Below, piece by piece: positions 1 through 49,621 of a stretch of DNA of 49,621 bases. Each line of letters starts with the position of its first letter. The stretch's first letter is position 1. The notes under the pieces were generated by a model, which saw nothing but the letters and a program-made list of their open reading frames with translations, had not been told where the DNA came from and did no database searches. The DNA is from Minisyncoccota bacterium (GTDB taxonomy: Bacteria; Patescibacteriota; Minisyncoccia; Minisyncoccales; PWPS01), in contig JAIPIL010000001.1 in NCBI GenBank assembly GCA_021734685.1, forward strand, positions 1 to 49,621, in the 5' to 3' direction. Both the position numbers and the translations under genes were made by a program.

Positions 1-127
1 AAAAAAATAAAAAATGTAATGAAAAAATTTCTGTTTTGGTTTGCCGTAGCGGAGCGGAGGCAAGCGGAAACGCACCTCATTATTCTGGATTCTGTTCAAA
101 AAAAGTTAGAATTTCAACCAAAAGGTA

Positions 128-282
128 CCGCCAATTTACAATTTCAGAGTTTTCGGAAGTTTTACGCACCTGCGGTGCGGTCGGCTCGCCTGCGGGCGAG
201 GCTGAAAGGGCTGATTTTGAAAGGATTTGCCACGCTCCGCGTGGCGAAAAAGAAATGTTTTGGTTTTGGATTTGGAAGTTCG
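128..282. repeat. Left copy of 155-bp inverted repeat bounding the serine recombinase gene
   Basis: About 97% identical (4 mismatches) to the reverse complement of 1790..1944. Contains two tandem mini-hairpins sharing a CTGCGG core (cgcacctgcggtgcg, ctcgcctgcgggcgag) and the palindrome gccacgctccgcgtggc. Confidence 0.85.
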
Positions 283-384
283 TTTGGGCGTTGCCCAAAG
301 CAAAACAAAGTTTTGCAACCAATCTTTTTTTGTTTCGCCTTTGGCGAAACATGGAAGCGATAATTTTTAATAATATTTTGACTT

Positions 385-2073
385 ATGACAAACTCAAATA
401 ATACAAAAGAACAAACCAGAAAGTTTTTCATCTACGCCCGCAAATCTACTGATTCAGAAGATCGGCAAGTGCGAAGTATTGGCGACCAGATTTCTGAATT
501 GAAAGAATTGGCGAAAAAGGAAAATTTGGAAATTATTGATACTATCGTGGAAAAACAAACCGCCAAGAAACCTGGTCGCCCCTTGTTTGCCGAAATGTTG
601 AAAAAACTTGAAGCGGGCGAAGCTGTGGGAATTTTAGCTTGGCACCCCGATAGATTGGCAAGAAATAGCGTAGATGGCGGACAAATTATCTATCTTGTAG
701 ATACTGGCGTAATTCAAGAGCTAAAATTTCCAACTTTCTGGTTTGATCCTACTCCGCAAGGCAAATTTATGCTTTCAATCGCTTTCGGACAGTCAAAATA
801 TTATGTTGATAATCTTTCGGAGAATATCAAGCGAGGTCATCGGCAAAAATTGAAAAATGGCTTATGGCCTCAAATGGCTCCGCTTGGATATTTGAATAAT
901 AAAGAAACAAAACAGATTTATGTTGATAAAGAAAAATCGCCATTTATCGAAAAGGCATTTGAGGCATACGCCACTGGCAACTATACTTTAAAAAATCTCC
1001 GAAAGAAAATCAACGACTTGGGACTTGTCGGCAAGAAAGGCAAAATGCTTTCCGTTTCAAATTATCAATATCTTTTACAAAATCCATTTTACTATGGACT
1101 TATCCGCTATGGTGGTGAATTTTACGAAGGAAAGCATAAGCCGATTATTTCAAAGAAACTTTTTGACGAAGTGCAAGAAGTGATGAAAAGGAAATCTAAA
1201 CCGCAGAAAGTGAAAAAGATGAAATTTTTTCTTTATCGTGGATTTTTTAAGTGCGGTGAATGTGGATTTACAATCACAGCAGATAAGAAAATCAAGAAAA
1301 GCGGAAAAGAATATATTTACTACTACTGCACCAAGAAAAATCCACATCACCAATGCACGCAAAATGTTTTTACGAGAGAAGAAAAAATTTCATCTCAAAT
1401 TAGCGAGGAACTTCAAAAAGTTTCTTTGCCTGATGATTGCGCTGATTGGATGATCAAGGAATTGAAAAAAGAGAAAATCCAATCCAGCAAATCATCAGAC
1501 TTTTTTGTTCAAAAGACAGAAAAGGAACTTTCAAAACTTGATGAGAAGTTGGAAAAACTAATGAACGCATATTTGGAAAGTGTTTTGAATATTAGTGAAT
1601 ACCAAAAAGCAAAAAATTTTCTCATCAATCAAAAACAAGTTTTGAAAGACAAATTAAACGCTTTTGAACTAAAAAGTAATAATCGGTTCGAACTCGCCGA
1701 CAAGTTTATAAAAGACAGTAAACAAGCCAAAATTATCGCTTCCAAAGAAAATCCCGAAGGGATTCGGGATTTTCTAAAAAAGATTGGTTCGAACTTCCAA
1801 ATCCAAAACCAAAACATTTCTTTTTTGCCACGCGGAGCGTGGCAAATCGTTGCAAAATCAGCCCTTTCAGCCTCGCCCGCAGGCGAGGCGACCGCACCGC
1901 AGGTGCGTAAAACTTCCGAAAACTCTGAAATTGTAAATTGGCGGAGAGGGCGGGATTCGAACCCGCAAGTCCTTGCGGACGGCGGTTTTCAAAACCGCTG
2001 GAATAGCCGTTATCCGACCTCTCCTTTTGGGGTAAATATTCCCCATGTCCAACCCCGGGTTGGACATGGGTGA
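385..2073 (+). CDS. Large serine recombinase (resolvase/invertase catalytic domain + recombinase domain + zinc ribbon + coiled coil)
   Basis: N-terminal YARKST(D)...RQ...GDQ...RLARN motifs with the catalytic Ser, a Cys-rich CGECG...YYYC...HHQC zinc ribbon, and a long coiled-coil tail. The ORF has no stop until 2073, so the last ~95 codons are read from the right inverted repeat and antisense tRNA-Ser. The functional C-terminus is probably near 1790 or earlier. Confidence 0.85.
   Translation: MTNSNNTKEQTRKFFIYARKSTDSEDRQVRSIGDQISELKELAKKENLEIIDTIVEKQTAKKPGRPLFAEMLKKLEAGEAVGILAWHPDRLARNSVDGGQIIYLVDTGVIQELKFPTFWFDPTPQGKFMLSIAFGQSKYYVDNLSENIKRGHRQKLKNGLWPQMAPLGYLNNKETKQIYVDKEKSPFIEKAFEAYATGNYTLKNLRKKINDLGLVGKKGKMLSVSNYQYLLQNPFYYGLIRYGGEFYEGKHKPIISKKLFDEVQEVMKRKSKPQKVKKMKFFLYRGFFKCGECGFTITADKKIKKSGKEYIYYYCTKKNPHHQCTQNVFTREEKISSQISEELQKVSLPDDCADWMIKELKKEKIQSSKSSDFFVQKTEKELSKLDEKLEKLMNAYLESVLNISEYQKAKNFLINQKQVLKDKLNAFELKSNNRFELADKFIKDSKQAKIIASKENPEGIRDFLKKIGSNFQIQNQNISFLPRGAWQIVAKSALSASPAGEATAPQVRKTSENSEIVNWRRGRDSNPQVLADGGFQNRWNSRYPTSPFGVNIPHVQPRVGHG
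1790..1944. repeat. Right copy of 155-bp inverted repeat; its outer end overlaps the 3' end of tRNA-Ser(TGA)
   Basis: Reverse complement matches 128..282. The last 6 nt (ggcgg/tggcgg) coincide with the tRNA-Ser acceptor end. Confidence 0.85.
1939..2024 (-). tRNA. tRNA-Ser (anticodon TGA), CCA encoded
   Basis: Hand-folded cloverleaf: acceptor ggagagg/cctctcc, anticodon loop tTTGAaa, long variable arm, T-loop GGTTCGAATCC. Confidence 0.8.
2041..2070. repeat. REP-like perfect palindrome CCCATGTCCAACC-CCG-GGTTGGACATGGG (copy 1 of 4)
   Basis: Same palindrome at 25827..25855 (degenerate), 48854..48890 and 49591..49620. The last two flank a RAYT transposase gene. Confidence 0.8.
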
Positions 2074-2076
2074 TTT

Positions 2077-2164
2077 TGGCGGAGGAGGTGGGATTCGAAC
2101 CCACGTGGGCGTTAACCCTGCACATTAGCAGTGTGCCGCAATAGACCAACTATGCGACTCCTCC
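2077..2164 (-). tRNA. tRNA-Ser (anticodon GCT), CCA encoded
   Basis: Acceptor ggaggag/ctcctcc, anticodon loop ctGCTaa, long variable arm, GGTTCGAATCC T-loop. Confidence 0.8.
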
Positions 2165-2240
2165 ACTGAATAACGGATTTATTATATCTTAATTTCCATA
2201 TATTTTCAAATATTTAATGATACAAGTTGGATTTAAAGAA

Positions 2241-2268
2241 CTGGATTCCCGCTTTCGCGGGAATGACA
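2241..2268. repeat. Conserved intergenic hairpin element CTGGATTCCCGC-loop-GCGGGAATGACA (family copy)
   Basis: 8-bp stem attcccgc/gcgggaat with invariant flanks ctgg...gaca. Nine or more copies occur in the window. Confidence 0.8.
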
Positions 2269-2276
2269 AGGGGTTT

Positions 2277-2305
2277 GGCACAGGTCGGACCTGTGCCATT
2301 TTTTT
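2277..2305. terminator. Invariant palindrome GGCACAGGTCGGACCTGTGCC + T-run (copy 1 of 3), intrinsic-terminator-like
   Basis: 10-bp GC-rich stem followed by T7. Near-identical copies at 21417..21446 and 24427..24464. Confidence 0.6.
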
Positions 2306-2323
2306 GTGTTTCTTTTGGAAGCG

Positions 2324-2352
2324 TTGCGTTTTGGGTTTTAATTATGTATAAT
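2324..2352 (+). promoter_or_regulatory. Candidate sigma70-type promoter for tRNA-Arg/recG (TTGCGT-17-TATAAT)
   Basis: -35 TTGCGT at 2324..2329, 17-nt spacer, -10 TATAAT at 2347..2352, 18 nt upstream of the tRNA 5' end. Confidence 0.4.
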
Positions 2353-2370
2353 ATGGTTGTTTTATAGGGA

Positions 2371-2444
2371 GCACCCGTAGTTCAACTGGATAGAACGTCA
2401 GATTGCGGATCTGGAGGTTGCAGGTTCAAGTCCTGCCGGGTGCA
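2371..2444 (+). tRNA. tRNA-Arg (anticodon GCG as read by hand)
   Basis: Acceptor gcacccg/cgggtgc, D-arm gttc..gaac, anticodon stem tcaga/tctgg with loop ttGCGga, T-loop GGTTCAAGTCC. Confidence 0.65.
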
Positions 2445-2448
2445 CACG

Positions 2449-4557
2449 ATGAACTTCTCTACTTCTGTTTTAGAAATCTCTGGAGTTGGCCCAGCCAACA
2501 AGAAGAAATTGGAAAAGCTAAAGATAAAAACTGTTGGCGATCTTTTGTTTTATTTTCCGCGCCGATATGAAAACTTTTCTCAAAAAAGTTCTGTTGCTTC
2601 AATCTATAACAAGGGAAAATACACTATTGAAGGAAAGGTTATTAAGACAAATACTGATGTGACGATCGGGAGGAGAATTGCTATTTTTGAAATAATTATA
2701 AAAGACGAAACGGGAGAGATAAAAGCTGTTTGGTTTAATCAACCCTATTTAAAAGAAAAGATAAAAGAAGGAGATGAGATTGTTCTTTCGGGAGCAGTTA
2801 ATTTTTCTAAAGACGGCTTACAATTTTCAAATCCTTTTTTCCGAAAGCTAAACTCTGATGAAGATGCTTTTGATATAATCTCTATATACTCCGAACAAGG
2901 AGCAGTCACCTCTTCTTTTCTCCGTTCTGTTATTAAGAAAGCTCTCTCTGGGATAAACATTCAAAACAAGGAAACCCTCCCTGTCGAAGTTGTTAAAAAA
3001 AATAACCTTCTTTCTTTATCAAAGGCACTAAACGAAGTTCACTTTCCGTCTTCAACTAACAGTCTAAAGAAAGCAAAGAGAAGATTTTCTTTTGAAAGAA
3101 TCTTTCTTCTCCAACTTTTCATACTAGAGCAGAAGATCGCCATCTCTAAGAAAAAGGGGGTTCCTGTTCCAGTTGATATTGAAAAAGTTAAAGATCTTGT
3201 TGACGGCCTTCCGTTTACCTTGACCGATGCTCAAAAAAAGGCGTCTTGGCAGATTCTTAAAGATATAGAGAAAAACACTCCGATGAACCGTCTTCTTGAG
3301 GGAGATGTTGGTTCTGGAAAGACGATTGTTGCAACAATCGCTTCTCTCGCGGTAATAAAAGCTGGTTATCAGGTTGCGCTGATGGCTCCAACGGAAGTTC
3401 TCTCAAGGCAACACTTTGATGAGATAGCAAAACTACTCTGGCGTTTCAAGATTGATATCGGTCTTCTTACCGGAAAAAAAGATAAGATAAGGTCAAAAAG
3501 ATTAAAGGGAGATACTTTTGAAGTCTCCAGGGAAAAGCTTCAAGAAAAAGTGGAAGAAGGAAAGGTGGACCTGTTGGTGGGAACTCACACCTTAATACAA
3601 GACAAAGTGAAGTTTAAAAATCTTGCTCTTGTTATTGTTGATGAACAACAAAGATTTGGGGTAGAACAGCGAGCAAAACTGTGCTTAAAAAAAGATTCTT
3701 TTATTCCTCACCTCCTCTCAATGACTGCAACTCCGATCCCAAGAACCCTTGCCCTTACCCTTTACGGCGATCTTGATCTCTCGGTTATTGATGAGATGCC
3801 CGAAGAAAGAAAACCGATAATAACTGAGCTGGTCTCTCCCAAAAAAAGAGAGGATGCTTACCTGAAGATAAAAGAAGAGATAAAGAAAGGAAGGCAGTGC
3901 TTTTTCATCTGTCCGCGGATTGAAGATCCTGACAAAAAACCTGCTGATGGAAAAAAATCACCGTGGGCAAACTTGAAATCAGTTGAAAAAGAGAAAGAGA
4001 GGCTTGCAACAGAAGTTTTTCCAGAATTTAAAGTTGAAGGGCTACACGGAAAGATGAAGAACTCTGAGAAAGAGAAAGTGATGAAAGATTTCAGAGATAA
4101 AAAGATAGATCTTCTTGTTTCAACTTCTGTTATAGAAGTCGGGGTTGATGTTAAAAACGCAAGCATAATGGTCATTGAGGGCGCGGAGATGTTTGGCTTA
4201 TCACAACTTCACCAGTTTCGGGGAAGAGTTGGAAGAAGTGATATTCAGTCATACTGCTTTTTGTTTACAAGTTCGTGGAACGAGAAGATAAAACAACGAT
4301 TAAAAGCACTTTTAACTTCAAAAAACGGATTTGAGTTAGCAGAAAAAGATCTTGAGATAAGAGGCCCCGGTGATTTTATCGGGAAAAAGCAGTGGGGGTA
4401 TGATGACTTCACGATGAAAGCCTTGAAAGATCCTGTCTTGGTTGAGAGTGCGAGAGAAACAGCGAAAGATATTCTTGAGGAAGATCCCGGTTTAAAGAAA
4501 AACTCTCTTTTGAGAAAGAGAGTTGATCTACTAAAGAGAAAGATACATCTTGAGTAG
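2449..4557 (+). CDS. recG: ATP-dependent DNA helicase RecG
   Basis: N-terminal wedge/OB domain, helicase motif I GDVGSGKT and motif II VDEQQRFG, C-terminal helicase domain. Start set to ATG 2449, because the GTG at 2440 overlaps the tRNA. Confidence 0.85.
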   Translation: MNFSTSVLEISGVGPANKKKLEKLKIKTVGDLLFYFPRRYENFSQKSSVASIYNKGKYTIEGKVIKTNTDVTIGRRIAIFEIIIKDETGEIKAVWFNQPYLKEKIKEGDEIVLSGAVNFSKDGLQFSNPFFRKLNSDEDAFDIISIYSEQGAVTSSFLRSVIKKALSGINIQNKETLPVEVVKKNNLLSLSKALNEVHFPSSTNSLKKAKRRFSFERIFLLQLFILEQKIAISKKKGVPVPVDIEKVKDLVDGLPFTLTDAQKKASWQILKDIEKNTPMNRLLEGDVGSGKTIVATIASLAVIKAGYQVALMAPTEVLSRQHFDEIAKLLWRFKIDIGLLTGKKDKIRSKRLKGDTFEVSREKLQEKVEEGKVDLLVGTHTLIQDKVKFKNLALVIVDEQQRFGVEQRAKLCLKKDSFIPHLLSMTATPIPRTLALTLYGDLDLSVIDEMPEERKPIITELVSPKKREDAYLKIKEEIKKGRQCFFICPRIEDPDKKPADGKKSPWANLKSVEKEKERLATEVFPEFKVEGLHGKMKNSEKEKVMKDFRDKKIDLLVSTSVIEVGVDVKNASIMVIEGAEMFGLSQLHQFRGRVGRSDIQSYCFLFTSSWNEKIKQRLKALLTSKNGFELAEKDLEIRGPGDFIGKKQWGYDDFTMKALKDPVLVESARETAKDILEEDPGLKKNSLLRKRVDLLKRKIHLE

Positions 4558-4565
4558 ATTAAATG

Positions 4566-4640
4566 TGACCCCAAGGGGATTTGAACCCCTGTTACTAGGA
4601 TGAAAACCTAGCGTCCTAGACCAAGCTAGACGATGGGGCC
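4566..4640 (-). tRNA. tRNA-Glu (anticodon TTC)
   Basis: Strong resemblance to canonical tRNA-Glu (GGCCCCATCGTCTAG...TTTTCAT...GGGGTTCAAATCCCC). Confidence 0.8.
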
Positions 4641-4714
4641 GTCAGCTTCCAAAAATGCGTTACTATTTTAATATAAATTACTAAAAAAAACAAGAGGGAG
4701 GGAGAAATCCAAAA

Positions 4715-4742
4715 CTGGATTCCCGCTTTCGCGGGAATGACA
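4715..4742. repeat. Conserved intergenic hairpin element (CTGGATTCCCGCTTTCGCGGGAATGACA)
   Basis: Identical to the copy at 2241..2268. Confidence 0.8.
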
Positions 4743-4909
4743 AAGGAGGGGGAAGGAATGACACTCCGTCGTCATTGCGAGGGCTTTAGCCCGTGGCAAT
4801 CTCTCGTGGACTGCAAGAATGATGAGATTCTTCAGTCGCTTCGCTCCTTCAGAATGACGGGGAAGAAAGTCAAAGGTCAATTGTCAAAGGTTAACTATCA
4901 AAACAAACT

Positions 4910-6043
4910 ATGATTATTTTAGCTGTTGAAACTTCTTGTGATGATACTGGGATTGCTTTGTTGAAGAAAGACAAAGGGAAAGTTGAGACTATTGCCAGTG
5001 TTGTTTCGTCACAGAATGAAGTTCATGAAAAGTGGGGAGGGGTTTATCCTTCCGAAGCAAAAAGGGAACATCAGAAAAATCTTATCCCAGCTTTGACTGG
5101 TGTTCTTAAAAAAAGTAATTTTCTTGAAGAGGGAGAAACGCCTGAACACCCTGAGATAGAAAACATCTTATGGAGAGAGACCACCCTTCTCTCTAACTTA
5201 AAAGATTTTTTGAAAAAATATCGTGTTAAAAAGATTGATGCTATCGCAGTTACTGTCGGACCCGGACTAGATCCTTGTTTGTGGGTTGGAGTTAACTTTG
5301 CAAGAGCTTTTTCTCTGTGCTTGGATCTTCCTATTGTCCCCGTTAATCACATAAAGGCACACATCTCTTTCTTTCTTTTTTCCGATAAAAATGTTGCTTT
5401 TCCAGTGGTTACTCTTATTGCAAGCGGAGGGCACACAGAACTTGTTCTGATGAAAGATATTAACTCTTATCAGGTTCTTGGAAGAACAAGAGATGATGCT
5501 GCGGGAGAGTGCTTTGACAAATCGGCAAGAGTTCTTGGACTTGGATATCCGGGAGGACCAAAGATCGCAGCTGAAGCTGCTAAATTTTCAATTTCCAATT
5601 CTCAATTTTCAATTAAACTGCCTCGGCCGATGAAGTATTCTGATGATTATGATTTTAGCTTCTCAGGGCTTAAAACTGCTGTTTTGTATGATTACCGCTC
5701 AAGAGATAAAGAAACGCAACAGAACAAAGAATACATCGCTTTAATGGCAAAAGAAGTTGAAGAATCAGTAACTGATGTTTTAATCTTCAAACTTGAAAAA
5801 GCAGTAAAAGAGCATAACGCAAAAACGGTAATTATCGGAGGAGGAGTTACAGCAAACAAGACTCTTCAAGAAAAAGCAAAAGAGATGACTTTGAAATTTG
5901 AAGGAGTTGAACTTCTCACTCCTTCAGTTAATCTTGCGACAGATAATGCAGAGATGATAGGTGCAACGGCGTTTATGTCAAAAGAGAGAAAAAACTACAA
6001 AGAAGTTGAGGCAAAGCCCAACTTAAAGATCTCCGATAATTAG
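4910..6043 (+). CDS. tsaD: tRNA N6-adenosine threonylcarbamoyltransferase TsaD (Kae1/YgjD family)
   Basis: N-terminal ILAVETSCDDTGIAL and an ASGGH..L metal-binding region. At 377 aa it is somewhat longer than typical, with insertions. Confidence 0.8.
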   Translation: MIILAVETSCDDTGIALLKKDKGKVETIASVVSSQNEVHEKWGGVYPSEAKREHQKNLIPALTGVLKKSNFLEEGETPEHPEIENILWRETTLLSNLKDFLKKYRVKKIDAIAVTVGPGLDPCLWVGVNFARAFSLCLDLPIVPVNHIKAHISFFLFSDKNVAFPVVTLIASGGHTELVLMKDINSYQVLGRTRDDAAGECFDKSARVLGLGYPGGPKIAAEAAKFSISNSQFSIKLPRPMKYSDDYDFSFSGLKTAVLYDYRSRDKETQQNKEYIALMAKEVEESVTDVLIFKLEKAVKEHNAKTVIIGGGVTANKTLQEKAKEMTLKFEGVELLTPSVNLATDNAEMIGATAFMSKERKNYKEVEAKPNLKISDN

Positions 6044-6179
6044 AGAGACTACTTTTCTATTTTTTTAACCATCTCAATAATTTGTTTTCTAAATAAAACG
6101 AAGGTAAGAATGGTTAAAAGGAGAGGGATGAGGATGTAGGTTGTGAACATCTTTATTAATTTTGAATTTTGAATTTTTT

Positions 6180-6208
6180 CTGGATTCCCAGTCAAGCTGG
6201 GAATGACA
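6180..6208. repeat. Conserved intergenic hairpin element (loop variant AGTCAAGCT), flanked by TTTTGAA and GTCAAA heptamer arrays
   Basis: Identical to the copy at 28280..28308. Confidence 0.8.
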
Positions 6209-6261
6209 AGCGGGGGAAAGTCAAAAGTTAAATGTCAAATGTCAATTGTTTTCAGGAATTT

Positions 6262-6642
6262 TTATAGTTCTATTTTTCTTTTCTTTTCTTTTTCTATTTT
6301 TGGGACTTCTATTGTTAGGATGGAGTCTTTTATGTCTGCTTTTATCTGTGATGGATCAAAGTCTTCGGGCATAATTACTTCTCTTCTGAAGTCACCAAAG
6401 TAGCACTCTTGAGTATAGAAGTTTTTCACTTCATCATCTCTTTTTGGGCACTCGCGGTGTCCTTTAATAACAATTGTGTCTTTTTCAGTAACAACTTCTA
6501 TGTCCTCTTTTTTTACTCCTGCAACTGGCGCTTGAATCACAATGTTCTTCTCGGTTTCGTATATATCAACAGCGAGTTCTCCTTCTTTTTTAAACCACGA
6601 CTTCTCTTCATTTTTTTTATCTTCTTTATTTTTTTTAGGCAT
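6262..6642 (-). CDS. Hsp20/alpha-crystallin family small heat-shock protein
   Basis: Alpha-crystallin domain pattern (AVDIYETEKNIVIQAPVAGVKKEDIEV...). The start is the ATG at 6642 (MPKKNKED). The longer ORF in the track would overlap tRNA-Leu. Confidence 0.75.
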   Translation of the reverse strand: MPKKNKEDKKNEEKSWFKKEGELAVDIYETEKNIVIQAPVAGVKKEDIEVVTEKDTIVIKGHRECPKRDDEVKNFYTQECYFGDFRREVIMPEDFDPSQIKADIKDSILTIEVPKIEKEKKRKIEL

Positions 6643-6679
6643 ATTTTTAGAATAACACTTTAAAAAACAAAAAACAATG

Positions 6680-6761
6680 TGCCCTCGAGAGGACTTGAAC
6701 CTCCAACCCTTGCGGGACACGGTCCTAAGCCGTGCGCGTATACCAGTTCCGCCACGAGGGC
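6680..6761 (-). tRNA. tRNA-Leu (anticodon TAG)
   Basis: Acceptor gccctcg/cgagggc, anticodon loop ctTAGga, long variable arm, GGTTCAAGTCC T-loop. Confidence 0.75.
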
Positions 6762-6790
6762 AAAGCACCTCTGTATTATAACAACAAAAA

Positions 6791-6826
6791 CCCCCAAAGC
6801 CAAGGGCTTTGAGGGCTTTTTTGTTC
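6791..6826. terminator. Hairpin caaagcc-aag-ggctttg with flanking T/A runs, likely terminator between convergent units
   Basis: 7-bp stem. T-run ttttttgtt on the + side and tttttgttgtt on the - side. Confidence 0.4.
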
Positions 6827-6835
6827 TAATTTTCC

Positions 6836-7201
6836 TTAAGAGGTTGTTCCTGTTGGCGCTCCAAGTAAGTTTGTAAGCAGTGCCACTACTCCACCAGCAA
6901 GAAGGGCAATCACAACTCCAATAAGAGCATATTTTACCCATTCTTTTGCTTTTGCAATTTTACCTTCATCACCACCTGCAGTTATAAAGTTAAATGCAGC
7001 TAATACTAAACAGATTACAACTACTATTAAAAATATTGTATAGACTGCTTGCATTACAAAATCAACAAAATCTTCTATATCACTCCAAGAAGTCCAAATG
7101 TCAGTAGGAGGATCTTCAAGTCCAAGTGCAAGACCAAAAGGCAGAACAAGCAAGCCGATTAAAAGAACTGATAAAAATGGTGTTATTTTTTTTATTTTCA
7201 T
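6836..7201 (-). CDS. VirB2/TrbC pilin-like small membrane protein (paralog 1)
   Basis: Signal peptide, then two hydrophobic helices joined by a short basic loop (FITAGGDEGKIAKAKEW). Same architecture as the N-termini of the large proteins at 38241 and 43676. Confidence 0.55.
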   Translation of the reverse strand: MKIKKITPFLSVLLIGLLVLPFGLALGLEDPPTDIWTSWSDIEDFVDFVMQAVYTIFLIVVVICLVLAAFNFITAGGDEGKIAKAKEWVKYALIGVVIALLAGGVVALLTNLLGAPTGTTS

Positions 7202-7245
7202 TTTATTTTTATTGTTTTAATAAAAATCAACGACCTTTATTATAT

Positions 7246-7641
7246 TTATACCCTCTCTAAATTAATAATATAATCATCATTATCACAAGTCAAGTATTCT
7301 TCATAAATAGAAGAAGTTTCTTCGTATGTTAAAAGATTTTCAATCAGTGTTTGCATTCCTCCAGCAAGAAGGGCAACGGCAACCCCGATAACTCCGTAGA
7401 AAACCATCTTTTTTGCTTTTTCAAACTTAGTTGGATCCCCAGCTGCGGTAAGAAAAGTTATTCCAGCAATTACAAAAAAGATAACGGCAACTCCACCAAA
7501 AATTGCCCATAAAAATTTTGCAAAGTTGTTTATTATCTCAACAACATCATCTCCGGTTTCAATTATCGGATCATCAGCCAAAACAAGCAGTGGAGAAAAA
7601 GCAAGCAGTCCAATAAACAAAAAAGTTGTTATTTTTTTCAT
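7246..7641 (-). CDS. VirB2/TrbC pilin-like small membrane protein (paralog 2)
   Basis: Signal peptide plus TM-loop-TM with LTAAGDPTKFEKAKKMV...LLAGG. Confidence 0.55.
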   Translation of the reverse strand: MKKITTFLFIGLLAFSPLLVLADDPIIETGDDVVEIINNFAKFLWAIFGGVAVIFFVIAGITFLTAAGDPTKFEKAKKMVFYGVIGVAVALLAGGMQTLIENLLTYEETSSIYEEYLTCDNDDYIINLERV

Positions 7642-7645
7642 ATTT

Positions 7646-8029
7646 TTAAATTAAATAATCTTCATAAATAAAAGCGTCAGGGTCAGGGTCAGCTTCTTCA
7701 ACTCCGATCACATCTTTAACAACAAGAATAATTCCGTTGGCAACAATTATTATAGTAAGCCCAATCACTGCCCACTTTATAAGATTTGTTGCTTCTTTTG
7801 CTTTTCCTGGGTCTCCTCCAGCAAAGAAAAACTTAAAACCACCCCAGATAAAGATAATCGGGGCGATTGCAAAAGCAACCATTGTTATAAAAGAAACAAC
7901 AGCACTTATTATAGCTTCTATAGAATCATATTCTAGTGGATTATCAATTGTAATAGGGTCGCCAAAAACTAAAAGCGGCACTAAGGAAAAAAACAAAGTG
8001 AAAATTAATATCTTTTTATTTTTTTTCAT
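7646..8029 (-). CDS. VirB2/TrbC pilin-like small membrane protein (paralog 3)
   Basis: Start set to MKKNKKILIF (ATG 8029). Motif FFAGGDPGKAKEATNLIKW between two TM helices. Confidence 0.55.
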   Translation of the reverse strand: MKKNKKILIFTLFFSLVPLLVFGDPITIDNPLEYDSIEAIISAVVSFITMVAFAIAPIIFIWGGFKFFFAGGDPGKAKEATNLIKWAVIGLTIIIVANGIILVVKDVIGVEEADPDPDAFIYEDYLI

Positions 8030-8510
8030 ACAATACTCCGAAGTGAGAAACTCCGGCGTCAATTTTTTTTACAACTTGAAATCCATTTTCTTTTATTTTT
8101 TGATCAACTTCGCTTTCTGAAACACTTTCCGTATTACTCCAATCAACAACAAGCATCTTTCCTGACTGTCTTAAAACTCGGTGTGCTTCATTTATTACTG
8201 CTTCTTTATCTTCTGCTTGAAAGAGAATGTTTGAAATAACAACCAAGTCAAAAGAACCAGCAGGAAGATTTGTTCCTTTTTCAACATCTGCTAAAAGAGT
8301 TCTGATGTTGTAAACTTTTTCCGTTTCTGCCTTACTCTTCAATGCAGATAGTGCTTCGTTCATAACATCAACTGCGTAAACTGTCCCATCTTCACTTTTT
8401 TTTGCCAACGGAATACTCCATCCTCCAGAATCACAACCAAAATCAGCAATCTTCATACTTTTTGAAACAGAAATTTCATCTATTATTCTTGTTGGATTTA
8501 AAAAGCTCAT
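8016..8510 (-). CDS. Class I SAM-dependent methyltransferase
   Basis: Motif I DFGCDSGGWS and a post-I acidic residue (VYAVDV). Small Rossmann-fold methyltransferase. Confidence 0.7.
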   Translation of the reverse strand: MSFLNPTRIIDEISVSKSMKIADFGCDSGGWSIPLAKKSEDGTVYAVDVMNEALSALKSKAETEKVYNIRTLLADVEKGTNLPAGSFDLVVISNILFQAEDKEAVINEAHRVLRQSGKMLVVDWSNTESVSESEVDQKIKENGFQVVKKIDAGVSHFGVLYEKK

Positions 8511-8511
8511 T

Positions 8512-11010
8512 TTAGATACAAATAACTGATACTAATTTATCTCCTTTGTTTAGTTTCATCATTCTTGCTCCTTGAGTTATTCTTGATTGAACAGGGATGT
8601 TGGAAAGATTTACTCTTATAACTTTTCCTTTTTGTGAGACCATCATCACATCACTTTCAATAGTTAGTGTTCTTAATGCTGCAACCTCTCCGATCTTTTT
8701 TGTGTTTTTAACGGTTTTAACTCCCATTCCTCCTCTTTTTTGAGCACGATAACTCTTGGTTTTTATTCTCTTTCCATATCCGTTTTTGGTCATAATTAAC
8801 AAGTAAGAACCATCAACGCTTTCTTTTTCAATTATTGACACATCAGCAACGCCATCATCCTTTTCTTTAATGTTTATTCCTCGCACTCCTCCTGCTTGTC
8901 TTCCCATTGCACGAACTTCTTTCTCGTTAAAACGAATCAGTTTTCCTTTTTTTGTTGCAATTGCAATCTCATCGCTTCCACTTGTCTTTCTTACTCGGCA
9001 AACTTCATCATCTTCTTTCAGTGTAATTGCAATCAATCCGGATCTACGAATATTAACAAACTCTTTCAACTGTGTTTTTTTGATAATACCTTTTTTTGTT
9101 ATTATTATCAAATTTTTATCACTAACTGTTTCTTCCTTCTCTAAAGGAATAACTGCCAACACTTTCTCTTCTGGTGATATCTCTAAAAAGTTTAACAACC
9201 CTCTTCCTCTTGCGGTTCTGACTCCTTCAGGAATCTGATAAACTGGAATCCTGAAAACTTTTCCGCTATCAGTAAAGAATAAAAGAAAATCGTGAGTCAT
9301 TGCTTCTATGAAGTGATCAACAACATCTTCTTTTCCGGTCTTCATTCCCAGCATTCCTTTTCCTCCTCTTTTTTGCGCCTTGTATGTTGCTGGGTTTATT
9401 CTCTTAATATATCCTCCTTGCGTTATTGTGACAATTGTTGGTTCTTGAGGAATAAGATCAAGATCATTAACTTTCTTTAGTCCTTTTTCGTTAACTTTGG
9501 TTCTTCTCTCATCATTAAACATCTCCTTCATTTCAAGAAGTTCTTTTTTAACAATCTCCATAATCTTCTTATCGCTTGCAAGAATTGCAGTAAGTCTTTT
9601 TATAATTGCTTGCTTCTCTTTCAACTCGTCTTCTATTTCTTTCTTCTCCATCTTCGCTAATTTTTGCAACTTCATCTCCAAAATCGCATCTGCTTGAATT
9701 TCTGTAAACTCAAACTTCTTTATTAAGTTCTGTTTTGCATTCTCTTTATTTTCTGATCCTTTAATTGTTTTTATTATCTCGTCTATATGAGAAAGTGCCT
9801 TGTAAAGCCCTTCTAGTATGTGGGCTCTATCTTTTGCTTTTTGTAAATCAAACTTGGTTCTTCTTATAATCACCTGATTGCGGTAATCAATATAATAACG
9901 GAGAAGCTCTGCTAGCCCCATCACTCTTGGCTGAATTCCATCAATTAAGGCGATCATATTAAGATGAAACTTTTCTTGTAGTGATGAAAAACTGTAAAGA
10001 CGGTTCAGTATCTTGCGGGGATAAGCACTTGATTTCAATTCAAAAACAATTCTCATTCCTTCTCGGTCTGACTCGTCTCGGATATCTTTTATTCCGTCTA
10101 ACTTCTTCTTCTGAACAAGTTTTGCAAAATCTTGAACAAGTTTTGCTTTTCTTACTCGGTAAGGAATTTCAGTAATAATAATTTGAGTTTTTCCTTTTTC
10201 TTCAACCACTTCTGCTTTCCCTCTGATTGTAATAGATCCTCTTCCTTGTGAGTAGGCAGAAATAATATCTTCTTTGTTGTATATTTCTCCTCCAGTAGGA
10301 AAGTCTGGTCCTTTCACAAACTGAAAAAGATCTTCAGTGTCTGCTTTTGGATTTTCAATAAGGTGAACGGTTGCGTCAACAATTTCTCCAATGTTGTGTG
10401 GAGGAATGTTTGTTGCCATTCCTACTGCTATTCCGAGAGAACCGTTTAAAAGAAGTTGAGGGACAGGAGAAGGAAGAACTGTTGGTTCTTTTTTTGTTCC
10501 ATCATAATTTGATATAAAGTCAACTGTTTCTTTCTGAATATCCTGAAGCATTATCTCTCCCATCTTTGAAAGACGAGCCTCACTGTAACGCATAGCGGAT
10601 GGAGGATCCCCATCAACTGATCCAAAGTTTCCTTGTCCTTGGACTAGGGGGTAGCGCATTGAGAAGTCTTGTGCCATTAGCACCATAGAGTGATAAACTG
10701 CCATATCTCCGTGAGGATGATACCTTGCTAAAGTTGAACCAACCACACTCGCTGACTTTCTATATTTTGCACTGTGAGTAATTCCATCTTCTTTCATCGC
10801 ATATAAAATTCTGCGGTGAACTGGTTTTAATCCATCACGAACATCAGGAAGGGCTCTTCCAACAATAACCGACATCGCATAATCCATATACGATTCTTGC
10901 ATCTCTATTGTAATATCTCTCGGTTTCACATATCCGATCTCTGCCCCTAACTCTTTCTTTTCTTCTCCACCAGCGTTTTGTTCTTTATTTGTGTTGTCTT
11001 TATTTTTCAT
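8512..11010 (-). CDS. gyrA: DNA gyrase subunit A
   Basis: N-terminal active-site region [28 protein letters not shown], catalytic Tyr region, and a C-terminal beta-pinwheel with the GyrA-box QKRGGKG. Confidence 0.9.
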
Positions 11011-11017
11011 TGTTTTT

Positions 11018-11683
11018 TTATTTTAACTTTGGAATTAAAGGAATTACTTTCATATCTATAGACGGAAGTTTGTTTTCTTCTATCTCTAACTCTTCTTCTT
11101 TTTTAACTTCCTTTTCTCCTATCGCTTTTAAGAATGGAGACAGATCATCTATATCAAGATCAAGTCCTTCAATCTTGTAGTGCATCGGAATAACGACTCT
11201 TGGTTCAATCTGAGAAATCACTCCAGTTGCTTCTTTTGCATCTATTGTGTAAACACCTCCAACTGGAATCATAAGAACATCAACTTCTCCAATCTCTTTC
11301 ATCTGTTCAGTGCTTAACTCTTTTTCTCCAAAATCACCAAGATGACACAATCTTACTCCGTCTATTTCTAATGTATAAATAGTATTCAGTCCTCTTTTTG
11401 CTCCTTTTTCTTGATCATGATAAGACTGAGTTCCTTGAATAAAAACATTGTGCAGTTCATATTCTCCAGGATTGTCTATGACAAAAGGATTACCCTTCAC
11501 TCCTTTTATATTATTATGATCAGAGTGATTATGTGTAACAAGCACTACGCTTGCTTCTATTTCGGGAAGTTTCAACCCTGTCTTTTCATCAAAAGGGTCT
11601 ATTAAGATAGACACTTTTTCTTTATTCTTTTTTTTCTGAATAGTTATCAGAAAACAAGATTGTCCGTACCAAGTAATGTTCAT
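11018..11683 (-). CDS. MBL-fold metallo-hydrolase
   Basis: HNHSDHN metal-binding motif (HxHxDH) and the ILIDPF start typical of UPF0173/YtkL-like MBL proteins. Confidence 0.7.
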
Positions 11684-11765
11684 AGGTTTGGTGCGCTGAT
11701 TATTGCTGATATCAACGCTGATTATTGCTAATTTATTTTTACTCTATTGTATTTTATCACTACTC

Positions 11766-11793
11766 TTGCAAAAATCAAGAAATTGTGTAAAAT
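11766..11793 (+). promoter_or_regulatory. Candidate promoter TTGCAA-16-TGTGTAAAAT (extended -10) 7 nt upstream of the S1 start codon, implying a leaderless or near-leaderless mRNA
   Basis: -35 TTGCAA at 11766..11771, TGn-extended -10 TAAAAT at 11788..11793, ATG at 11801. Confidence 0.4.
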
Positions 11794-11800
11794 ATATCCT

Positions 11801-12859
11801 ATGACTAAAGAATTATTAAAGGAAAAAAACTTACTTAACATTCCTAAGGAAGGAGAGATAGTTGAAGGCAAGGTTGTCGGAAAAGGACGATCTGCAGCTT
11901 TTCTTGATTTAGGAATATTCGGAACAGGAATTATATACGGACGCGAATTCCTTTCCGCAAAACATGAGTTAAAAGAAATGAAAGAAGGCGATATTGTTGT
12001 CGTAAAAATCATTTCTCTTGATTCTGACGAAGGATATGTAGAGTGTTCAAGAATTCAAGCTAAAAAAGAAATGGCTTGGGATATTCTTGAAAAACAAAAA
12101 GAAAATGAAGAGACAATCACTGTAAAGATAGAGGGAGCAAACAAAGGTGGTCTTCTTGCTAAAATATCAGGAATTCCTTCTTTTATTCCTTCTTCACAGT
12201 TATCTCCTGACAACTACCCTCGTGTAGAAGGAGGTGATTCAGGAAAAATACTGAAAGAGCTACAAAAGTTTGTAGGAAATAATATGGATGTTCAGATTCT
12301 TGATATATCAAAACAAAAAGAAAAAATTATTCTTTCCGAAAAAGCAAACAGCAACAGTGAAGTCAAAGAAAGCTCCTTTAAGTCATATAAAGAAGGAGAT
12401 GTTGTTGACGGAAAGATAACTGGAATTGTTGATTTTGGAGCATTTGTCCGTCTTGAAGATGGAATTGAAGGACTAATTCATATTTCTGAGATAGATTGGA
12501 GTTTAGTTCAAAATCCTAGTGATGTTCTAAAAGAAGGAGAATCAGTTAAAGCAAAAATAATAAAAATTGAAGATGGAAAGATCTTCCTCTCTTTGAAAGC
12601 TTTAAAGAAAGATCCTTGGAAAGAGATTGAAAAGAAACATAAAGAAGGCGATGTAATAAAAGGAACTGTTTCTAAATTCGTTGCTTTCGGAGTTTTCATA
12701 GAAATAGAAGGAGGAATTCAAGGACTCTGCCACATCTCTGAATTCAAAACAAAAGAAAAAGCAGAAGAAGCTTTAGAAGTAGGAAAAACCTACGACTTCA
12801 AAATCCTATCAATAAACGCAGCCGAAAGAAGACTCAGCTTGAGAGTTGTAGAAGAGTAA
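11801..12859 (+). CDS. Ribosomal protein S1-like protein (four S1 RNA-binding domains)
   Basis: Four repeats of the S1 pattern (G.VV.G.V......GAFV.L..G..GL.HISE). Confidence 0.75.
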   Translation: MTKELLKEKNLLNIPKEGEIVEGKVVGKGRSAAFLDLGIFGTGIIYGREFLSAKHELKEMKEGDIVVVKIISLDSDEGYVECSRIQAKKEMAWDILEKQKENEETITVKIEGANKGGLLAKISGIPSFIPSSQLSPDNYPRVEGGDSGKILKELQKFVGNNMDVQILDISKQKEKIILSEKANSNSEVKESSFKSYKEGDVVDGKITGIVDFGAFVRLEDGIEGLIHISEIDWSLVQNPSDVLKEGESVKAKIIKIEDGKIFLSLKALKKDPWKEIEKKHKEGDVIKGTVSKFVAFGVFIEIEGGIQGLCHISEFKTKEKAEEALEVGKTYDFKILSINAAERRLSLRVVEE

Positions 12860-12882
12860 AATAAGCTGAAACAAAACAAAAA

Positions 12883-12909
12883 ACACACGATAGCTCGTGT
12901 GTTTTTTTG
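12883..12909 (+). terminator. Intrinsic terminator (acacacga-tagc-tcgtgtgt + T7)
   Basis: 8-bp stem followed by a T-run, immediately after the S1 gene. Confidence 0.65.
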
Positions 12910-12910
12910 T

Positions 12911-12931
12911 TCCCGAGGTGTCACCTCGGGA
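12911..12931. repeat. Palindrome TCCCGAGGTGTCACCTCGGGA (second copy at 14071..14091)
   Basis: Perfect 8-bp arms. Duplicated 1.1 kb away with a 1-nt loop difference. Confidence 0.7.
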
Positions 12932-12950
12932 AGATTCTTATTACGAAAAT

Positions 12951-13229
12951 CTAAGAAACATCAATTTTGATCTTAGCACCAAGTGCTCTAGCAACTTTAT
13001 TTAAAAAAGATAGAGATGGATTATATTTTCCTGACTCAAGACGAGCTATAGCTGACTGCTTAGTTCCAATCTTTTCTGCAATATCTTTCTGTGTTAATCC
13101 TTTTTTAATTCTTTTTTCTATAAGCAAGCGAACCAATTCAAACTCAAAACCTATTTCATCGTAATGACTCTTTACTTGCTTGTCTTTCAGTAGCTCTTTT
13201 TTGAAGCTTTTGAAACTTTTTGTTTTCAT
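12951..13229 (-). CDS. HTH XRE-family antitoxin (HigA-like)
   Basis: Cro/C1-type HTH (LTQKDIAEKIGTKQSAIARLESG). Sits immediately downstream of a RelE/gp49-like toxin gene. Confidence 0.7.
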   Translation of the reverse strand: MKTKSFKSFKKELLKDKQVKSHYDEIGFEFELVRLLIEKRIKKGLTQKDIAEKIGTKQSAIARLESGKYNPSLSFLNKVARALGAKIKIDVS

Positions 13230-13256
13230 TGTTCTAATAATAACATATATGTTATT

Positions 13257-13565
13257 TTAGTCAAGAAGCTTTATAATATTTTTCGCTCTTTCGATTTCTT
13301 TTCTTGGAATTTTGCGATCTTTTTTAACAAACCCGTGCAATAAAATAATTTGTTTTTTATGGAAAGTATAAATAATTCTAACTTCTTGAGCTCCTCTTAT
13401 TCTTAATTCAAAAATATCATTATCTATCTTTTTACTGTAAGGCATTCTAATTTCACTTCCAAACACCCCTAATAGTTCTATTGTACGAATCGTTTTTGCA
13501 ATAGTTTGTTTTTCTAGAGATTTTATAAATTTTTCTACAGATTTTTCAAAAAATCTAATTTCCAT
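13257..13565 (-). CDS. Type II toxin, RelE/ParE superfamily (HigB/gp49-like)
   Basis: About 100 aa, with EIRFFEKS...F.EL.. and a conserved C-terminal HGFVKK..K.P. Toxin-then-HTH order matches HigBA. Confidence 0.6.
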   Translation of the reverse strand: MEIRFFEKSVEKFIKSLEKQTIAKTIRTIELLGVFGSEIRMPYSKKIDNDIFELRIRGAQEVRIIYTFHKKQIILLHGFVKKDRKIPRKEIERAKNIIKLLD

Positions 13566-13707
13566 AAAAACTTATTTTTCCTAATTCAAAGAGGTTTGTT
13601 TCTTTCATTCCGTCAAGCTTTGATTGGATTCTCGATACACATCCGGATGTGTACACCAAGGATAATGGGATTGCCACGTCGCTTCGCTCCTCGCAATGAC
13701 GATAAAG

Positions 13708-13735
13708 TGTCATTCCCGCGAAAGCGGGAATCCAG
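13708..13735. repeat. Conserved intergenic hairpin element (inverted orientation: TGTCATTCCCGCGAAAGCGGGAATCCAG)
   Basis: Reverse complement of the CTGGATTCCCGC...GCGGGAATGACA family. Confidence 0.8.
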
Positions 13736-13799
13736 TTTCGCGTTGTTTTGCGTTTCAGTTTCGCGTTGTTTTGCGCGCTTCCTTTGGAAGCGTTATTTG

Positions 13800-13873
13800 T
13801 CTCCTCGGGAGGACTCGAACCTCCAACCTACTGCTTAGAAGGCAGTCGCTCTATCCGGTTGAGCTACGAGGAG
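13800..13873 (-). tRNA. tRNA-Arg (anticodon TCT)
   Basis: Acceptor ctcctcg/cgaggag, anticodon loop ctTCTaa, GGTTCGAGTCC T-loop. Confidence 0.75.
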
Positions 13874-13876
13874 TAT

Positions 13877-13953
13877 TGGGGTGAGCGACGGGACTTGAAC
13901 CCGCAACCACTGCGACCACAACGCAGTGCTCTGCCAGTTGAGCTACGCCCACC
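13877..13953 (-). tRNA. tRNA-His (anticodon GTG) with genomically encoded G-1 and CCA
   Basis: Extra 5' G before acceptor gtgggcg, discriminator C, anticodon loop ttGTGgt. Confidence 0.8.
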
Positions 13954-13994
13954 ATGTTTGGATAAATTCTAATAACCAAAATTCAAAATTACAA

Positions 13995-14046
13995 ACTGGA
14001 TTCCCGCTGGAGTTTATCCTCGGCTACGATCGGGGGCGGGAATGAC
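13995..14046. repeat. Conserved intergenic hairpin element, long-loop variant (CTGGATTCCCGC-28 nt-GCGGGAATGACA)
   Basis: Same flanks and stem as the family, with an expanded loop. Confidence 0.7.
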
Positions 14047-14198
14047 AGAAAGAGTATGAATTTCCCGAGGTTCCCGAGGTCTCACCTCGGGAGTTTTCTC
14101 TCTAGATCGGATCTAGTAATTTTTGTTTTAAAATTCTTTCATTCTTTAATTTGAAATTTATTCGAAATTCAAAATTTAAAATTCAAAATTATCATATT

Positions 14199-14271
14199 GT
14201 CTCCCCGTCAGGACTTGAACCTGAACTTCTCCCTTAGGAGGGGAGTGCTCTATCCAGTTAAGCTACGAGGA
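14199..14271 (-). tRNA. tRNA-Arg (anticodon CCT)
   Basis: Acceptor ctcctcg/cggggag (one G-U pair), anticodon loop ctCCTaa, GGTTCAAGTCC T-loop. Confidence 0.75.
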
Positions 14272-14385
14272 GCTAACCTCACAGATTATATTAAAAAACT
14301 GCAAATTAGTCAATGTTTTACCCGTTATCTTTTTTGATTTAAGTGGCTTTTTGTGATAGTATTGGGGTATTGATTAAAATTAAAT

Positions 14386-16221
14386 ATGAAAAAAAATAAT
14401 TTAAAAATTTTTGGAAGAAATGTTGTCTCCTTTATTATTGTCTTAGTAGTTATTATAACTCTTTTTAGTTTAGTTGCTACTGATTCCCTTAAAGAAAAGG
14501 AAGAGATCTCTTTAGCGGGACTTTCTGAAAAAATAAACAAAGAAGAAGTTTTAAGGATGGTTGTTGTTGGTGGTAATATTGAAGCATATATTAGTGAAGA
14601 AGATTTTGTTACTGCCAAAACAGAGCCTGGTATTTCTGTTTATGAATCACTTGTAAACTGGGGAACAGAAGAAAGCAAAATAAGAAAAATTGATGTTGAT
14701 TTTAAAGAAGAGAAAGACTGGTCTTCAGTTTTAAATTTAGCTTTTTTAATTATTCCTGTTCTTTTTCTTATCTTTATCTTCTACTTTATATTCAAGCAAG
14801 CAAAAGGAGGGGCGATGCAAGCTCTTGATTTTTCAAAAGCAAAAGCAAGAGTTTTTGGAGAGAAAGGATCTCCTTCTTCTGGAGTTACTTTTCAAGATGT
14901 CGCTGGATTAGAAGAAGTGAAAGAAGAGTTGGAAGAAGTTGTTGATTTTCTTAAAAACCCTTCCCGATTTTTAAAACTTGGAGCAAGGATACCAAAAGGA
15001 GTTCTTCTTACGGGAGCTCCCGGAGTCGGTAAAACTCTTATGGCAAGAGCAGTTGCTGGTGAAGCAAAGGTTCCTTTTTTTGAGATCTCTGGGTCAGAAT
15101 TTATAGAACTATTTGTTGGAGTTGGTTCAAGTAGAGTTAGAGATCTTTTTGCTAACGCTAAAAAGAAACAACCTTGCATTATTTATATAGACGAACTTGA
15201 CGCAATCGGAAGATCAAGAGGAGCTGGTGTTGGAGGTGGACACGACGAGAGAGAGCAAACTCTTAATCAGATTCTTTCTGAGATGGATGGTTTTGCTCAG
15301 GACACAAAGATCGTTGTTCTTGCAAGTACCAACCGTCCCGATGTTCTTGATTCAGCATTGCTAAGACCCGGAAGATTTGATCGGAAAATAATTCTTGATC
15401 TCCCAGATAAAAAAGCCCGCCAAGAGATACTGAAAGTTCACACAAAAAACAAACCACTGGTTTCTTCTGTTAACTTGAAAGAAGTTGCTGAGAGAACTCC
15501 TGGATTTTCAGGTGCTGAAATTGCTAACTTGGCTAATGAAGCAGCTCTTCTTTCTGCAAGAAAAAGAAAAAAGAAGGTTGGACAAGCAGAGTTGCTAGAA
15601 GCAATTGAAAAAGTTCTTCTTGGGCCTGAAAAGAAAGGTTATTTAGTGAACAAGAAAGAGAAAGAACTTAGTGCTTATCACGAAGCAGGCCATGCTATTG
15701 TTTCTTCTTTTCTTCCAGAAGCAGAACCAGTTCAAAAAATATCAATTGTTTCTCGTGGACAAGCGGGAGGATATACAATTAAAATTCCTCTTGAAGAAAG
15801 CAGAATAAAAAGAAAATCAGAGTTTATTTCTGAGATAGCAGTTCTTCTTGGCGGATACACTGCTGAAAAAATATTCTTTGGAGAAGTTTCTACGGGGTCT
15901 TCAAATGACCTTGATAGAGCTTCAAGATACGCAAGAAAAATGGTGAAAGAATTTGGAATGTCTCCACTTGGTCCACTTCGCTTTGGGGGAGAAAGAAGTC
16001 ATGTCTTTTTAGGAAAAACAATGGCTGAAGAAAGAGATTACTCTGAAGAAACCGCATCAAAGATAGATAAAGAGGTTTCTGTTTTTATAGAACAAGGATT
16101 AAAAAAAGCAGAAGATATAATTAAAGACAAGAAAGAAACCTTAGAAAAAGTTGCGAAAACTTTAGTAGAAAAAGAAACCTTAGAAAGAAAAGAATACGAA
16201 AAAATAATAAAAAGTTCCTAG
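14386..16221 (+). CDS. ftsH: ATP-dependent zinc metalloprotease FtsH
   Basis: N-terminal TM, AAA+ Walker A GAPGVGKT, second region of homology, and the zinc motif HEAGHA. Confidence 0.9.
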
Positions 16222-16334
16222 TAATAGGTGGAATTATTTAAATTTTGTGATATAATTAGTGATGGTTAGTAATACTTAATCATTGATAATTGATTTTAGT
16301 CAAAGGTCACATGTCAAAGGTTAAATGTTATTTC

Positions 16335-16409
16335 GGGCGCATAGCTCAGCTTGGTAAGAGCGCTACTCTTATAAAGTAGAGGTCCCTGGTTCAAGTCCAG
16401 GTGCGCCCA
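16335..16409 (+). tRNA. tRNA-Ile (anticodon TAT)
   Basis: Acceptor gggcgca/tgcgccc, anticodon stem ctact/agtag with loop ctTATaa, GGTTCAAGTCC T-loop. Confidence 0.7.
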
Positions 16410-16454
16410 CAGTTTGTTTAATTTTGAATTTAGATTCCACCCGAAGGGTGTAAT

Positions 16455-16528
16455 GGGTGCGTAGCTCAGTTGGCTAGAGCGCTACCGTGACATGGTAGAG
16501 GTCTCAGGTTCAAGTCCTGACGCACCCA
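16455..16528 (+). tRNA. tRNA-Val (anticodon GAC)
   Basis: Acceptor gggtgcg/cgcaccc, anticodon loop gtGACat. Confidence 0.75.
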
Positions 16529-16542
16529 CAAGTGTTTTTAAA

Positions 16543-17208
16543 ATGAATATAGTTTACGAAGACAAGAATATTATCGCTGTGAATAAACCTGCTGGAGTGG
16601 TTGTTTTTTCAGAAGATAAAGAAGAGTTAAGTGTTGCAAAAATTCTTGCTGATAAGTTTCCTGAATTAAACAGTGTTGGAGAAGAAAGAAAGGGAGCTGT
16701 TCACCGTTTAGATAAAGACACAAGTGGAGTTGTTCTTTTTGCAAAAAGTAACGAAGCATTAGCTTTCTTGCAAAAACAGTTTGCTGAAAGAAAAGTAAAG
16801 AAAAAATATATCGCCCTTGTTTTTAGAGAAGTGAAAAAAGACAAAGGAAGAATAGAAAGTTTTCTTTCCCGTTCGCCAAAAGACAGAAGAAAACAAAGAT
16901 CACTTCCTGACAAAGGGAAAAAAGCTGTCACTTTTTTTAAAGTAATTAAAAGGTTTGAAAAGTTTACACTTTTAGTTGCTTCCCCAAAAACAGGAAGAAA
17001 GCATCAGATAAGGTGTCACCTTGCTTCGTTAGGACATCCGATCGTTGGAGATAAACTTTACCGTTTTAAAGACTTGAAGAGTCCAAAAAGCGTTAGAAGA
17101 CAACTTCTCCATGCATTTTCAATTGAAATAAAAACCCCTTCTGGAAAAGATTTAAAAGTAAAAGCAAATATTCCTGAAGATATAAAAGATGTATTAAGAA
17201 AAATATAA
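16543..17208 (+). CDS. RluA-family pseudouridine synthase
   Basis: Catalytic-Asp motif HRLDKDTSGVVLFAKS. Lacks an N-terminal S4 domain. Start is the ATG at 16543, since the track ORF begins inside tRNA-Val. Confidence 0.8.
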   Translation: MNIVYEDKNIIAVNKPAGVVVFSEDKEELSVAKILADKFPELNSVGEERKGAVHRLDKDTSGVVLFAKSNEALAFLQKQFAERKVKKKYIALVFREVKKDKGRIESFLSRSPKDRRKQRSLPDKGKKAVTFFKVIKRFEKFTLLVASPKTGRKHQIRCHLASLGHPIVGDKLYRFKDLKSPKSVRRQLLHAFSIEIKTPSGKDLKVKANIPEDIKDVLRKI

Positions 17209-17210
17209 TT

Positions 17211-17543
17211 ATGTCATCAAAATTAGAAGAATTTAAAAAAGAACAGAAAAAGGATAGTATTCCTGATATACAAACTGGAAATACAGTTAGAGTTACTCAA
17301 AAGATAGGAGATAAAACTCAACTATTTGAAGGTCTTGTTATCGCCCAAAATCACGGAAAAGACACAACCGGAACAATTACTTTAAGAAAAGTTATTGATA
17401 AAGTTGGTGTAGAGAAGGTTTTTCCACTTCACTCTCCTACAATTGAAAAGATTGAAGTTGTCAAAAAAGGAAAAACAAGAAAATCAAAGATATACTACAT
17501 AAGAGAAAAATCCAAAAAAATAGTACAAAAGAAAATAAAATAA
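17211..17543 (+). CDS. rplS: 50S ribosomal protein L19
   Basis: Conserved L19 pattern (GD.V.V......G.K.R.Q.FEG.VIA....G...T.T.RK...GVGVE..FP..SP.I..IEV). Confidence 0.85.
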   Translation: MSSKLEEFKKEQKKDSIPDIQTGNTVRVTQKIGDKTQLFEGLVIAQNHGKDTTGTITLRKVIDKVGVEKVFPLHSPTIEKIEVVKKGKTRKSKIYYIREKSKKIVQKKIK

Positions 17544-17581
17544 AAAGTAAAGTTTAAACCAAGCACTGCTTGGTTTATTAT

Positions 17582-17666
17582 GCCCGGGTGTCGGAATTGG
17601 TAGACGACTTTGGTTGAGGGCCAAAGGTCCTTTATGGGCGTGTGGGTTCAAGTCCCACCTCGGGCA
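17582..17666 (+). tRNA. tRNA-Leu (anticodon GAG)
   Basis: Acceptor gcccggg/ctcgggc, anticodon loop ttGAGgg, long variable arm. Confidence 0.75.
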
Positions 17667-17773
17667 CAAATTGACAGTTGACCTTTAACTTTTAACATTT
17701 AACTTGATTTCCGCTTCTGCGGAAATGATAAAAAGTAGTCAATAGTCAAATGTTAAATGTCAATTGTCATTAA

Positions 17774-17847
17774 GGGCGGTTAGCTCAGTTGGCTAGAGCG
17801 CATCGCTTACATCGATGAGGTCATAGGTTCGAGTCCTATACCGCCCA
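17774..17847 (+). tRNA. tRNA-Val (anticodon TAC)
   Basis: Acceptor gggcggt/accgccc, anticodon loop ctTACat, GGTTCGAGTCC. Confidence 0.8.
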
Positions 17848-17892
17848 CAAAGTTGACACTTGATCATTAACATGTGACAATTAAATTACAAT

Positions 17893-17964
17893 GCCGCGGT
17901 AGCTCAGTGGTAGAGCGCTTCTCTGAAAAAGAAGAGGTCGTCAGTTCAATCCTGACCCGCGGCA
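17893..17964 (+). tRNA. tRNA-Phe (anticodon GAA)
   Basis: Acceptor gccgcgg/ccgcggc, anticodon loop ctGAAaa. Confidence 0.8.
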
Positions 17965-17970
17965 CAAATT

Positions 17971-18042
17971 GCGGGTGTGGTATAATGGCTATTACACGTC
18001 CTTGCCAAGGACGAGATGGCGGTTCAATTCCGCTCACCCGCT
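17971..18042 (+). tRNA. tRNA-Gly (anticodon GCC)
   Basis: Acceptor gcgggtg/cacccgc, anticodon loop ttGCCaa, discriminator U. Confidence 0.8.
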
Positions 18043-18046
18043 CTAA

Positions 18047-18084
18047 TAAAAAAATGTCATAGGTGACACCTATGACATTTTTTG
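18047..18084. terminator. Bidirectional intrinsic terminator (A-run, atgtcatagg-tgaca-cctatgacat, T-run)
   Basis: 10-bp perfect stem flanked by A7 and T6. Sits between the + strand tRNA cluster and a convergent - strand gene. Confidence 0.7.
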
Positions 18085-18100
18085 TTTTCCTTTTCTCTCT

Positions 18101-19087
18101 CTATTTATTTTTTTCAAGCTCGTCAATCTTCTTTTTTAGTTCTATCATTTTTAACTCTCTACCAACGGTTATCTTGTAAAACTTTTCTAGCTCGTTTACT
18201 CTCTTCTGTAGTTCCTCTGTTTTCTTTGAAACTTTTTCTTCTAAACTACCTGTTAATTCTTGCAACTCCTTTGTCCTTTCTTTAACTTTTACTTCCAACA
18301 TTTCTTTTGTTTTTTCCGTTGCTGCTTGTGATTGTTGAAGATTTTCAACCATCTTATTAAAAGATTGAGCTAGTTCTTCTATCTCGTTTTGTGTTTTAAT
18401 TTCAACTCTGTGATTTAAATTTCCTCTTCCAATTATATCAACTCCTTCTTTCAAGATAAATAACGGCTTCGTTAATGTTTCAGACAGTAAAAACAAGATG
18501 AAAAAACCTCCCATCGTTGCTAAAAAAGTAATAAAAAAGCCATATAACATCATCTCTTTAGTCTGTTCTTTCTTTTTATCTAAAGAGATTGTTATTTTAG
18601 AGAAACCAATTACTTCTCTTTCTTTCTCTTCTTCTAAAGAAAAGAAAGGGTGAGTTTCTAAAACTGGAGCATAGAAATCATAGACAAGAGACCCTTTCTC
18701 TGTTTTATTACTAACTCTTATCACCCCTCTTTCTTTTTCTAGTCTTTCTTTAATCTTAGAAGATATTCTTTGTTCTGATAAAGTTCCTTGCTCTTTCTTT
18801 TCAAGTAAAATTATCCCTTTTTCATTGTAAGAAGCTATCAGTATCACTTCTTCTCTCTCAAAGAGCGCCTCGGCAAAAGGTTTTAGTAGCACCGGATCCT
18901 CTGATGCAACTCCAAGTTCAGAAGCGTAAGAAAAGTCATTAACTAAATGCTCTCCTGACGAAACTAATTCTTCTTCTAATAAGCTGTTTATTCGGTAACT
19001 AAAAAGAGACAACAAAAGCACAGCGATAAATATCACTAAACCCCCTCCGTAAATAAGAAGTTGAGTTTTAAAGCTTTTAGTCTTCAT
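18101..19087 (-). CDS. HAMP domain-containing membrane protein with C-terminal coiled coil (no recognizable kinase or MCP output domain)
   Basis: N-terminal TM, periplasmic-like region, second TM, HAMP-like LTKPLFILKEGVDIIGRGNLNHRVE, then a heptad-rich tail. Confidence 0.5.
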   Translation of the reverse strand: MKTKSFKTQLLIYGGGLVIFIAVLLLSLFSYRINSLLEEELVSSGEHLVNDFSYASELGVASEDPVLLKPFAEALFEREEVILIASYNEKGIILLEKKEQGTLSEQRISSKIKERLEKERGVIRVSNKTEKGSLVYDFYAPVLETHPFFSLEEEKEREVIGFSKITISLDKKKEQTKEMMLYGFFITFLATMGGFFILFLLSETLTKPLFILKEGVDIIGRGNLNHRVEIKTQNEIEELAQSFNKMVENLQQSQAATEKTKEMLEVKVKERTKELQELTGSLEEKVSKKTEELQKRVNELEKFYKITVGRELKMIELKKKIDELEKNK

Positions 19088-19096
19088 AAGTCGTTC

Positions 19097-20509
19097 TTAG
19101 TACTTGCTGAAAATAAGCACTGATGGGGTTACTTCTCCGTATCTGTTTCCAACTCCAAAGAAATTACCATAAGGTCCAAGGTTAGAGTTTCCTATAAAAG
19201 GAGCGCCTCCCGATGCTTCCATTGTTTTTTCAATCATCTGATCCCAACCTTCTTTTTCTGGAATTCCTAATAAAGAAGCTCCACACTGATCAACTAAAAC
19301 TCCAGCAATTTCTTCTTGAGGAACCCCTCCTCTGGCTCTTGCTAGTCTGACAGCAAGACCAAGTCTTTCAATAAAAAGCTCTGGATCACTTTCAAGTAAG
19401 TGAATCTCAGTTCCTTCAGGTATAACTGTTCCGATATTAATACTATCGTCTTCATTGAAGTGTAAAGTGATTATCATGTGCCAATTTTTAGTTCCGTCAC
19501 TTTCTAAAACTTCAATACCAAGAGTATGATAGAGAGTTTTATGAAGAAACATATTGCTTGTTCCCATAAACTCATCTAATTCACCTCCTAACCACTCGTT
19601 ATATACTTCAGCGGCTGGTTGATCATCAATAGTAATGATTCTAATTCCTTTTTCATCTCTTGCAACTTCAGTTACTTCACCTTTTGGTCCTGCTGGATTA
19701 AATCCTCCCAAAAAAGCATGTCCAATTTTAGTATCAGTGTAAATAACAGCAACAACAACCCCTTTTTCATAAGCTTTATCATTTACAAATAAAGACTCTC
19801 CACCACTAACCAGGTCGCCATATCCAGCAGCAGCTCCTCCTCCAACAATAGGAACTTGCTCGCCAAGAACACTCTCTGCTCCTTTAATAAAGAGATCTTC
19901 TCCTGCTCCAAAGTGAGCACTGGCCATCATTGCAATTTTAGGAGAGTCTTCTTTTCCTGCGTCTTTTATCGCTCTCTCAGTGGCAATTTTTGCAGTTTGC
20001 TCTGGAGAATCACCTTCGCTTAATTCTGCTCCCCCTACACCAACAACTAAATTCTCTCCAGAGAAGCCCATCATACTTAACACATTTCCTTCTTCTACTC
20101 CTTCTCCTATTTTAAATCCATCTTTTGTCATTATTCCAAACAAAGAAGTGTATCCATATATTTTAACCCCTTCTGGCAAGACTTTTCTTGCTTCTTGGAT
20201 AATCTTTTCTTGATCAAATCCAACGGTTGAAGTTAAAACAACAAAACTAGGATCTTCTCCTAGTTCTTCCATCATTTTATTAAATGCTTCTAATACAACT
20301 ACTTCTTCTTTTTCTTCAGAAGCAGTGTTTTCTGAAAGAACACCATAACCTGTTCCTATTTTTAATTTTACTTCTCTTTCTTCAATAACAACCTCGGGTT
20401 CTTCTTCTACAACGGGATCTTCATTATCTCTTAGAAAGAATAATAAAAACGCCCCGATTATAACCACAAGAGCAGTTACTGCTCCAATAATGATTTTTTT
20501 ATTTATCAT
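19097..20509 (-). CDS. Membrane-anchored sensory protein, possibly FIST-domain
   Basis: N-terminal TM. Gly-rich segments (PIVGGGAAAGYGDLVSGGESLFVND, AFLGGFNPAGP) resemble FIST N/C small-ligand sensor domains. The assignment is tentative. Confidence 0.35.
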   Translation of the reverse strand: MINKKIIIGAVTALVVIIGAFLLFFLRDNEDPVVEEEPEVVIEEREVKLKIGTGYGVLSENTASEEKEEVVVLEAFNKMMEELGEDPSFVVLTSTVGFDQEKIIQEARKVLPEGVKIYGYTSLFGIMTKDGFKIGEGVEEGNVLSMMGFSGENLVVGVGGAELSEGDSPEQTAKIATERAIKDAGKEDSPKIAMMASAHFGAGEDLFIKGAESVLGEQVPIVGGGAAAGYGDLVSGGESLFVNDKAYEKGVVVAVIYTDTKIGHAFLGGFNPAGPKGEVTEVARDEKGIRIITIDDQPAAEVYNEWLGGELDEFMGTSNMFLHKTLYHTLGIEVLESDGTKNWHMIITLHFNEDDSINIGTVIPEGTEIHLLESDPELFIERLGLAVRLARARGGVPQEEIAGVLVDQCGASLLGIPEKEGWDQMIEKTMEASGGAPFIGNSNLGPYGNFFGVGNRYGEVTPSVLIFSKY

Positions 20510-20757
20510 ATTTTTAATTTTAATAATTAATAGTTTTTTTATTATAAGTCGACCACCTACCTTAAATGTTAATTTTTTTATTATTTCATATTATCATAAA
20601 AAAAATATTTAACCAATTTCTTGACATAAAAATAAAAACAGATAAAGTAGAGGCAGTAAATAATCTTGAAAATGTTGACTTATGTTTTTTTATATGATAA
20701 GATGTATACACTCTCTTGAAAGGAGAGCTTTTTGTTTTATTAATTAATATATTATAT

Positions 20758-21402
20758 ATGTCTACTCAAAAGGTATCTACCGATGATAGTAGTAGTATAC
20801 GGATCATCCTCTTACTACCACTTTCTCTGTTTTTTATCTTTGCAATAGAAAACAACGACAGTAGTAACAGTGAAGAGCTTGTAGAAAAAGAAATGGCCAT
20901 CTTGTCTTCTTATGAAGAAGTAGATGATGACTACTTTTCAGAAGATAATAATCTTCAAATTACAGCCTTGACTGTTAAATCAAATCCTGTTTATCACAAA
21001 TCCCAAGTAATGGGTTCTCAGGAAATAAGAGAAGAAAATGGTGAAGAACTAATAGAAGGTGAAAAACTAATAGAAGAAGTTGTTGTGAAAGAAGTGTTTT
21101 TAGTTGAGATGACGGGATACTCAAGTACTCCCGATCAAACAAACTGTCAACCATTTATAACAGCCTCTGGAGAGTGGGTGAGAGATGGAATAGTGGCAAC
21201 AAACTTTCTTGAATTCGGAACAAAGATAAGAATCCCTGAATACTTTGGAGATAAAGAGTTTGTTGTAAAAGACAGAATGAACTCAAGATACACTCTTCCT
21301 AAGAATGATTCCTATGACGGATATGTTGACATCTGGTTCCAAACCAGAAACGAAGCAGTAAACTTCGGAAGAGTTTTAGCAGAAATAGAAGTAATAGAAT
21401 AA
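20758..21402 (+). CDS. 3D (MltA-like) domain secreted/membrane-anchored protein
   Basis: C-terminal CQPFITASGEWVRDGIVA...GTKIRIPEYFGDKEFVVKDRMNSRY...VDIWF...EAVNFGR with the three conserved Asp of the 3D domain. An alternative TTG start at 20716 would add 14 aa. Confidence 0.6.
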   Translation: MSTQKVSTDDSSSIRIILLLPLSLFFIFAIENNDSSNSEELVEKEMAILSSYEEVDDDYFSEDNNLQITALTVKSNPVYHKSQVMGSQEIREENGEELIEGEKLIEEVVVKEVFLVEMTGYSSTPDQTNCQPFITASGEWVRDGIVATNFLEFGTKIRIPEYFGDKEFVVKDRMNSRYTLPKNDSYDGYVDIWFQTRNEAVNFGRVLAEIEVIE

Positions 21403-21416
21403 ACAACAAAAAAAAT

Positions 21417-21446
21417 GGCACAGGTCTGACCTGTGCCATTTTTTTG
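21417..21446. terminator. Invariant palindrome GGCACAGGTCTGACCTGTGCC flanked by A8/T7 (copy 2 of 3)
   Basis: Same element as 2277..2305 and 24427..24464. Bidirectional terminator geometry. Confidence 0.6.
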
Positions 21447-21447
21447 T

Positions 21448-21532
<85 letters not shown>

Positions 21533-21593
21533 AGGAATGACCTTTGACATGTGACAATTGACTGGATTCCGTCAAAGGTCAACTGTCAAATTG

Positions 21594-21665
21594 AGGCCTG
21601 GGCGGGATTTGAACCCGCGCATGAGGGTTTTGCAGACCCTTGCCTTACCACTTGGCTACCAGGCC
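21594..21665 (-). tRNA. tRNA-Cys (anticodon GCA)
   Basis: Acceptor ggcctgg/ccaggcc, anticodon loop ctGCAaa, discriminator U. Confidence 0.8.
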
Positions 21666-21670
21666 ATAAG

Positions 21671-23164
21671 CTAAAGAGTTTTATTTACTGTTTTTTCTTT
21701 ATAAAGAACAACTACATCTCCTTCTTCGGTTTTTGTTTTGCTTTCTATAAGCATTCCCATCTCTTCATTTTCTGAAATTTTCTCCATATCTTTTTCTTCT
21801 TTTTTCAAATTAACTATTTTTCCTTCTCCTATTTTTTCTTTATCTCTTTGTATTTCAATAAGTGATCCCTTGATTGCCTCTCCTTTGGTTATCTTTCCTC
21901 CTAAAATTTGTCTGTTTTTCTGTGTTCTAAATACAGCTAATATCTTTATTTTCCCGATCTCTTCTCTTATAATCTCTGGTTCCAACATTCCTTCAATTGT
22001 TTTTTTAACAAAATCAATTAGTTCGTAAATTATATCAAAATATTCAATTTTTACATCCTCTTGAATCGCCATCTTTTCTGCTGATTTTTCGATACTAACA
22101 TTAAAGGCAATTATTTTTGTATCTTCTGTTTTTGCCCACTCTATATCAGACTCAGTTATATTTCCAATATCAGCTTTTATTATTTTAACTGCAACCTCTT
22201 CTTGTGGTATTTTACTTAGTGAATTTTCTATCGCTTCAAGAGAACCAACCCCATCAACTTTTAAAATAATATTTACTGTTTTTTGCTCTCTTGATACTGC
22301 TTTTTTTTCTTTTATCTCTTTTCTAGAAACAAATCTTTTTGCATCTTCAGCTTTCTCAAAAACAAAGAAGTCTTCTCCAGCGCTTAGACAGTCTTTAATT
22401 CCTGTTATCTGAACCGGAGTAGATTCTCCTGCTTCTTCTTTTTCCTTTCCAAGAAAATCTTGAATGGTTCTTATCTTTCCACAGCTATGCTCTGTTCCAA
22501 TAAAATCTCCCTTTCTTAAAGTTCCTTTTTTAATAAGAAGGTTAATAACTGTCCCTTTTTTAGGATCTCTGACTGACTCTATAACAACTCCTTCTGCCCC
22601 ATCAACATCTTCCAATTCAAGTCCTTCCATTTCTGCAACAAGACCAACCAGTTCTAACAACTCATCTATTCCTTCTTTATTTTTACAAGAGATATTTGCT
22701 GAAGGAACCTCTCCTCCATACGATTCTAAAAATATCTGTTCTTTTGCAAGATCTTGCTTTGTCTTTTCTATATCTGCTTGCTTTTTGTCAATCTTATTTA
22801 TTGCAACAACAAACGGAATTTTACTGTCTTTTAAACACTGAATTGCCTCTTTTGTTTGCTCTTTAACTCCTTCATCAGCGGCAACTACTAAAATTCCAAC
22901 ATCAGCAACATCTGTTCCTCTTGAACGCATCTTAGAGAAAGCCTCGTGCCCAGGAGTATCAATAAAAGTAATCTCTTTTCCTTGGTGAGAGATCATATAT
23001 GCTCCTATTCTCTGAGTTATCCCTCCTGCTTCTTTTTCAGTTATTTTGAGATCTTTCACTGCTTCAAGAAGAGAGCTTTTTCCGTGATCAACATGACCAA
23101 GAACCACAACTATTGGTGGTCGTGTCTTTGCGTTGTTCTCATTTTTTTTATTTTTTTCTACCAT
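21671..23164 (-). CDS. infB: Translation initiation factor IF-2 (minimal form, 497 aa)
   Basis: The G domain starts almost at the N-terminus (VVVLGHVDHGKSSLLEA; DTPGHEAF; NKID), followed by domain II and a C-terminal beta-barrel. Confidence 0.8.
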   Translation of the reverse strand: MVEKNKKNENNAKTRPPIVVVLGHVDHGKSSLLEAVKDLKITEKEAGGITQRIGAYMISHQGKEITFIDTPGHEAFSKMRSRGTDVADVGILVVAADEGVKEQTKEAIQCLKDSKIPFVVAINKIDKKQADIEKTKQDLAKEQIFLESYGGEVPSANISCKNKEGIDELLELVGLVAEMEGLELEDVDGAEGVVIESVRDPKKGTVINLLIKKGTLRKGDFIGTEHSCGKIRTIQDFLGKEKEEAGESTPVQITGIKDCLSAGEDFFVFEKAEDAKRFVSRKEIKEKKAVSREQKTVNIILKVDGVGSLEAIENSLSKIPQEEVAVKIIKADIGNITESDIEWAKTEDTKIIAFNVSIEKSAEKMAIQEDVKIEYFDIIYELIDFVKKTIEGMLEPEIIREEIGKIKILAVFRTQKNRQILGGKITKGEAIKGSLIEIQRDKEKIGEGKIVNLKKEEKDMEKISENEEMGMLIESKTKTEEGDVVVLYKEKTVNKTL

Positions 23165-23185
23165 AATTTTATTTAAAATCCTTTA

Positions 23186-23536
23186 CTATCCTTCAATCGC
23201 TTTCTTCTCTTCTTTTGATAAAGCATACTCAGAAGAACCTTTTTCTACTGGTTTTCCATAAATCCTATTACCGTCTTTTGTATAAAAGTTTGTGACAACT
23301 ACTCCGTTTTTCTCTTGATCTACAAAAGCAATAGAAAAACTTTGATTTCCTCCTTCTCCTGGAAACGGATTAAACCTTACTACTCCTGGCTTTTTTAAAT
23401 AAAGTTTTTCTCTCTTTTTCATTTCAATCAGTTCTTCTCTTATCTCTTTGTTTTCTTGTTCTATCTGTTTTAATTTTTCTAAAACTTCTCCAATGTCTTG
23501 AGGTTCTTCTTCTTGTTTCTTTTTGAAATTAAACAT
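23186..23536 (-). CDS. Hypothetical protein (N-terminal coiled coil)
   Basis: ORF with a charged heptad-like N-terminus. No motif recognized. Confidence 0.4.
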   Translation of the reverse strand: MFNFKKKQEEEPQDIGEVLEKLKQIEQENKEIREELIEMKKREKLYLKKPGVVRFNPFPGEGGNQSFSIAFVDQEKNGVVVTNFYTKDGNRIYGKPVEKGSSEYALSKEEKKAIEG

Positions 23537-23558
23537 ATTTACTTAAATTAACCAGTTG

Positions 23559-23642
23559 CGGAGAGAGCGGGACTTGAACCCGCAAGTCCTTGCGGACACC
23601 GATTTTCGAAATCGGCGGAATAGCCAGTTATCCGATCTCTCC
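23559..23642 (-). tRNA. tRNA-Ser (anticodon CGA)
   Basis: Acceptor ggagaga/tctctcc, anticodon loop ttCGAaa, long variable arm. Confidence 0.8.
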
Positions 23643-23660
23643 ACTTTTTAGAGGAAAAAG

Positions 23661-23734
23661 TGGACCCTACCGGACTTGAACCGGTGGCCTCTACCGTGCC
23701 ACGGTAGCGCTCTAGCCAACTGAGCTAAGGGCCC
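23661..23734 (-). tRNA. tRNA-Ala (anticodon GGC)
   Basis: G3-U70 identity pair present in acceptor gggccct/agggtcc, anticodon loop gtGGCac. Confidence 0.75.
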
Positions 23735-23756
23735 AAAGCTCGCGCTCCGCGCGAGA

Positions 23757-23915
23757 AAATTTTCAATTTTCAATTTGACAATTTTCAATGAATGACCAAA
23801 TTTTTTAATGAATAAATTTTCAAAAATAATTTTACTTTATTTTATAAAAACTATAAGGTTTAGAAAATTAAGAAATTGAAAATTCATTGAAAATTGAAAA
23901 TTGCCAAATTGAAAA
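23757..23915. mobile_element. MITE-like element: ~40-bp terminal inverted repeats (AATTTTCAATTTTCAATTTGaCAATTTTCAATGAATGAC...) around a ~75-bp core
   Basis: Left arm 23757..23800 and right arm 23876..23915 are reverse complements. The same arms flank two other intergenic segments at 36642..36852 and 37488..37646. Confidence 0.5.
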
Positions 23916-23920
23916 CTATT

Positions 23921-24379
23921 TCACAACTTGTCAATTATATCACCATCACCTTGTATTATCAACCTTCTTCTTTTGTCGTCTTTGAACTCAAAGTGTATCT
24001 CGGCTGATTTTTCGGGAAGTGATTTTTTTATGTTTTCTCCCCACTCAACCACTACTATATTTTCTTCGTTGTTTATAATCTCTTGAAATCCTAATACTGA
24101 TAAATCTTTATCTTCTATCCGATAAGCATCAAAGTGATAGAGATATTTATTATTTTTTGTTTTGTATTTTTTAAAAACAAGAAAAGTAGGACTTGTTATG
24201 TTTTCTTCAACACCCACCCCTTCTGCAAATCCTTGTGTAAAAGTAGTTTTTCCTCCCCCCAGATCACCACTCAGAGATAAAAAAAACTTTTTTTGTTTTT
24301 CTATCACTTTTTTCCCCATCAAAAACCCTATCTTCTTCGTTTCTTCAGGAGAGTTTGTTACTACTTCTTTTTTAATCAT
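23921..24379 (-). CDS. tsaE: tRNA threonylcarbamoyladenosine biosynthesis protein TsaE
   Basis: P-loop LSGDLGGGKTTF and SPTF motif. Start is the ATG at 24379 (MIKKEV), because the longer track ORF runs through the terminator palindrome. Confidence 0.8.
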   Translation of the reverse strand: MIKKEVVTNSPEETKKIGFLMGKKVIEKQKKFFLSLSGDLGGGKTTFTQGFAEGVGVEENITSPTFLVFKKYKTKNNKYLYHFDAYRIEDKDLSVLGFQEIINNEENIVVVEWGENIKKSLPEKSAEIHFEFKDDKRRRLIIQGDGDIIDKL

Positions 24380-24426
24380 CTTCCCATTATACAAAATCCA
24401 ACCCACTAGTTCAAACCCCTTCTTTA

Positions 24427-24464
24427 AAAAAAATGGCACAGGTCGGACCTGTGCCATTTTTTTT
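24427..24464. repeat. Invariant palindrome A8-GGCACAGGTCGGACCTGTGCC-T8 (copy 3 of 3), here in a divergent-promoter region
   Basis: Identical core to 2277..2305 and 21417..21446. Confidence 0.6.
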
Positions 24465-24521
24465 GATTGACTAAATGGGTTATTTGGTATATAAATAAGG
24501 GGTTACTATGCCTTAATTATT

Positions 24522-25826
24522 ATGCAAAGATCAACTGTGAGAGGGGAGGTTAATATTCCTTTGAAACTTATTAAAGACCTTTCTTCTAATAAAATAAATA
24601 ATGTTTCTGATTTTGAAAGAAAATTGAAAGATTGTATCAACAAAGATACTTCCGTTTTATTGGAACTTCTTTTTATTGGAGCTTTGTTTATTGACTCCTC
24701 GGATATTCATTTAGAAGCAGAAGAAGAAGGATTGAAATTAAGAGTGAGAGTAGATGGTGTTCTGAGAGATGTCTTGGTTATAGAAAGAAAAGTCGCCGAC
24801 AAAGTAGTTTCTAGGATAAAACTGCTCTCAAGTGTAAAGCTAAATGTTAAAGATCGTCCCCAAGACGGAAGTTTTACTATCGTTTTTCCTTTTGAAGAAG
24901 CTCCTTTAGAGGTGGATATAAGAATGTCCACTCTTCCTTCTGAGTATGGAGAAACAGTTGTTTTAAGATTGCTTGATCCGAGAAAATTAATAACCCTTGA
25001 AGAGCTTGGGCTTAGAAAAGATCTACTTGCTCTTTTTAAAGAACAGATAAGAAAACCAAACGGAATGATTTTTGTTACTGGGCCAACTGGTAGTGGTAAA
25101 ACAACTACCCTTTATGCTTTTTTGAAAACAATAAACAGTCCTGATTCAAAAATAATAACAATAGAAGAGCCGATAGAGTATCATCTTGATGGAATATCAC
25201 AAACCGAAACAAGACCTGACAAAGGATATGATTTTGCTGGAGGATTAAAAGCAATTATGCGACAAGATCCTGATGTTATTCTTGTTGGAGAGATTAGAGA
25301 TATAGAAACAACACAAATTGCCACACAAGCTGCTTTAACTGGACATCTTGTTTTTTCAACACTACACACTAATGATGCCCCTGGAACGATATCACGACTA
25401 GTTTCTCTTGGAGAGCAAATCTCTAATATCGCTCCTGCAATAAATATGATAATTGCACAAAGACTGGTAAGAAAAATCTGTCCGATGTGTGCAAAAATTG
25501 AAAAACCAGACGAAGAAACTATGAAAAAAATAAAAGAAGAGTTAAGTAATGTTGATAAAAGTATATTTTCTCTTCCTTCTGAGTTAAAAATTCCTACTGC
25601 AACTGGTTGCCGGGGTTGTAATTTTACTGGATATAAAGGAAGATTGGGTGTTTTTGAGGCGTTTATTGTAGATAGTGAGATAGAAGATTTTCTTTTTCAT
25701 TATCAGTCAACTGCTGAATTAAGAGAAAAAGCAATTGAAAAAGGAATGATGACTGTAAGACAAGACGCTTTAATCAAAGTAATTGAACAAAAAACAACAA
25801 TAGAAGAAGTTAACCGAGTAACATAA
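24522..25826 (+). CDS. Type IV pilus/type II secretion assembly ATPase (PilB/GspE family), short form
   Basis: Walker A GPTGSGKTTT, Asp box, Walker B, His box, and a C-terminal tetracysteine CPMC...CRGC zinc motif. Confidence 0.8.
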   Translation: MQRSTVRGEVNIPLKLIKDLSSNKINNVSDFERKLKDCINKDTSVLLELLFIGALFIDSSDIHLEAEEEGLKLRVRVDGVLRDVLVIERKVADKVVSRIKLLSSVKLNVKDRPQDGSFTIVFPFEEAPLEVDIRMSTLPSEYGETVVLRLLDPRKLITLEELGLRKDLLALFKEQIRKPNGMIFVTGPTGSGKTTTLYAFLKTINSPDSKIITIEEPIEYHLDGISQTETRPDKGYDFAGGLKAIMRQDPDVILVGEIRDIETTQIATQAALTGHLVFSTLHTNDAPGTISRLVSLGEQISNIAPAINMIIAQRLVRKICPMCAKIEKPDEETMKKIKEELSNVDKSIFSLPSELKIPTATGCRGCNFTGYKGRLGVFEAFIVDSEIEDFLFHYQSTAELREKAIEKGMMTVRQDALIKVIEQKTTIEEVNRVT

Positions 25827-25855
25827 CCATGTCCATCCCCGGGTTAGACATGGGG
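25827..25855. repeat. REP-like palindrome, degenerate copy (CCATGTCCATCC-CCG-GGTTAGACATGGGG), overlapping the pilB stop codon
   Basis: Two mismatches in the arms relative to the consensus copies. Confidence 0.6.
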
Positions 25856-25865
25856 TAGTGTTGTT

Positions 25866-26861
25866 ATGAATACAAAAAAAAGGGCTGTTTCTCCTGTTTT
25901 AACTCAAGAGGACGAAGGGCTTGATTTCACTTTGAGACCTCAAAGTTTTAAGGATTATATCGGACAGTCAAATATCAAAAAAAATATCAGCATAATAATA
26001 GATGCTGCAAAGAAAAGAAAAGAGCCTTGTATTGAGCATATTTTATTTTATGGTGGTTCAGGGTTGGGAAAAACAACTCTCTCTTTTTTAATATCAAAAG
26101 AAATGAGAAGTAGTATGAGAACTGTTGCTGGTCCTTCAATAAAAAGAAGTGGTGATTTAGCGGCAATTCTAACTAATTTAAAAAAAGGAGATGTTCTTTT
26201 TATTGATGAAATTCACAGAATGAATAGTGTTTGTGAGGAGGTTATATACCCAGTAATGGAAGACTTTAAACTAAACATTGTTATTGGAAAAGGACCGATG
26301 GCAAGAACAATGGATATTAAAATTCCACCATTTACTCTTGTTGGGGCAACCACAAAACTGGCTCTTTTATCTTCTCCTTTTAGAAGTAGATTTGGTGCTA
26401 CTTTCCGTATTGATAACTATAAAACAGAAGAAGTGGAACAGATAATAGCAAGGTCTGCTGAACTTTTAAATATAAAAGTAGAAAAAGATGCTTTGAAAAG
26501 AATTGCCTCTTGTTCAAGATTTAATCCCCGAGTTGCAAACCGCCTCTTAAAGAGAGTGCGTGATTTTTCCCAATCAAAGAACAAAGAAGTTATAACCGAA
26601 AAAGATGCAAAACAAGCTCTTTCATTTTTAGATATTGATGAGATTGGTCTTGATTCCGGAGATAAAAAAGTTCTTGAAGTTTTAATAAAATCCTTTAATG
26701 GTGGCCCTGCGGGAATAACTTCCATCGCAATGGCTTCCGGTGAAGAAGAAGAAACAATCGCTGAAATACACGAGCCATACTTAATGCAGATCGGATTCAT
26801 AAAAAGAACAAAACAAGGAAGAGTAGTTACAGAGAAAGGAAGAAAATATTTAGGAGTTTAA
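25866..26861 (+). CDS. ruvB: Holliday junction branch-migration ATPase RuvB
   Basis: Walker A GGSGLGKTT, sensor motifs, and a C-terminal winged helix. Confidence 0.9.
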   Translation: MNTKKRAVSPVLTQEDEGLDFTLRPQSFKDYIGQSNIKKNISIIIDAAKKRKEPCIEHILFYGGSGLGKTTLSFLISKEMRSSMRTVAGPSIKRSGDLAAILTNLKKGDVLFIDEIHRMNSVCEEVIYPVMEDFKLNIVIGKGPMARTMDIKIPPFTLVGATTKLALLSSPFRSRFGATFRIDNYKTEEVEQIIARSAELLNIKVEKDALKRIASCSRFNPRVANRLLKRVRDFSQSKNKEVITEKDAKQALSFLDIDEIGLDSGDKKVLEVLIKSFNGGPAGITSIAMASGEEEETIAEIHEPYLMQIGFIKRTKQGRVVTEKGRKYLGV

Positions 26862-26872
26862 AAAAATTTCAA

Positions 26873-27502
26873 ATGTTAAAATATTTATCACTTCTTGTTC
26901 TGTTAATTCCTTTGTCAACTTACGGTTTGGTTATTAGTGAAGTTCAGATAGAGGGAGATAATCCTAGTGAGTGTTATATTAAAATTTATAATCCGTTAGA
27001 TGAAGTTGTTGATCTTAGTGATTATCGTCTTCGTAAAAAAACTTCAACTGGTAAAGATTACTCTTTAAGAGTTTTTCCTGCAGAGAGTTATATCAAAAAA
27101 GATAATTTTTTCATCTGGGCAAGTTCAGAAAACAGTTCTTTTCCTGAAACAGTAGAAGCAGATATTTCTTCAACACAAACAATATCTTCTGATAATAGTA
27201 TTGCTCTTTTTGATAATAATGATAACTTAGTTGATGTTGTCTGTTGGGGAAGTGGTGAAAATTCTTACTGCAACGAAGATGTTCTTGAAAATCCAGAAGA
27301 AGGGCAAGTAATAAAGAGAAAGGATAATGTTGGCGATTTTTATCTACACCCTCCTCCATTATCTTTAATAGACATAAAAGAGATAAAAACAGAGAAACAA
27401 GAAAAACAAAAAACACATCCTTTTATTTTTGGATTTTTTCTTTCTCTGTTTTTAGCAACGATAGTTTTGTATTTAAAAATAATAATAACTAATAAATATT
27501 AA
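26873..27502 (+). CDS. Lamin-tail-domain (LTD) secreted protein with C-terminal membrane anchor
   Basis: Signal peptide, then ISEVQIEGDNPSECYIKIYNP...DLSDYRL (LTD pattern), and a C-terminal hydrophobic helix. Confidence 0.55.
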   Translation: MLKYLSLLVLLIPLSTYGLVISEVQIEGDNPSECYIKIYNPLDEVVDLSDYRLRKKTSTGKDYSLRVFPAESYIKKDNFFIWASSENSSFPETVEADISSTQTISSDNSIALFDNNDNLVDVVCWGSGENSYCNEDVLENPEEGQVIKRKDNVGDFYLHPPPLSLIDIKEIKTEKQEKQKTHPFIFGFFLSLFLATIVLYLKIIITNKY

Positions 27503-27503
27503 G

Positions 27504-28214
27504 ATGTCCGGACACAGTCACTTTAAAAACATAAAAAGAAGAAAAGATTCAGAGGACAAAAGGAAAGCGTCTGTTTTTTCCAAAATGTCAAAAATGATAA
27601 TTGCTTCTGTTAGAGAAAACGGAAAAGATCCCGATTCAAACACTACTCTTCGCACTATTATAGAAAAAGCAAGAAAAGCAGATATGCCAAAAGAAAAAAT
27701 AGAAAGGGCTATTCTTCGTGGTTCTGGAGAAGGAGATGGGGGAAGTTTAGAATTTTTTTCAGTTGAAGTTTACGGTCCAGAAAATGTTGCGATTATTATT
27801 GAAGGGAGTAGTAGTAATAAAAACCGAACAATTGGTGAGATTAAAGAAGTATTAAAAAGATATAACGGAAAAATAGCTAATCTGGGTTCTGTTAAGTGGT
27901 TGTTTGAACAAAAAGGAGTTTTAGAGATAGACAAAGAACAAATCCCTGACGCAGAAGAGTTCTTTTTAGAGGCGCTGGACTTTGGTGCAGAAGAAATTAA
28001 AGAAGATGATTTAGTTTTAACTATCTATACTTCTCCTACTGATACCGATAAGATAAAATCATTTGTTTCCAGCAAAGAATTAGACGCTAACTACATAAAG
28101 ATCGGATGGAAACCAACTTCTACTATAAAAACAAAGAAAGAAGATTATAAAAAAATAATAGAAGAACTGGAAGAAAATGAAGACATAGAGGGTGTTTATA
28201 GTAACGCGGAGTAA
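27504..28214 (+). CDS. YebC/PmpR-family probable transcriptional regulator
   Basis: Diagnostic N-terminus MSGHSHFKNIKRRK and the whole-length pattern. Confidence 0.85.
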   Translation: MSGHSHFKNIKRRKDSEDKRKASVFSKMSKMIIASVRENGKDPDSNTTLRTIIEKARKADMPKEKIERAILRGSGEGDGGSLEFFSVEVYGPENVAIIIEGSSSNKNRTIGEIKEVLKRYNGKIANLGSVKWLFEQKGVLEIDKEQIPDAEEFFLEALDFGAEEIKEDDLVLTIYTSPTDTDKIKSFVSSKELDANYIKIGWKPTSTIKTKKEDYKKIIEELEENEDIEGVYSNAE

Positions 28215-28402
28215 AAAATTACAAATTCCAAATTACAAATTCCAAATAAATTACAAATTCAAATATCCAAAACTACAAACTGGATTCCCAGTCAAGCTGG
28301 GAATGACAAGAGGGGCAAGGATTATAAGTTGTTGTTTTGAATTTTGAATTTTGGTTATTGGTGCTTATTTAGAATTTGTAATTTGTAATTTGTAATTTAA
28401 AA
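28215..28402. repeat. Composite intergenic repeat: AAATTAC heptamer arrays in inverted orientation on both sides of a central hairpin element (28280..28308)
   Basis: Left aaattacaaattccaaattacaaattcc... and right gaatttgtaatttgtaatttgtaattt are reverse complements. The central hairpin is identical to 6180..6208. Confidence 0.75.
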
Positions 28403-28405
28403 CAT

Positions 28406-28879
28406 ATGATCGCAATAGGGATTGATCCTGGGACGGCTACTACTGGGTATGGAGTTGTTTCAGTTGAAAATAATTTTTTTAAGTGTCTTGACTATGGAAC
28501 TATTGATACTGACAAAAGTCTTTCAGATTCAGTTCGTCTTGATATTTTAAATAAAAAATTGAAAAAAATAATTAAAAAAAATTCTCCTGACATTTTTGCA
28601 ATAGAAAGTATTTATTTTTTTAAAAATGCAAAAACAGTTATTTCAGTTAGTCAAGCAAGAGGAGTTGCTCTTCTTACTGCTGAAAAGAAAAAGCTCCCCA
28701 TATATGAATTTACTCCTCTTGAAGTTAAAATGAATATTGCCAACTATGGAAGAGCTGATAAAAAACAAATCCAAGAAATGGTAAAAAGACTGCTTAATTT
28801 AAAAGAGATACCCCGCCCAGATGATGCTGCTGATGCTCTTGGAATTGCTATTTGTGGATTAATTAAAAGGGGTATATAA
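28406..28879 (+). CDS. ruvC: Holliday junction resolvase RuvC
   Basis: N-terminal IAIGIDPGTATTGYGVV and the conserved acidic residues. Confidence 0.85.
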   Translation: MIAIGIDPGTATTGYGVVSVENNFFKCLDYGTIDTDKSLSDSVRLDILNKKLKKIIKKNSPDIFAIESIYFFKNAKTVISVSQARGVALLTAEKKKLPIYEFTPLEVKMNIANYGRADKKQIQEMVKRLLNLKEIPRPDDAADALGIAICGLIKRGI

Positions 28880-28887
28880 AATAAATT

Positions 28888-30747
28888 ATGAAAAAAATAC
28901 TTATTAACATTCTTTATATTTTTATAATTCTATTCTTGATAGGAGTTCTTTTTTCTATCTCTGTTTTTATTTATTTTGCAAAAGACCTTCCTCGTCCTGA
29001 AAGATATACAGAATATCCTATTATTAGACAAACCGAAATATATGACCGAACAGGAGAAAATAAATTATATACAGTTTATGGAGAAGAAGTAAGAGAAATA
29101 ATATCAATAGAAGAAGTTCCTCAACACTTTATCAATGCTCTTTTAACTGCTGAAGATCGTAGTTTCTATAGTCATTTTGGGATTGATTTTAAAGGAATTA
29201 TTCGCTCTTTTATTCTTAATTTTCAATCAGGAAGAACAGTTGCTGGGGGGTCAACAATATCACAACAGTTTGTTCGTTCTGCTTTTTTAACCACAGAAAA
29301 GAAAGTGATGAGAAAAATAAGAGAAATTGTTTTAACGGTAGAACTTGAAAGAAGATATTCAAAAAATGAAATATTAGAATTTTATCTTAACCAAGTTCCT
29401 TTTGGTGCTAATATTTATGGAATAGAGTCAGCGGCAAATATGTATTTTAACAAGTCAGCAAAAGAACTTTCTTTAGCTGAGTCAGCAGTTCTTGTTTCTC
29501 TTCTTCCTGCTCCTAGTTATTTTTCCCCTTTTGGAGAAAATGTTGATATTCTTTTATCAAGAAAAGATCGTCTTCTTGATTCTATGAGTGAGGAAGGGTT
29601 TATTACAAAAAAGAAAACAGAAGAAGCAAAAGAAGAAGATATTGTTTTTTATAGATCTCCTGAGTATATAAAAGCTCCCCATTTTGTTCTTGATGTTAAA
29701 AAATCATTAGAAGAAAAGTATGGAGAAGATTTTATAAAAGAAAAGGGATTGAAAATATACACCACGATAGATTATGATATTCAGAAAAAAATAGAAGAAG
29801 TAGTCAAAGAAAAAGTTGAAGAGAATTATAATTACAATGCTTATAACGCTGCTGTTGTTGTTATAGATCCTAATAATGGAGAAGTTCTCGCAATGGTTGG
29901 TTCTGCTGATTATTTTGGAGATCCTTTACCAGAAGGATGTACTCCTGGGTTAGATTGTAAATTTGACCCGTTTACAAATATTGTTAACAGTGAGAGACAA
30001 CCCGGATCATCTTTTAAACCATTTGTTTATGCTATTGCTTTTGAAAATGGTTATAATGGAGAAACTATTATAATAGACGAAAAAACAAACTTTGGAACCT
30101 CACTAAATCCATATATTCCTCAAAATTATGATGGATTATTTAGGGGAGAAGTTACACTAAGAGACTCTTTGGCTCAATCTTTAAATATTCCTGCTGTGAA
30201 AGTTTTAAAAGACTTTGCAGGGCTAAAAAATACTGTAGAGAGGGTTCGTGATTTTGGAATTAACCTCTCTGAATCTTATGAGTTTTATGGCCTTCCTTTA
30301 GTTTTAGGAGGAGGGGATGTTAAATTAATAGAAATAACCTCTGCTTATGGAATATTTGCAAATGATGGTTATAAAAATAATATTTCTTCTGTTTTAAAAA
30401 TAACTGATAAAGAAGGAAATATTATAGAAGATAACAATAACACCTCTCAAAAAAGAGTTTTAAAATCATCTGTAACTGAAGAAATAACTGATATTTTATC
30501 AGATAATGATGCACGAGCCCCTGTTTTTGGACAAAATTCACCTCTTTATATTGAAGGAGAAGACATTGCTGTAAAAACAGGAAGTACTCAGAATTTTAGA
30601 GACGCTTGGTGTATAGGATATAATGAAGATTTTGTTGTTGGAGTGTGGGTTGGTAATAATGATAACTCTTATATGGTAAATGCTCCTGGAGTTGCTGTTG
30701 CTACTCCGATTTGGAGAGAAGTTTTTGAAATCTTATTAGAGGAGTAG
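28888..30747 (+). CDS. Bifunctional class A penicillin-binding protein (glycosyltransferase + transpeptidase)
   Basis: GT51 motifs (TAEDRSFYSHFGID; RKIRE) and the transpeptidase SxxK/SxN/KTG series (SSFKP, KTGST). Confidence 0.8.
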   Translation: MKKILINILYIFIILFLIGVLFSISVFIYFAKDLPRPERYTEYPIIRQTEIYDRTGENKLYTVYGEEVREIISIEEVPQHFINALLTAEDRSFYSHFGIDFKGIIRSFILNFQSGRTVAGGSTISQQFVRSAFLTTEKKVMRKIREIVLTVELERRYSKNEILEFYLNQVPFGANIYGIESAANMYFNKSAKELSLAESAVLVSLLPAPSYFSPFGENVDILLSRKDRLLDSMSEEGFITKKKTEEAKEEDIVFYRSPEYIKAPHFVLDVKKSLEEKYGEDFIKEKGLKIYTTIDYDIQKKIEEVVKEKVEENYNYNAYNAAVVVIDPNNGEVLAMVGSADYFGDPLPEGCTPGLDCKFDPFTNIVNSERQPGSSFKPFVYAIAFENGYNGETIIIDEKTNFGTSLNPYIPQNYDGLFRGEVTLRDSLAQSLNIPAVKVLKDFAGLKNTVERVRDFGINLSESYEFYGLPLVLGGGDVKLIEITSAYGIFANDGYKNNISSVLKITDKEGNIIEDNNNTSQKRVLKSSVTEEITDILSDNDARAPVFGQNSPLYIEGEDIAVKTGSTQNFRDAWCIGYNEDFVVGVWVGNNDNSYMVNAPGVAVATPIWREVFEILLEE

Positions 30748-30759
30748 TTTTTTAACTCC

Positions 30760-31878
30760 TTAGTTTTTTATAGGCATTATAATATAAAGAAAGTCTTCTT
30801 TATTTACTGGCCTTAAAATTCCTGGACTACTTTCGTTATTTATTTCAAAAACAACCTCTGAGTCTTTTATATTAGAAAGACCATCTAAAATAAATCTATA
30901 ATTAAAAGAGACACTAACACTCTCTCCCTCTGCTTTTCCTGATATTTTTGTTTCGTAATTACCTAACTCATTGTTGTTACTTTTAATAACAACTTCTTGT
31001 TTTTCAGAATCCACATCTAATATAACTTCATTTATTTTGCTTGTAAAAATACTTGATGCTTTTATTTTATTTAGGAATTCATCCTTATTTAATATTATTT
31101 TCGTTTTTAACTCTTTCGGAATAATACTTTGATAGTCTGGATAATTTCCTTCTATTATTTTTGATGTGAGCTCAATATGAGAGTGATTAAAATCATCCAT
31201 TTTTAATTTAAATAATATCTGATTATCTCCAAAAATAATTTCTATCTCTTTGTTTACTTCTTTAAAAATATTAACAACTTCTCTTGCTGTTCTCTGAGGA
31301 ATAATAACAGAAAAATCATCTATTTTTTCTTGTATTTTTATTTTCTTTTCAGCTAATCGGTAACTGTCAGTTGCTACTAAATATATTTTTTTATTTTTTA
31401 AAGAAAAAAGAACTCCTGATATTTCTGGTTTAACTTTAGACATTGAAGGAATGTCTATAATTTGCAATAATGCTTCGCATAAATCTTTACTATTTAAAAC
31501 TATTTTTTGTTTCTCTTCTGTTTTAGGAATAATTGGAAATTCTTCTACATCAACACCATTTATTTGTGTTTTATAATCATCACAGTCTAAAAGAATATTA
31601 TTATCTTTTGTTTTTAAGGTTATTTTCTTATTTGGAAGAAGATTAATAAAAGAAGAGAATGAATTATAAGGAATAACGACTTCTCCATGATCTTCTATTT
31701 TTCCTAATGTCCAATATTTTATTGCTATATCTAAATCAGTTGCTGAAAAGCTAATAAAATCATCTTCTGTTTTTATTAATATGTTTTTTAAAACAGGAAG
31801 TGATATTGATTTAGATGATGCTCTTCCGATAATACTTAATCCTTCTTTTAATTTATTTTGTAGTAAATTTATAATCAT
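30760..31878 (-). CDS. dnaN: DNA polymerase III beta sliding clamp
   Basis: Three-domain clamp pattern. Sits immediately downstream of dnaA on the same strand. Confidence 0.85.
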   Translation of the reverse strand: MIINLLQNKLKEGLSIIGRASSKSISLPVLKNILIKTEDDFISFSATDLDIAIKYWTLGKIEDHGEVVIPYNSFSSFINLLPNKKITLKTKDNNILLDCDDYKTQINGVDVEEFPIIPKTEEKQKIVLNSKDLCEALLQIIDIPSMSKVKPEISGVLFSLKNKKIYLVATDSYRLAEKKIKIQEKIDDFSVIIPQRTAREVVNIFKEVNKEIEIIFGDNQILFKLKMDDFNHSHIELTSKIIEGNYPDYQSIIPKELKTKIILNKDEFLNKIKASSIFTSKINEVILDVDSEKQEVVIKSNNNELGNYETKISGKAEGESVSVSFNYRFILDGLSNIKDSEVVFEINNESSPGILRPVNKEDFLYIIMPIKN

Positions 31879-32069
31879 AATATTAAATTAATTTATTAAC
31901 TAGTAGTTATTAGTACACTTGATAACTTGTAAATCCTTTTGTTTAAAGGGTTTTTTTATAAGGAAAAAAGATTAAAAAAGTGTTGAAAAGTGTTAAGTAA
32001 AAAAATCACCTGAATTTTAAATGTTTTTTTAACCTCTTTTCCACAACATCTTAACACCTCTACACTTCT

Positions 32070-33443
32070 TTACATTGAAAATAAACTTTCCCTTATGTGT
32101 GATATTTCTTCTTTTATCTCATTATTACTTTTTATCTCTCTCTCTATTTTAGAAAAAGAGTAAATTACTGTTGTATGATCTTTTCCGCCAATTTTTTTGC
32201 CAATATAAGGATAAGAGTAATTTAACTCTTTTCTTAAAAAGTATATTATAATCTGCCTTGACTTTGCAATTTCTTTTTTTCGGGAAGGGCCCATTATGTC
32301 TTTTTCATTAGTGTCATAAAAACTAGTAACTGCTTTTATAATTTTATCAAAAGAAAAATTAGACAAATTAGATTGGTTTATATTATTTAAAACAAGTTTT
32401 GCTGCTTCTATATTAATAGGTTTTTTTAATACCTGTTGATTAATTATTAATTTATTTAAAACTCCTTCAAGTTCTCTTATACTTCTTTGTATATTATCAG
32501 CAATAAAATAACAAACTTCGTCAGGAACATAGAAATCTTTCTCTTCAGCTTTTGTTTTTAAAATAGCTGCTCTTGTATCAGTATCAGGATTTCCAATGTC
32601 AACAATCATTCCTCCTTCAAATCTTGACCTTAGTCTGTCTGCTAAAGAACTAATAGATCGGGGTGGTCTATCAGAAGAAAGAATAATCTGTTTATTTTTT
32701 TCATATAAATTATTAAAAGTGTGAAAGAATTCTTCTTGTGTTTTTTCTTTATTAGAAAGAAATTGAATATCATCAATAATTAAAACATCAATATCTTTAT
32801 ATCTGTATTTAAAATCATCCATCTTGTTGTTTCTAATAGAAGATATTATTTCAGATATAAATTTTTGTGCTTGAACATAAAGAACTTTTTTTCCTTGAAA
32901 ATCATTTTTTATTTTATTTCCAATTGCTTGGATAAGGTGAGTTTTTCCTAGTCCAGTTTTACTGTAAATAAAAAAAGGATTATATAAAGATCCAGGATTT
33001 TCTGAAACAGCAGATCCTGCAGCATGAGCAAGTTCATTAAAAGGACCAACAACAAAATTATCAAAATTATATTTAGGATTTAACCCAGTTTCACTGTCAA
33101 TTGTCATTTCTGGAAATTCCATCTGGTTTTCAGAGTTTTCAACTTGTTTTTCATTAGAAGAGTTTTTATTATTAGAAACAGGAGGTAAAGAGTTGGGACT
33201 TATTATATATTCTATTTTTTTAATATTTTTATTTATCCTTTTTACTGTTTCTAGTATTTTTTTATGATATCTACTTTGAATCCAGTCTCTGACAAAGGTG
33301 CTTGGAACAGAAACGACAACTATGTCTTTTTTTATTTCAAAAATACTTGTGTTTTTAAACCAAGTGTTAAAACTTGCATCAGAAACATCAAGCTGAATTT
33401 CAGCAAGAACAGATTTCCAAAGATTTTCTTTTTCTATAAACAT
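32070..33443 (-). CDS. dnaA: Chromosomal replication initiator DnaA
   Basis: AAA+ Walker A GLGKTHL, Walker B, and a C-terminal DnaA-box binding domain. Confidence 0.9.
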   Translation of the reverse strand: MFIEKENLWKSVLAEIQLDVSDASFNTWFKNTSIFEIKKDIVVVSVPSTFVRDWIQSRYHKKILETVKRINKNIKKIEYIISPNSLPPVSNNKNSSNEKQVENSENQMEFPEMTIDSETGLNPKYNFDNFVVGPFNELAHAAGSAVSENPGSLYNPFFIYSKTGLGKTHLIQAIGNKIKNDFQGKKVLYVQAQKFISEIISSIRNNKMDDFKYRYKDIDVLIIDDIQFLSNKEKTQEEFFHTFNNLYEKNKQIILSSDRPPRSISSLADRLRSRFEGGMIVDIGNPDTDTRAAILKTKAEEKDFYVPDEVCYFIADNIQRSIRELEGVLNKLIINQQVLKKPINIEAAKLVLNNINQSNLSNFSFDKIIKAVTSFYDTNEKDIMGPSRKKEIAKSRQIIIYFLRKELNYSYPYIGKKIGGKDHTTVIYSFSKIEREIKSNNEIKEEISHIRESLFSM

Positions 33444-33597
33444 AAGGATATAAACTTAAAATTACTATATCATATTATAATTAATTGTGGAAAACTACTA
33501 AAATGGGAAAAAGTTGTGGATAACTTGTTAAAAATAACTAAAGATTGACTTATTTTACTATATAGAGTAATATATTGTTAAGTTAAAAGATAAATTT
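33444..33597. promoter_or_regulatory. Probable oriC (dnaA-rpmH intergenic region) with DnaA boxes and an AT-rich unwinding element
   Basis: Perfect DnaA box TGTGGATAA (= TTATCCACA) at about 33515..33523, a one-mismatch box TGTGGAAAA at 33486..33494, and an AT-rich stretch at 33451..33485. Another TTTTCCACA box lies at about 32036..32046 on the other side of dnaA. Confidence 0.6.
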
Positions 33598-33729
33598 ATG
33601 TTTTCCAGAGTACTTAAAAAAAGAAAAAGAAAAAAGACTCACGGATTTTTAGTTAGAAAAAGAACTAAAGGTGGGTGCAGTGTTCTAAAAAGAAGAATAA
33701 AGAAAGGAAGAAAAAAAATATCAGCATAG
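33598..33729 (+). CDS. rpmH: 50S ribosomal protein L34
   Basis: A 43-aa ORF that is not in the supplied track: MFSRVLKKRKRKKTHGFLVRKRTKGGCSVLKRRIKKGRKKISA. It matches the L34 pattern KRKR..THGF...G..VL.RRR.KGRK. Confidence 0.85.
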   Translation: MFSRVLKKRKRKKTHGFLVRKRTKGGCSVLKRRIKKGRKKISA

Positions 33730-33756
33730 ATTCTAATCTCTAAGATATTGTTTTTT

Positions 33757-34094
33757 ATGTTTCCTCAAAAAAATAGGTTACGAAAAAGAAAAGAGTTTGA
33801 GGATGTATTCAAAAAAGGAAAAACCTTTTTTGCTTCTTTTTTTTTGTAAAAATAAAAGAGAATAGTTTTAACTTCTCTAGATTTGCCTTTGTTGTTCCTA
33901 AAAAAGTAGAGAAAAAAGCAGTTGAAAGAAATAGAACAAAAAGAATGATGAGAGAAATTTTTAAAGAGTTTTCGGTTTGTTTTAATAGAAGTGTAGATTT
34001 GATTTTTATTACTCAAAAAAAAATAAATAAAGAAGATAGAGAAAAAGCAAAAAAGGAAGTAGAAAGAATTTTAAAAAAAGCAAAATTAATATGA
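33757..34094 (+). pseudogene. rnpA: RNase P protein component RnpA, interrupted by a frameshift at a T9 homopolymer (33837..33845)
   Basis: Frame 0 gives MFPQKNRLRKRKEFEDVFKKGKTFFASFFL then a stop at 33847. The -1 frame continues ...VKIKENSFNFSRFAFVVPKKVEKKAVERNRTKRMMREI...KLI to 34094. One extra T restores a full-length ~112-aa RnpA. Confidence 0.7.
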
Positions 34095-34786
34095 TAAGTT
34101 TCTTTTATACAACAATCTACCAACCGTTATTTAATTTAATGGTTTTTATTTATAATATCGTTCCTTATGCTGATTTAGGAGTAGTAGTTATTTTATTAAC
34201 AGTATTAATAAAAATACTTCTTTTTCCTTTAGGAGTTAAAGCAACAAAATCTCAAAAAGAGATGAATGAGATTCAACCAGAAATAAAGAAAATACAAAAA
34301 AAATACAAAGACGATAAAGAAGAGCAAGCAAAAAAAATTCTTGAGATATACAAAGAAAAAAAGATAAACCCTTTTTCAGGGATATTTGTTCTTCTTATTC
34401 AACTTCCAATTTTAATCTCTCTCTTCCAGATATTTAGAAAAGGAGTTGGCGAAGAAGAAATGAGTCAACTTTATAGTTTTGTCAGTAATCCTGGAGTAAT
34501 AGACACCACCTTTTTAAATATTATTGATATCTCTTCTCCTAATACTTTTCTAGCAATACTAGCAGCGGGAGGACAGTATTATCAGATGAAGATAAGCACC
34601 CAGACAGTGGAAGATAAGGGGAAAAAATCAGATACTGCCAAGATGATACAAAAACAGATGCTTTACTTCTTACCAGTATTCACTTTTATCATCCTCTTAA
34701 CAATTCCTTCTGCGGTTGGTCTCTACTGGATTGTAACAGTGCTTTTCTCTGTATTACAGTTCTATCTTGTAAAAAACAAAAAGTAA
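34091..34786 (+). CDS. yidC: Membrane protein insertase YidC (short form)
   Basis: Short YidC topology with the conserved INPFSG...LIQLPIL and ..G..WI motifs. Completes the rpmH-rnpA-yidC operon. Confidence 0.8.
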   Translation: MISFFYTTIYQPLFNLMVFIYNIVPYADLGVVVILLTVLIKILLFPLGVKATKSQKEMNEIQPEIKKIQKKYKDDKEEQAKKILEIYKEKKINPFSGIFVLLIQLPILISLFQIFRKGVGEEEMSQLYSFVSNPGVIDTTFLNIIDISSPNTFLAILAAGGQYYQMKISTQTVEDKGKKSDTAKMIQKQMLYFLPVFTFIILLTIPSAVGLYWIVTVLFSVLQFYLVKNKK

Positions 34787-34795
34787 CACTTGTTA

Positions 34796-34838
34796 TAAAA
34801 AAAGCATCGCGGACTCCGCCCCCGCGATGCTTTTTTTG
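34796..34838. terminator. Bidirectional intrinsic terminator (A6-gcatcgcgg-loop-ccgcgatgc-T7) between convergent yidC and the virB4-like gene
   Basis: 9-bp GC-rich stem with an A-run and a T-run. Confidence 0.7.
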
Positions 34839-34856
34839 TTTAATTTAGTGGTTTTA

Positions 34857-36641
34857 TTAGAAGCCTGTTTTTGCTTGTTTTATTTTTTGAAGTTCTTCTG
34901 GGGAAGAAGTTATTATCTGATCTTCTGCGTAAGAAGCAGTTATTCTTATTACCACATGTTTTTGTCCGGCAAAAAATATTCCTTCCCCAACTTCTCCCTC
35001 TAAAAGAGTTGATTTTTCTTCTCCAGTTAAATTGAAAGTTTCTTGAACAGTGTCTATAACTGCGGGAGATTGTTTAAGAAGTATTTTTAAAGCAGAGTTG
35101 TTAACAATTGGTTTTCCGTAACTTGAAGACATAAAATCAGAAACATCTTGAGTTATTGTAGATACTCCTAGCCAGTATTTTCTTGCTCTTTTAACTAATC
35201 CAAAAAGGAAAGAGGCTCCATCTTCGTGCTTCATCATTACCCACGCCTCATCAACAATAAACAATCTTTTCTTCATAGAAGAGGTTATTGTTTTCCAGAT
35301 GTAACGAGAAACAATAAACATTGCAATCGGTCGCATCTCATCTTCAAGGTCTCTTATTCCAAAAACAGTTATATTGTTATCCATTGTAACATTTGTGTAC
35401 TGGTTAAAAAATTCAGAATATGTTCCTTGGGTAAATTTTCCTAAACGAAGAACAAGATTTCTTGTTCCTTCCATTGAGTCTAAAACTTGCTCTAAATCAG
35501 AGAAGATAGGAATGTTTTTTTCCCAAGTAGAAGGGTCACTTTCAGGAGTTATATCTTTGGCAGCGTATGTTTCAGTGATTGCTTGGTCTATAATAGAATC
35601 TTCTTCAGGAGTAAGTCCTCCTAACATAATGCGGAGAAGACCAACAAGCCCGATAGTGTTTCTTCTTATAACTTCTGCAGGAGTTTCTCCTTCTACGGGG
35701 ACAGGAATATCAAAAGGATTAATATGATTATCAGAGCCGAGAGAAATATTAAAGAAAGATCCCCCAGCTGCTTCAGCAAGTGTTTTGTATTCGTTGTCAG
35801 GATCAATAATAATGACATCTATTCCACTCATCAAAGAACGAAGAGCTTCTAGCTTGACTAGATAAGATTTTCCACCTCCAGAAACGCCGAAGATGACAGA
35901 GTTTGCATTTTCCAGTGAGAATCTATCAAAAATAACAAGAGAGCGATTGCTTGCATTTATTCCGTATAAGATTCCATCATTAGAAGTGAGATCAAAAGAA
36001 ACAAAAGGAAAAATACTAGAAAGAGGTTCGGTATTCATTGGGGTTTTTGTGTTTACAAGGTCTATCCCAAACGGACAACTACTTATAAATCCTCCTGATT
36101 GTTGAAAAAGGGTTGGTCGGATGTAAACAGAACTTGATTCAAGAATTGATCGTAGGGTGTTCTCAATGTCTTCAGTTTCTTTTTCTGAATCACCAAAAAC
36201 AGTTATATAAAGACCTAACTGAAACATCTTCTCTTCAGCCATCTGTAAGCGATCTCTAAGTTCTTCCATGTCACCGTGAGCAGTTTCCAAAATAGGATCT
36301 CTTATATTTCCTTTTTCTCTTTTCTCCATTATTTCTGCTTGAGTAGCAGTTATCTGTTTTCTTAATTTTTTCAAAACATCACCAGTGTTTGCTGGGGTTA
36401 TGAAAAAAGATATATCTAACTGAGTATTAAGGTTTATAATAGAAGAAAGCCAACCAGCGTTTAAATAACGAGGATAAGAAAAAACAAAAAAAGAACGAGA
36501 GTATCTTTCTCCAAGCTTCAGATGTCCTTGTTTTTCATCAATAGAAGAAGGAGCGATAATATCAACAATTCTTAAAACACCATCGTCCTCCTCTTTCTTC
36601 TTTTTCCCAATTAAATTTTTAAAATCATCTATAAAAGACAT
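34857..36641 (-). CDS. VirB4/TrsE-family type IV secretion ATPase (ATPase domain)
   Basis: Walker A IFGVSGGGKS, Walker B RLFIVDEAW, C-terminal motifs, and the overall AAA_10/DUF87-like pattern of conjugal-transfer VirB4 proteins. Confidence 0.75.
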   Translation of the reverse strand: MSFIDDFKNLIGKKKKEEDDGVLRIVDIIAPSSIDEKQGHLKLGERYSRSFFVFSYPRYLNAGWLSSIINLNTQLDISFFITPANTGDVLKKLRKQITATQAEIMEKREKGNIRDPILETAHGDMEELRDRLQMAEEKMFQLGLYITVFGDSEKETEDIENTLRSILESSSVYIRPTLFQQSGGFISSCPFGIDLVNTKTPMNTEPLSSIFPFVSFDLTSNDGILYGINASNRSLVIFDRFSLENANSVIFGVSGGGKSYLVKLEALRSLMSGIDVIIIDPDNEYKTLAEAAGGSFFNISLGSDNHINPFDIPVPVEGETPAEVIRRNTIGLVGLLRIMLGGLTPEEDSIIDQAITETYAAKDITPESDPSTWEKNIPIFSDLEQVLDSMEGTRNLVLRLGKFTQGTYSEFFNQYTNVTMDNNITVFGIRDLEDEMRPIAMFIVSRYIWKTITSSMKKRLFIVDEAWVMMKHEDGASFLFGLVKRARKYWLGVSTITQDVSDFMSSSYGKPIVNNSALKILLKQSPAVIDTVQETFNLTGEEKSTLLEGEVGEGIFFAGQKHVVIRITASYAEDQIITSSPEELQKIKQAKTGF

Positions 36642-36852
36642 ATAATATAATTTTCAATTTTCAATTTGGCAATTTTCAATGAATGACTAAATGAAAAAAG
36701 CACCAAATCACAAGCATCAAATTCCAAATAAATTCAAAATCCTAAATTCAAAATTCAAAACAATCATTGTCATTCCCGCGAATGCGGGAATCCAGTTTTG
36801 GAAATTAAAAAATTGAAAATTCATTGAAAATTGAAAATTGCCAAATTGAAAA
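36642..36852. mobile_element. MITE-like element (same 40-bp inverted arms as 23757..23915), enclosing one copy of the CTGGATTCCCGC hairpin; directly abuts the virB4-like start codon
   Basis: Left arm 36649..36691, right arm 36813..36852, internal hairpin 36768..36795. The 51 bp at 36642..36692 are nearly identical to 37488..37538. Confidence 0.5.
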
Positions 36853-36860
36853 TTCTTTTG

Positions 36861-37487
36861 TTATCTTGTTAATTCTTCTGGGAATTCTGGGTAGTATCCT
36901 TTTTCGGCGCTTTTTGAGTGGAAGACTGACCAGAACAGTTCAATTATTTCAACAGTTGTTAGTGGGGCAGAGTGAAGGCCGCATCTTCTTAGCCCTAAGG
37001 CAACAAATTCCATTCTTTGGTAAAGCTGTCTTTTCCCACGGAGAAAACTGTCTTCAGTTATATCTTCTTCATCTCCTTTCTTCTTTCTTGAAAACTCAAC
37101 TCCTGATGAGTTGTAAGGAACAACAACAAAAAATCGTTTAGAATAGATGGATTCTTTTTCTATAAAATCTTCTAAAAATTGCCGATATCCAGCGGTTTGT
37201 TGTTGAAGAAGTTGATTGGTTTGTTTTTTTTCAATTTCTTTTATCTTTTCAATATATCCTGTAATGTTTGTTTTTCTTGACTGAACGACGATCTGACATG
37301 TGAAGTCAAGGGAATTTAGAAACGATTGGAAACGATCTATTATTGCTTTTTGTTCATCAGGGGATTTAAGAGCGATATTAACAGAAGAAACCATAAGAAT
37401 TCCTCTTATTCCTCCAGCACTTAAAATAACAGTACCTTCACGGATCTGCTTAATAGGGATAAAGTCTTGAGTGCTTTTAGTGGACAT
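36861..37487 (-). CDS. Cytoplasmic protein, possibly the detached N-terminal domain of VirB4
   Basis: 208 aa with no TM, beginning MSTKSTQDFIPIKQIREGTVILSAGGIRGIL, which resembles the N-terminal segment of Gram-positive-type VirB4 proteins. It sits between PrgI/VirB3-like and VirB4-ATPase genes. Confidence 0.35.
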   Translation of the reverse strand: MSTKSTQDFIPIKQIREGTVILSAGGIRGILMVSSVNIALKSPDEQKAIIDRFQSFLNSLDFTCQIVVQSRKTNITGYIEKIKEIEKKQTNQLLQQQTAGYRQFLEDFIEKESIYSKRFFVVVPYNSSGVEFSRKKKGDEEDITEDSFLRGKRQLYQRMEFVALGLRRCGLHSAPLTTVEIIELFWSVFHSKSAEKGYYPEFPEELTR

Positions 37488-37646
37488 ATAATATAATTTT
37501 CAATTTTCAATTTGGCAATTTTCAATGAATGACCAAATTTCCAAATAATTTAATTTTCAAAGATAATTTCCTTTATTAATGTTTATAAAATTAGGAAATT
37601 AAGAAATTGAAAATTCATTGAAAATTGAAAATTGCCAAATTGAAAA
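37488..37646. mobile_element. MITE-like element (third copy), filling the intergenic space between the PrgI-like gene and the 208-aa gene
   Basis: Left arm 37495..37538, right arm 37607..37646, in inverted orientation. Confidence 0.5.
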
Positions 37647-37649
37647 TTT

Positions 37650-38057
37650 TTATGCTGTTTCTATGAACTTGTTTACATCGCTTAATCTTCCTTTTGTTGC
37701 TTTTTTCTTTTTTTGCTTTACTACTGGTTCTTCTTTTTTTCTTTTGCTTGGTTGGTTAACTTTTATAATATAGTCTTTCTTTTTCCAAAGGTATCTTTTA
37801 TAGGAAGTACTGAAAAAAATAACTTTCTTTATATAACTTGGTAGTGGTTCTCCGTTTTTTTGAAAAAAAGCAAAAGCAATACCGACTGCTCCAACTAAAA
37901 AAGCAAGAGTGTAAAAAATTGGGGATGTTCCTCCAAAAACAACAAATAAAAGCAAAATAACAAAAGCGGCAACAGCAAGATATCCGAGTTGAGAAAAAGA
38001 AGCTGGCCCTAATATCTTTGCTTCTCTTTCAATATAATGAGGAACTTTGTAGCGCAT
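37650..38057 (-). CDS. PrgI/VirB3-like small membrane protein
   Basis: MRYKVPHYIEREAKILGPASFSQLGYLAVAAFVI followed by a second TM. This matches the PrgI-family pattern (basic N-terminus, ..E.KI.GP.T.RQ..YL, two TMs). Start is the ATG at 38057, because the track start is a TTG. Confidence 0.55.
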   Translation of the reverse strand: MRYKVPHYIEREAKILGPASFSQLGYLAVAAFVILLLFVVFGGTSPIFYTLAFLVGAVGIAFAFFQKNGEPLPSYIKKVIFFSTSYKRYLWKKKDYIIKVNQPSKRKKEEPVVKQKKKKATKGRLSDVNKFIETA

Positions 38058-38061
38058 AAAG

Positions 38062-38192
38062 ATATAGAAACATTTGACATTTAACAATTGACATTTGACT
38101 GTTGATATATATTCTGGATTCCCGCGTTCGCGGGAATGACAGTGGTTTCAATGGTCAATAGTCAAATGTCAACTGTCAATTACTATTCTATC
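38062..38192. repeat. Composite intergenic repeat: GTCAA-type heptamer arrays in inverted orientation flanking the hairpin element 38114..38141
   Basis: Left catttgacatttaacaattgacatttgactgttga, right ggtcaatagtcaaatgtcaactgtcaatt. The hairpin is CTGGATTCCCGCGTTCGCGGGAATGACA. Confidence 0.7.
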
Positions 38193-38240
38193 ACAAAACA
38201 ATCCTTTGACAATATTTTTTTTTAAAGTTAAAATGAACTA

Positions 38241-40787
38241 ATGATTAAGGGCAAAAAACTAATATTACTTTTTGTTTTTTTTATCTGTTTTTTTGCAGTT
38301 GCTTTTACATATGGAACAGAAGTTGATTATCCAGAAATAATGGGAACAACAGTAGGGGAAGATTCTTCAGTTGGTGATTTTGTTCAGTATCTTTTTAAGC
38401 TTACTATATTATTATCGGTTGTTGCTGTTGCAGGAATAATTCTCTATGGTGGTTTTGTATATCTAACCTCTCCAATAAATCCAGAGAAAAGAAAAGATGC
38501 GCAAAGAAGAGTTTATAATGGATTTGCTGGTCTTTTTATAATTCTTTCCTTTGTTGTGGTCGTGAATGCAATTAATCCTGATCTGCTAGAAATAGACCTT
38601 CCTTCACTAGGAATTGAAACAGGAGAAGATCCAGAAGATGTTTATTTTGGTGAAGAGTTAAGTGGAGATCTAGTTGTGGAAGAAGTTCCGGTTGGAACAT
38701 ATATGGAAGAAGAACTTAGTCCGATTTCAACAAGAATAGATACAATAGAAACAATGGATGAGTTAAAAGAAATGATTGAAGAAGAGAGAACTTTTAATCC
38801 TACAGTAAAAGGAATATCTGGGCTTAATCATTATCTTTTAAGTATCTCTGACGAGTGTTCTTGTGACAATGCTACTTGTTACTGTGCTCCTTCTTGCCCA
38901 ACTGGGATGCCTGAATTAGGGTGCCAGTCGCTTTTTTGTTCAGGTGATGTTTGTGATAGTGGAGATGGAGAACCTCGGGAAACAATGGAAGAGATTGAAG
39001 AGATAAATAAAGAAATAACAGAAGATCTTCAAAACATAAAAAATCAATTAGCATCGTATAGAGATGATTTCAAGAAAAGATTAAATGTTTTTCAAGAACT
39101 TGAAAAAAGAAAAAATGATTGCGCAGTTCAAGGACCGATAACTGAAAACGAGAAGACAAAAATAGAATCTTATCTTGAAAAAAGAGAGATGGATATTACG
39201 GTTAAAACTCACAAAGAGATGGGGATTACAGGAAGTGTTCCAAATCCATTAGATGCACACTGTGTTGTTGGTGGGCGACTTGTTGATTCTGGTGATTTTC
39301 CAAGAGAAGACCCAGCTTTTTTTGATAGATTATGGGAATTGGATTATATGGAAAGAATTGTTTGTCCTTACGAGTACCAGATTGGTGAAATATTTGACAA
39401 AACAAGAGAGTTGGCAATTATTAAGGTTATAAAGTTAGAGATATTAGTTGAAAGAGTAGAAGAGTTGTTAGTAGAAATACAGAAAGTAAGTGAATATGTT
39501 TCTGACATAGGAGTTCACAACTGTGAGCCAGATTGTAGTTGTATTTATAATCCTTGTTATAAACTTTGCTACCTGCCTTGGTGTTCTGCATTTTGTTACT
39601 GTATGTGTCTTGACTGTGTGGGAGGATGTATTGAAGAAGCTTCTCCTTACGGAGGGTTAATAAAAAGTGGAGATAGAGGTAAGATATACGAATCAGTTGA
39701 AAAAATGGAAGAATTGGAAGAAGAAATTCTTTTGCTTATAAAAGAGATTAACAGCACTATTATAGAAATAGCCCTTCCTATAAATCAGAGAGTTGTAATT
39801 ATCACTGATGTAAATATTCAAGGAAGCTCTGATTCAGCAGTAGTAGGAGAAAGTTATCTTGTTACCGACATAGATACAGTAAGTGATCGCTTGAAAATAT
39901 ATGATGATATTGGACAGAAAGGAGAAGGGGAAAGAAAAGAAGAAGGGTGGATTTCATTTGGTTCTTTTGAATTTGAGAACGATGAGATAGAAAAGATAAA
40001 ACAAGCAGCTAGTGAATGTTACACTCCAGTAGAATTATCATCATCAGGTGAAGAAAATTGGATTACTTTGAATAGAGAGAAAGCAGTCGGTAATTATGGT
40101 CCATTAGATTATCACATACTGACAAATCCTCATCCAAGAAATCTTTTTTGTTGTTCATATTCTGAAAACACAAAAGAACAGTATAGTGTTCCTGATCGTT
40201 ACAGTCTTGATTACAATATAATTCCCGCAGAATCATTTGATCCTTTATTGGAGTGGAGTGATGATGATAACTGTATTGAAGGATATGATTGTGCTTCGGA
40301 AATATCTTTACCAAGTGAGGCTGACTATACACAATATGATGATGCTTCTTTTAAATTAAAACAACAAATTACTTGCATGAGAAATGAACTTGACACAATT
40401 CAGATGAAAGAAGAGATCGGGCTTGATGATGATGGGAACATAACTGATCCAATCGGAGATATTTCATATATAACCGACCATCGTCTTTACGAACCATACA
40501 ACTCTTGCTCTTTTATTTTTGGAGGTGATTGTAGTTTTGATCACACGATGGTTTACGGGCAGAAAAGAATATCGCCACACTACGGAGGAAGTAAGTGTTA
40601 TGAAACAAAACTTTCTTATGCTGTTTCTTTTAGTGATGTTGAAAATGCAGAATATATTATAAAAGCCTCAAAAGCTTGTAATGCATCAAGTTATGTGACA
40701 TACATTCCTGTTTCCGCAGAAGGAGAAACTTCTTCTAAGCATATTCAAGTTAGTATAGCGGGAGCTTATGGTTGTGGAGCAGATTAA
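38241..40787 (+). CDS. Large secreted cysteine-rich protein with N-terminal VirB2/TrbC pilin-like domain (putative pilus-associated adhesin)
   Basis: Signal peptide plus a TM-loop-TM domain (…ILYGGFVYLTSPINPEKRKDAQRRVYNGFAGLFIIL…INPDLLE) that aligns with the small paralogs at 6836..8029 and with 43676. It is followed by ~700 aa with dense Cys clusters (CSCDNATCYCAPSCPTGMPELGCQSLFCSGDVCDSG; CEPDCSCIYNPCYKLCYLPWCSAFCYCMCLDCVGGC). Confidence 0.5.
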   Translation: MIKGKKLILLFVFFICFFAVAFTYGTEVDYPEIMGTTVGEDSSVGDFVQYLFKLTILLSVVAVAGIILYGGFVYLTSPINPEKRKDAQRRVYNGFAGLFIILSFVVVVNAINPDLLEIDLPSLGIETGEDPEDVYFGEELSGDLVVEEVPVGTYMEEELSPISTRIDTIETMDELKEMIEEERTFNPTVKGISGLNHYLLSISDECSCDNATCYCAPSCPTGMPELGCQSLFCSGDVCDSGDGEPRETMEEIEEINKEITEDLQNIKNQLASYRDDFKKRLNVFQELEKRKNDCAVQGPITENEKTKIESYLEKREMDITVKTHKEMGITGSVPNPLDAHCVVGGRLVDSGDFPREDPAFFDRLWELDYMERIVCPYEYQIGEIFDKTRELAIIKVIKLEILVERVEELLVEIQKVSEYVSDIGVHNCEPDCSCIYNPCYKLCYLPWCSAFCYCMCLDCVGGCIEEASPYGGLIKSGDRGKIYESVEKMEELEEEILLLIKEINSTIIEIALPINQRVVIITDVNIQGSSDSAVVGESYLVTDIDTVSDRLKIYDDIGQKGEGERKEEGWISFGSFEFENDEIEKIKQAASECYTPVELSSSGEENWITLNREKAVGNYGPLDYHILTNPHPRNLFCCSYSENTKEQYSVPDRYSLDYNIIPAESFDPLLEWSDDDNCIEGYDCASEISLPSEADYTQYDDASFKLKQQITCMRNELDTIQMKEEIGLDDDGNITDPIGDISYITDHRLYEPYNSCSFIFGGDCSFDHTMVYGQKRISPHYGGSKCYETKLSYAVSFSDVENAEYIIKASKACNASSYVTYIPVSAEGETSSKHIQVSIAGAYGCGAD

Positions 40788-40796
40788 AAATAAAAA

Positions 40797-43670
40797 ATGA
40801 AAAAAGATTTTTATAAAAAAATATTTTATACACCGTTAGCTGTTTTTCTATTTTTAGCAGTAATATCTATTATAAATCAGCAAACAGTAGTTGTTGGTGA
40901 TTATTTTCGTCCAGCTCCAGAAAGATTAAATATTATTGTTGATGAGATAGAGCAAGTTCTTTATGATATTGCTGGGTCAGAAACAGGAGATGATCTTTTT
41001 TCTGAAGTTACATCACTAATGCAAGAAGCGGATTGTCAATATGCAGACTCTCTTTGTAGAGAAGAAGGATGGACTACGGTTGGAGGGTTGATGGAGATTA
41101 GAAGTTGTGGAGTAATAGATAATAATGGGGTTGTTGGTAATTTATGGAGTAGTGAAAGTAAGCAAGAAGATTTTTATGCAAAGCAAGAAGAACTTCAAGA
41201 AAAAAAAGAACAGTTACAGTTTCTTCAGAACATATTAAAAAAAGAGATGAATCACGGAATTGCAAAAGACATTCAACAGATGAGAATTCAAGGAATGGAT
41301 GACGAAGCAGATATGGTAGAAGAAGAGTTGGGACTTCTCCTCTTTCTATTAGACCCTAATGATTCTGAAACAAGAGAGATATTAGATGAGGAGATTATAG
41401 AAGAAGGAGAGTCAATTTTAAGCAGTTCAGGAGTCAGTTGGTCAACAGAGTCACTTGTTAGTATATTAGATGAAGTAGTATCAATCTCTCCTGAAGGAGC
41501 AAAAGCTTCTTGCGTTCATGTTTGTGATCAAGAATACACAGTTACATTTTGTTTTAATACCACAAAACAAGAGAGTGTTGATCTGGTTTTTAATATAGCG
41601 CTTGAAATAAGTGATTTAGTTATAGACCCGATAGAGATAAAAGAGATAGTTTTGGCTCTTCCAGAAGAAGTTGATATTCCTGAAGTAAAATTGCAGTTTA
41701 GTATTCCTATTCCTGATATTAGCACGATAGAAGGAGGTTTTTCTATTGAAACAGAACCATCTCCAGAAAAGGGATTTTATTCTGATGAGATATGGTTGTC
41801 TTGTCCTGAATATGAAAATCACTCATTAAGTTATGGAGAGGTGGATATTGGAGAGATAAATCCAACAGAGATGAAGTGGTTTTTTGAAACATACGGCTAT
41901 CTGTCTGATGGGTGTAATAAAATAACATCTACTTTGTATGATCCGATAGACCCACTTTGCTATGATCCAAAAACAGTAATTTCAAGAACATCATCAAAGT
42001 GTGCAAGTATTTGGGGTTGTAATCCAGAAGCTCTTACTTGTAACTGTGGAGGGGCTGACTGCACTCTCTGCGAAGACCTTTACTGTGCTTGTCCGGATAC
42101 AGAGTGTAGCAGTTGTACTATAAAAAACGCTCAAGCCGAGGCGTGTGCTTCTCTGTTTTTAGGAGCAGGATCACCTATTCCTAGTGCTTGTACTCCTTCT
42201 GTAGATAAGGATGGGATGACTACTTGGCCTGGTGATATGTTGCCAGTAATGAAAGATAAGTGCTTAGAGATACTAGAGGAAGAAAAAGAAAAAAGTGTTG
42301 ATGATCAAGATGACATGCCTTACGAGTGTGCACTTGTTGCTGCTTGGGAAGGAGACATAGATCTCTATTCTGATGGATATTCAGAAACAATTGGTGGAGG
42401 CTCTGTTAATCTTGATGAGGGAAAGATCGGAGTTCTTCCTGACAGTTTTATTGGTTGTGATCCTCCAGAGATTCCTTCTTTTCCTAAAATTCCTCTTTCT
42501 GATTTTAATATAGAGATACCTGACATAAAAACACCTGATATTAATTTTTGTCCGATTGTTAAAGTTCAATTACCAGATGTGATAATAGAGGATTTGGAAT
42601 TTCCAGACATAGAACTTTGTAATTTGCAAGAATGTCAAGAACTTTTAGATTTTTTCCCAAATTTTATTGATGGTTTACCAACATTAGGAAGATTTCAAAT
42701 AGAAGTTCCGCCGTTAGATATTAATCCAATAGAGATAGACGGAATTGGAGTTGATATAGAGATAGCTCCTTTAGAAAATCTTTCTTTGGATTTTCATATG
42801 CCACAGATGCCTAATCTAAACTCTATATCTCTTTCTGAGTTTATATACGAAATTCCAGGGATAGAGATGCCGAACCCAGAGTTAACTTTTTCTTTTGGAG
42901 GAATAAATATAGATCTGATGTCAGCACTTATCGGATTTATTTTAAACTTTATTATGGCTGATCTACCAGGAGGATGTGCTACTCTTGGCGTTAAAATAGG
43001 ATGTTTAAGTGTTGTTTTTGAAGATTACCATCTTTCTTGGGGCGATTTTCCCAAAATACCAGAGATACCTGCTTGTGTGACCGCTCAAGAATTTTGTCGT
43101 GATTCAAAAAAGAAGTTAGGACAGTTGATAGACACAACAAACGAGATTGCTGAAGGAATACAAAGCACAGTTGGTGGCGTTCTTCAAATTCCAAGTGACA
43201 AGATTGATGAGATTGAAGCGTTAATAAATGAGAAAGTTCAGGAGAAAGAAGAAGAGATAAATGATATGGTTGAAGATTACGATCTTGTTGGAGAAATTGG
43301 AGAAGAGTTAATTGAACTTATTGATATTGGTGATATAGAGATAGATATTTCTTTAACTGATATTGCTGGAATTCCAGAAACAGTAACAATTCCCTGGGAT
43401 GCATTGGGAGTTGAGCCAAAAATCACTCTTTCTAACCCGATAGAGATTGAAATGCCAACAATTCCTTTATCAGATATAGGGGTTGAAAAAGAACTTATAA
43501 TATATATTCCTTTCTTACAGGTAAAAGAATTATTTAGTGCCGACATTGGAGGGTCAAGTTGTGAAAGTGACACTTCTAGCCAATCACTTTTTCAAGATTT
43601 CTTTGATAATAATTTTGACACTAAACTTGAGTTACAAGTAGAAGATATAATTAACATAATAGAAGATTAG
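40797..43670 (+). CDS. Large acidic, cysteine-containing secreted/surface protein with internal (I/F)P(D/E)I-type short repeats
   Basis: N-terminal signal anchor. Cys-rich block (CNPEALTCNCGGADCTLCEDLYCACPDTECSSC), then repetitive IEIPDIKTPDINF / LEFPDIEL / PPLDINPIEIDGIGVDIEIAPLE segments. Very D/E-rich. Confidence 0.45.
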   Translation: MKKDFYKKIFYTPLAVFLFLAVISIINQQTVVVGDYFRPAPERLNIIVDEIEQVLYDIAGSETGDDLFSEVTSLMQEADCQYADSLCREEGWTTVGGLMEIRSCGVIDNNGVVGNLWSSESKQEDFYAKQEELQEKKEQLQFLQNILKKEMNHGIAKDIQQMRIQGMDDEADMVEEELGLLLFLLDPNDSETREILDEEIIEEGESILSSSGVSWSTESLVSILDEVVSISPEGAKASCVHVCDQEYTVTFCFNTTKQESVDLVFNIALEISDLVIDPIEIKEIVLALPEEVDIPEVKLQFSIPIPDISTIEGGFSIETEPSPEKGFYSDEIWLSCPEYENHSLSYGEVDIGEINPTEMKWFFETYGYLSDGCNKITSTLYDPIDPLCYDPKTVISRTSSKCASIWGCNPEALTCNCGGADCTLCEDLYCACPDTECSSCTIKNAQAEACASLFLGAGSPIPSACTPSVDKDGMTTWPGDMLPVMKDKCLEILEEEKEKSVDDQDDMPYECALVAAWEGDIDLYSDGYSETIGGGSVNLDEGKIGVLPDSFIGCDPPEIPSFPKIPLSDFNIEIPDIKTPDINFCPIVKVQLPDVIIEDLEFPDIELCNLQECQELLDFFPNFIDGLPTLGRFQIEVPPLDINPIEIDGIGVDIEIAPLENLSLDFHMPQMPNLNSISLSEFIYEIPGIEMPNPELTFSFGGINIDLMSALIGFILNFIMADLPGGCATLGVKIGCLSVVFEDYHLSWGDFPKIPEIPACVTAQEFCRDSKKKLGQLIDTTNEIAEGIQSTVGGVLQIPSDKIDEIEALINEKVQEKEEEINDMVEDYDLVGEIGEELIELIDIGDIEIDISLTDIAGIPETVTIPWDALGVEPKITLSNPIEIEMPTIPLSDIGVEKELIIYIPFLQVKELFSADIGGSSCESDTSSQSLFQDFFDNNFDTKLELQVEDIINIIED

Positions 43671-43675
43671 TTTAA

Positions 43676-44929
43676 ATGAAAAAAATACTGTTTTTAATTT
43701 TCTTTCTTGCCTTTCTTGTTTCTCCACTGCTTGCTTTTGGAGATGATCCTTATGATCCAAATTTAGAAATAGAGTATCAGTGGCTAGATGATGCTGCCAA
43801 TGAAACTGAACAGGTTGGTACTTATGTTGCTTATCTCTTTGATTTTGGAGTAATAATTGTTGGGCTAATTCTTTTCGGAGCGCTTATTTACGGCGGTTTT
43901 GTTTTTATGACATCGGCGGGGGATCCGGGAAGAAGATCGGAAGCAAAAAGAAAAATAATAGCAGCGTTTTTAGGAACGATTCTTCTTCTTGGTTTTTATG
44001 TTTTAATAAATGAGATAAACCCTGACCTTCTTCAAGTTTCAGTAGAAGAACCAGAAGAGATAGAATATCCACCACTACCAGCAGGGCCTTATATCTGCAA
44101 TTTTGATTTTCCAGAACTTGACAGTATTCTTACTGATTATGTAAGTGCTGACGCTGAAACAAGAAACAGTGCTATACAGTTATTCTATGAAAAATTAAAA
44201 GAACGAGATAGCGATGAATATTGTATGGAGATAAAAACTCCAAAAGACACCGATTTTGGATATTTAACAGGAAGTAATGGTAATTATTTTGTTATTCCAG
44301 AGCTAGATGGAGGAACTCCTACTTATAATTATGGAGTTATTATTTTTGCTGAAGAAGATGGACTAAGAAAATCAAAAGCAAAAGGAGATGGAGTTATATG
44401 TTATGTATCTACTGGAGAAGTTACTGGAGGAGAAATAGACACAGGATTTTATATGAAATCAGTGGCACCGATAAGACTGAAACCTGACGAGCAAGGATGG
44501 GTTTACCTTTATGAAGGATATAACTTTAATGATGAAGATGATCCTAAAAACAATGAATATACAGGAGGAGCTTTAAAAGAATTATCAGTTCCACTAGGAC
44601 CAGGATCAAAAGAATCATTAATGACAGAAGCAATACTGGGAGCTGATTTTGTTTGTGGTATGATGAGTAGTTTTTGGAGTTCTGATAAACATCACTGCGG
44701 AATAAGGTCGTTTGAAATTGGAGAACCTGCTCCGGTTTTCGCTGTTTTTAAGACAGATGATGGTTCTTATGAACGATGTAATATAGCCAATAATAATTTT
44801 GGAGACTTGTCATCTCTTCTTCCAGGGTCAATTATAAAAGGAAATGACGATCTTGAAGGACTTACGCAAGTTTTTAAATTTAATGAAATTCATCTAATAA
44901 AAGGATATTTGATGGATTCAGAAAGATGA
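43676..44929 (+). CDS. Secreted protein with N-terminal VirB2/TrbC pilin-like domain plus ~300-aa globular domain
   Basis: …LILFGALIYGGFVFMTSAGDPGRRSEAKRKIIAAFLGTILLLGFYVLINEINPDLLQ aligns with the 848-aa protein N-terminus and with the small pilin-like paralogs. Confidence 0.5.
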   Translation: MKKILFLIFFLAFLVSPLLAFGDDPYDPNLEIEYQWLDDAANETEQVGTYVAYLFDFGVIIVGLILFGALIYGGFVFMTSAGDPGRRSEAKRKIIAAFLGTILLLGFYVLINEINPDLLQVSVEEPEEIEYPPLPAGPYICNFDFPELDSILTDYVSADAETRNSAIQLFYEKLKERDSDEYCMEIKTPKDTDFGYLTGSNGNYFVIPELDGGTPTYNYGVIIFAEEDGLRKSKAKGDGVICYVSTGEVTGGEIDTGFYMKSVAPIRLKPDEQGWVYLYEGYNFNDEDDPKNNEYTGGALKELSVPLGPGSKESLMTEAILGADFVCGMMSSFWSSDKHHCGIRSFEIGEPAPVFAVFKTDDGSYERCNIANNNFGDLSSLLPGSIIKGNDDLEGLTQVFKFNEIHLIKGYLMDSER

Positions 44930-46947
44930 TTAAAAAACAATTTAAAAATATTCTCTCAAGTTTTAAAGAAACAAAAACCCTTCTTTTTGCTTCGGTTTTC
45001 GCTTTGTCTGCTCCTCTTCTTGTGAACGCAAATTTTGTTTATGAAGGAATGGTGAGTTTTTTTGTGACTATTGCAAAAATTCCCTATTACTTAACAATAT
45101 ATCCAGCGATATGGATGACTGATCTTTTGTCTTTTGTGACAAGCTCTGATTTTATTACTTTTTCATATACAGGAGGAGATAATCCCGCTATTGCTGCTGG
45201 TCTTCCGATAACGCAAGGAATATCAAATATAATTTTAATACTGGTTTTACTGATTGTTATTGTTGGAATAATTCTTGAACTGAACGAATACGGATCAAAA
45301 AAGATGTTCGTTAAATTGTTAATAGTGGCTCTTTTAATAAACTTTGCTCCACTGCTCGTCGGTTTAATTGTTGACGCAAGCAATGTTCTTATGAATTATT
45401 TTATTGCAGGAATTGGAGATGAGATAAGCGCAATAAAAAGCACAATTGCTGGTGATGGGGGAAAGTTAATATTAGAAGAACTGGACGCAGAAGGGAAAGC
45501 GGGAGGAATTACAGAAGATATGTTAGTGCCAGTAGCTCTCCTTCTTATGCAGGCATTTATTAATGTCATAATGATTTTCGTTCTTTTCTTGTATGCTCTT
45601 TTATATATCTGTCGTTATATCGCAATATGGATTATTGTGATTCTTTCCCCGATCGCATTTGTTTGTATGATTCATACAACTACACAGAAATTATGGAAAG
45701 ATTGGTTTAAGCAGCTGATGCAGTGGTCACTTGTTGGTGCAACAGGAGCTTTCTTTCTTTACTTGTCTTTAAAAGTTAATTCTGAAATAAGAGCAGCGTA
45801 TGATACGGTTGGGATTCCAGTAGAAGGAGAGTCATTTATTTCAGACACTTTTAGTGCTATTCTTCCTCTCGGAATGGTGGCGATTTTTGCAGTAATGGGA
45901 TATATCTTAGCAATAAAAACCTCAGCGATAGGAACAGATAAAATAATAAATGTTGGACAATCAACAAGAAGGAGAGCAGTGAAGTGGGGCGCTGTTGGCG
46001 GTTATGTTGCTGGAAAATATGGAGCAAAGAAAGCAAAAGAAGGAGCGCAGTGGGGAGGAAATAAGATAGCTGGAGATAGAGCAAAAGGATGGTCAACAAA
46101 AGAAAACTGGGGAGAAGGCGAGAGTGGCTTTAAGGGATGGGCAAAAAGGACAGCAGGAAAGCCAATAACTGGAACGGCAAGAGCAACGGGAAGATTCTTT
46201 GGTCCAGGAGCTGAAGAACAACAACAAAACAAAGAACAAGAAAAGATAAATAAAGAGAAAGAGAAGTGGAAAGGAAGAAGCACTGATATTAAAGCTTCAA
46301 ATATAATGGGTGAGGGAAACAAGAGAGATATGGGAGCAGTGGTTAGTGCTGCGATAGAAGATGGAGATTTTGAAGATTTGATGAAAACTCCAGCTGGAAA
46401 GAAAATTCAAGAAAATTATGCCAATATCTATAAAACAATGAGTAAAGGGGGATCTGATAAGGCGATAAAAGAAGCACTTCCAGTTGAGTATCTTAATATG
46501 AAAAAAGCGGAAGGAATTAGTGAAAGCGAACTTGAAAAAGAAACAATGAATATCGCTAGAAATGGTGATGCATTAAAAGGATCAGCAAAACAAATTGAAA
46601 AAAGAATAGAAGAGGGCGACGAGATGGCAATGAAGCTTGGAAGAAATATATTACAACAAAAAACTAACACCATTCAGTCGTTTGTTGATAACGCCGAGAA
46701 AGGAATGAAAGCGTTTGAGCAAGTAGCTACACAATACTACAATAAGAATGAAGGATCCTTGAAAAATGCTTATAAGATATCTAGCGATGGAGATAAGATT
46801 AATGCTGCTATCTACACCCTTAATCCTTCGTTTGTTAAACACATTGACAAATCTCCAGGACAGATTATAACTGACATAAAAACTCCAGAATTAAAACAAT
46901 CTAGTGGAGGATCACCAATAGTAGATCAGTATGGAAACCCACTTTAG
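44926..46947 (+). CDS. VirB6/TrbL-like polytopic membrane protein with Gly/Lys-rich hydrophilic C-terminal tail
   Basis: Signal sequence, five or more hydrophobic helices across 250 aa (…IILILVLLIVIVGIIL…, …VLFLYALLYICRYIAIWIIVILSPIAFVCMI…), then a long charged tail. The start overlaps the upstream stop (ATGA), suggesting translational coupling. Confidence 0.45.
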   Translation: MIKKQFKNILSSFKETKTLLFASVFALSAPLLVNANFVYEGMVSFFVTIAKIPYYLTIYPAIWMTDLLSFVTSSDFITFSYTGGDNPAIAAGLPITQGISNIILILVLLIVIVGIILELNEYGSKKMFVKLLIVALLINFAPLLVGLIVDASNVLMNYFIAGIGDEISAIKSTIAGDGGKLILEELDAEGKAGGITEDMLVPVALLLMQAFINVIMIFVLFLYALLYICRYIAIWIIVILSPIAFVCMIHTTTQKLWKDWFKQLMQWSLVGATGAFFLYLSLKVNSEIRAAYDTVGIPVEGESFISDTFSAILPLGMVAIFAVMGYILAIKTSAIGTDKIINVGQSTRRRAVKWGAVGGYVAGKYGAKKAKEGAQWGGNKIAGDRAKGWSTKENWGEGESGFKGWAKRTAGKPITGTARATGRFFGPGAEEQQQNKEQEKINKEKEKWKGRSTDIKASNIMGEGNKRDMGAVVSAAIEDGDFEDLMKTPAGKKIQENYANIYKTMSKGGSDKAIKEALPVEYLNMKKAEGISESELEKETMNIARNGDALKGSAKQIEKRIEEGDEMAMKLGRNILQQKTNTIQSFVDNAEKGMKAFEQVATQYYNKNEGSLKNAYKISSDGDKINAAIYTLNPSFVKHIDKSPGQIITDIKTPELKQSSGGSPIVDQYGNPL

Positions 46948-46952
46948 TTAAA

Positions 46953-47363
46953 ATGAACAACGAAAAAATAACAAAAAACGAATATTTGGAGATATACAGA
47001 AAACTTCCCAAAGAAGTGAAGGATCTCTTCTGGTCTGAGGAGGTAGTTTTAGTTATTAAAAAATTAGAACAAAGGTACAATATCAGAGGAAACGCACTTC
47101 CAGTTATTGTTGGCTTTGTTCTTCTGGGATTAGTTCCTCTTTCTAATATCTCTAAAACGATAAGAATAAAAACCAGAATAAGCGAAGAAGAAGCAGAAAG
47201 TTTAGCAGATGACATCAAAAGACACATTCTAAAACCTGTTAAACATTTTTTAGAAACAGAGTATGAAGAAGAGTTCGCTCTTCAAGAAAAAGAAGGTGAT
47301 GATGAAGAGATAAAAACAGCTCTCAAAAAAGCAAAAACAGATCCGTATAAAGAACCATTTTAA
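46953..47363 (+). CDS. Hypothetical single-pass membrane protein (last gene of the + strand T4SS-like operon)
   Basis: One TM (ALPVIVGFVLLGLVPL) and an acidic C-terminus. No recognizable motif. Confidence 0.4.
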   Translation: MNNEKITKNEYLEIYRKLPKEVKDLFWSEEVVLVIKKLEQRYNIRGNALPVIVGFVLLGLVPLSNISKTIRIKTRISEEEAESLADDIKRHILKPVKHFLETEYEEEFALQEKEGDDEEIKTALKKAKTDPYKEPF

Positions 47364-47398
47364 TAAAAAGAGGGGAGGTGTTAGACACCTCCCCTTTA
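47364..47398. terminator. Bidirectional terminator hairpin (aggggaggtg-ttaga-cacctcccct) with flanking A/T runs
   Basis: 10-bp perfect stem between the convergent 136-aa gene and the SPFH gene. Confidence 0.65.
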
Positions 47399-47414
47399 CT
47401 CACCTCCTTTCATT

Positions 47415-48740
47415 TTAGAGATTTGCTCTTTTTATCATTTTTTTTCTTTCTTCGGCTGAAAATGGAACTTCACTGCTTCTATTAGCAGGAGGAGTTCCAC
47501 CGCCACTGTTTCCACTTCCGTCAGCAATTGTTTTAGCAAAAGCAAGGAGATCTACTCCGCCTCCCTTGCTTCCTTCAACAGAAACAATTTTTCGGTCAAC
47601 TCTTTCCCCAGCGGTTGTTTCTACAAGGTTTACGGCAAGCTCCGGAGATATTCCGGACTTGATATATCCCCTGATCATCTGCTTCTTCTTCTTGAAGCGA
47701 ATTTCAGCTGCTCCCATCTTGGCAACACTACTTCTTTCTTGTTCAAAAGCTCGTTGCACCTCTTCTGAGAAGTCAACTCGCGCCATCTTGAAGCGGGCAA
47801 CTTTAATTCCGTAGAGCTTTTCAGTTGGAGAAAATTTTTCTTCAGGAACGATGTCGTCAAGTTCAAAAAGCAGGTTGATCCTTCCGATGTTGTCGTTGTA
47901 GAAGGCGATTAGGTCAATTTCGCCACCTTCTTTTTTCAGATTCCACTCGTTCGGGTCAAGTTTTTTTCGGATAGTTTCAAGTTTTCCGATTAAAACTTGA
48001 TCACTGGTCATTCTTTTCCAACGGTCAATATCTTTTCTCGAGACGATGATTCCCATTATCTTTTTTGCCTCTGGAGTTGGAGCTTTTCCAAACTCTTTTC
48101 GGACTTCATCGGCTGCTACTCCAACAGCATTTCCATTATCATCCACCTCAACTTCATTGAGATAGTAGTGAGGCGGTCTTTCCAGACGAAAAACACAATC
48201 GATCAGAACCGCAACCTTGGCACGGTTTTGATAGAAGTCGTCAGCATCTTTTGTTCCGCATACCGACCCGAATTCATCCTCAATGGTGTCCACCATCCCT
48301 CTCTTGATCGTATCTTCTGTCATCTCAATGTAGGTGTTCAGATCGTAAGGGCGGTACTGAACAGAGCCAGTCATCTTGATAACAATTCTGTCTTTTGAGG
48401 TTGCTTCGGTGGTAACCTCAGCCGTTGTCAGTTTTTTCTCAAAGACCTCTTCTAGAACATCAACGAGAGGAAGAAGAAGATGGAGACCTTCTTCTAAGAT
48501 TCTAACTTCTCCATTTTTTTTCTTTACTCTTTTTCCAAACCGAGTAGGAATGGCGCCGTGAACGGTCGGAACCCTTGCCAATGAGTTAAAGGCAAGAATA
48601 AGAGCCACAAGGACGAAACCGACAAGCAAAGAGATTATGGGAAAAAATTGAAAATAAACAAATCCGACAACCAACAGTGAAACGATGACGAGCAAGGTAA
48701 ACGCGCTTTTGTTTTTAAGAAACTTTCCTGACTTTTCCAT
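47415..48740 (-). CDS. SPFH/band-7 (stomatin/prohibitin/flotillin-like) domain membrane protein
   Basis: N-terminal TMs, then a PHB-like core (…RVPTVHGAIPTRFGKR…RILEEGLHLLLPLVD…) and the characteristic …VQRAFEQE… helix. Gly-rich C-terminus. Confidence 0.65.
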   Translation of the reverse strand: MEKSGKFLKNKSAFTLLVIVSLLVVGFVYFQFFPIISLLVGFVLVALILAFNSLARVPTVHGAIPTRFGKRVKKKNGEVRILEEGLHLLLPLVDVLEEVFEKKLTTAEVTTEATSKDRIVIKMTGSVQYRPYDLNTYIEMTEDTIKRGMVDTIEDEFGSVCGTKDADDFYQNRAKVAVLIDCVFRLERPPHYYLNEVEVDDNGNAVGVAADEVRKEFGKAPTPEAKKIMGIIVSRKDIDRWKRMTSDQVLIGKLETIRKKLDPNEWNLKKEGGEIDLIAFYNDNIGRINLLFELDDIVPEEKFSPTEKLYGIKVARFKMARVDFSEEVQRAFEQERSSVAKMGAAEIRFKKKKQMIRGYIKSGISPELAVNLVETTAGERVDRKIVSVEGSKGGGVDLLAFAKTIADGSGNSGGGTPPANRSSEVPFSAEERKKMIKRANL

Positions 48741-48853
48741 TAGTAACTCCTCCTGTTATATAAAAATTGTTTAGTGTGCGATCATAAAATCCTTCCTTTT
48801 TATGCTTATATTTTACCACCAAAAAAACAATCTGTCAACACTATACTAACAAT

Positions 48854-48890
48854 CCCCCCCCCATGTCCAACCCGGGGTTGGACATGGGGA
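48854..48890. repeat. REP palindrome upstream of RAYT (C9-ATGTCCAACCCGGGGTTGGACATGGGG)
   Basis: Perfect 15-bp arms. Same sequence as 2041..2070 and 49591..49620. Confidence 0.8.
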
Positions 48891-48915
48891 TATTTTTTTG
48901 ATATTATAATTTTAT

Positions 48916-49584
48916 ATGAAAAGAAAAGACCCATTAGTTACTGGAAATGTTTATCATATTTTAAATAAAAGCATTGCGGGTTATAATATATTTCCCTCAG
49001 ATAATGATTATGAACTTTTTATCAAGATGATTAGATTTTTTTCTGTTGATGAAGATCTTCCAAAGTTTTCTCGTCTTTTGCCTCAAGCTGAAAGTGAAAG
49101 AAAAAGTTTTGAGCAATTTTTAGATGAAAAAACAAATAACAATTTCTTGATTCAGATAATTGCTTACACTGTCATGCCAACCCATTTTCATTTAGTAGTT
49201 AAACAACTTAAAGATGAGGGAATTTCAAAATTTTCAGGAAATATTTTAGGATCTTATTCACGAATATTTAATGCTCGTCATAAAAGAAGAGGACCTTTGT
49301 GGGAAAGCAGGTTTAAAAATGTTCCTGTTACTACTGATGAGCAGTTAATACACTTAACTAGATACACACACCTTAACGCGAGAACAGCAGGATTGGTTGA
49401 AAAGCCAGAACATTGGAAATATTCTTCATACAAAGAATATATTGAACCAGAAAAAATTAGTTATCCTATTTGTAAATTTGATGACTTGTTTGATATAAAT
49501 CCTTCAGAGTATCGTAAATTCGTAGAAGATCAAAAAGACTATCAAAGAGAACTAGCCAGAATCAAAAAAATAACCCTTGAATAA
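48916..49584 (+). CDS. REP-associated tyrosine transposase (RAYT; IS200/IS605-like Y1 HUH transposase)
   Basis: HUH motif PTHFHLVV and a catalytic-Tyr region (IHLTRYTHLNARTAGLVEKPEHWKYSSY). Flanked on both sides by the REP palindrome. Confidence 0.8.
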   Translation: MKRKDPLVTGNVYHILNKSIAGYNIFPSDNDYELFIKMIRFFSVDEDLPKFSRLLPQAESERKSFEQFLDEKTNNNFLIQIIAYTVMPTHFHLVVKQLKDEGISKFSGNILGSYSRIFNARHKRRGPLWESRFKNVPVTTDEQLIHLTRYTHLNARTAGLVEKPEHWKYSSYKEYIEPEKISYPICKFDDLFDINPSEYRKFVEDQKDYQRELARIKKITLE

Positions 49585-49590
49585 ATTTTT

Positions 49591-49620
49591 CCCATGTCCA
49601 ACCCGGGGTTGGACATGGGG
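49591..49620. repeat. REP palindrome downstream of RAYT
   Basis: CCCATGTCCAACCCGGGGTTGGACATGGGG with perfect arms. Confidence 0.8.
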
Positions 49621-49621
49621 T

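Follow-up and report, generated by a model that had tools for sequence, protein, structure and literature searches.

The 49,621-nucleotide stretch of DNA analyzed here (the window) is best explained, with slightly better than even confidence in this reading as a whole, as carrying the structural half of a chromosomal, origin-proximal T4SS locus of Patescibacteria (CPR), with genes for two VirB2-like pilins of a "long", modular type. In both proteins, w848 and w417, a pilin hairpin at the N-terminus is followed by a large extension. The fusion is genuine, is under purifying selection, and is syntenic in three lineages.

The ORFs of w848, w957, and w417 were confirmed, all on the + strand (Table 1). 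With the genes for a VirB6/TrbL-like protein and w136 they formed a tightly packed five-gene operon, in which consecutive genes were 9, 5, and 5 nt apart or, in one case, overlapped by 4 nt. The VirB6-like protein showed 36-38% identity with the neighbours in loci L002 and L008; in L004 its close homologue is annotated as PF19590 TrbL_3. The operon partner w957, a large, Cys-rich, secreted protein, was acidic, with 32 Cys and an N-terminal hydrophobic anchor or signal; there was neither a pilin hairpin nor a Pfam match in w957, which was a shortened relative of 2025-2116-aa proteins. PrgI, the split VirB4, and TrbL lay within 4 kb of the long pilins, and dnaA, dnaN, and yidC were also found in the T4SS neighbourhood. 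The VirB4 split was also present in L004 and L008. A near-dnaA T4SS layout has been published for Patescibacteria, and the window locus agrees with it (PMC12102498). The array of three short pilins presumably provides the shaft subunits. The number of sigma-70-like sites in the region was not above chance.

Table 1. Features of the T4SS locus, in window coordinates
Feature	Position	Strand	Description
Three stand-alone short VirB2-like pilins (121, 131, 127 aa)	6836-7201, 7246-7641, 7646-8029	-	PF18895 37.5-49.7 bits
VirB4 ATPase as two ORFs	34857..37487	-	TraC-like N-part 36861-37487; P-loop part 34857-36641
PrgI/VirB3-like protein	37650..38087	-	divergent from operon; PF12666 PrgI 34.7 bits
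Best sigma-70-like site of region	38206..38234	+	TTGACA-17-TAAAAT; ends 7 nt before w848 ATG; consensus match only
w848 long pilin, three modules	38241..40787	+	848-aa ORF; PF18895 at residues 56-111
w848 pilin hairpin, about residues 43-118	38367..38594	+	TM1, basic loop SPINPEKRKDAQRR, TM2, junction NAINPDLL
w848 middle module, about residues 125-667 (~540 aa)	38613..40241	+	acidic linker, CxC-dense blocks, stretches read as helical/coiled-coil from sequence
w848 C-terminal domain, residues 668-848	40242..40784	+	modelled Hedgehog/DD-peptidase (LAS, M15-like) fold; degenerate metal and catalytic residues
w957 operon partner	40797..43670	+	957-aa ORF; conserved; dN/dS 0.051
w417 long pilin	43676..44929	+	417-aa ORF; PF18895 31.1 bits; directly upstream of VirB6
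w417 pilin hairpin, about residues 44-121	43805..44038	+	loop SAGDPGRRSEAKRK, junction NEINPDLL
VirB6/TrbL-like polytopic membrane protein	44926..46947	+	PF04610 TrbL E 3.9e-4; 4-nt overlap of start with w417 stop
w136, small conserved one-TM protein	46953..47363	+	final operon gene; same-position homologues in L002, L008, 45-46% identity

Hydropathy analysis showed a hydrophobic signal segment at the N-terminus of w848 and w417, then a pair of hydrophobic helices (w848, residues 50-68 and 93-111; w417, residues 59-77 and 94-112), with a basic loop between the helices in both proteins and an N-x-I-N-P-D-L-L motif at the end of the hairpin. In each long pilin this conserved junction (N-x-I-N-P-x-L) leads into an acidic linker and then the cargo. 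This arrangement agreed with the signal peptide and TM-basic loop-TM unit read from the two N-termini in the initial annotation. For w417, the helical hairpin called for there was also obtained by AlphaFold2, formed by residues 43-79 and 84-114 with a pLDDT of 65-74. Beyond the hairpin, the extensions of 723 (w848) and 292 aa (w417) place both long pilins far above the usual size of a mature pilin (under about 130 aa).

The hairpin of w417 passed the Pfam T4SS_pilin model PF18895 (31.1 bits, E 2.5e-7, cut-off 26.6 bits), as did the short pilins, and that of w848 fell just under the cut-off (23.6 bits, E 5.5e-5); one of the three short pilins was also above the TrbC/VirB2 cut-off of PF04956, with TrbC scores of up to 29.4 bits. 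Together with the profile comparison below, these matches bore out the proposed VirB2/TrbC-type identity of the N-terminal units. The N-terminal domains of w848 and w417 were 31-35% identical (E 8e-18 to 8e-20), and long and short pilins had in common the loop motif [AS]-G-D-P-x-K/R...A-K as well as a conserved Gly in helix 2. Scored against a profile of the three short pilins alone, the N-terminal domain of w417 reached 30.1 bits and that of w848 22.5 bits, whereas 1000 composition-preserving shuffles reached maxima of 6.3 (w417) and 9.3 bits (w848) and the window's other membrane proteins stayed at or below 2.8 bits. Because the profile scores exceeded both controls, the similarity of the hairpins lies far beyond the generic hydrophobicity to which the initial annotation had allowed it might reduce, and the unit of the long proteins is that of the three stand-alone proteins, as had been suggested.

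The same proteins recurred in other genomes. For w848 there were six full-length or near full-length relatives with 72-95% identity on independent contigs, and a homologue in Ca. Nealsonbacteria (L008) with 39 and 54% identity over two stretches, which lay at the locus edge and was preceded in frame by "...INPELL". The operon order was repeated in L004 and L005, and the overall order was conserved in three lineages. A w417-type pilin adjoined VirB6 in L002, L004/L005, and L008, and in L002 three w417-type long pilins stood ahead of VirB6. Between w848 and its L004 relative, dN/dS was 0.067 over the whole length, and the values overall were 0.05-0.07.

At E<=1e-3, a search of 1.84 billion proteins with a hairpin profile matched 71,203 cluster representatives, and the best 150 of these were classified. 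All but three of them (147/150) were long or multi-hairpin proteins: 43 combined a single hairpin with an extension of 100 aa or more, 44 combined several hairpins with an extension, and 60 had several hairpins but no extension. Domains in 80 of the best 150 included seven SLT (among the carriers P0019, P0029, P0048, P0053, and P0060), one Peptidase_M15_4 (P0079), and one NlpC/P60. The fusion was thus found to be common in uncultured bacteria and cannot be taken as exceptional; relatives are already named "pilin" by NCBI. We nevertheless found no published description of pilin-hairpin fusions, and the papers on Patescibacteria T4SSs present VirB2-like pilins as small proteins; in this respect the initial claim of novelty stood.

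The extensions of the two long pilins differed in character. The expected cysteine richness was seen in w848, with 34 Cys and two blocks dense in CxC (residues 206-238 and 428-463), but not in the w417 extension, a 290-aa domain with six conserved Cys (about 2%) and strands predicted only at low confidence. The AlphaFold2 model of the w417 cargo was of too low a quality to assign a fold (pLDDT 38.6), and Pfam and further searches found no recognisable relatives of known function. A C-terminal domain of the w417 type was present in 39 of the 86 extensions among the best hairpin matches. The N-terminal part of the w848 middle module was common to the 611-665-aa long pilins P0123, P0130, and P0161. 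In a local hmmsearch the 848-family profile matched P0161 (positions 1-437, 8.8e-25) and P0123 (positions 23-434, 3.4e-27) as one domain including the hairpin, and P0130 at positions 27-233 only.

The best match of the w848 C-terminal domain model was the LAS/M15 fold, which had been proposed from motifs ahead of the structure search; the modelled secondary-structure elements follow one another in an order that fits this fold. A Foldseek search of PDB and BFVD found nothing, and M15 membership was not recovered by sequence, either with Pfam families at E<=10, with PDB sequences beyond chance, or by hhalign against the pilin-fused M15_4 domain. The loop bearing the conserved S-x-H-Y-G-G had a pLDDT below 50. 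Relatives of the domain retained S-C-H-Y-G-G ... A-V-D and E-G-N-H-x-H (His, Asp, Glu-x-x-His). The window lineage had A-V-S for A-V-D, no E-x-x-H, and H-I-Q for H-x-H (Q-L-Q in L008). The ligand and catalytic set of zinc peptidases (S-x-H-x-x-G-x-A-x-D, E-x-x-H) was therefore incomplete in w848, with Asp, Glu, and one His lost, which suggests that the domain probably binds rather than cuts. There were also proteins of about 270 aa in which a Pro/Thr linker joins a hairpin to a w848-type C-terminal domain, and the domain defines a new pilin-associated family of about 130 aa, probably related to M15 peptidases.

By the positive-inside rule, the basic loop would be cytoplasmic and both ends would lie outside, so that the cargo would be extracellular and probably disulfide-bonded. 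The hairpin may be inserted by Sec/YidC, and the long pilins might then be extracted and stacked by VirB4 and VirB6 as ordinary pilins. Since a cargo of 30-80 kDa is too large for every subunit of a helical shaft, few long pilins would enter the filament, or they would make up its first (distal) layer and the short pilins of the 6836-8029 array would follow. At the tip they could serve as the adhesin or tip that is otherwise absent from these systems (no VirB5, no PrgB-type adhesin); surveys of Patescibacteria T4SSs detected no adhesins, and most genomes with VirB2 had no VirB1. The degenerate LAS-like domain of w848 may bind a peptide of the host cell wall without cleaving it. The topology and the gene order fit a role as tip or minor pilin, which is plausible. 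It is a more doubtful step, which we put forward tentatively, that the long pilins supply the Patescibacteria T4SS with its missing tip, adhesin, and means of breaching the wall. In that case VirB2-fold subunits with wall-binding or wall-cutting domains (SLT, M15, NlpC/P60, the new LAS-like domain, the w417-type domain) would be loaded first on VirB6, would form the distal end of a pilus of short pilins, and would decide which host is gripped and how its peptidoglycan is opened, with cargo swaps between lineages tuning host range.

The hairpin might instead be a two-helix anchor and a docking element for VirB6 and VirB4 that holds wall-binding or wall-cutting domains at the base of the machine and never enters a filament, in the manner of the membrane-anchored hydrolases of the PrgK/TcpG/VirB1 type in Gram-positive T4SSs. 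We regard such an accessory role as unlikely, but it accounts for several observations. The SLT, M15_4, and NlpC/P60 domains of many other hairpin fusions are genuine wall hydrolases; in most Patescibacteria with VirB2 a recognisable VirB1 was absent; 104 of the 150 best matches had 2-17 hairpins per chain and, as polytopic proteins, would be unable to pack as a normal pilin; and no pilus has so far been seen for any Patescibacteria T4SS. Against this, the loop motif G-D-P-x-K...A-K and the helix-2 Gly are kept, which a mere anchor does not need. In the window, VirB1-like cutting by w848 is unlikely because the putative catalytic residues of its LAS-like domain are lost, and SLT, CHAP, and NlpC/P60 catalytic domains were absent by Pfam from the proteins of the long-pilin locus.

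C-terminal trimming is known for the RP4 TrbC and VirB2 propilins, and the long proteins could likewise be propilins with a giant C-terminal propeptide, cut at or near N-x-I-N-P-x-L-L to give a short pilin and a released effector or adhesin. In 30 of the 43 single-hairpin long proteins helix 2 ends precisely at the junction motif, and flexible acidic or Pro/Thr-rich linkers come after it, both in keeping with this scheme; however, apart from a PBP transpeptidase domain, the locus genes scanned with Pfam (27504-49584) gave no peptidase match, and the motif lies within the Pfam pilin model and could mark the exit from the membrane, so that processing of this kind appears improbable. An artefact would mean either generic TM hairpins or a pilin gene joined to a downstream gene by misassembly or a frameshift. 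The slightly sub-threshold Pfam score of w848 would be in keeping with it, but it is very improbable in view of the profile scores against shuffles, the recurrence of the fused ORFs in many independent contigs and another CPR lineage, and the low dN/dS over the whole length.

Among known systems, S. epibionticum ML1, the only one studied experimentally, has short pilins only, which counts against the present reading. Short pilin arrays such as SEML1_0014-0019 of S. epibionticum have the hairpin domain, the gene set VirB3/PrgI, VirB4, and VirB6, and an origin-proximal chromosomal location in common with the window, which has a short array of its own at 6836-8029. Their pilins are about 125-185 aa without a further domain, whereas the window hairpins carry 290-730 extra extracellular residues and are encoded directly upstream of VirB6, not in the array. 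The proposed role, that of a distal minor component contacting the target cell, is like that of VirB5, CagL, and PrgB; VirB5 is thought, according to a review, to dock on VirB6 ahead of VirB2 addition. Neither Pfam nor NCBIfam matched w848, w957, or w417 to the VirB5/TraC, CagL, or PrgB families, and VirB5, unlike the long pilins, is not built on the VirB2 fold; we infer the tip location of the long pilins. The Mycoplasma ICE pilin-like conjugal transfer protein (NF045849, Mbov_0395 family), whose family model matched the hairpins below threshold (36.8 and 20.4 bits; cut-off 40), likewise belongs to a monoderm T4SS with a VirB2-like protein but is small and borne on a mobile element.

Two further designs are comparable. 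Streptococcus sanguinis PilB and PilC are modular type IV pilus pilins that share the combination of a polymerising pilin module and a grafted, displayed domain; their filament and fold are unrelated and their signal peptide is of class III, in contrast to the Sec signal and VirB2-type hairpin of the window proteins. The w848 C-terminal domain model is best matched by the fold of the LAS/M15 zinc peptidases (VanX, VanY, MepA, and phage L-Ala-D-Glu peptidases), but the His...Asp spacing in its relatives exceeds that of the canonical H-x6-D. The LytM factors EnvC and NlpD are a known case in which the fold was kept and the catalytic residues were lost.

In the one Patescibacterium that is genetically tractable, the T4SS is essential; the function of the system has been described as "completely unknown". 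The long pilins widen the accepted view of VirB2 pilins as small and unfused: the pilin hairpin is reused in many proteins to carry extracellular domains, peptidoglycan hydrolases among them, and its fusions are encoded directly next to VirB6. Long pilins are specific candidates for recognising the host and penetrating its wall in these parasitic ultrasmall bacteria, and they may show how Patescibacteria grip or open the host cell wall.

Hydropathy analysis of the 848- and 417-aa operon proteins (w848 and w417) showed that both N-termini consisted of a hydrophobic signal segment followed by two hydrophobic helices with a basic loop between them. Against the T4SS_pilin family PF18895 (cut-off, 26.6 bits), w417 exceeded the cut-off with 31.1 bits and w848 fell slightly under it with 23.6 bits; the three short stand-alone hairpin proteins of the window scored 37.5–49.7 bits, one of them also above the TrbC/VirB2 cut-off, and the NCBIfam pilin-like model of the Mycoplasma ICE gave sub-threshold matches. 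The five N-terminal parts, from two long and three short proteins, could be aligned; all share a G-D-P-x-K...A-K motif in the loop, and one Gly of helix 2 is invariant. When a control profile was built from the three short pilins only, the N-terminal parts of w417 and w848 scored 30.1 and 22.5 bits, respectively, against maxima of 6.3 and 9.3 bits for 1000 composition-matched shuffles, and PrgI, YidC and a VirB6 segment gave 2.8 bits or less. The likeness therefore went beyond generic hydrophobicity, the weakness that the initial annotation had itself considered. AF2 modeling of full-length w417 from nine sequences gave a pLDDT of 38.6, with the hairpin alone usable; residues 43–114 formed a helical hairpin (pLDDT, 65–74). 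These results indicated that the identification as VirB2-type pilin hairpins is correct and that the finding is real. The accompanying description of the fused parts as cysteine-rich extracellular domains suited w848, which has 34 Cys in two CxC-dense blocks, but not w417, which has six Cys.

The window has a G+C content of about 35% and encodes, among others, gyrA, 18 tRNA genes (one of them tRNA-Ile with anticodon UAU), RuvC, a PBP, dnaN, dnaA, and yidC, and its nearest database proteins were those of "Patescibacteria group bacterium" MAGs. The T4SS locus adjoins dnaA, dnaN, and yidC. Its plus-strand operon is tightly packed, with gaps of 9, 5, and 5 nt and one 4-nt overlap. This is the same arrangement as the published Patescibacteria layout, a VirB4/VirB3/VirB6/VirB2-like set that often lies beside dnaA and has no relaxase (PMC12102498; PMC12857230). 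Around dnaN, dnaA, and the dnaA–yidC spacer, the G+C content fell to 26–27% in a trough that we take to be a putative replication-origin region; dnaA lies about 1.4 kb from the start of the T4SS locus, a spacing that agrees with the location close to the origin described in PMC12102498. VirB4 was encoded by two ORFs lying 219 nt apart, the N-terminal one TraC-like (208 aa) and the other containing the P-loop (594 aa), and because the same split occurred in the related locus L004 and in L008 of Ca. Nealsonbacteria (210 + 600 aa), it represents a conserved feature rather than an error. The promoter-like site that fits best (TTGACA-17-TAAAAT, 11 of 12 positions), a consensus match only, ends 7 nt upstream of the w848 ATG, so that the operon mRNA would have little or no leader. 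The last operon gene is followed by a GC-rich hairpin of 11 bp and a T-run, likewise a consensus match only. An IS200-like Y1 transposase gene was found in the window, and L004 also has one, downstream of the operon.

Coordinates of the pilin loci and neighboring features in the window, and residue ranges within w848
Feature	Position	Strand	Remark
Short-pilin array with adjoining putative Hsp20-like protein	6262-8029	minus	
Listed ORF	6262-6768		
tRNA-Leu	6679-6761		
Three short pilins	6836-8029		
tRNA-Ile	16335-16410	plus	
G+C trough	30000-34000		putative origin region
VirB4 ATPase, two ORFs	34857-36641 and 36861-37487	minus	
PrgI/VirB3	37650-38087	minus	
Promoter-like site	38206-38234	plus	
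w848	38241-40787	plus	
w957	40797-43670	plus	957 aa
w417	43676-44929	plus	
TrbL/VirB6-like protein	44926-46947	plus	
w136	46953-47363	plus	136-aa membrane protein
Hairpin and T-run	47371-47395		
Y1 transposase	48916-49584	plus	
w848 signal peptide	residues 1-25		
w848 hairpin	residues 43-118		ends NAINPDLL
w848 middle module	residues 125-667		acidic, two CxC blocks, stretches read as helical from sequence
w848 C-domain	residues 668-848		range used for modeling

The short-pilin array adjoins a protein read as Hsp20-like from its sequence. In S. epibionticum ML1, the same neighborhood is found, with pilins SEML1_0014–0019 followed by Hsp20 SEML1_0020; however, the system studied in that organism has only short pilins of about 125–185 aa, whereas the window also has long pilins. 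The listed ORF at 6262–6768 overlaps tRNA-Leu, and its true start is therefore probably an internal ATG.

Relatives of the fused genes were found on independent metagenome and MAG contigs: six for w848 at 72–95% identity, and twelve for w417 with identity down to 29%. The k-mer-based search recovered only these six close relatives of w848, the remoter ones being reached via the hairpin and C-domain profiles only. The entire operon was present again in L004 and L005. A more distant contig, L002, had the order giant w957 relative, three tandem w417-type long pilins, VirB6, and w136 homologue, and L008 had the order w848 homologue, 2116-aa w957 homologue, ksgA, w417 homologue, VirB6, w136 homologue, PrgI, and split VirB4, where the w848 homologue has the last residues of a pilin hairpin ("...ERINPELL") in frame ahead of it at the locus edge. 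Compared with L004, the dN/dS ratios were 0.067, 0.051, and 0.071 for w848, w957, and w417, respectively. The w848 and w417 fusions, whose domain composition, conservation, synteny, and selection are directly observed, are real genes and recur in other genomes. One genome-collection scan yielded three loci, so that their taxonomic spread is only sketched.

The N-terminal part of the w848 middle module was common to three long pilins of 611–665 aa (P0123, P0130, and P0161); in P0123 and P0161 a single profile match covered the hairpin and continued to about profile position 435, and in P0130 it ended at about position 233. The last 150–180 residues of w848 formed a separate domain (C-domain), which also terminates the long pilins P0018 and P0153. 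A profile of this domain retrieved proteins of about 270 aa in which a Pro/Thr linker connects a hairpin to the C-domain, and also, from Komeilibacteria and Falkowbacteria, copies of the domain that stand alone. Pfam, NCBIfam, and PDB sequence searches gave no match for the w848 cargo. From the family motifs (G-R-I-S-S-I-S-D, C-x-H, S-C-H-Y-G-G, S-Y-A-V-D-F-G-D, E-G-N-H-x-H-[IV]-S, and a C-terminal C-G-C-N), an M15/LAS zinc peptidase was suspected ahead of the structure work. The AF2 model from 19 sequences (pLDDT, 65.6; pTM, 0.68; core, >90) had the element order helix, strand, long loop, strand, helix, strand, strand, and its S-x-H-Y-G-G loop was poorly modeled. The model scored 5.8 against the Sonic hedgehog N-domain, 5.5 against LysB4, 5.4 against VanX, Ply500, and Hedgehog, 4.8 against the T5 and RB49 L-Ala-D-Glu peptidases, 4.6 against MepA, 4.4 against the S. 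albus DD-peptidase, 4.3 against VanY, and 4.2 against LdcB and VanXY, and small unrelated alpha/beta domains scored nearly as high. Foldseek searches of PDB and BFVD returned nothing below E of about 1; scattered matches to intein/Hint proteins were not significant. Alignment by hhalign with the C-termini of P0079 and P0091, two hairpin proteins ending in wall hydrolases, gave no signal; P0091 carries a different, NlpC/P60-like domain, so that the template alignment was poor. The model scores are consistent with a Hedgehog/DD-peptidase (LAS/M15) fold, which we regard as fairly probable, and the C-domain is a new, probably LAS-related pilin-associated domain. In the w848 lineage, C-x-H was changed to Y-G-Q, A-V-D to A-V-S or A-V-T, and H-x-H to H-I-Q (Q-L-Q in L008), and E-x-x-H was lost. 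Since these conserved polar residues were changed, catalysis by the w848 C-domain is unlikely; binding would be the natural alternative.

The w417 cargo (residues 125–417) had six invariant Cys and invariant motifs including P-A-G-P-Y-[IV]-C-N-F, E-G-Y-x-F-N, and C-G-[IV]-R-S, and the protein was encoded directly upstream of VirB6 in all three lineages. No recognizable relatives of known function turned up when its sequence was searched against Pfam, NCBIfam, and PDB, and AF2 gave some strands at low confidence only. A beta/gamma-crystallin-like motif seen by eye (Y-E-G-Y-N-F) received no tool support and is not claimed. The neighboring w957 had an N-terminal hydrophobic segment and 32 Cys; neither it nor its 2025–2116-aa relatives showed a Pfam domain, and NCBIfam and PDB sequence searches were also empty. 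Residues 41–498 and 443–908 of w957 aligned to the two ends of these giant proteins (L002, 2–6079; L008, 2707–9057), and therefore the central ~1,000 residues are missing; judged from these alignments, w957 is a shortened version of them.

At E ≤ 1e-3, a hairpin profile from eight long-pilin N-domains matched 71,203 of 1.84 billion cluster representatives; at E ≤ 1e-10, the number was 15,408. The best 150 matches, a list biased toward the long-pilin query type, included only 3 ordinary short pilins; 43 combined a single hairpin with an extension of 100 aa or more, 44 had several hairpins with an extension, and 60 had 2–17 tandem hairpins only. Despite this bias, the class of long pilins is evidently both large and diverse. 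The initial annotation had supposed the fusion to be undescribed; in the databases it is far from unique, 147 of these 150 being long or multi-hairpin proteins, whereas our literature search found no paper describing hairpin–cargo fusions. The 86 extensions sorted into 27 similarity groups, the biggest and commonest being the w417-type cargo (39/86), with the w848 type at 9/86. Multi-hairpin proteins made up 104 of the best 150, and "poly-pilins" such as P0026 (1775 aa), P0021 (1147 aa), P0030, and P0039 had 2–17 tandem PF18895 hairpins per polypeptide; such chains may undergo processing, or they may be membrane proteins of polytopic type. On contig L003 (Logan SRR7046215_43), positions 2116–2928 encode a minimal 270-aa protein, P0168, consisting of hairpin, linker, and LAS-like domain, near yidC, rnpA, dnaA, and dnaN. 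The 12.9 kb of this contig had neither VirB6 nor VirB4, and therefore not all long pilins adjoin the T4SS core.

Of 80 of the best hairpin-profile proteins scanned with Pfam, seven carried an SLT lytic transglycosylase, one (P0079) a canonical Peptidase_M15_4 (S-N-H-S-F-G-A-A-L-D), and one (P0091) an NlpC/P60 domain. Cargo of the wall-active kind thus recurs among the hairpin fusions. The two-hairpin N-terminal parts of P0079 and P0091 were nearly identical and their C-terminal wall hydrolases differed, which looks like a cargo cassette swap; the hairpin is therefore a promiscuous carrier.

Hydropathy, taken together with the positive-inside rule, predicts the basic loop to be inside and both ends outside, so that the cargo would be extracellular. 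The lumen of a pilus built from VirB2/TraA pilins is lined by the hairpin loop, and the termini point outward. The topology would thus allow a cargo at the C-terminus to be displayed on a filament. Long pilins would be handled by VirB4 and VirB6 as short pilins are. A cargo of 30–80 kDa cannot decorate each subunit, so that the layer formed by long pilins would be sparse or would lie distally, at the tip, preceding the short pilins of the array. Alternatively, long pilins may be anchored accessory proteins at the base of the machine, a reading favored by the multi-hairpin proteins and by the frequency of hydrolase cargos. They may also be propilins cut at the N-x-I-N-P-x-L junction. As a sparse or distal layer, long pilins would provide the adhesin or VirB5-like function that surveys failed to detect. 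Modular VirB2-like pilins of the Patescibacteria T4SS appear to be absent from the literature as a described type, but they are not unique in the databases.

Follow-up and report, generated by a model that had tools for sequence, protein, structure and literature searches.

Among transposases that were domesticated along with their non-autonomous repeats, the REP/RAYT systems are the prime example. To our knowledge, these systems have been studied almost only in Proteobacteria. Genes of the RAYT class have already been reported from many other phyla. The class-2 TnpAY1 proteins are characterized by a Y---NP signature and those of IS200 by Y---Q, while canonical REPs are defined by a GT[AG]G foot (PMC6006769). 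Subclass 2.1 was described without REP hairpins, and subclass 2.6 and class 3 comprise RAYT-like genes flanked by 'atypical secondary structures' (PMC6006769). For subclass 2.1, or TIRYT, TIRs matching GGGGWSAS were reported (PMC3733652). Large genomes were reported to be enriched in non-IS Y1 (TnpAY1) genes, of which a sample of 35 assembled Mollicute genomes contained none (PMC6006769). Full-text searches of the literature returned no study linking RAYTs or REPs with CPR bacteria.

The window analysed here is an entire 49,621-bp contig from a Candidatus Paceibacterota MAG. It contains one Y1 HUH nuclease gene, an intact CDS on the forward strand (48916..49584) encoding a protein of 222 aa, with the HUH motif at H90-F-H92 and the catalytic tyrosine at Y150 (YTHLNA). 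The original prediction of a Y1 HUH ORF is thereby borne out, both MPTHFHLVV and RYTHLNARTAGL being present in 48916-49584, as is the observation that this gene is flanked by REPs. We regard the locus as a REPtron-like unit, that is, a resident, apparently single-copy, transposase-derived Y1 (HUH/tyrosine) ssDNA nuclease flanked by its cognate REP hairpin, and give this reading a probability of about three in four.

Once normalised for its asymmetric centre, the REP unit is a 30-mer, CCCATGTCCAACC-CGG-GGTTGGACATGGGG. The upstream hairpin (48860..48889, + strand) is found 26 nt ahead of the Y1 ATG, between the gene and a divergently oriented SPFH/Band_7 gene (47415-48740, minus strand), and folds as ssDNA with a dG of -16.8 kcal/mol (z -4.5). 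The downstream hairpin (49591..49620, + strand) has the same sequence and polarity and starts 6 nt past the Y1 stop codon. The flanking element had been described as a perfect palindrome; a hairpin does occur on both sides of the gene, but its 3-nt centre (CGG or CCG) is asymmetric and there is one extra G at the 3' end, two features that give the unit its polarity. A third perfect copy, with the opposite polarity, is the solo REP previously noticed between two tRNA-Ser genes (2041..2070, - strand), with tRNA-Ser(gct) ending 6 nt ahead of it and tRNA-Ser(tga) following after 16 nt; this REP contains the stop codon of a serine-recombinase ORF located on the + strand. The fourth is a decayed solo copy (25826..25855, no strand assigned) with 4 mismatches out of 30 and a weak fold, which occupies the 39-nt gap separating a gene for a T2SSE (PilB/PilT-type) ATPase from ruvB, beginning on the last base of the ATPase stop codon, with ruvB 10 nt further. 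A degenerate REP had been placed at this pilB stop, correctly except for coordinates that were 1 nt off. A coincidence of REPs with gene 3' ends holds for three of the four copies, each directly after a gene, and fails for the upstream copy in its divergent intergenic region.

For the three intact copies, folding as ssDNA gives -15 to -17 kcal/mol (z about -4.5), while the decayed copy folds poorly. REPs are GC-rich in an AT-rich background, as initially reported, with a G+C content of 67% vs about 34% for the window. The hairpin tip is the variant CAACC...GGTTG, and neither GTAG nor GTGG, the two forms of the canonical GT[AG]G foot, occurs in the 30-nt unit or its immediate flanks. Only singlets were found in the window, which has no inverted doublets of the REPIN/BIME type, and no more copies were detected there even when up to 10 mismatches out of 30 were allowed. 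At the gathering threshold, tRNAs were the only Rfam matches in the window, and the REPs matched no known RNA family. The window also has several other families of palindromic repeats, without a Y1 gene beside them.

Since the contig ends 1 nt past the downstream REP, the arrangement might be suspected of being a chance co-occurrence or an assembly artefact, with a palindrome made at the contig end. This explanation has a negligible probability: the four copies occur in a single contig, three of them at internal positions, and searching the whole window for the 13-nt arm CCCATGTCCAACC with at most 2 mismatches gave 8 matches, corresponding to the 4 hairpins, vs 0.26 expected from shuffled sequences (0 of 100 shuffles reached 8). 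The same arrangement moreover recurs in independent assemblies from many samples.

Based on an alignment with 42 homologs, H90, H92, Y150, W167 and S170-S171 are invariant, and the family is characterized by the motifs THFH, WE, YIHLNP and W..SSY and a length of ca. 222 aa. The window protein has the W167..SSY tail motif, and its Y motif, YTHLNA, keeps the N of the consensus YIHLNP, replaces P by A and is without Q at +4. The consensus thus corresponds to the class-2 signature Y---NP and not to the Y---Q of IS200. Residues ca. 45-75 form an extra helical segment and a C-terminal tail of ca. 45 aa is conserved, while Pfam detected neither an HTH nor a DnaA_C domain. The protein scores above the Pfam cut-off for Y1_Tnp (32.4 bits, cut-off 23), and its best NCBIfam match is REP_Tyr_transpos (NF047646) at 56.8 bits, a score that does not reach the 80-bit cut-off of this RAYT equivalog. 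A search of the PDB with a profile of the 42 homologs favoured the E. coli TnpAREP (4ER8, E=1.1e-6) over ISDra2 TnpA (3e-4). The AlphaFold (AF2) model was predicted with a pLDDT of 90.3 and a pTM of 0.87, and Foldseek placed 4ER8 at the top of its matches to this model (4e-7, TMt 0.67), with IS200-family entries at 1e-4 or worse. When asked whether the ORF aligns better with IS200 TnpA, NCBIfam, the PDB profile and Foldseek all placed RAYT closer, which supports the view that the window protein is nearer to the E. coli TnpAREP than to IS200 TnpA by profile, NCBIfam and predicted fold.

These data bear on an alternative that we consider unlikely, in which the locus would be an autonomous minimal IS of the IS200/IS605 type of ca. 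760 bp, composed of a left-end hairpin, tnpA and a right-end hairpin, moving by single-strand peel-and-paste and leaving the solo hairpins as remnants or MITE-like derivatives. The tight hairpin-ORF-hairpin packing (spacers of 6-26 nt) within the size of an IS200 would suit such an element, as would the common polarity of the two window hairpins, which recalls IS200 ends. The protein itself speaks against it, with 14.7 bits for the IS200 equivalog transpos_IS200 (NF033573, cut-off 55), a Y motif of the Y---N(P) rather than the Y---Q type (PMC6006769), and 222 aa with extra domains vs ca. 150 aa for IS200 TnpA. Furthermore, the ends are identical perfect palindromes instead of distinct, imperfect LE and RE hairpins, and a tnpB gene is absent.

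The association between gene and hairpin was then found to extend across the family, using 80 homologous loci from metagenomes (45-58% identity) together with several closer ones. At 72 of the 79 loci in which both flanks were present, the two 150-nt flanks have at least 12 identical nt in common (median 19), vs 29 of 387 control pairs made of flanks from different loci (median 8). The shared element is always a palindrome, whose sequence differs by lineage. Among 12 sequences sampled, double compensatory changes were seen at 14 of 15 stem pairs and no pair was broken, a count that documents covariation between lineages rather than the existence of the fold because the sequences were chosen as hairpins. 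A CAC[CT]...[GA]GTG tip occurs in 52 of 71 flank hairpins (73%) and in only 5 of 158 other strong hairpins of the same loci (3%). In some relatives, CGTAG is present at the apex of the hairpin instead of its foot, and REPIN-like doublets occur beside the gene in L030, L042, L054, L059, L065, L084 and L085. The two flanking hairpins are direct at some loci and inverted at others, a mixed polarity that is unexpected for the strand-specific ends of an IS200.

The REPs form a graded series, from CCCCATGTCCAACC... in the window to CCCCATGTACACATCC... at 77% protein identity, CCCCATGTACACCCCC... at 67-72% and CCCCACGTACACCCC... at 59%. In one locus (L033), two Y1 paralogs that are 53% identical each have their own hairpin. 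Hairpins track the protein among close relatives only, with 2.8 mismatches out of 21 below 20% protein distance and 10-11.5 beyond, and across 76 loci protein and hairpin-core distances were not significantly correlated in a Mantel test (rho 0.055, reached by 421 of 2000 permutations). At 50% identity (E<=1e-30) the family forms at least 730 clusters, and at 90% identity more than 1,200. The window unit is best read as a member of an extensive clade of CPR and Omnitrophota. Members of this family carry only 'transposase' as annotation.

Whether the gene is a resident or part of a mobile unit was addressed in three close relatives, L004, L007 and L089, with Y1 proteins 82-86% identical, in which the gene adjoins a syntenic dprA-yraN-comM-comF cluster. 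In these loci, Y1 has a dN/dS of 0.07-0.10 and a dS of 0.68-1.27, and its neighbours show dN/dS values of 0.07-0.11 (dprA) and 0.05-0.08 (comM) with a dS of 1.1-1.6, from which it follows that Y1 co-diverged with them under equally strong purifying selection. A dS similar to that of neighbouring genes, together with a dN/dS of ca. 0.08, points to a long vertical residence, which does not fit an IS200-type element. The 30-33-nt REP is 100% identical among the three loci while synonymous sites are near saturation, an identity that implies either constraint or continuing homogenisation. A functional link with dprA-yraN-comM-comF was considered and rejected as local synteny, this neighbourhood being limited to three closely related lineages out of ca. 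85 loci.

REP positions vary among the same three loci. An additional REP occurs in L089 between yraN and comM, and L004 has a solo REP at the place where L089 has REP-Y1-REP. The Y1 unit is downstream of the dprA cluster in L004 and L007 and upstream in L089, indicating either a move of the unit or a duplication followed by differential loss. On this time scale, REPs are thus dynamic, and perhaps so is the unit itself. The comparison of occupied and empty sites (L089 vs L004 and L007, between yraN and comM) revealed no clean target site or unit boundary, because the L089 spacer has ca. 230 nt of extra, unrelated DNA. This change of side in close relatives can be counted in favour of an IS200-type element, and so can the variable genomic context of distant lineages, in which Y1 is found at a ribosomal-protein operon (L092), at dprA (L004, L007 and L089) or at an SPFH gene (the window). 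Yet transposed identical copies of Y1, as would be expected from such an element, were found neither in the window nor in ca. 500 kb of related loci. A pair of 100% identical copies in L037 was discarded as a case of IS behaviour, since the identity extends at least 1661 nt into neighbouring genes and reflects a segmental duplication (>1.6 kb). Few contigs were found per protein cluster at 90% identity, and the plasmid and phage collections searched contained no close Y1 relatives but only distant Y1 proteins (22-37% identical). Overall, co-divergence, motifs and scores speak for a RAYT-type gene that was domesticated rather than for an active element of the IS200 type, although the whole unit may have moved.

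Dispersal of the hairpins away from the gene was documented in related loci, where 16 solo cognate hairpins (>250 nt from the gene) were counted in 498 kb, or ca. 1 per 31 kb, 13 of which are intergenic according to a simple ORF call; the window has 2 solo copies in 49 kb. The question whether further REP copies exist was thus answered by these two and by an identical one in another Patescibacteria MAG (L003), located at a gene 3' end and followed by a T-run. The matches in L001 and L002 obtained in the same scan of genome contigs were dismissed as chance or terminator-like hairpins, L003 being the only true one. A REP at position 717 of L004 also stands at a gene end, with a T-run after it. 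Contig ends at hairpins, taken as a proxy for repeat-induced assembly breaks, showed a modest enrichment only.

Such positions raise the alternative that the hairpins serve first of all in host regulation, as operators, promoter elements or bidirectional terminators, and may owe their spread to recombination or selection instead of Y1, with the Y1-adjacent copies serving in autoregulation or insulation. The upstream REP indeed scores as a terminator-like site and overlaps a promoter-like site (48879..48907, + strand; consensus match only), in which a -35-like TGGACA inside the 3' arm is separated by 17 nt from a TG-extended -10, TATTAT, and 9 nt remain between this -10 and the Y1 ATG. The T-runs that follow REPs at gene ends in L003 and L004, as well as the palindromic repeat families of the window without an adjoining Y1 gene, are also consistent with a regulatory origin. 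As the primary explanation, we nevertheless hold it to be very improbable, as it leaves unexplained the 100% identity over 30 nt despite near-saturated synonymous sites, the own cognate hairpin of each Y1 paralog, and a tip motif specific to the hairpins that flank the Y1 family (73% vs 3%); in addition, the closest solved relative (4ER8) was crystallised on exactly such a hairpin. The regulatory and Y1-REP readings are compatible and not exclusive, and a regulatory role acquired after dispersal belongs to the REPtron-like unit that we favour.

By analogy with the E. coli TnpAREP, the Y1 protein of this unit would bind the REP stem-loop in single-stranded DNA, for instance on the lagging-strand template, and the conserved hairpin tip (CA[AC]C[CT]...GGTG-like) may be its main recognition point. 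Cleavage and rejoining beside the hairpin would proceed through a 5'-phosphotyrosine link at Y150, with H90 and H92 holding the metal, and REP units could thereby be copied or moved to new sites, mostly intergenic. The Y1 gene itself would be inherited vertically under purifying selection, and the homogeneity of REPs may be upheld by continued copying and by the need for recognition. After insertion, REPs probably work as terminator-like elements or modulate promoters, a role proposed because several copies are located at gene 3' ends, some with T-runs, and because the arm offers a -35-like TGGACA.

Taken together, these results provide a first clear sign that a system of the REP/RAYT type is widespread in streamlined CPR bacteria. 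The original prediction held the occurrence of a proteobacterial-type system in a small genome to be notable, which is justified for the tiny-genome host but not for the phylum as such, RAYT-class genes being present in many phyla. The logic of a gene and its cognate hairpin persists in ultra-small CPR genomes, where retained genes are expected to pay their way, and offers an argument for host-beneficial REP systems. The simple, strongly structured protein-hairpin pair, with its natural covariation over hundreds of lineages, lends itself to the study of DNA recognition by Y1 proteins, and the family provides a practical annotation fix for CPR genomes. The Y1-REP unit does not reveal a new kind of mechanism. 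A bolder, tentative interpretation, possible although rather doubtful at this stage, is that these genes constitute an extensive subclass of domesticated Y1 nucleases that had not been described before, mainly in CPR/Patescibacteria and Omnitrophota and nearest to the 'REP-less' subclass 2.1, each with its own perfect-palindrome REP that lacks GT[AG]G and is read via a conserved CACC/GGTG tip, and that they persist in genomes of ca. 1 Mb because the host uses the dispersed REPs as compact promoter elements or bidirectional terminators. If true, this subclass would be a counter-example to the view of non-IS TnpAY1 genes as a large-genome feature.

Among known systems, the E. coli TnpAREP/RAYT (subclass 2.2, Bertels group 2; 4ER8) is the best profile and fold match to the window protein. 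Both have an HUH motif and a single catalytic Tyr, and in both the gene is single-copy-like, inherited vertically under purifying selection and flanked by a cognate hairpin that also has extragenic copies. The two proteins differ in sequence (identity of ca. 13-20%) and in length, with 222 aa in the window, including the inserted helical segment and the conserved C-terminal tail, vs 165 aa in E. coli. In contrast to the E. coli REP, the window REP is a near-perfect palindrome of 13-14 bp without a 5' GT[AG]G foot and without a bulge, its copy density is lower, and BIME/REPIN doublets are absent from the window. The comparison with IS200/IS605 TnpA (subclass 1.1; IS608, ISDra2) is limited to the same Y1 HUH fold, subterminal hairpins on both sides of a small gene and a chemistry presumed to take place on ssDNA, whereas the Y1 gene evolves like a host gene and no multicopy identical elements were found in the window or in ca. 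500 kb of related loci.

Judged from the published motif tables alone, the best fit for the motifs of the Y1 family appears to be TnpAY1 subclass 2.1 rather than 2.2 (PMC6006769). The likeness to subclass 2.1 (Bertels group 1; TIRYT/TIRtron, Di Nocera et al. 2013) includes the xH[YF]H, W[EQ] and Y[IV]HLNP motifs and the SS tail, a length of ca. 220-240 aa (published ca. 238 aa, 222 aa here), flanking repeats of low abundance (ca. 12 occurrences of the 16-mer flanking group 1; PMC5581495) and a G-rich GGGGT... core in the flanking repeat. Unlike subclass 2.1, however, each window flank is a complete self-complementary hairpin in which GGGGTTGG departs from GGGGWSAS, Pfam detected no C-terminal domain of the HTH/DnaA_C type in the window protein, and its first HUH-motif position is T and not N. 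Subclass 2.6 and class 3 resemble the window unit in having a gene flanked by hairpins without GT[AG]G, with copies elsewhere in the genome (PMC6006769), but they differ in their motifs (NH[LIV]H and YIH[QN]NP, and NHVH and YV..EQ, respectively), in their hosts (Bacteroidetes, and Planctomycetes and Acidobacteria, respectively) and in their hairpins, which were described as weak whereas those of the window are strong, perfect stems. The arrangement is best read as a REPtron, as Ton-Hoang, Quentin and co-authors use the term, with atypical REPs. It is a known kind of system that here differs by its CPR and Omnitrophota hosts, a REP without GT[AG]G, a protein that scores below the RAYT equivalog cut-off, and motifs resembling those of subclass 2.1.

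Among metagenomic loci carrying homologues of the Y1 gene (the RAYT-like HUH nuclease ORF), the Y1 unit adjoins a dprA-yraN(UPF0102)-comM-comF-like cluster, associated with competence and ssDNA processing, in three related lineages (L004 791-5069, L007 6409-10669 and L089 463-4635). Two of these lineages have the unit downstream of the cluster and the third has it upstream; the window contig terminates directly past its own Y1 unit.

Degenerate or partial copies of the gene were also found among the homologous loci. Located at 5384-6175 on the minus strand of L007, a 263-aa paralog shares 31% identity with the intact Y1 gene 4 kb away, and its HUH motif has lost the first His (DGFHF). This paralog is still placed between copies of the intact gene's REP, at about positions 5320 and 6273, one of which is disrupted, and it looks like a second copy in decay. 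In L059 (3679-3942), and also in L062, a fragment of a second Y1 gene that comprises only the C-terminal 38 aa is found past an intact Y1 gene and two REPs; an inverted, REPIN-like REP doublet occurs upstream of the intact gene. A REP identical to that of the window was detected in a different MAG (Patescibacteria MAG133, JAYEKQ010000013.1; L003 249-278), where it is situated directly 3' of a stop codon and precedes TTTTTTTT, with no similarity to the window in the remainder of this 3.3-kb contig.

In the window, the upstream REP separates the Y1 gene from the divergently oriented SPFH gene, and the motif TGGACA reads outward in both of its arms (48864-48869, minus strand; 48879-48884, plus strand). 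These boxes are -35-like for both divergent genes, and each is paired with a plausible -10 across a spacer of 17-18 nt.

The opposite end of the window is occupied by a large serine recombinase ORF (385-2073, plus strand, 562 aa) with Resolvase, Recombinase and Zn_ribbon_recom domains, which runs antisense across the tRNA-Ser(tga) gene and whose stop falls within the solo REP, the perfect copy between the two tRNA-Ser genes. A 155-nt inverted repeat with 97% complementary arms (128-282 and 1790-1944) is associated with this ORF, the right arm lying within its 3' coding region and abutting the tRNA-Ser(tga) 3' end. The region 128-2073 may be a segment capable of inversion, or else an integrative element sited at tRNA-Ser.

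As a side observation, 18 tRNA genes, including tRNA-Ile(tat), are packed into ca. 22 kb (1939-23734), an unusually high density.

Several other repeat families were identified in the window. A second palindromic family, CTGGATTCCC-GCTTTCGC-GGGAATGACA (2239, 4713, 13708(-), 17701, 36767(-) and 38112; also 6180 and 28280), with the variant CTGGATTCCCAGTCAAGCTGGGAATGACAAG, outnumbers the REP under study; many copies are adjoined by tRNA genes, and none in the window lies beside a Y1 gene. Often found about 40 nt past these repeats, AGTCAAAGGTCAAnTGTCAAAGGT (4868, 6219, 16298, 17737, 38153) corresponds on the reverse strand to tandem TTGAC(A/C/T) boxes. Inverted pairs of AT-rich repeats (AATTTTCAATTTTCAATTTGGCAATTTTCAATGAATGAC...; ca. 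70 nt each) are present at three sites (23758/23860, 36649/36797 and 37495/37591). Finally, near-identical hairpins composed of an A-run, TGGCACAGGTCnGACCTGTGCCA and a T-run (2268, 18047, 21408, 24426) look like bidirectional terminators.
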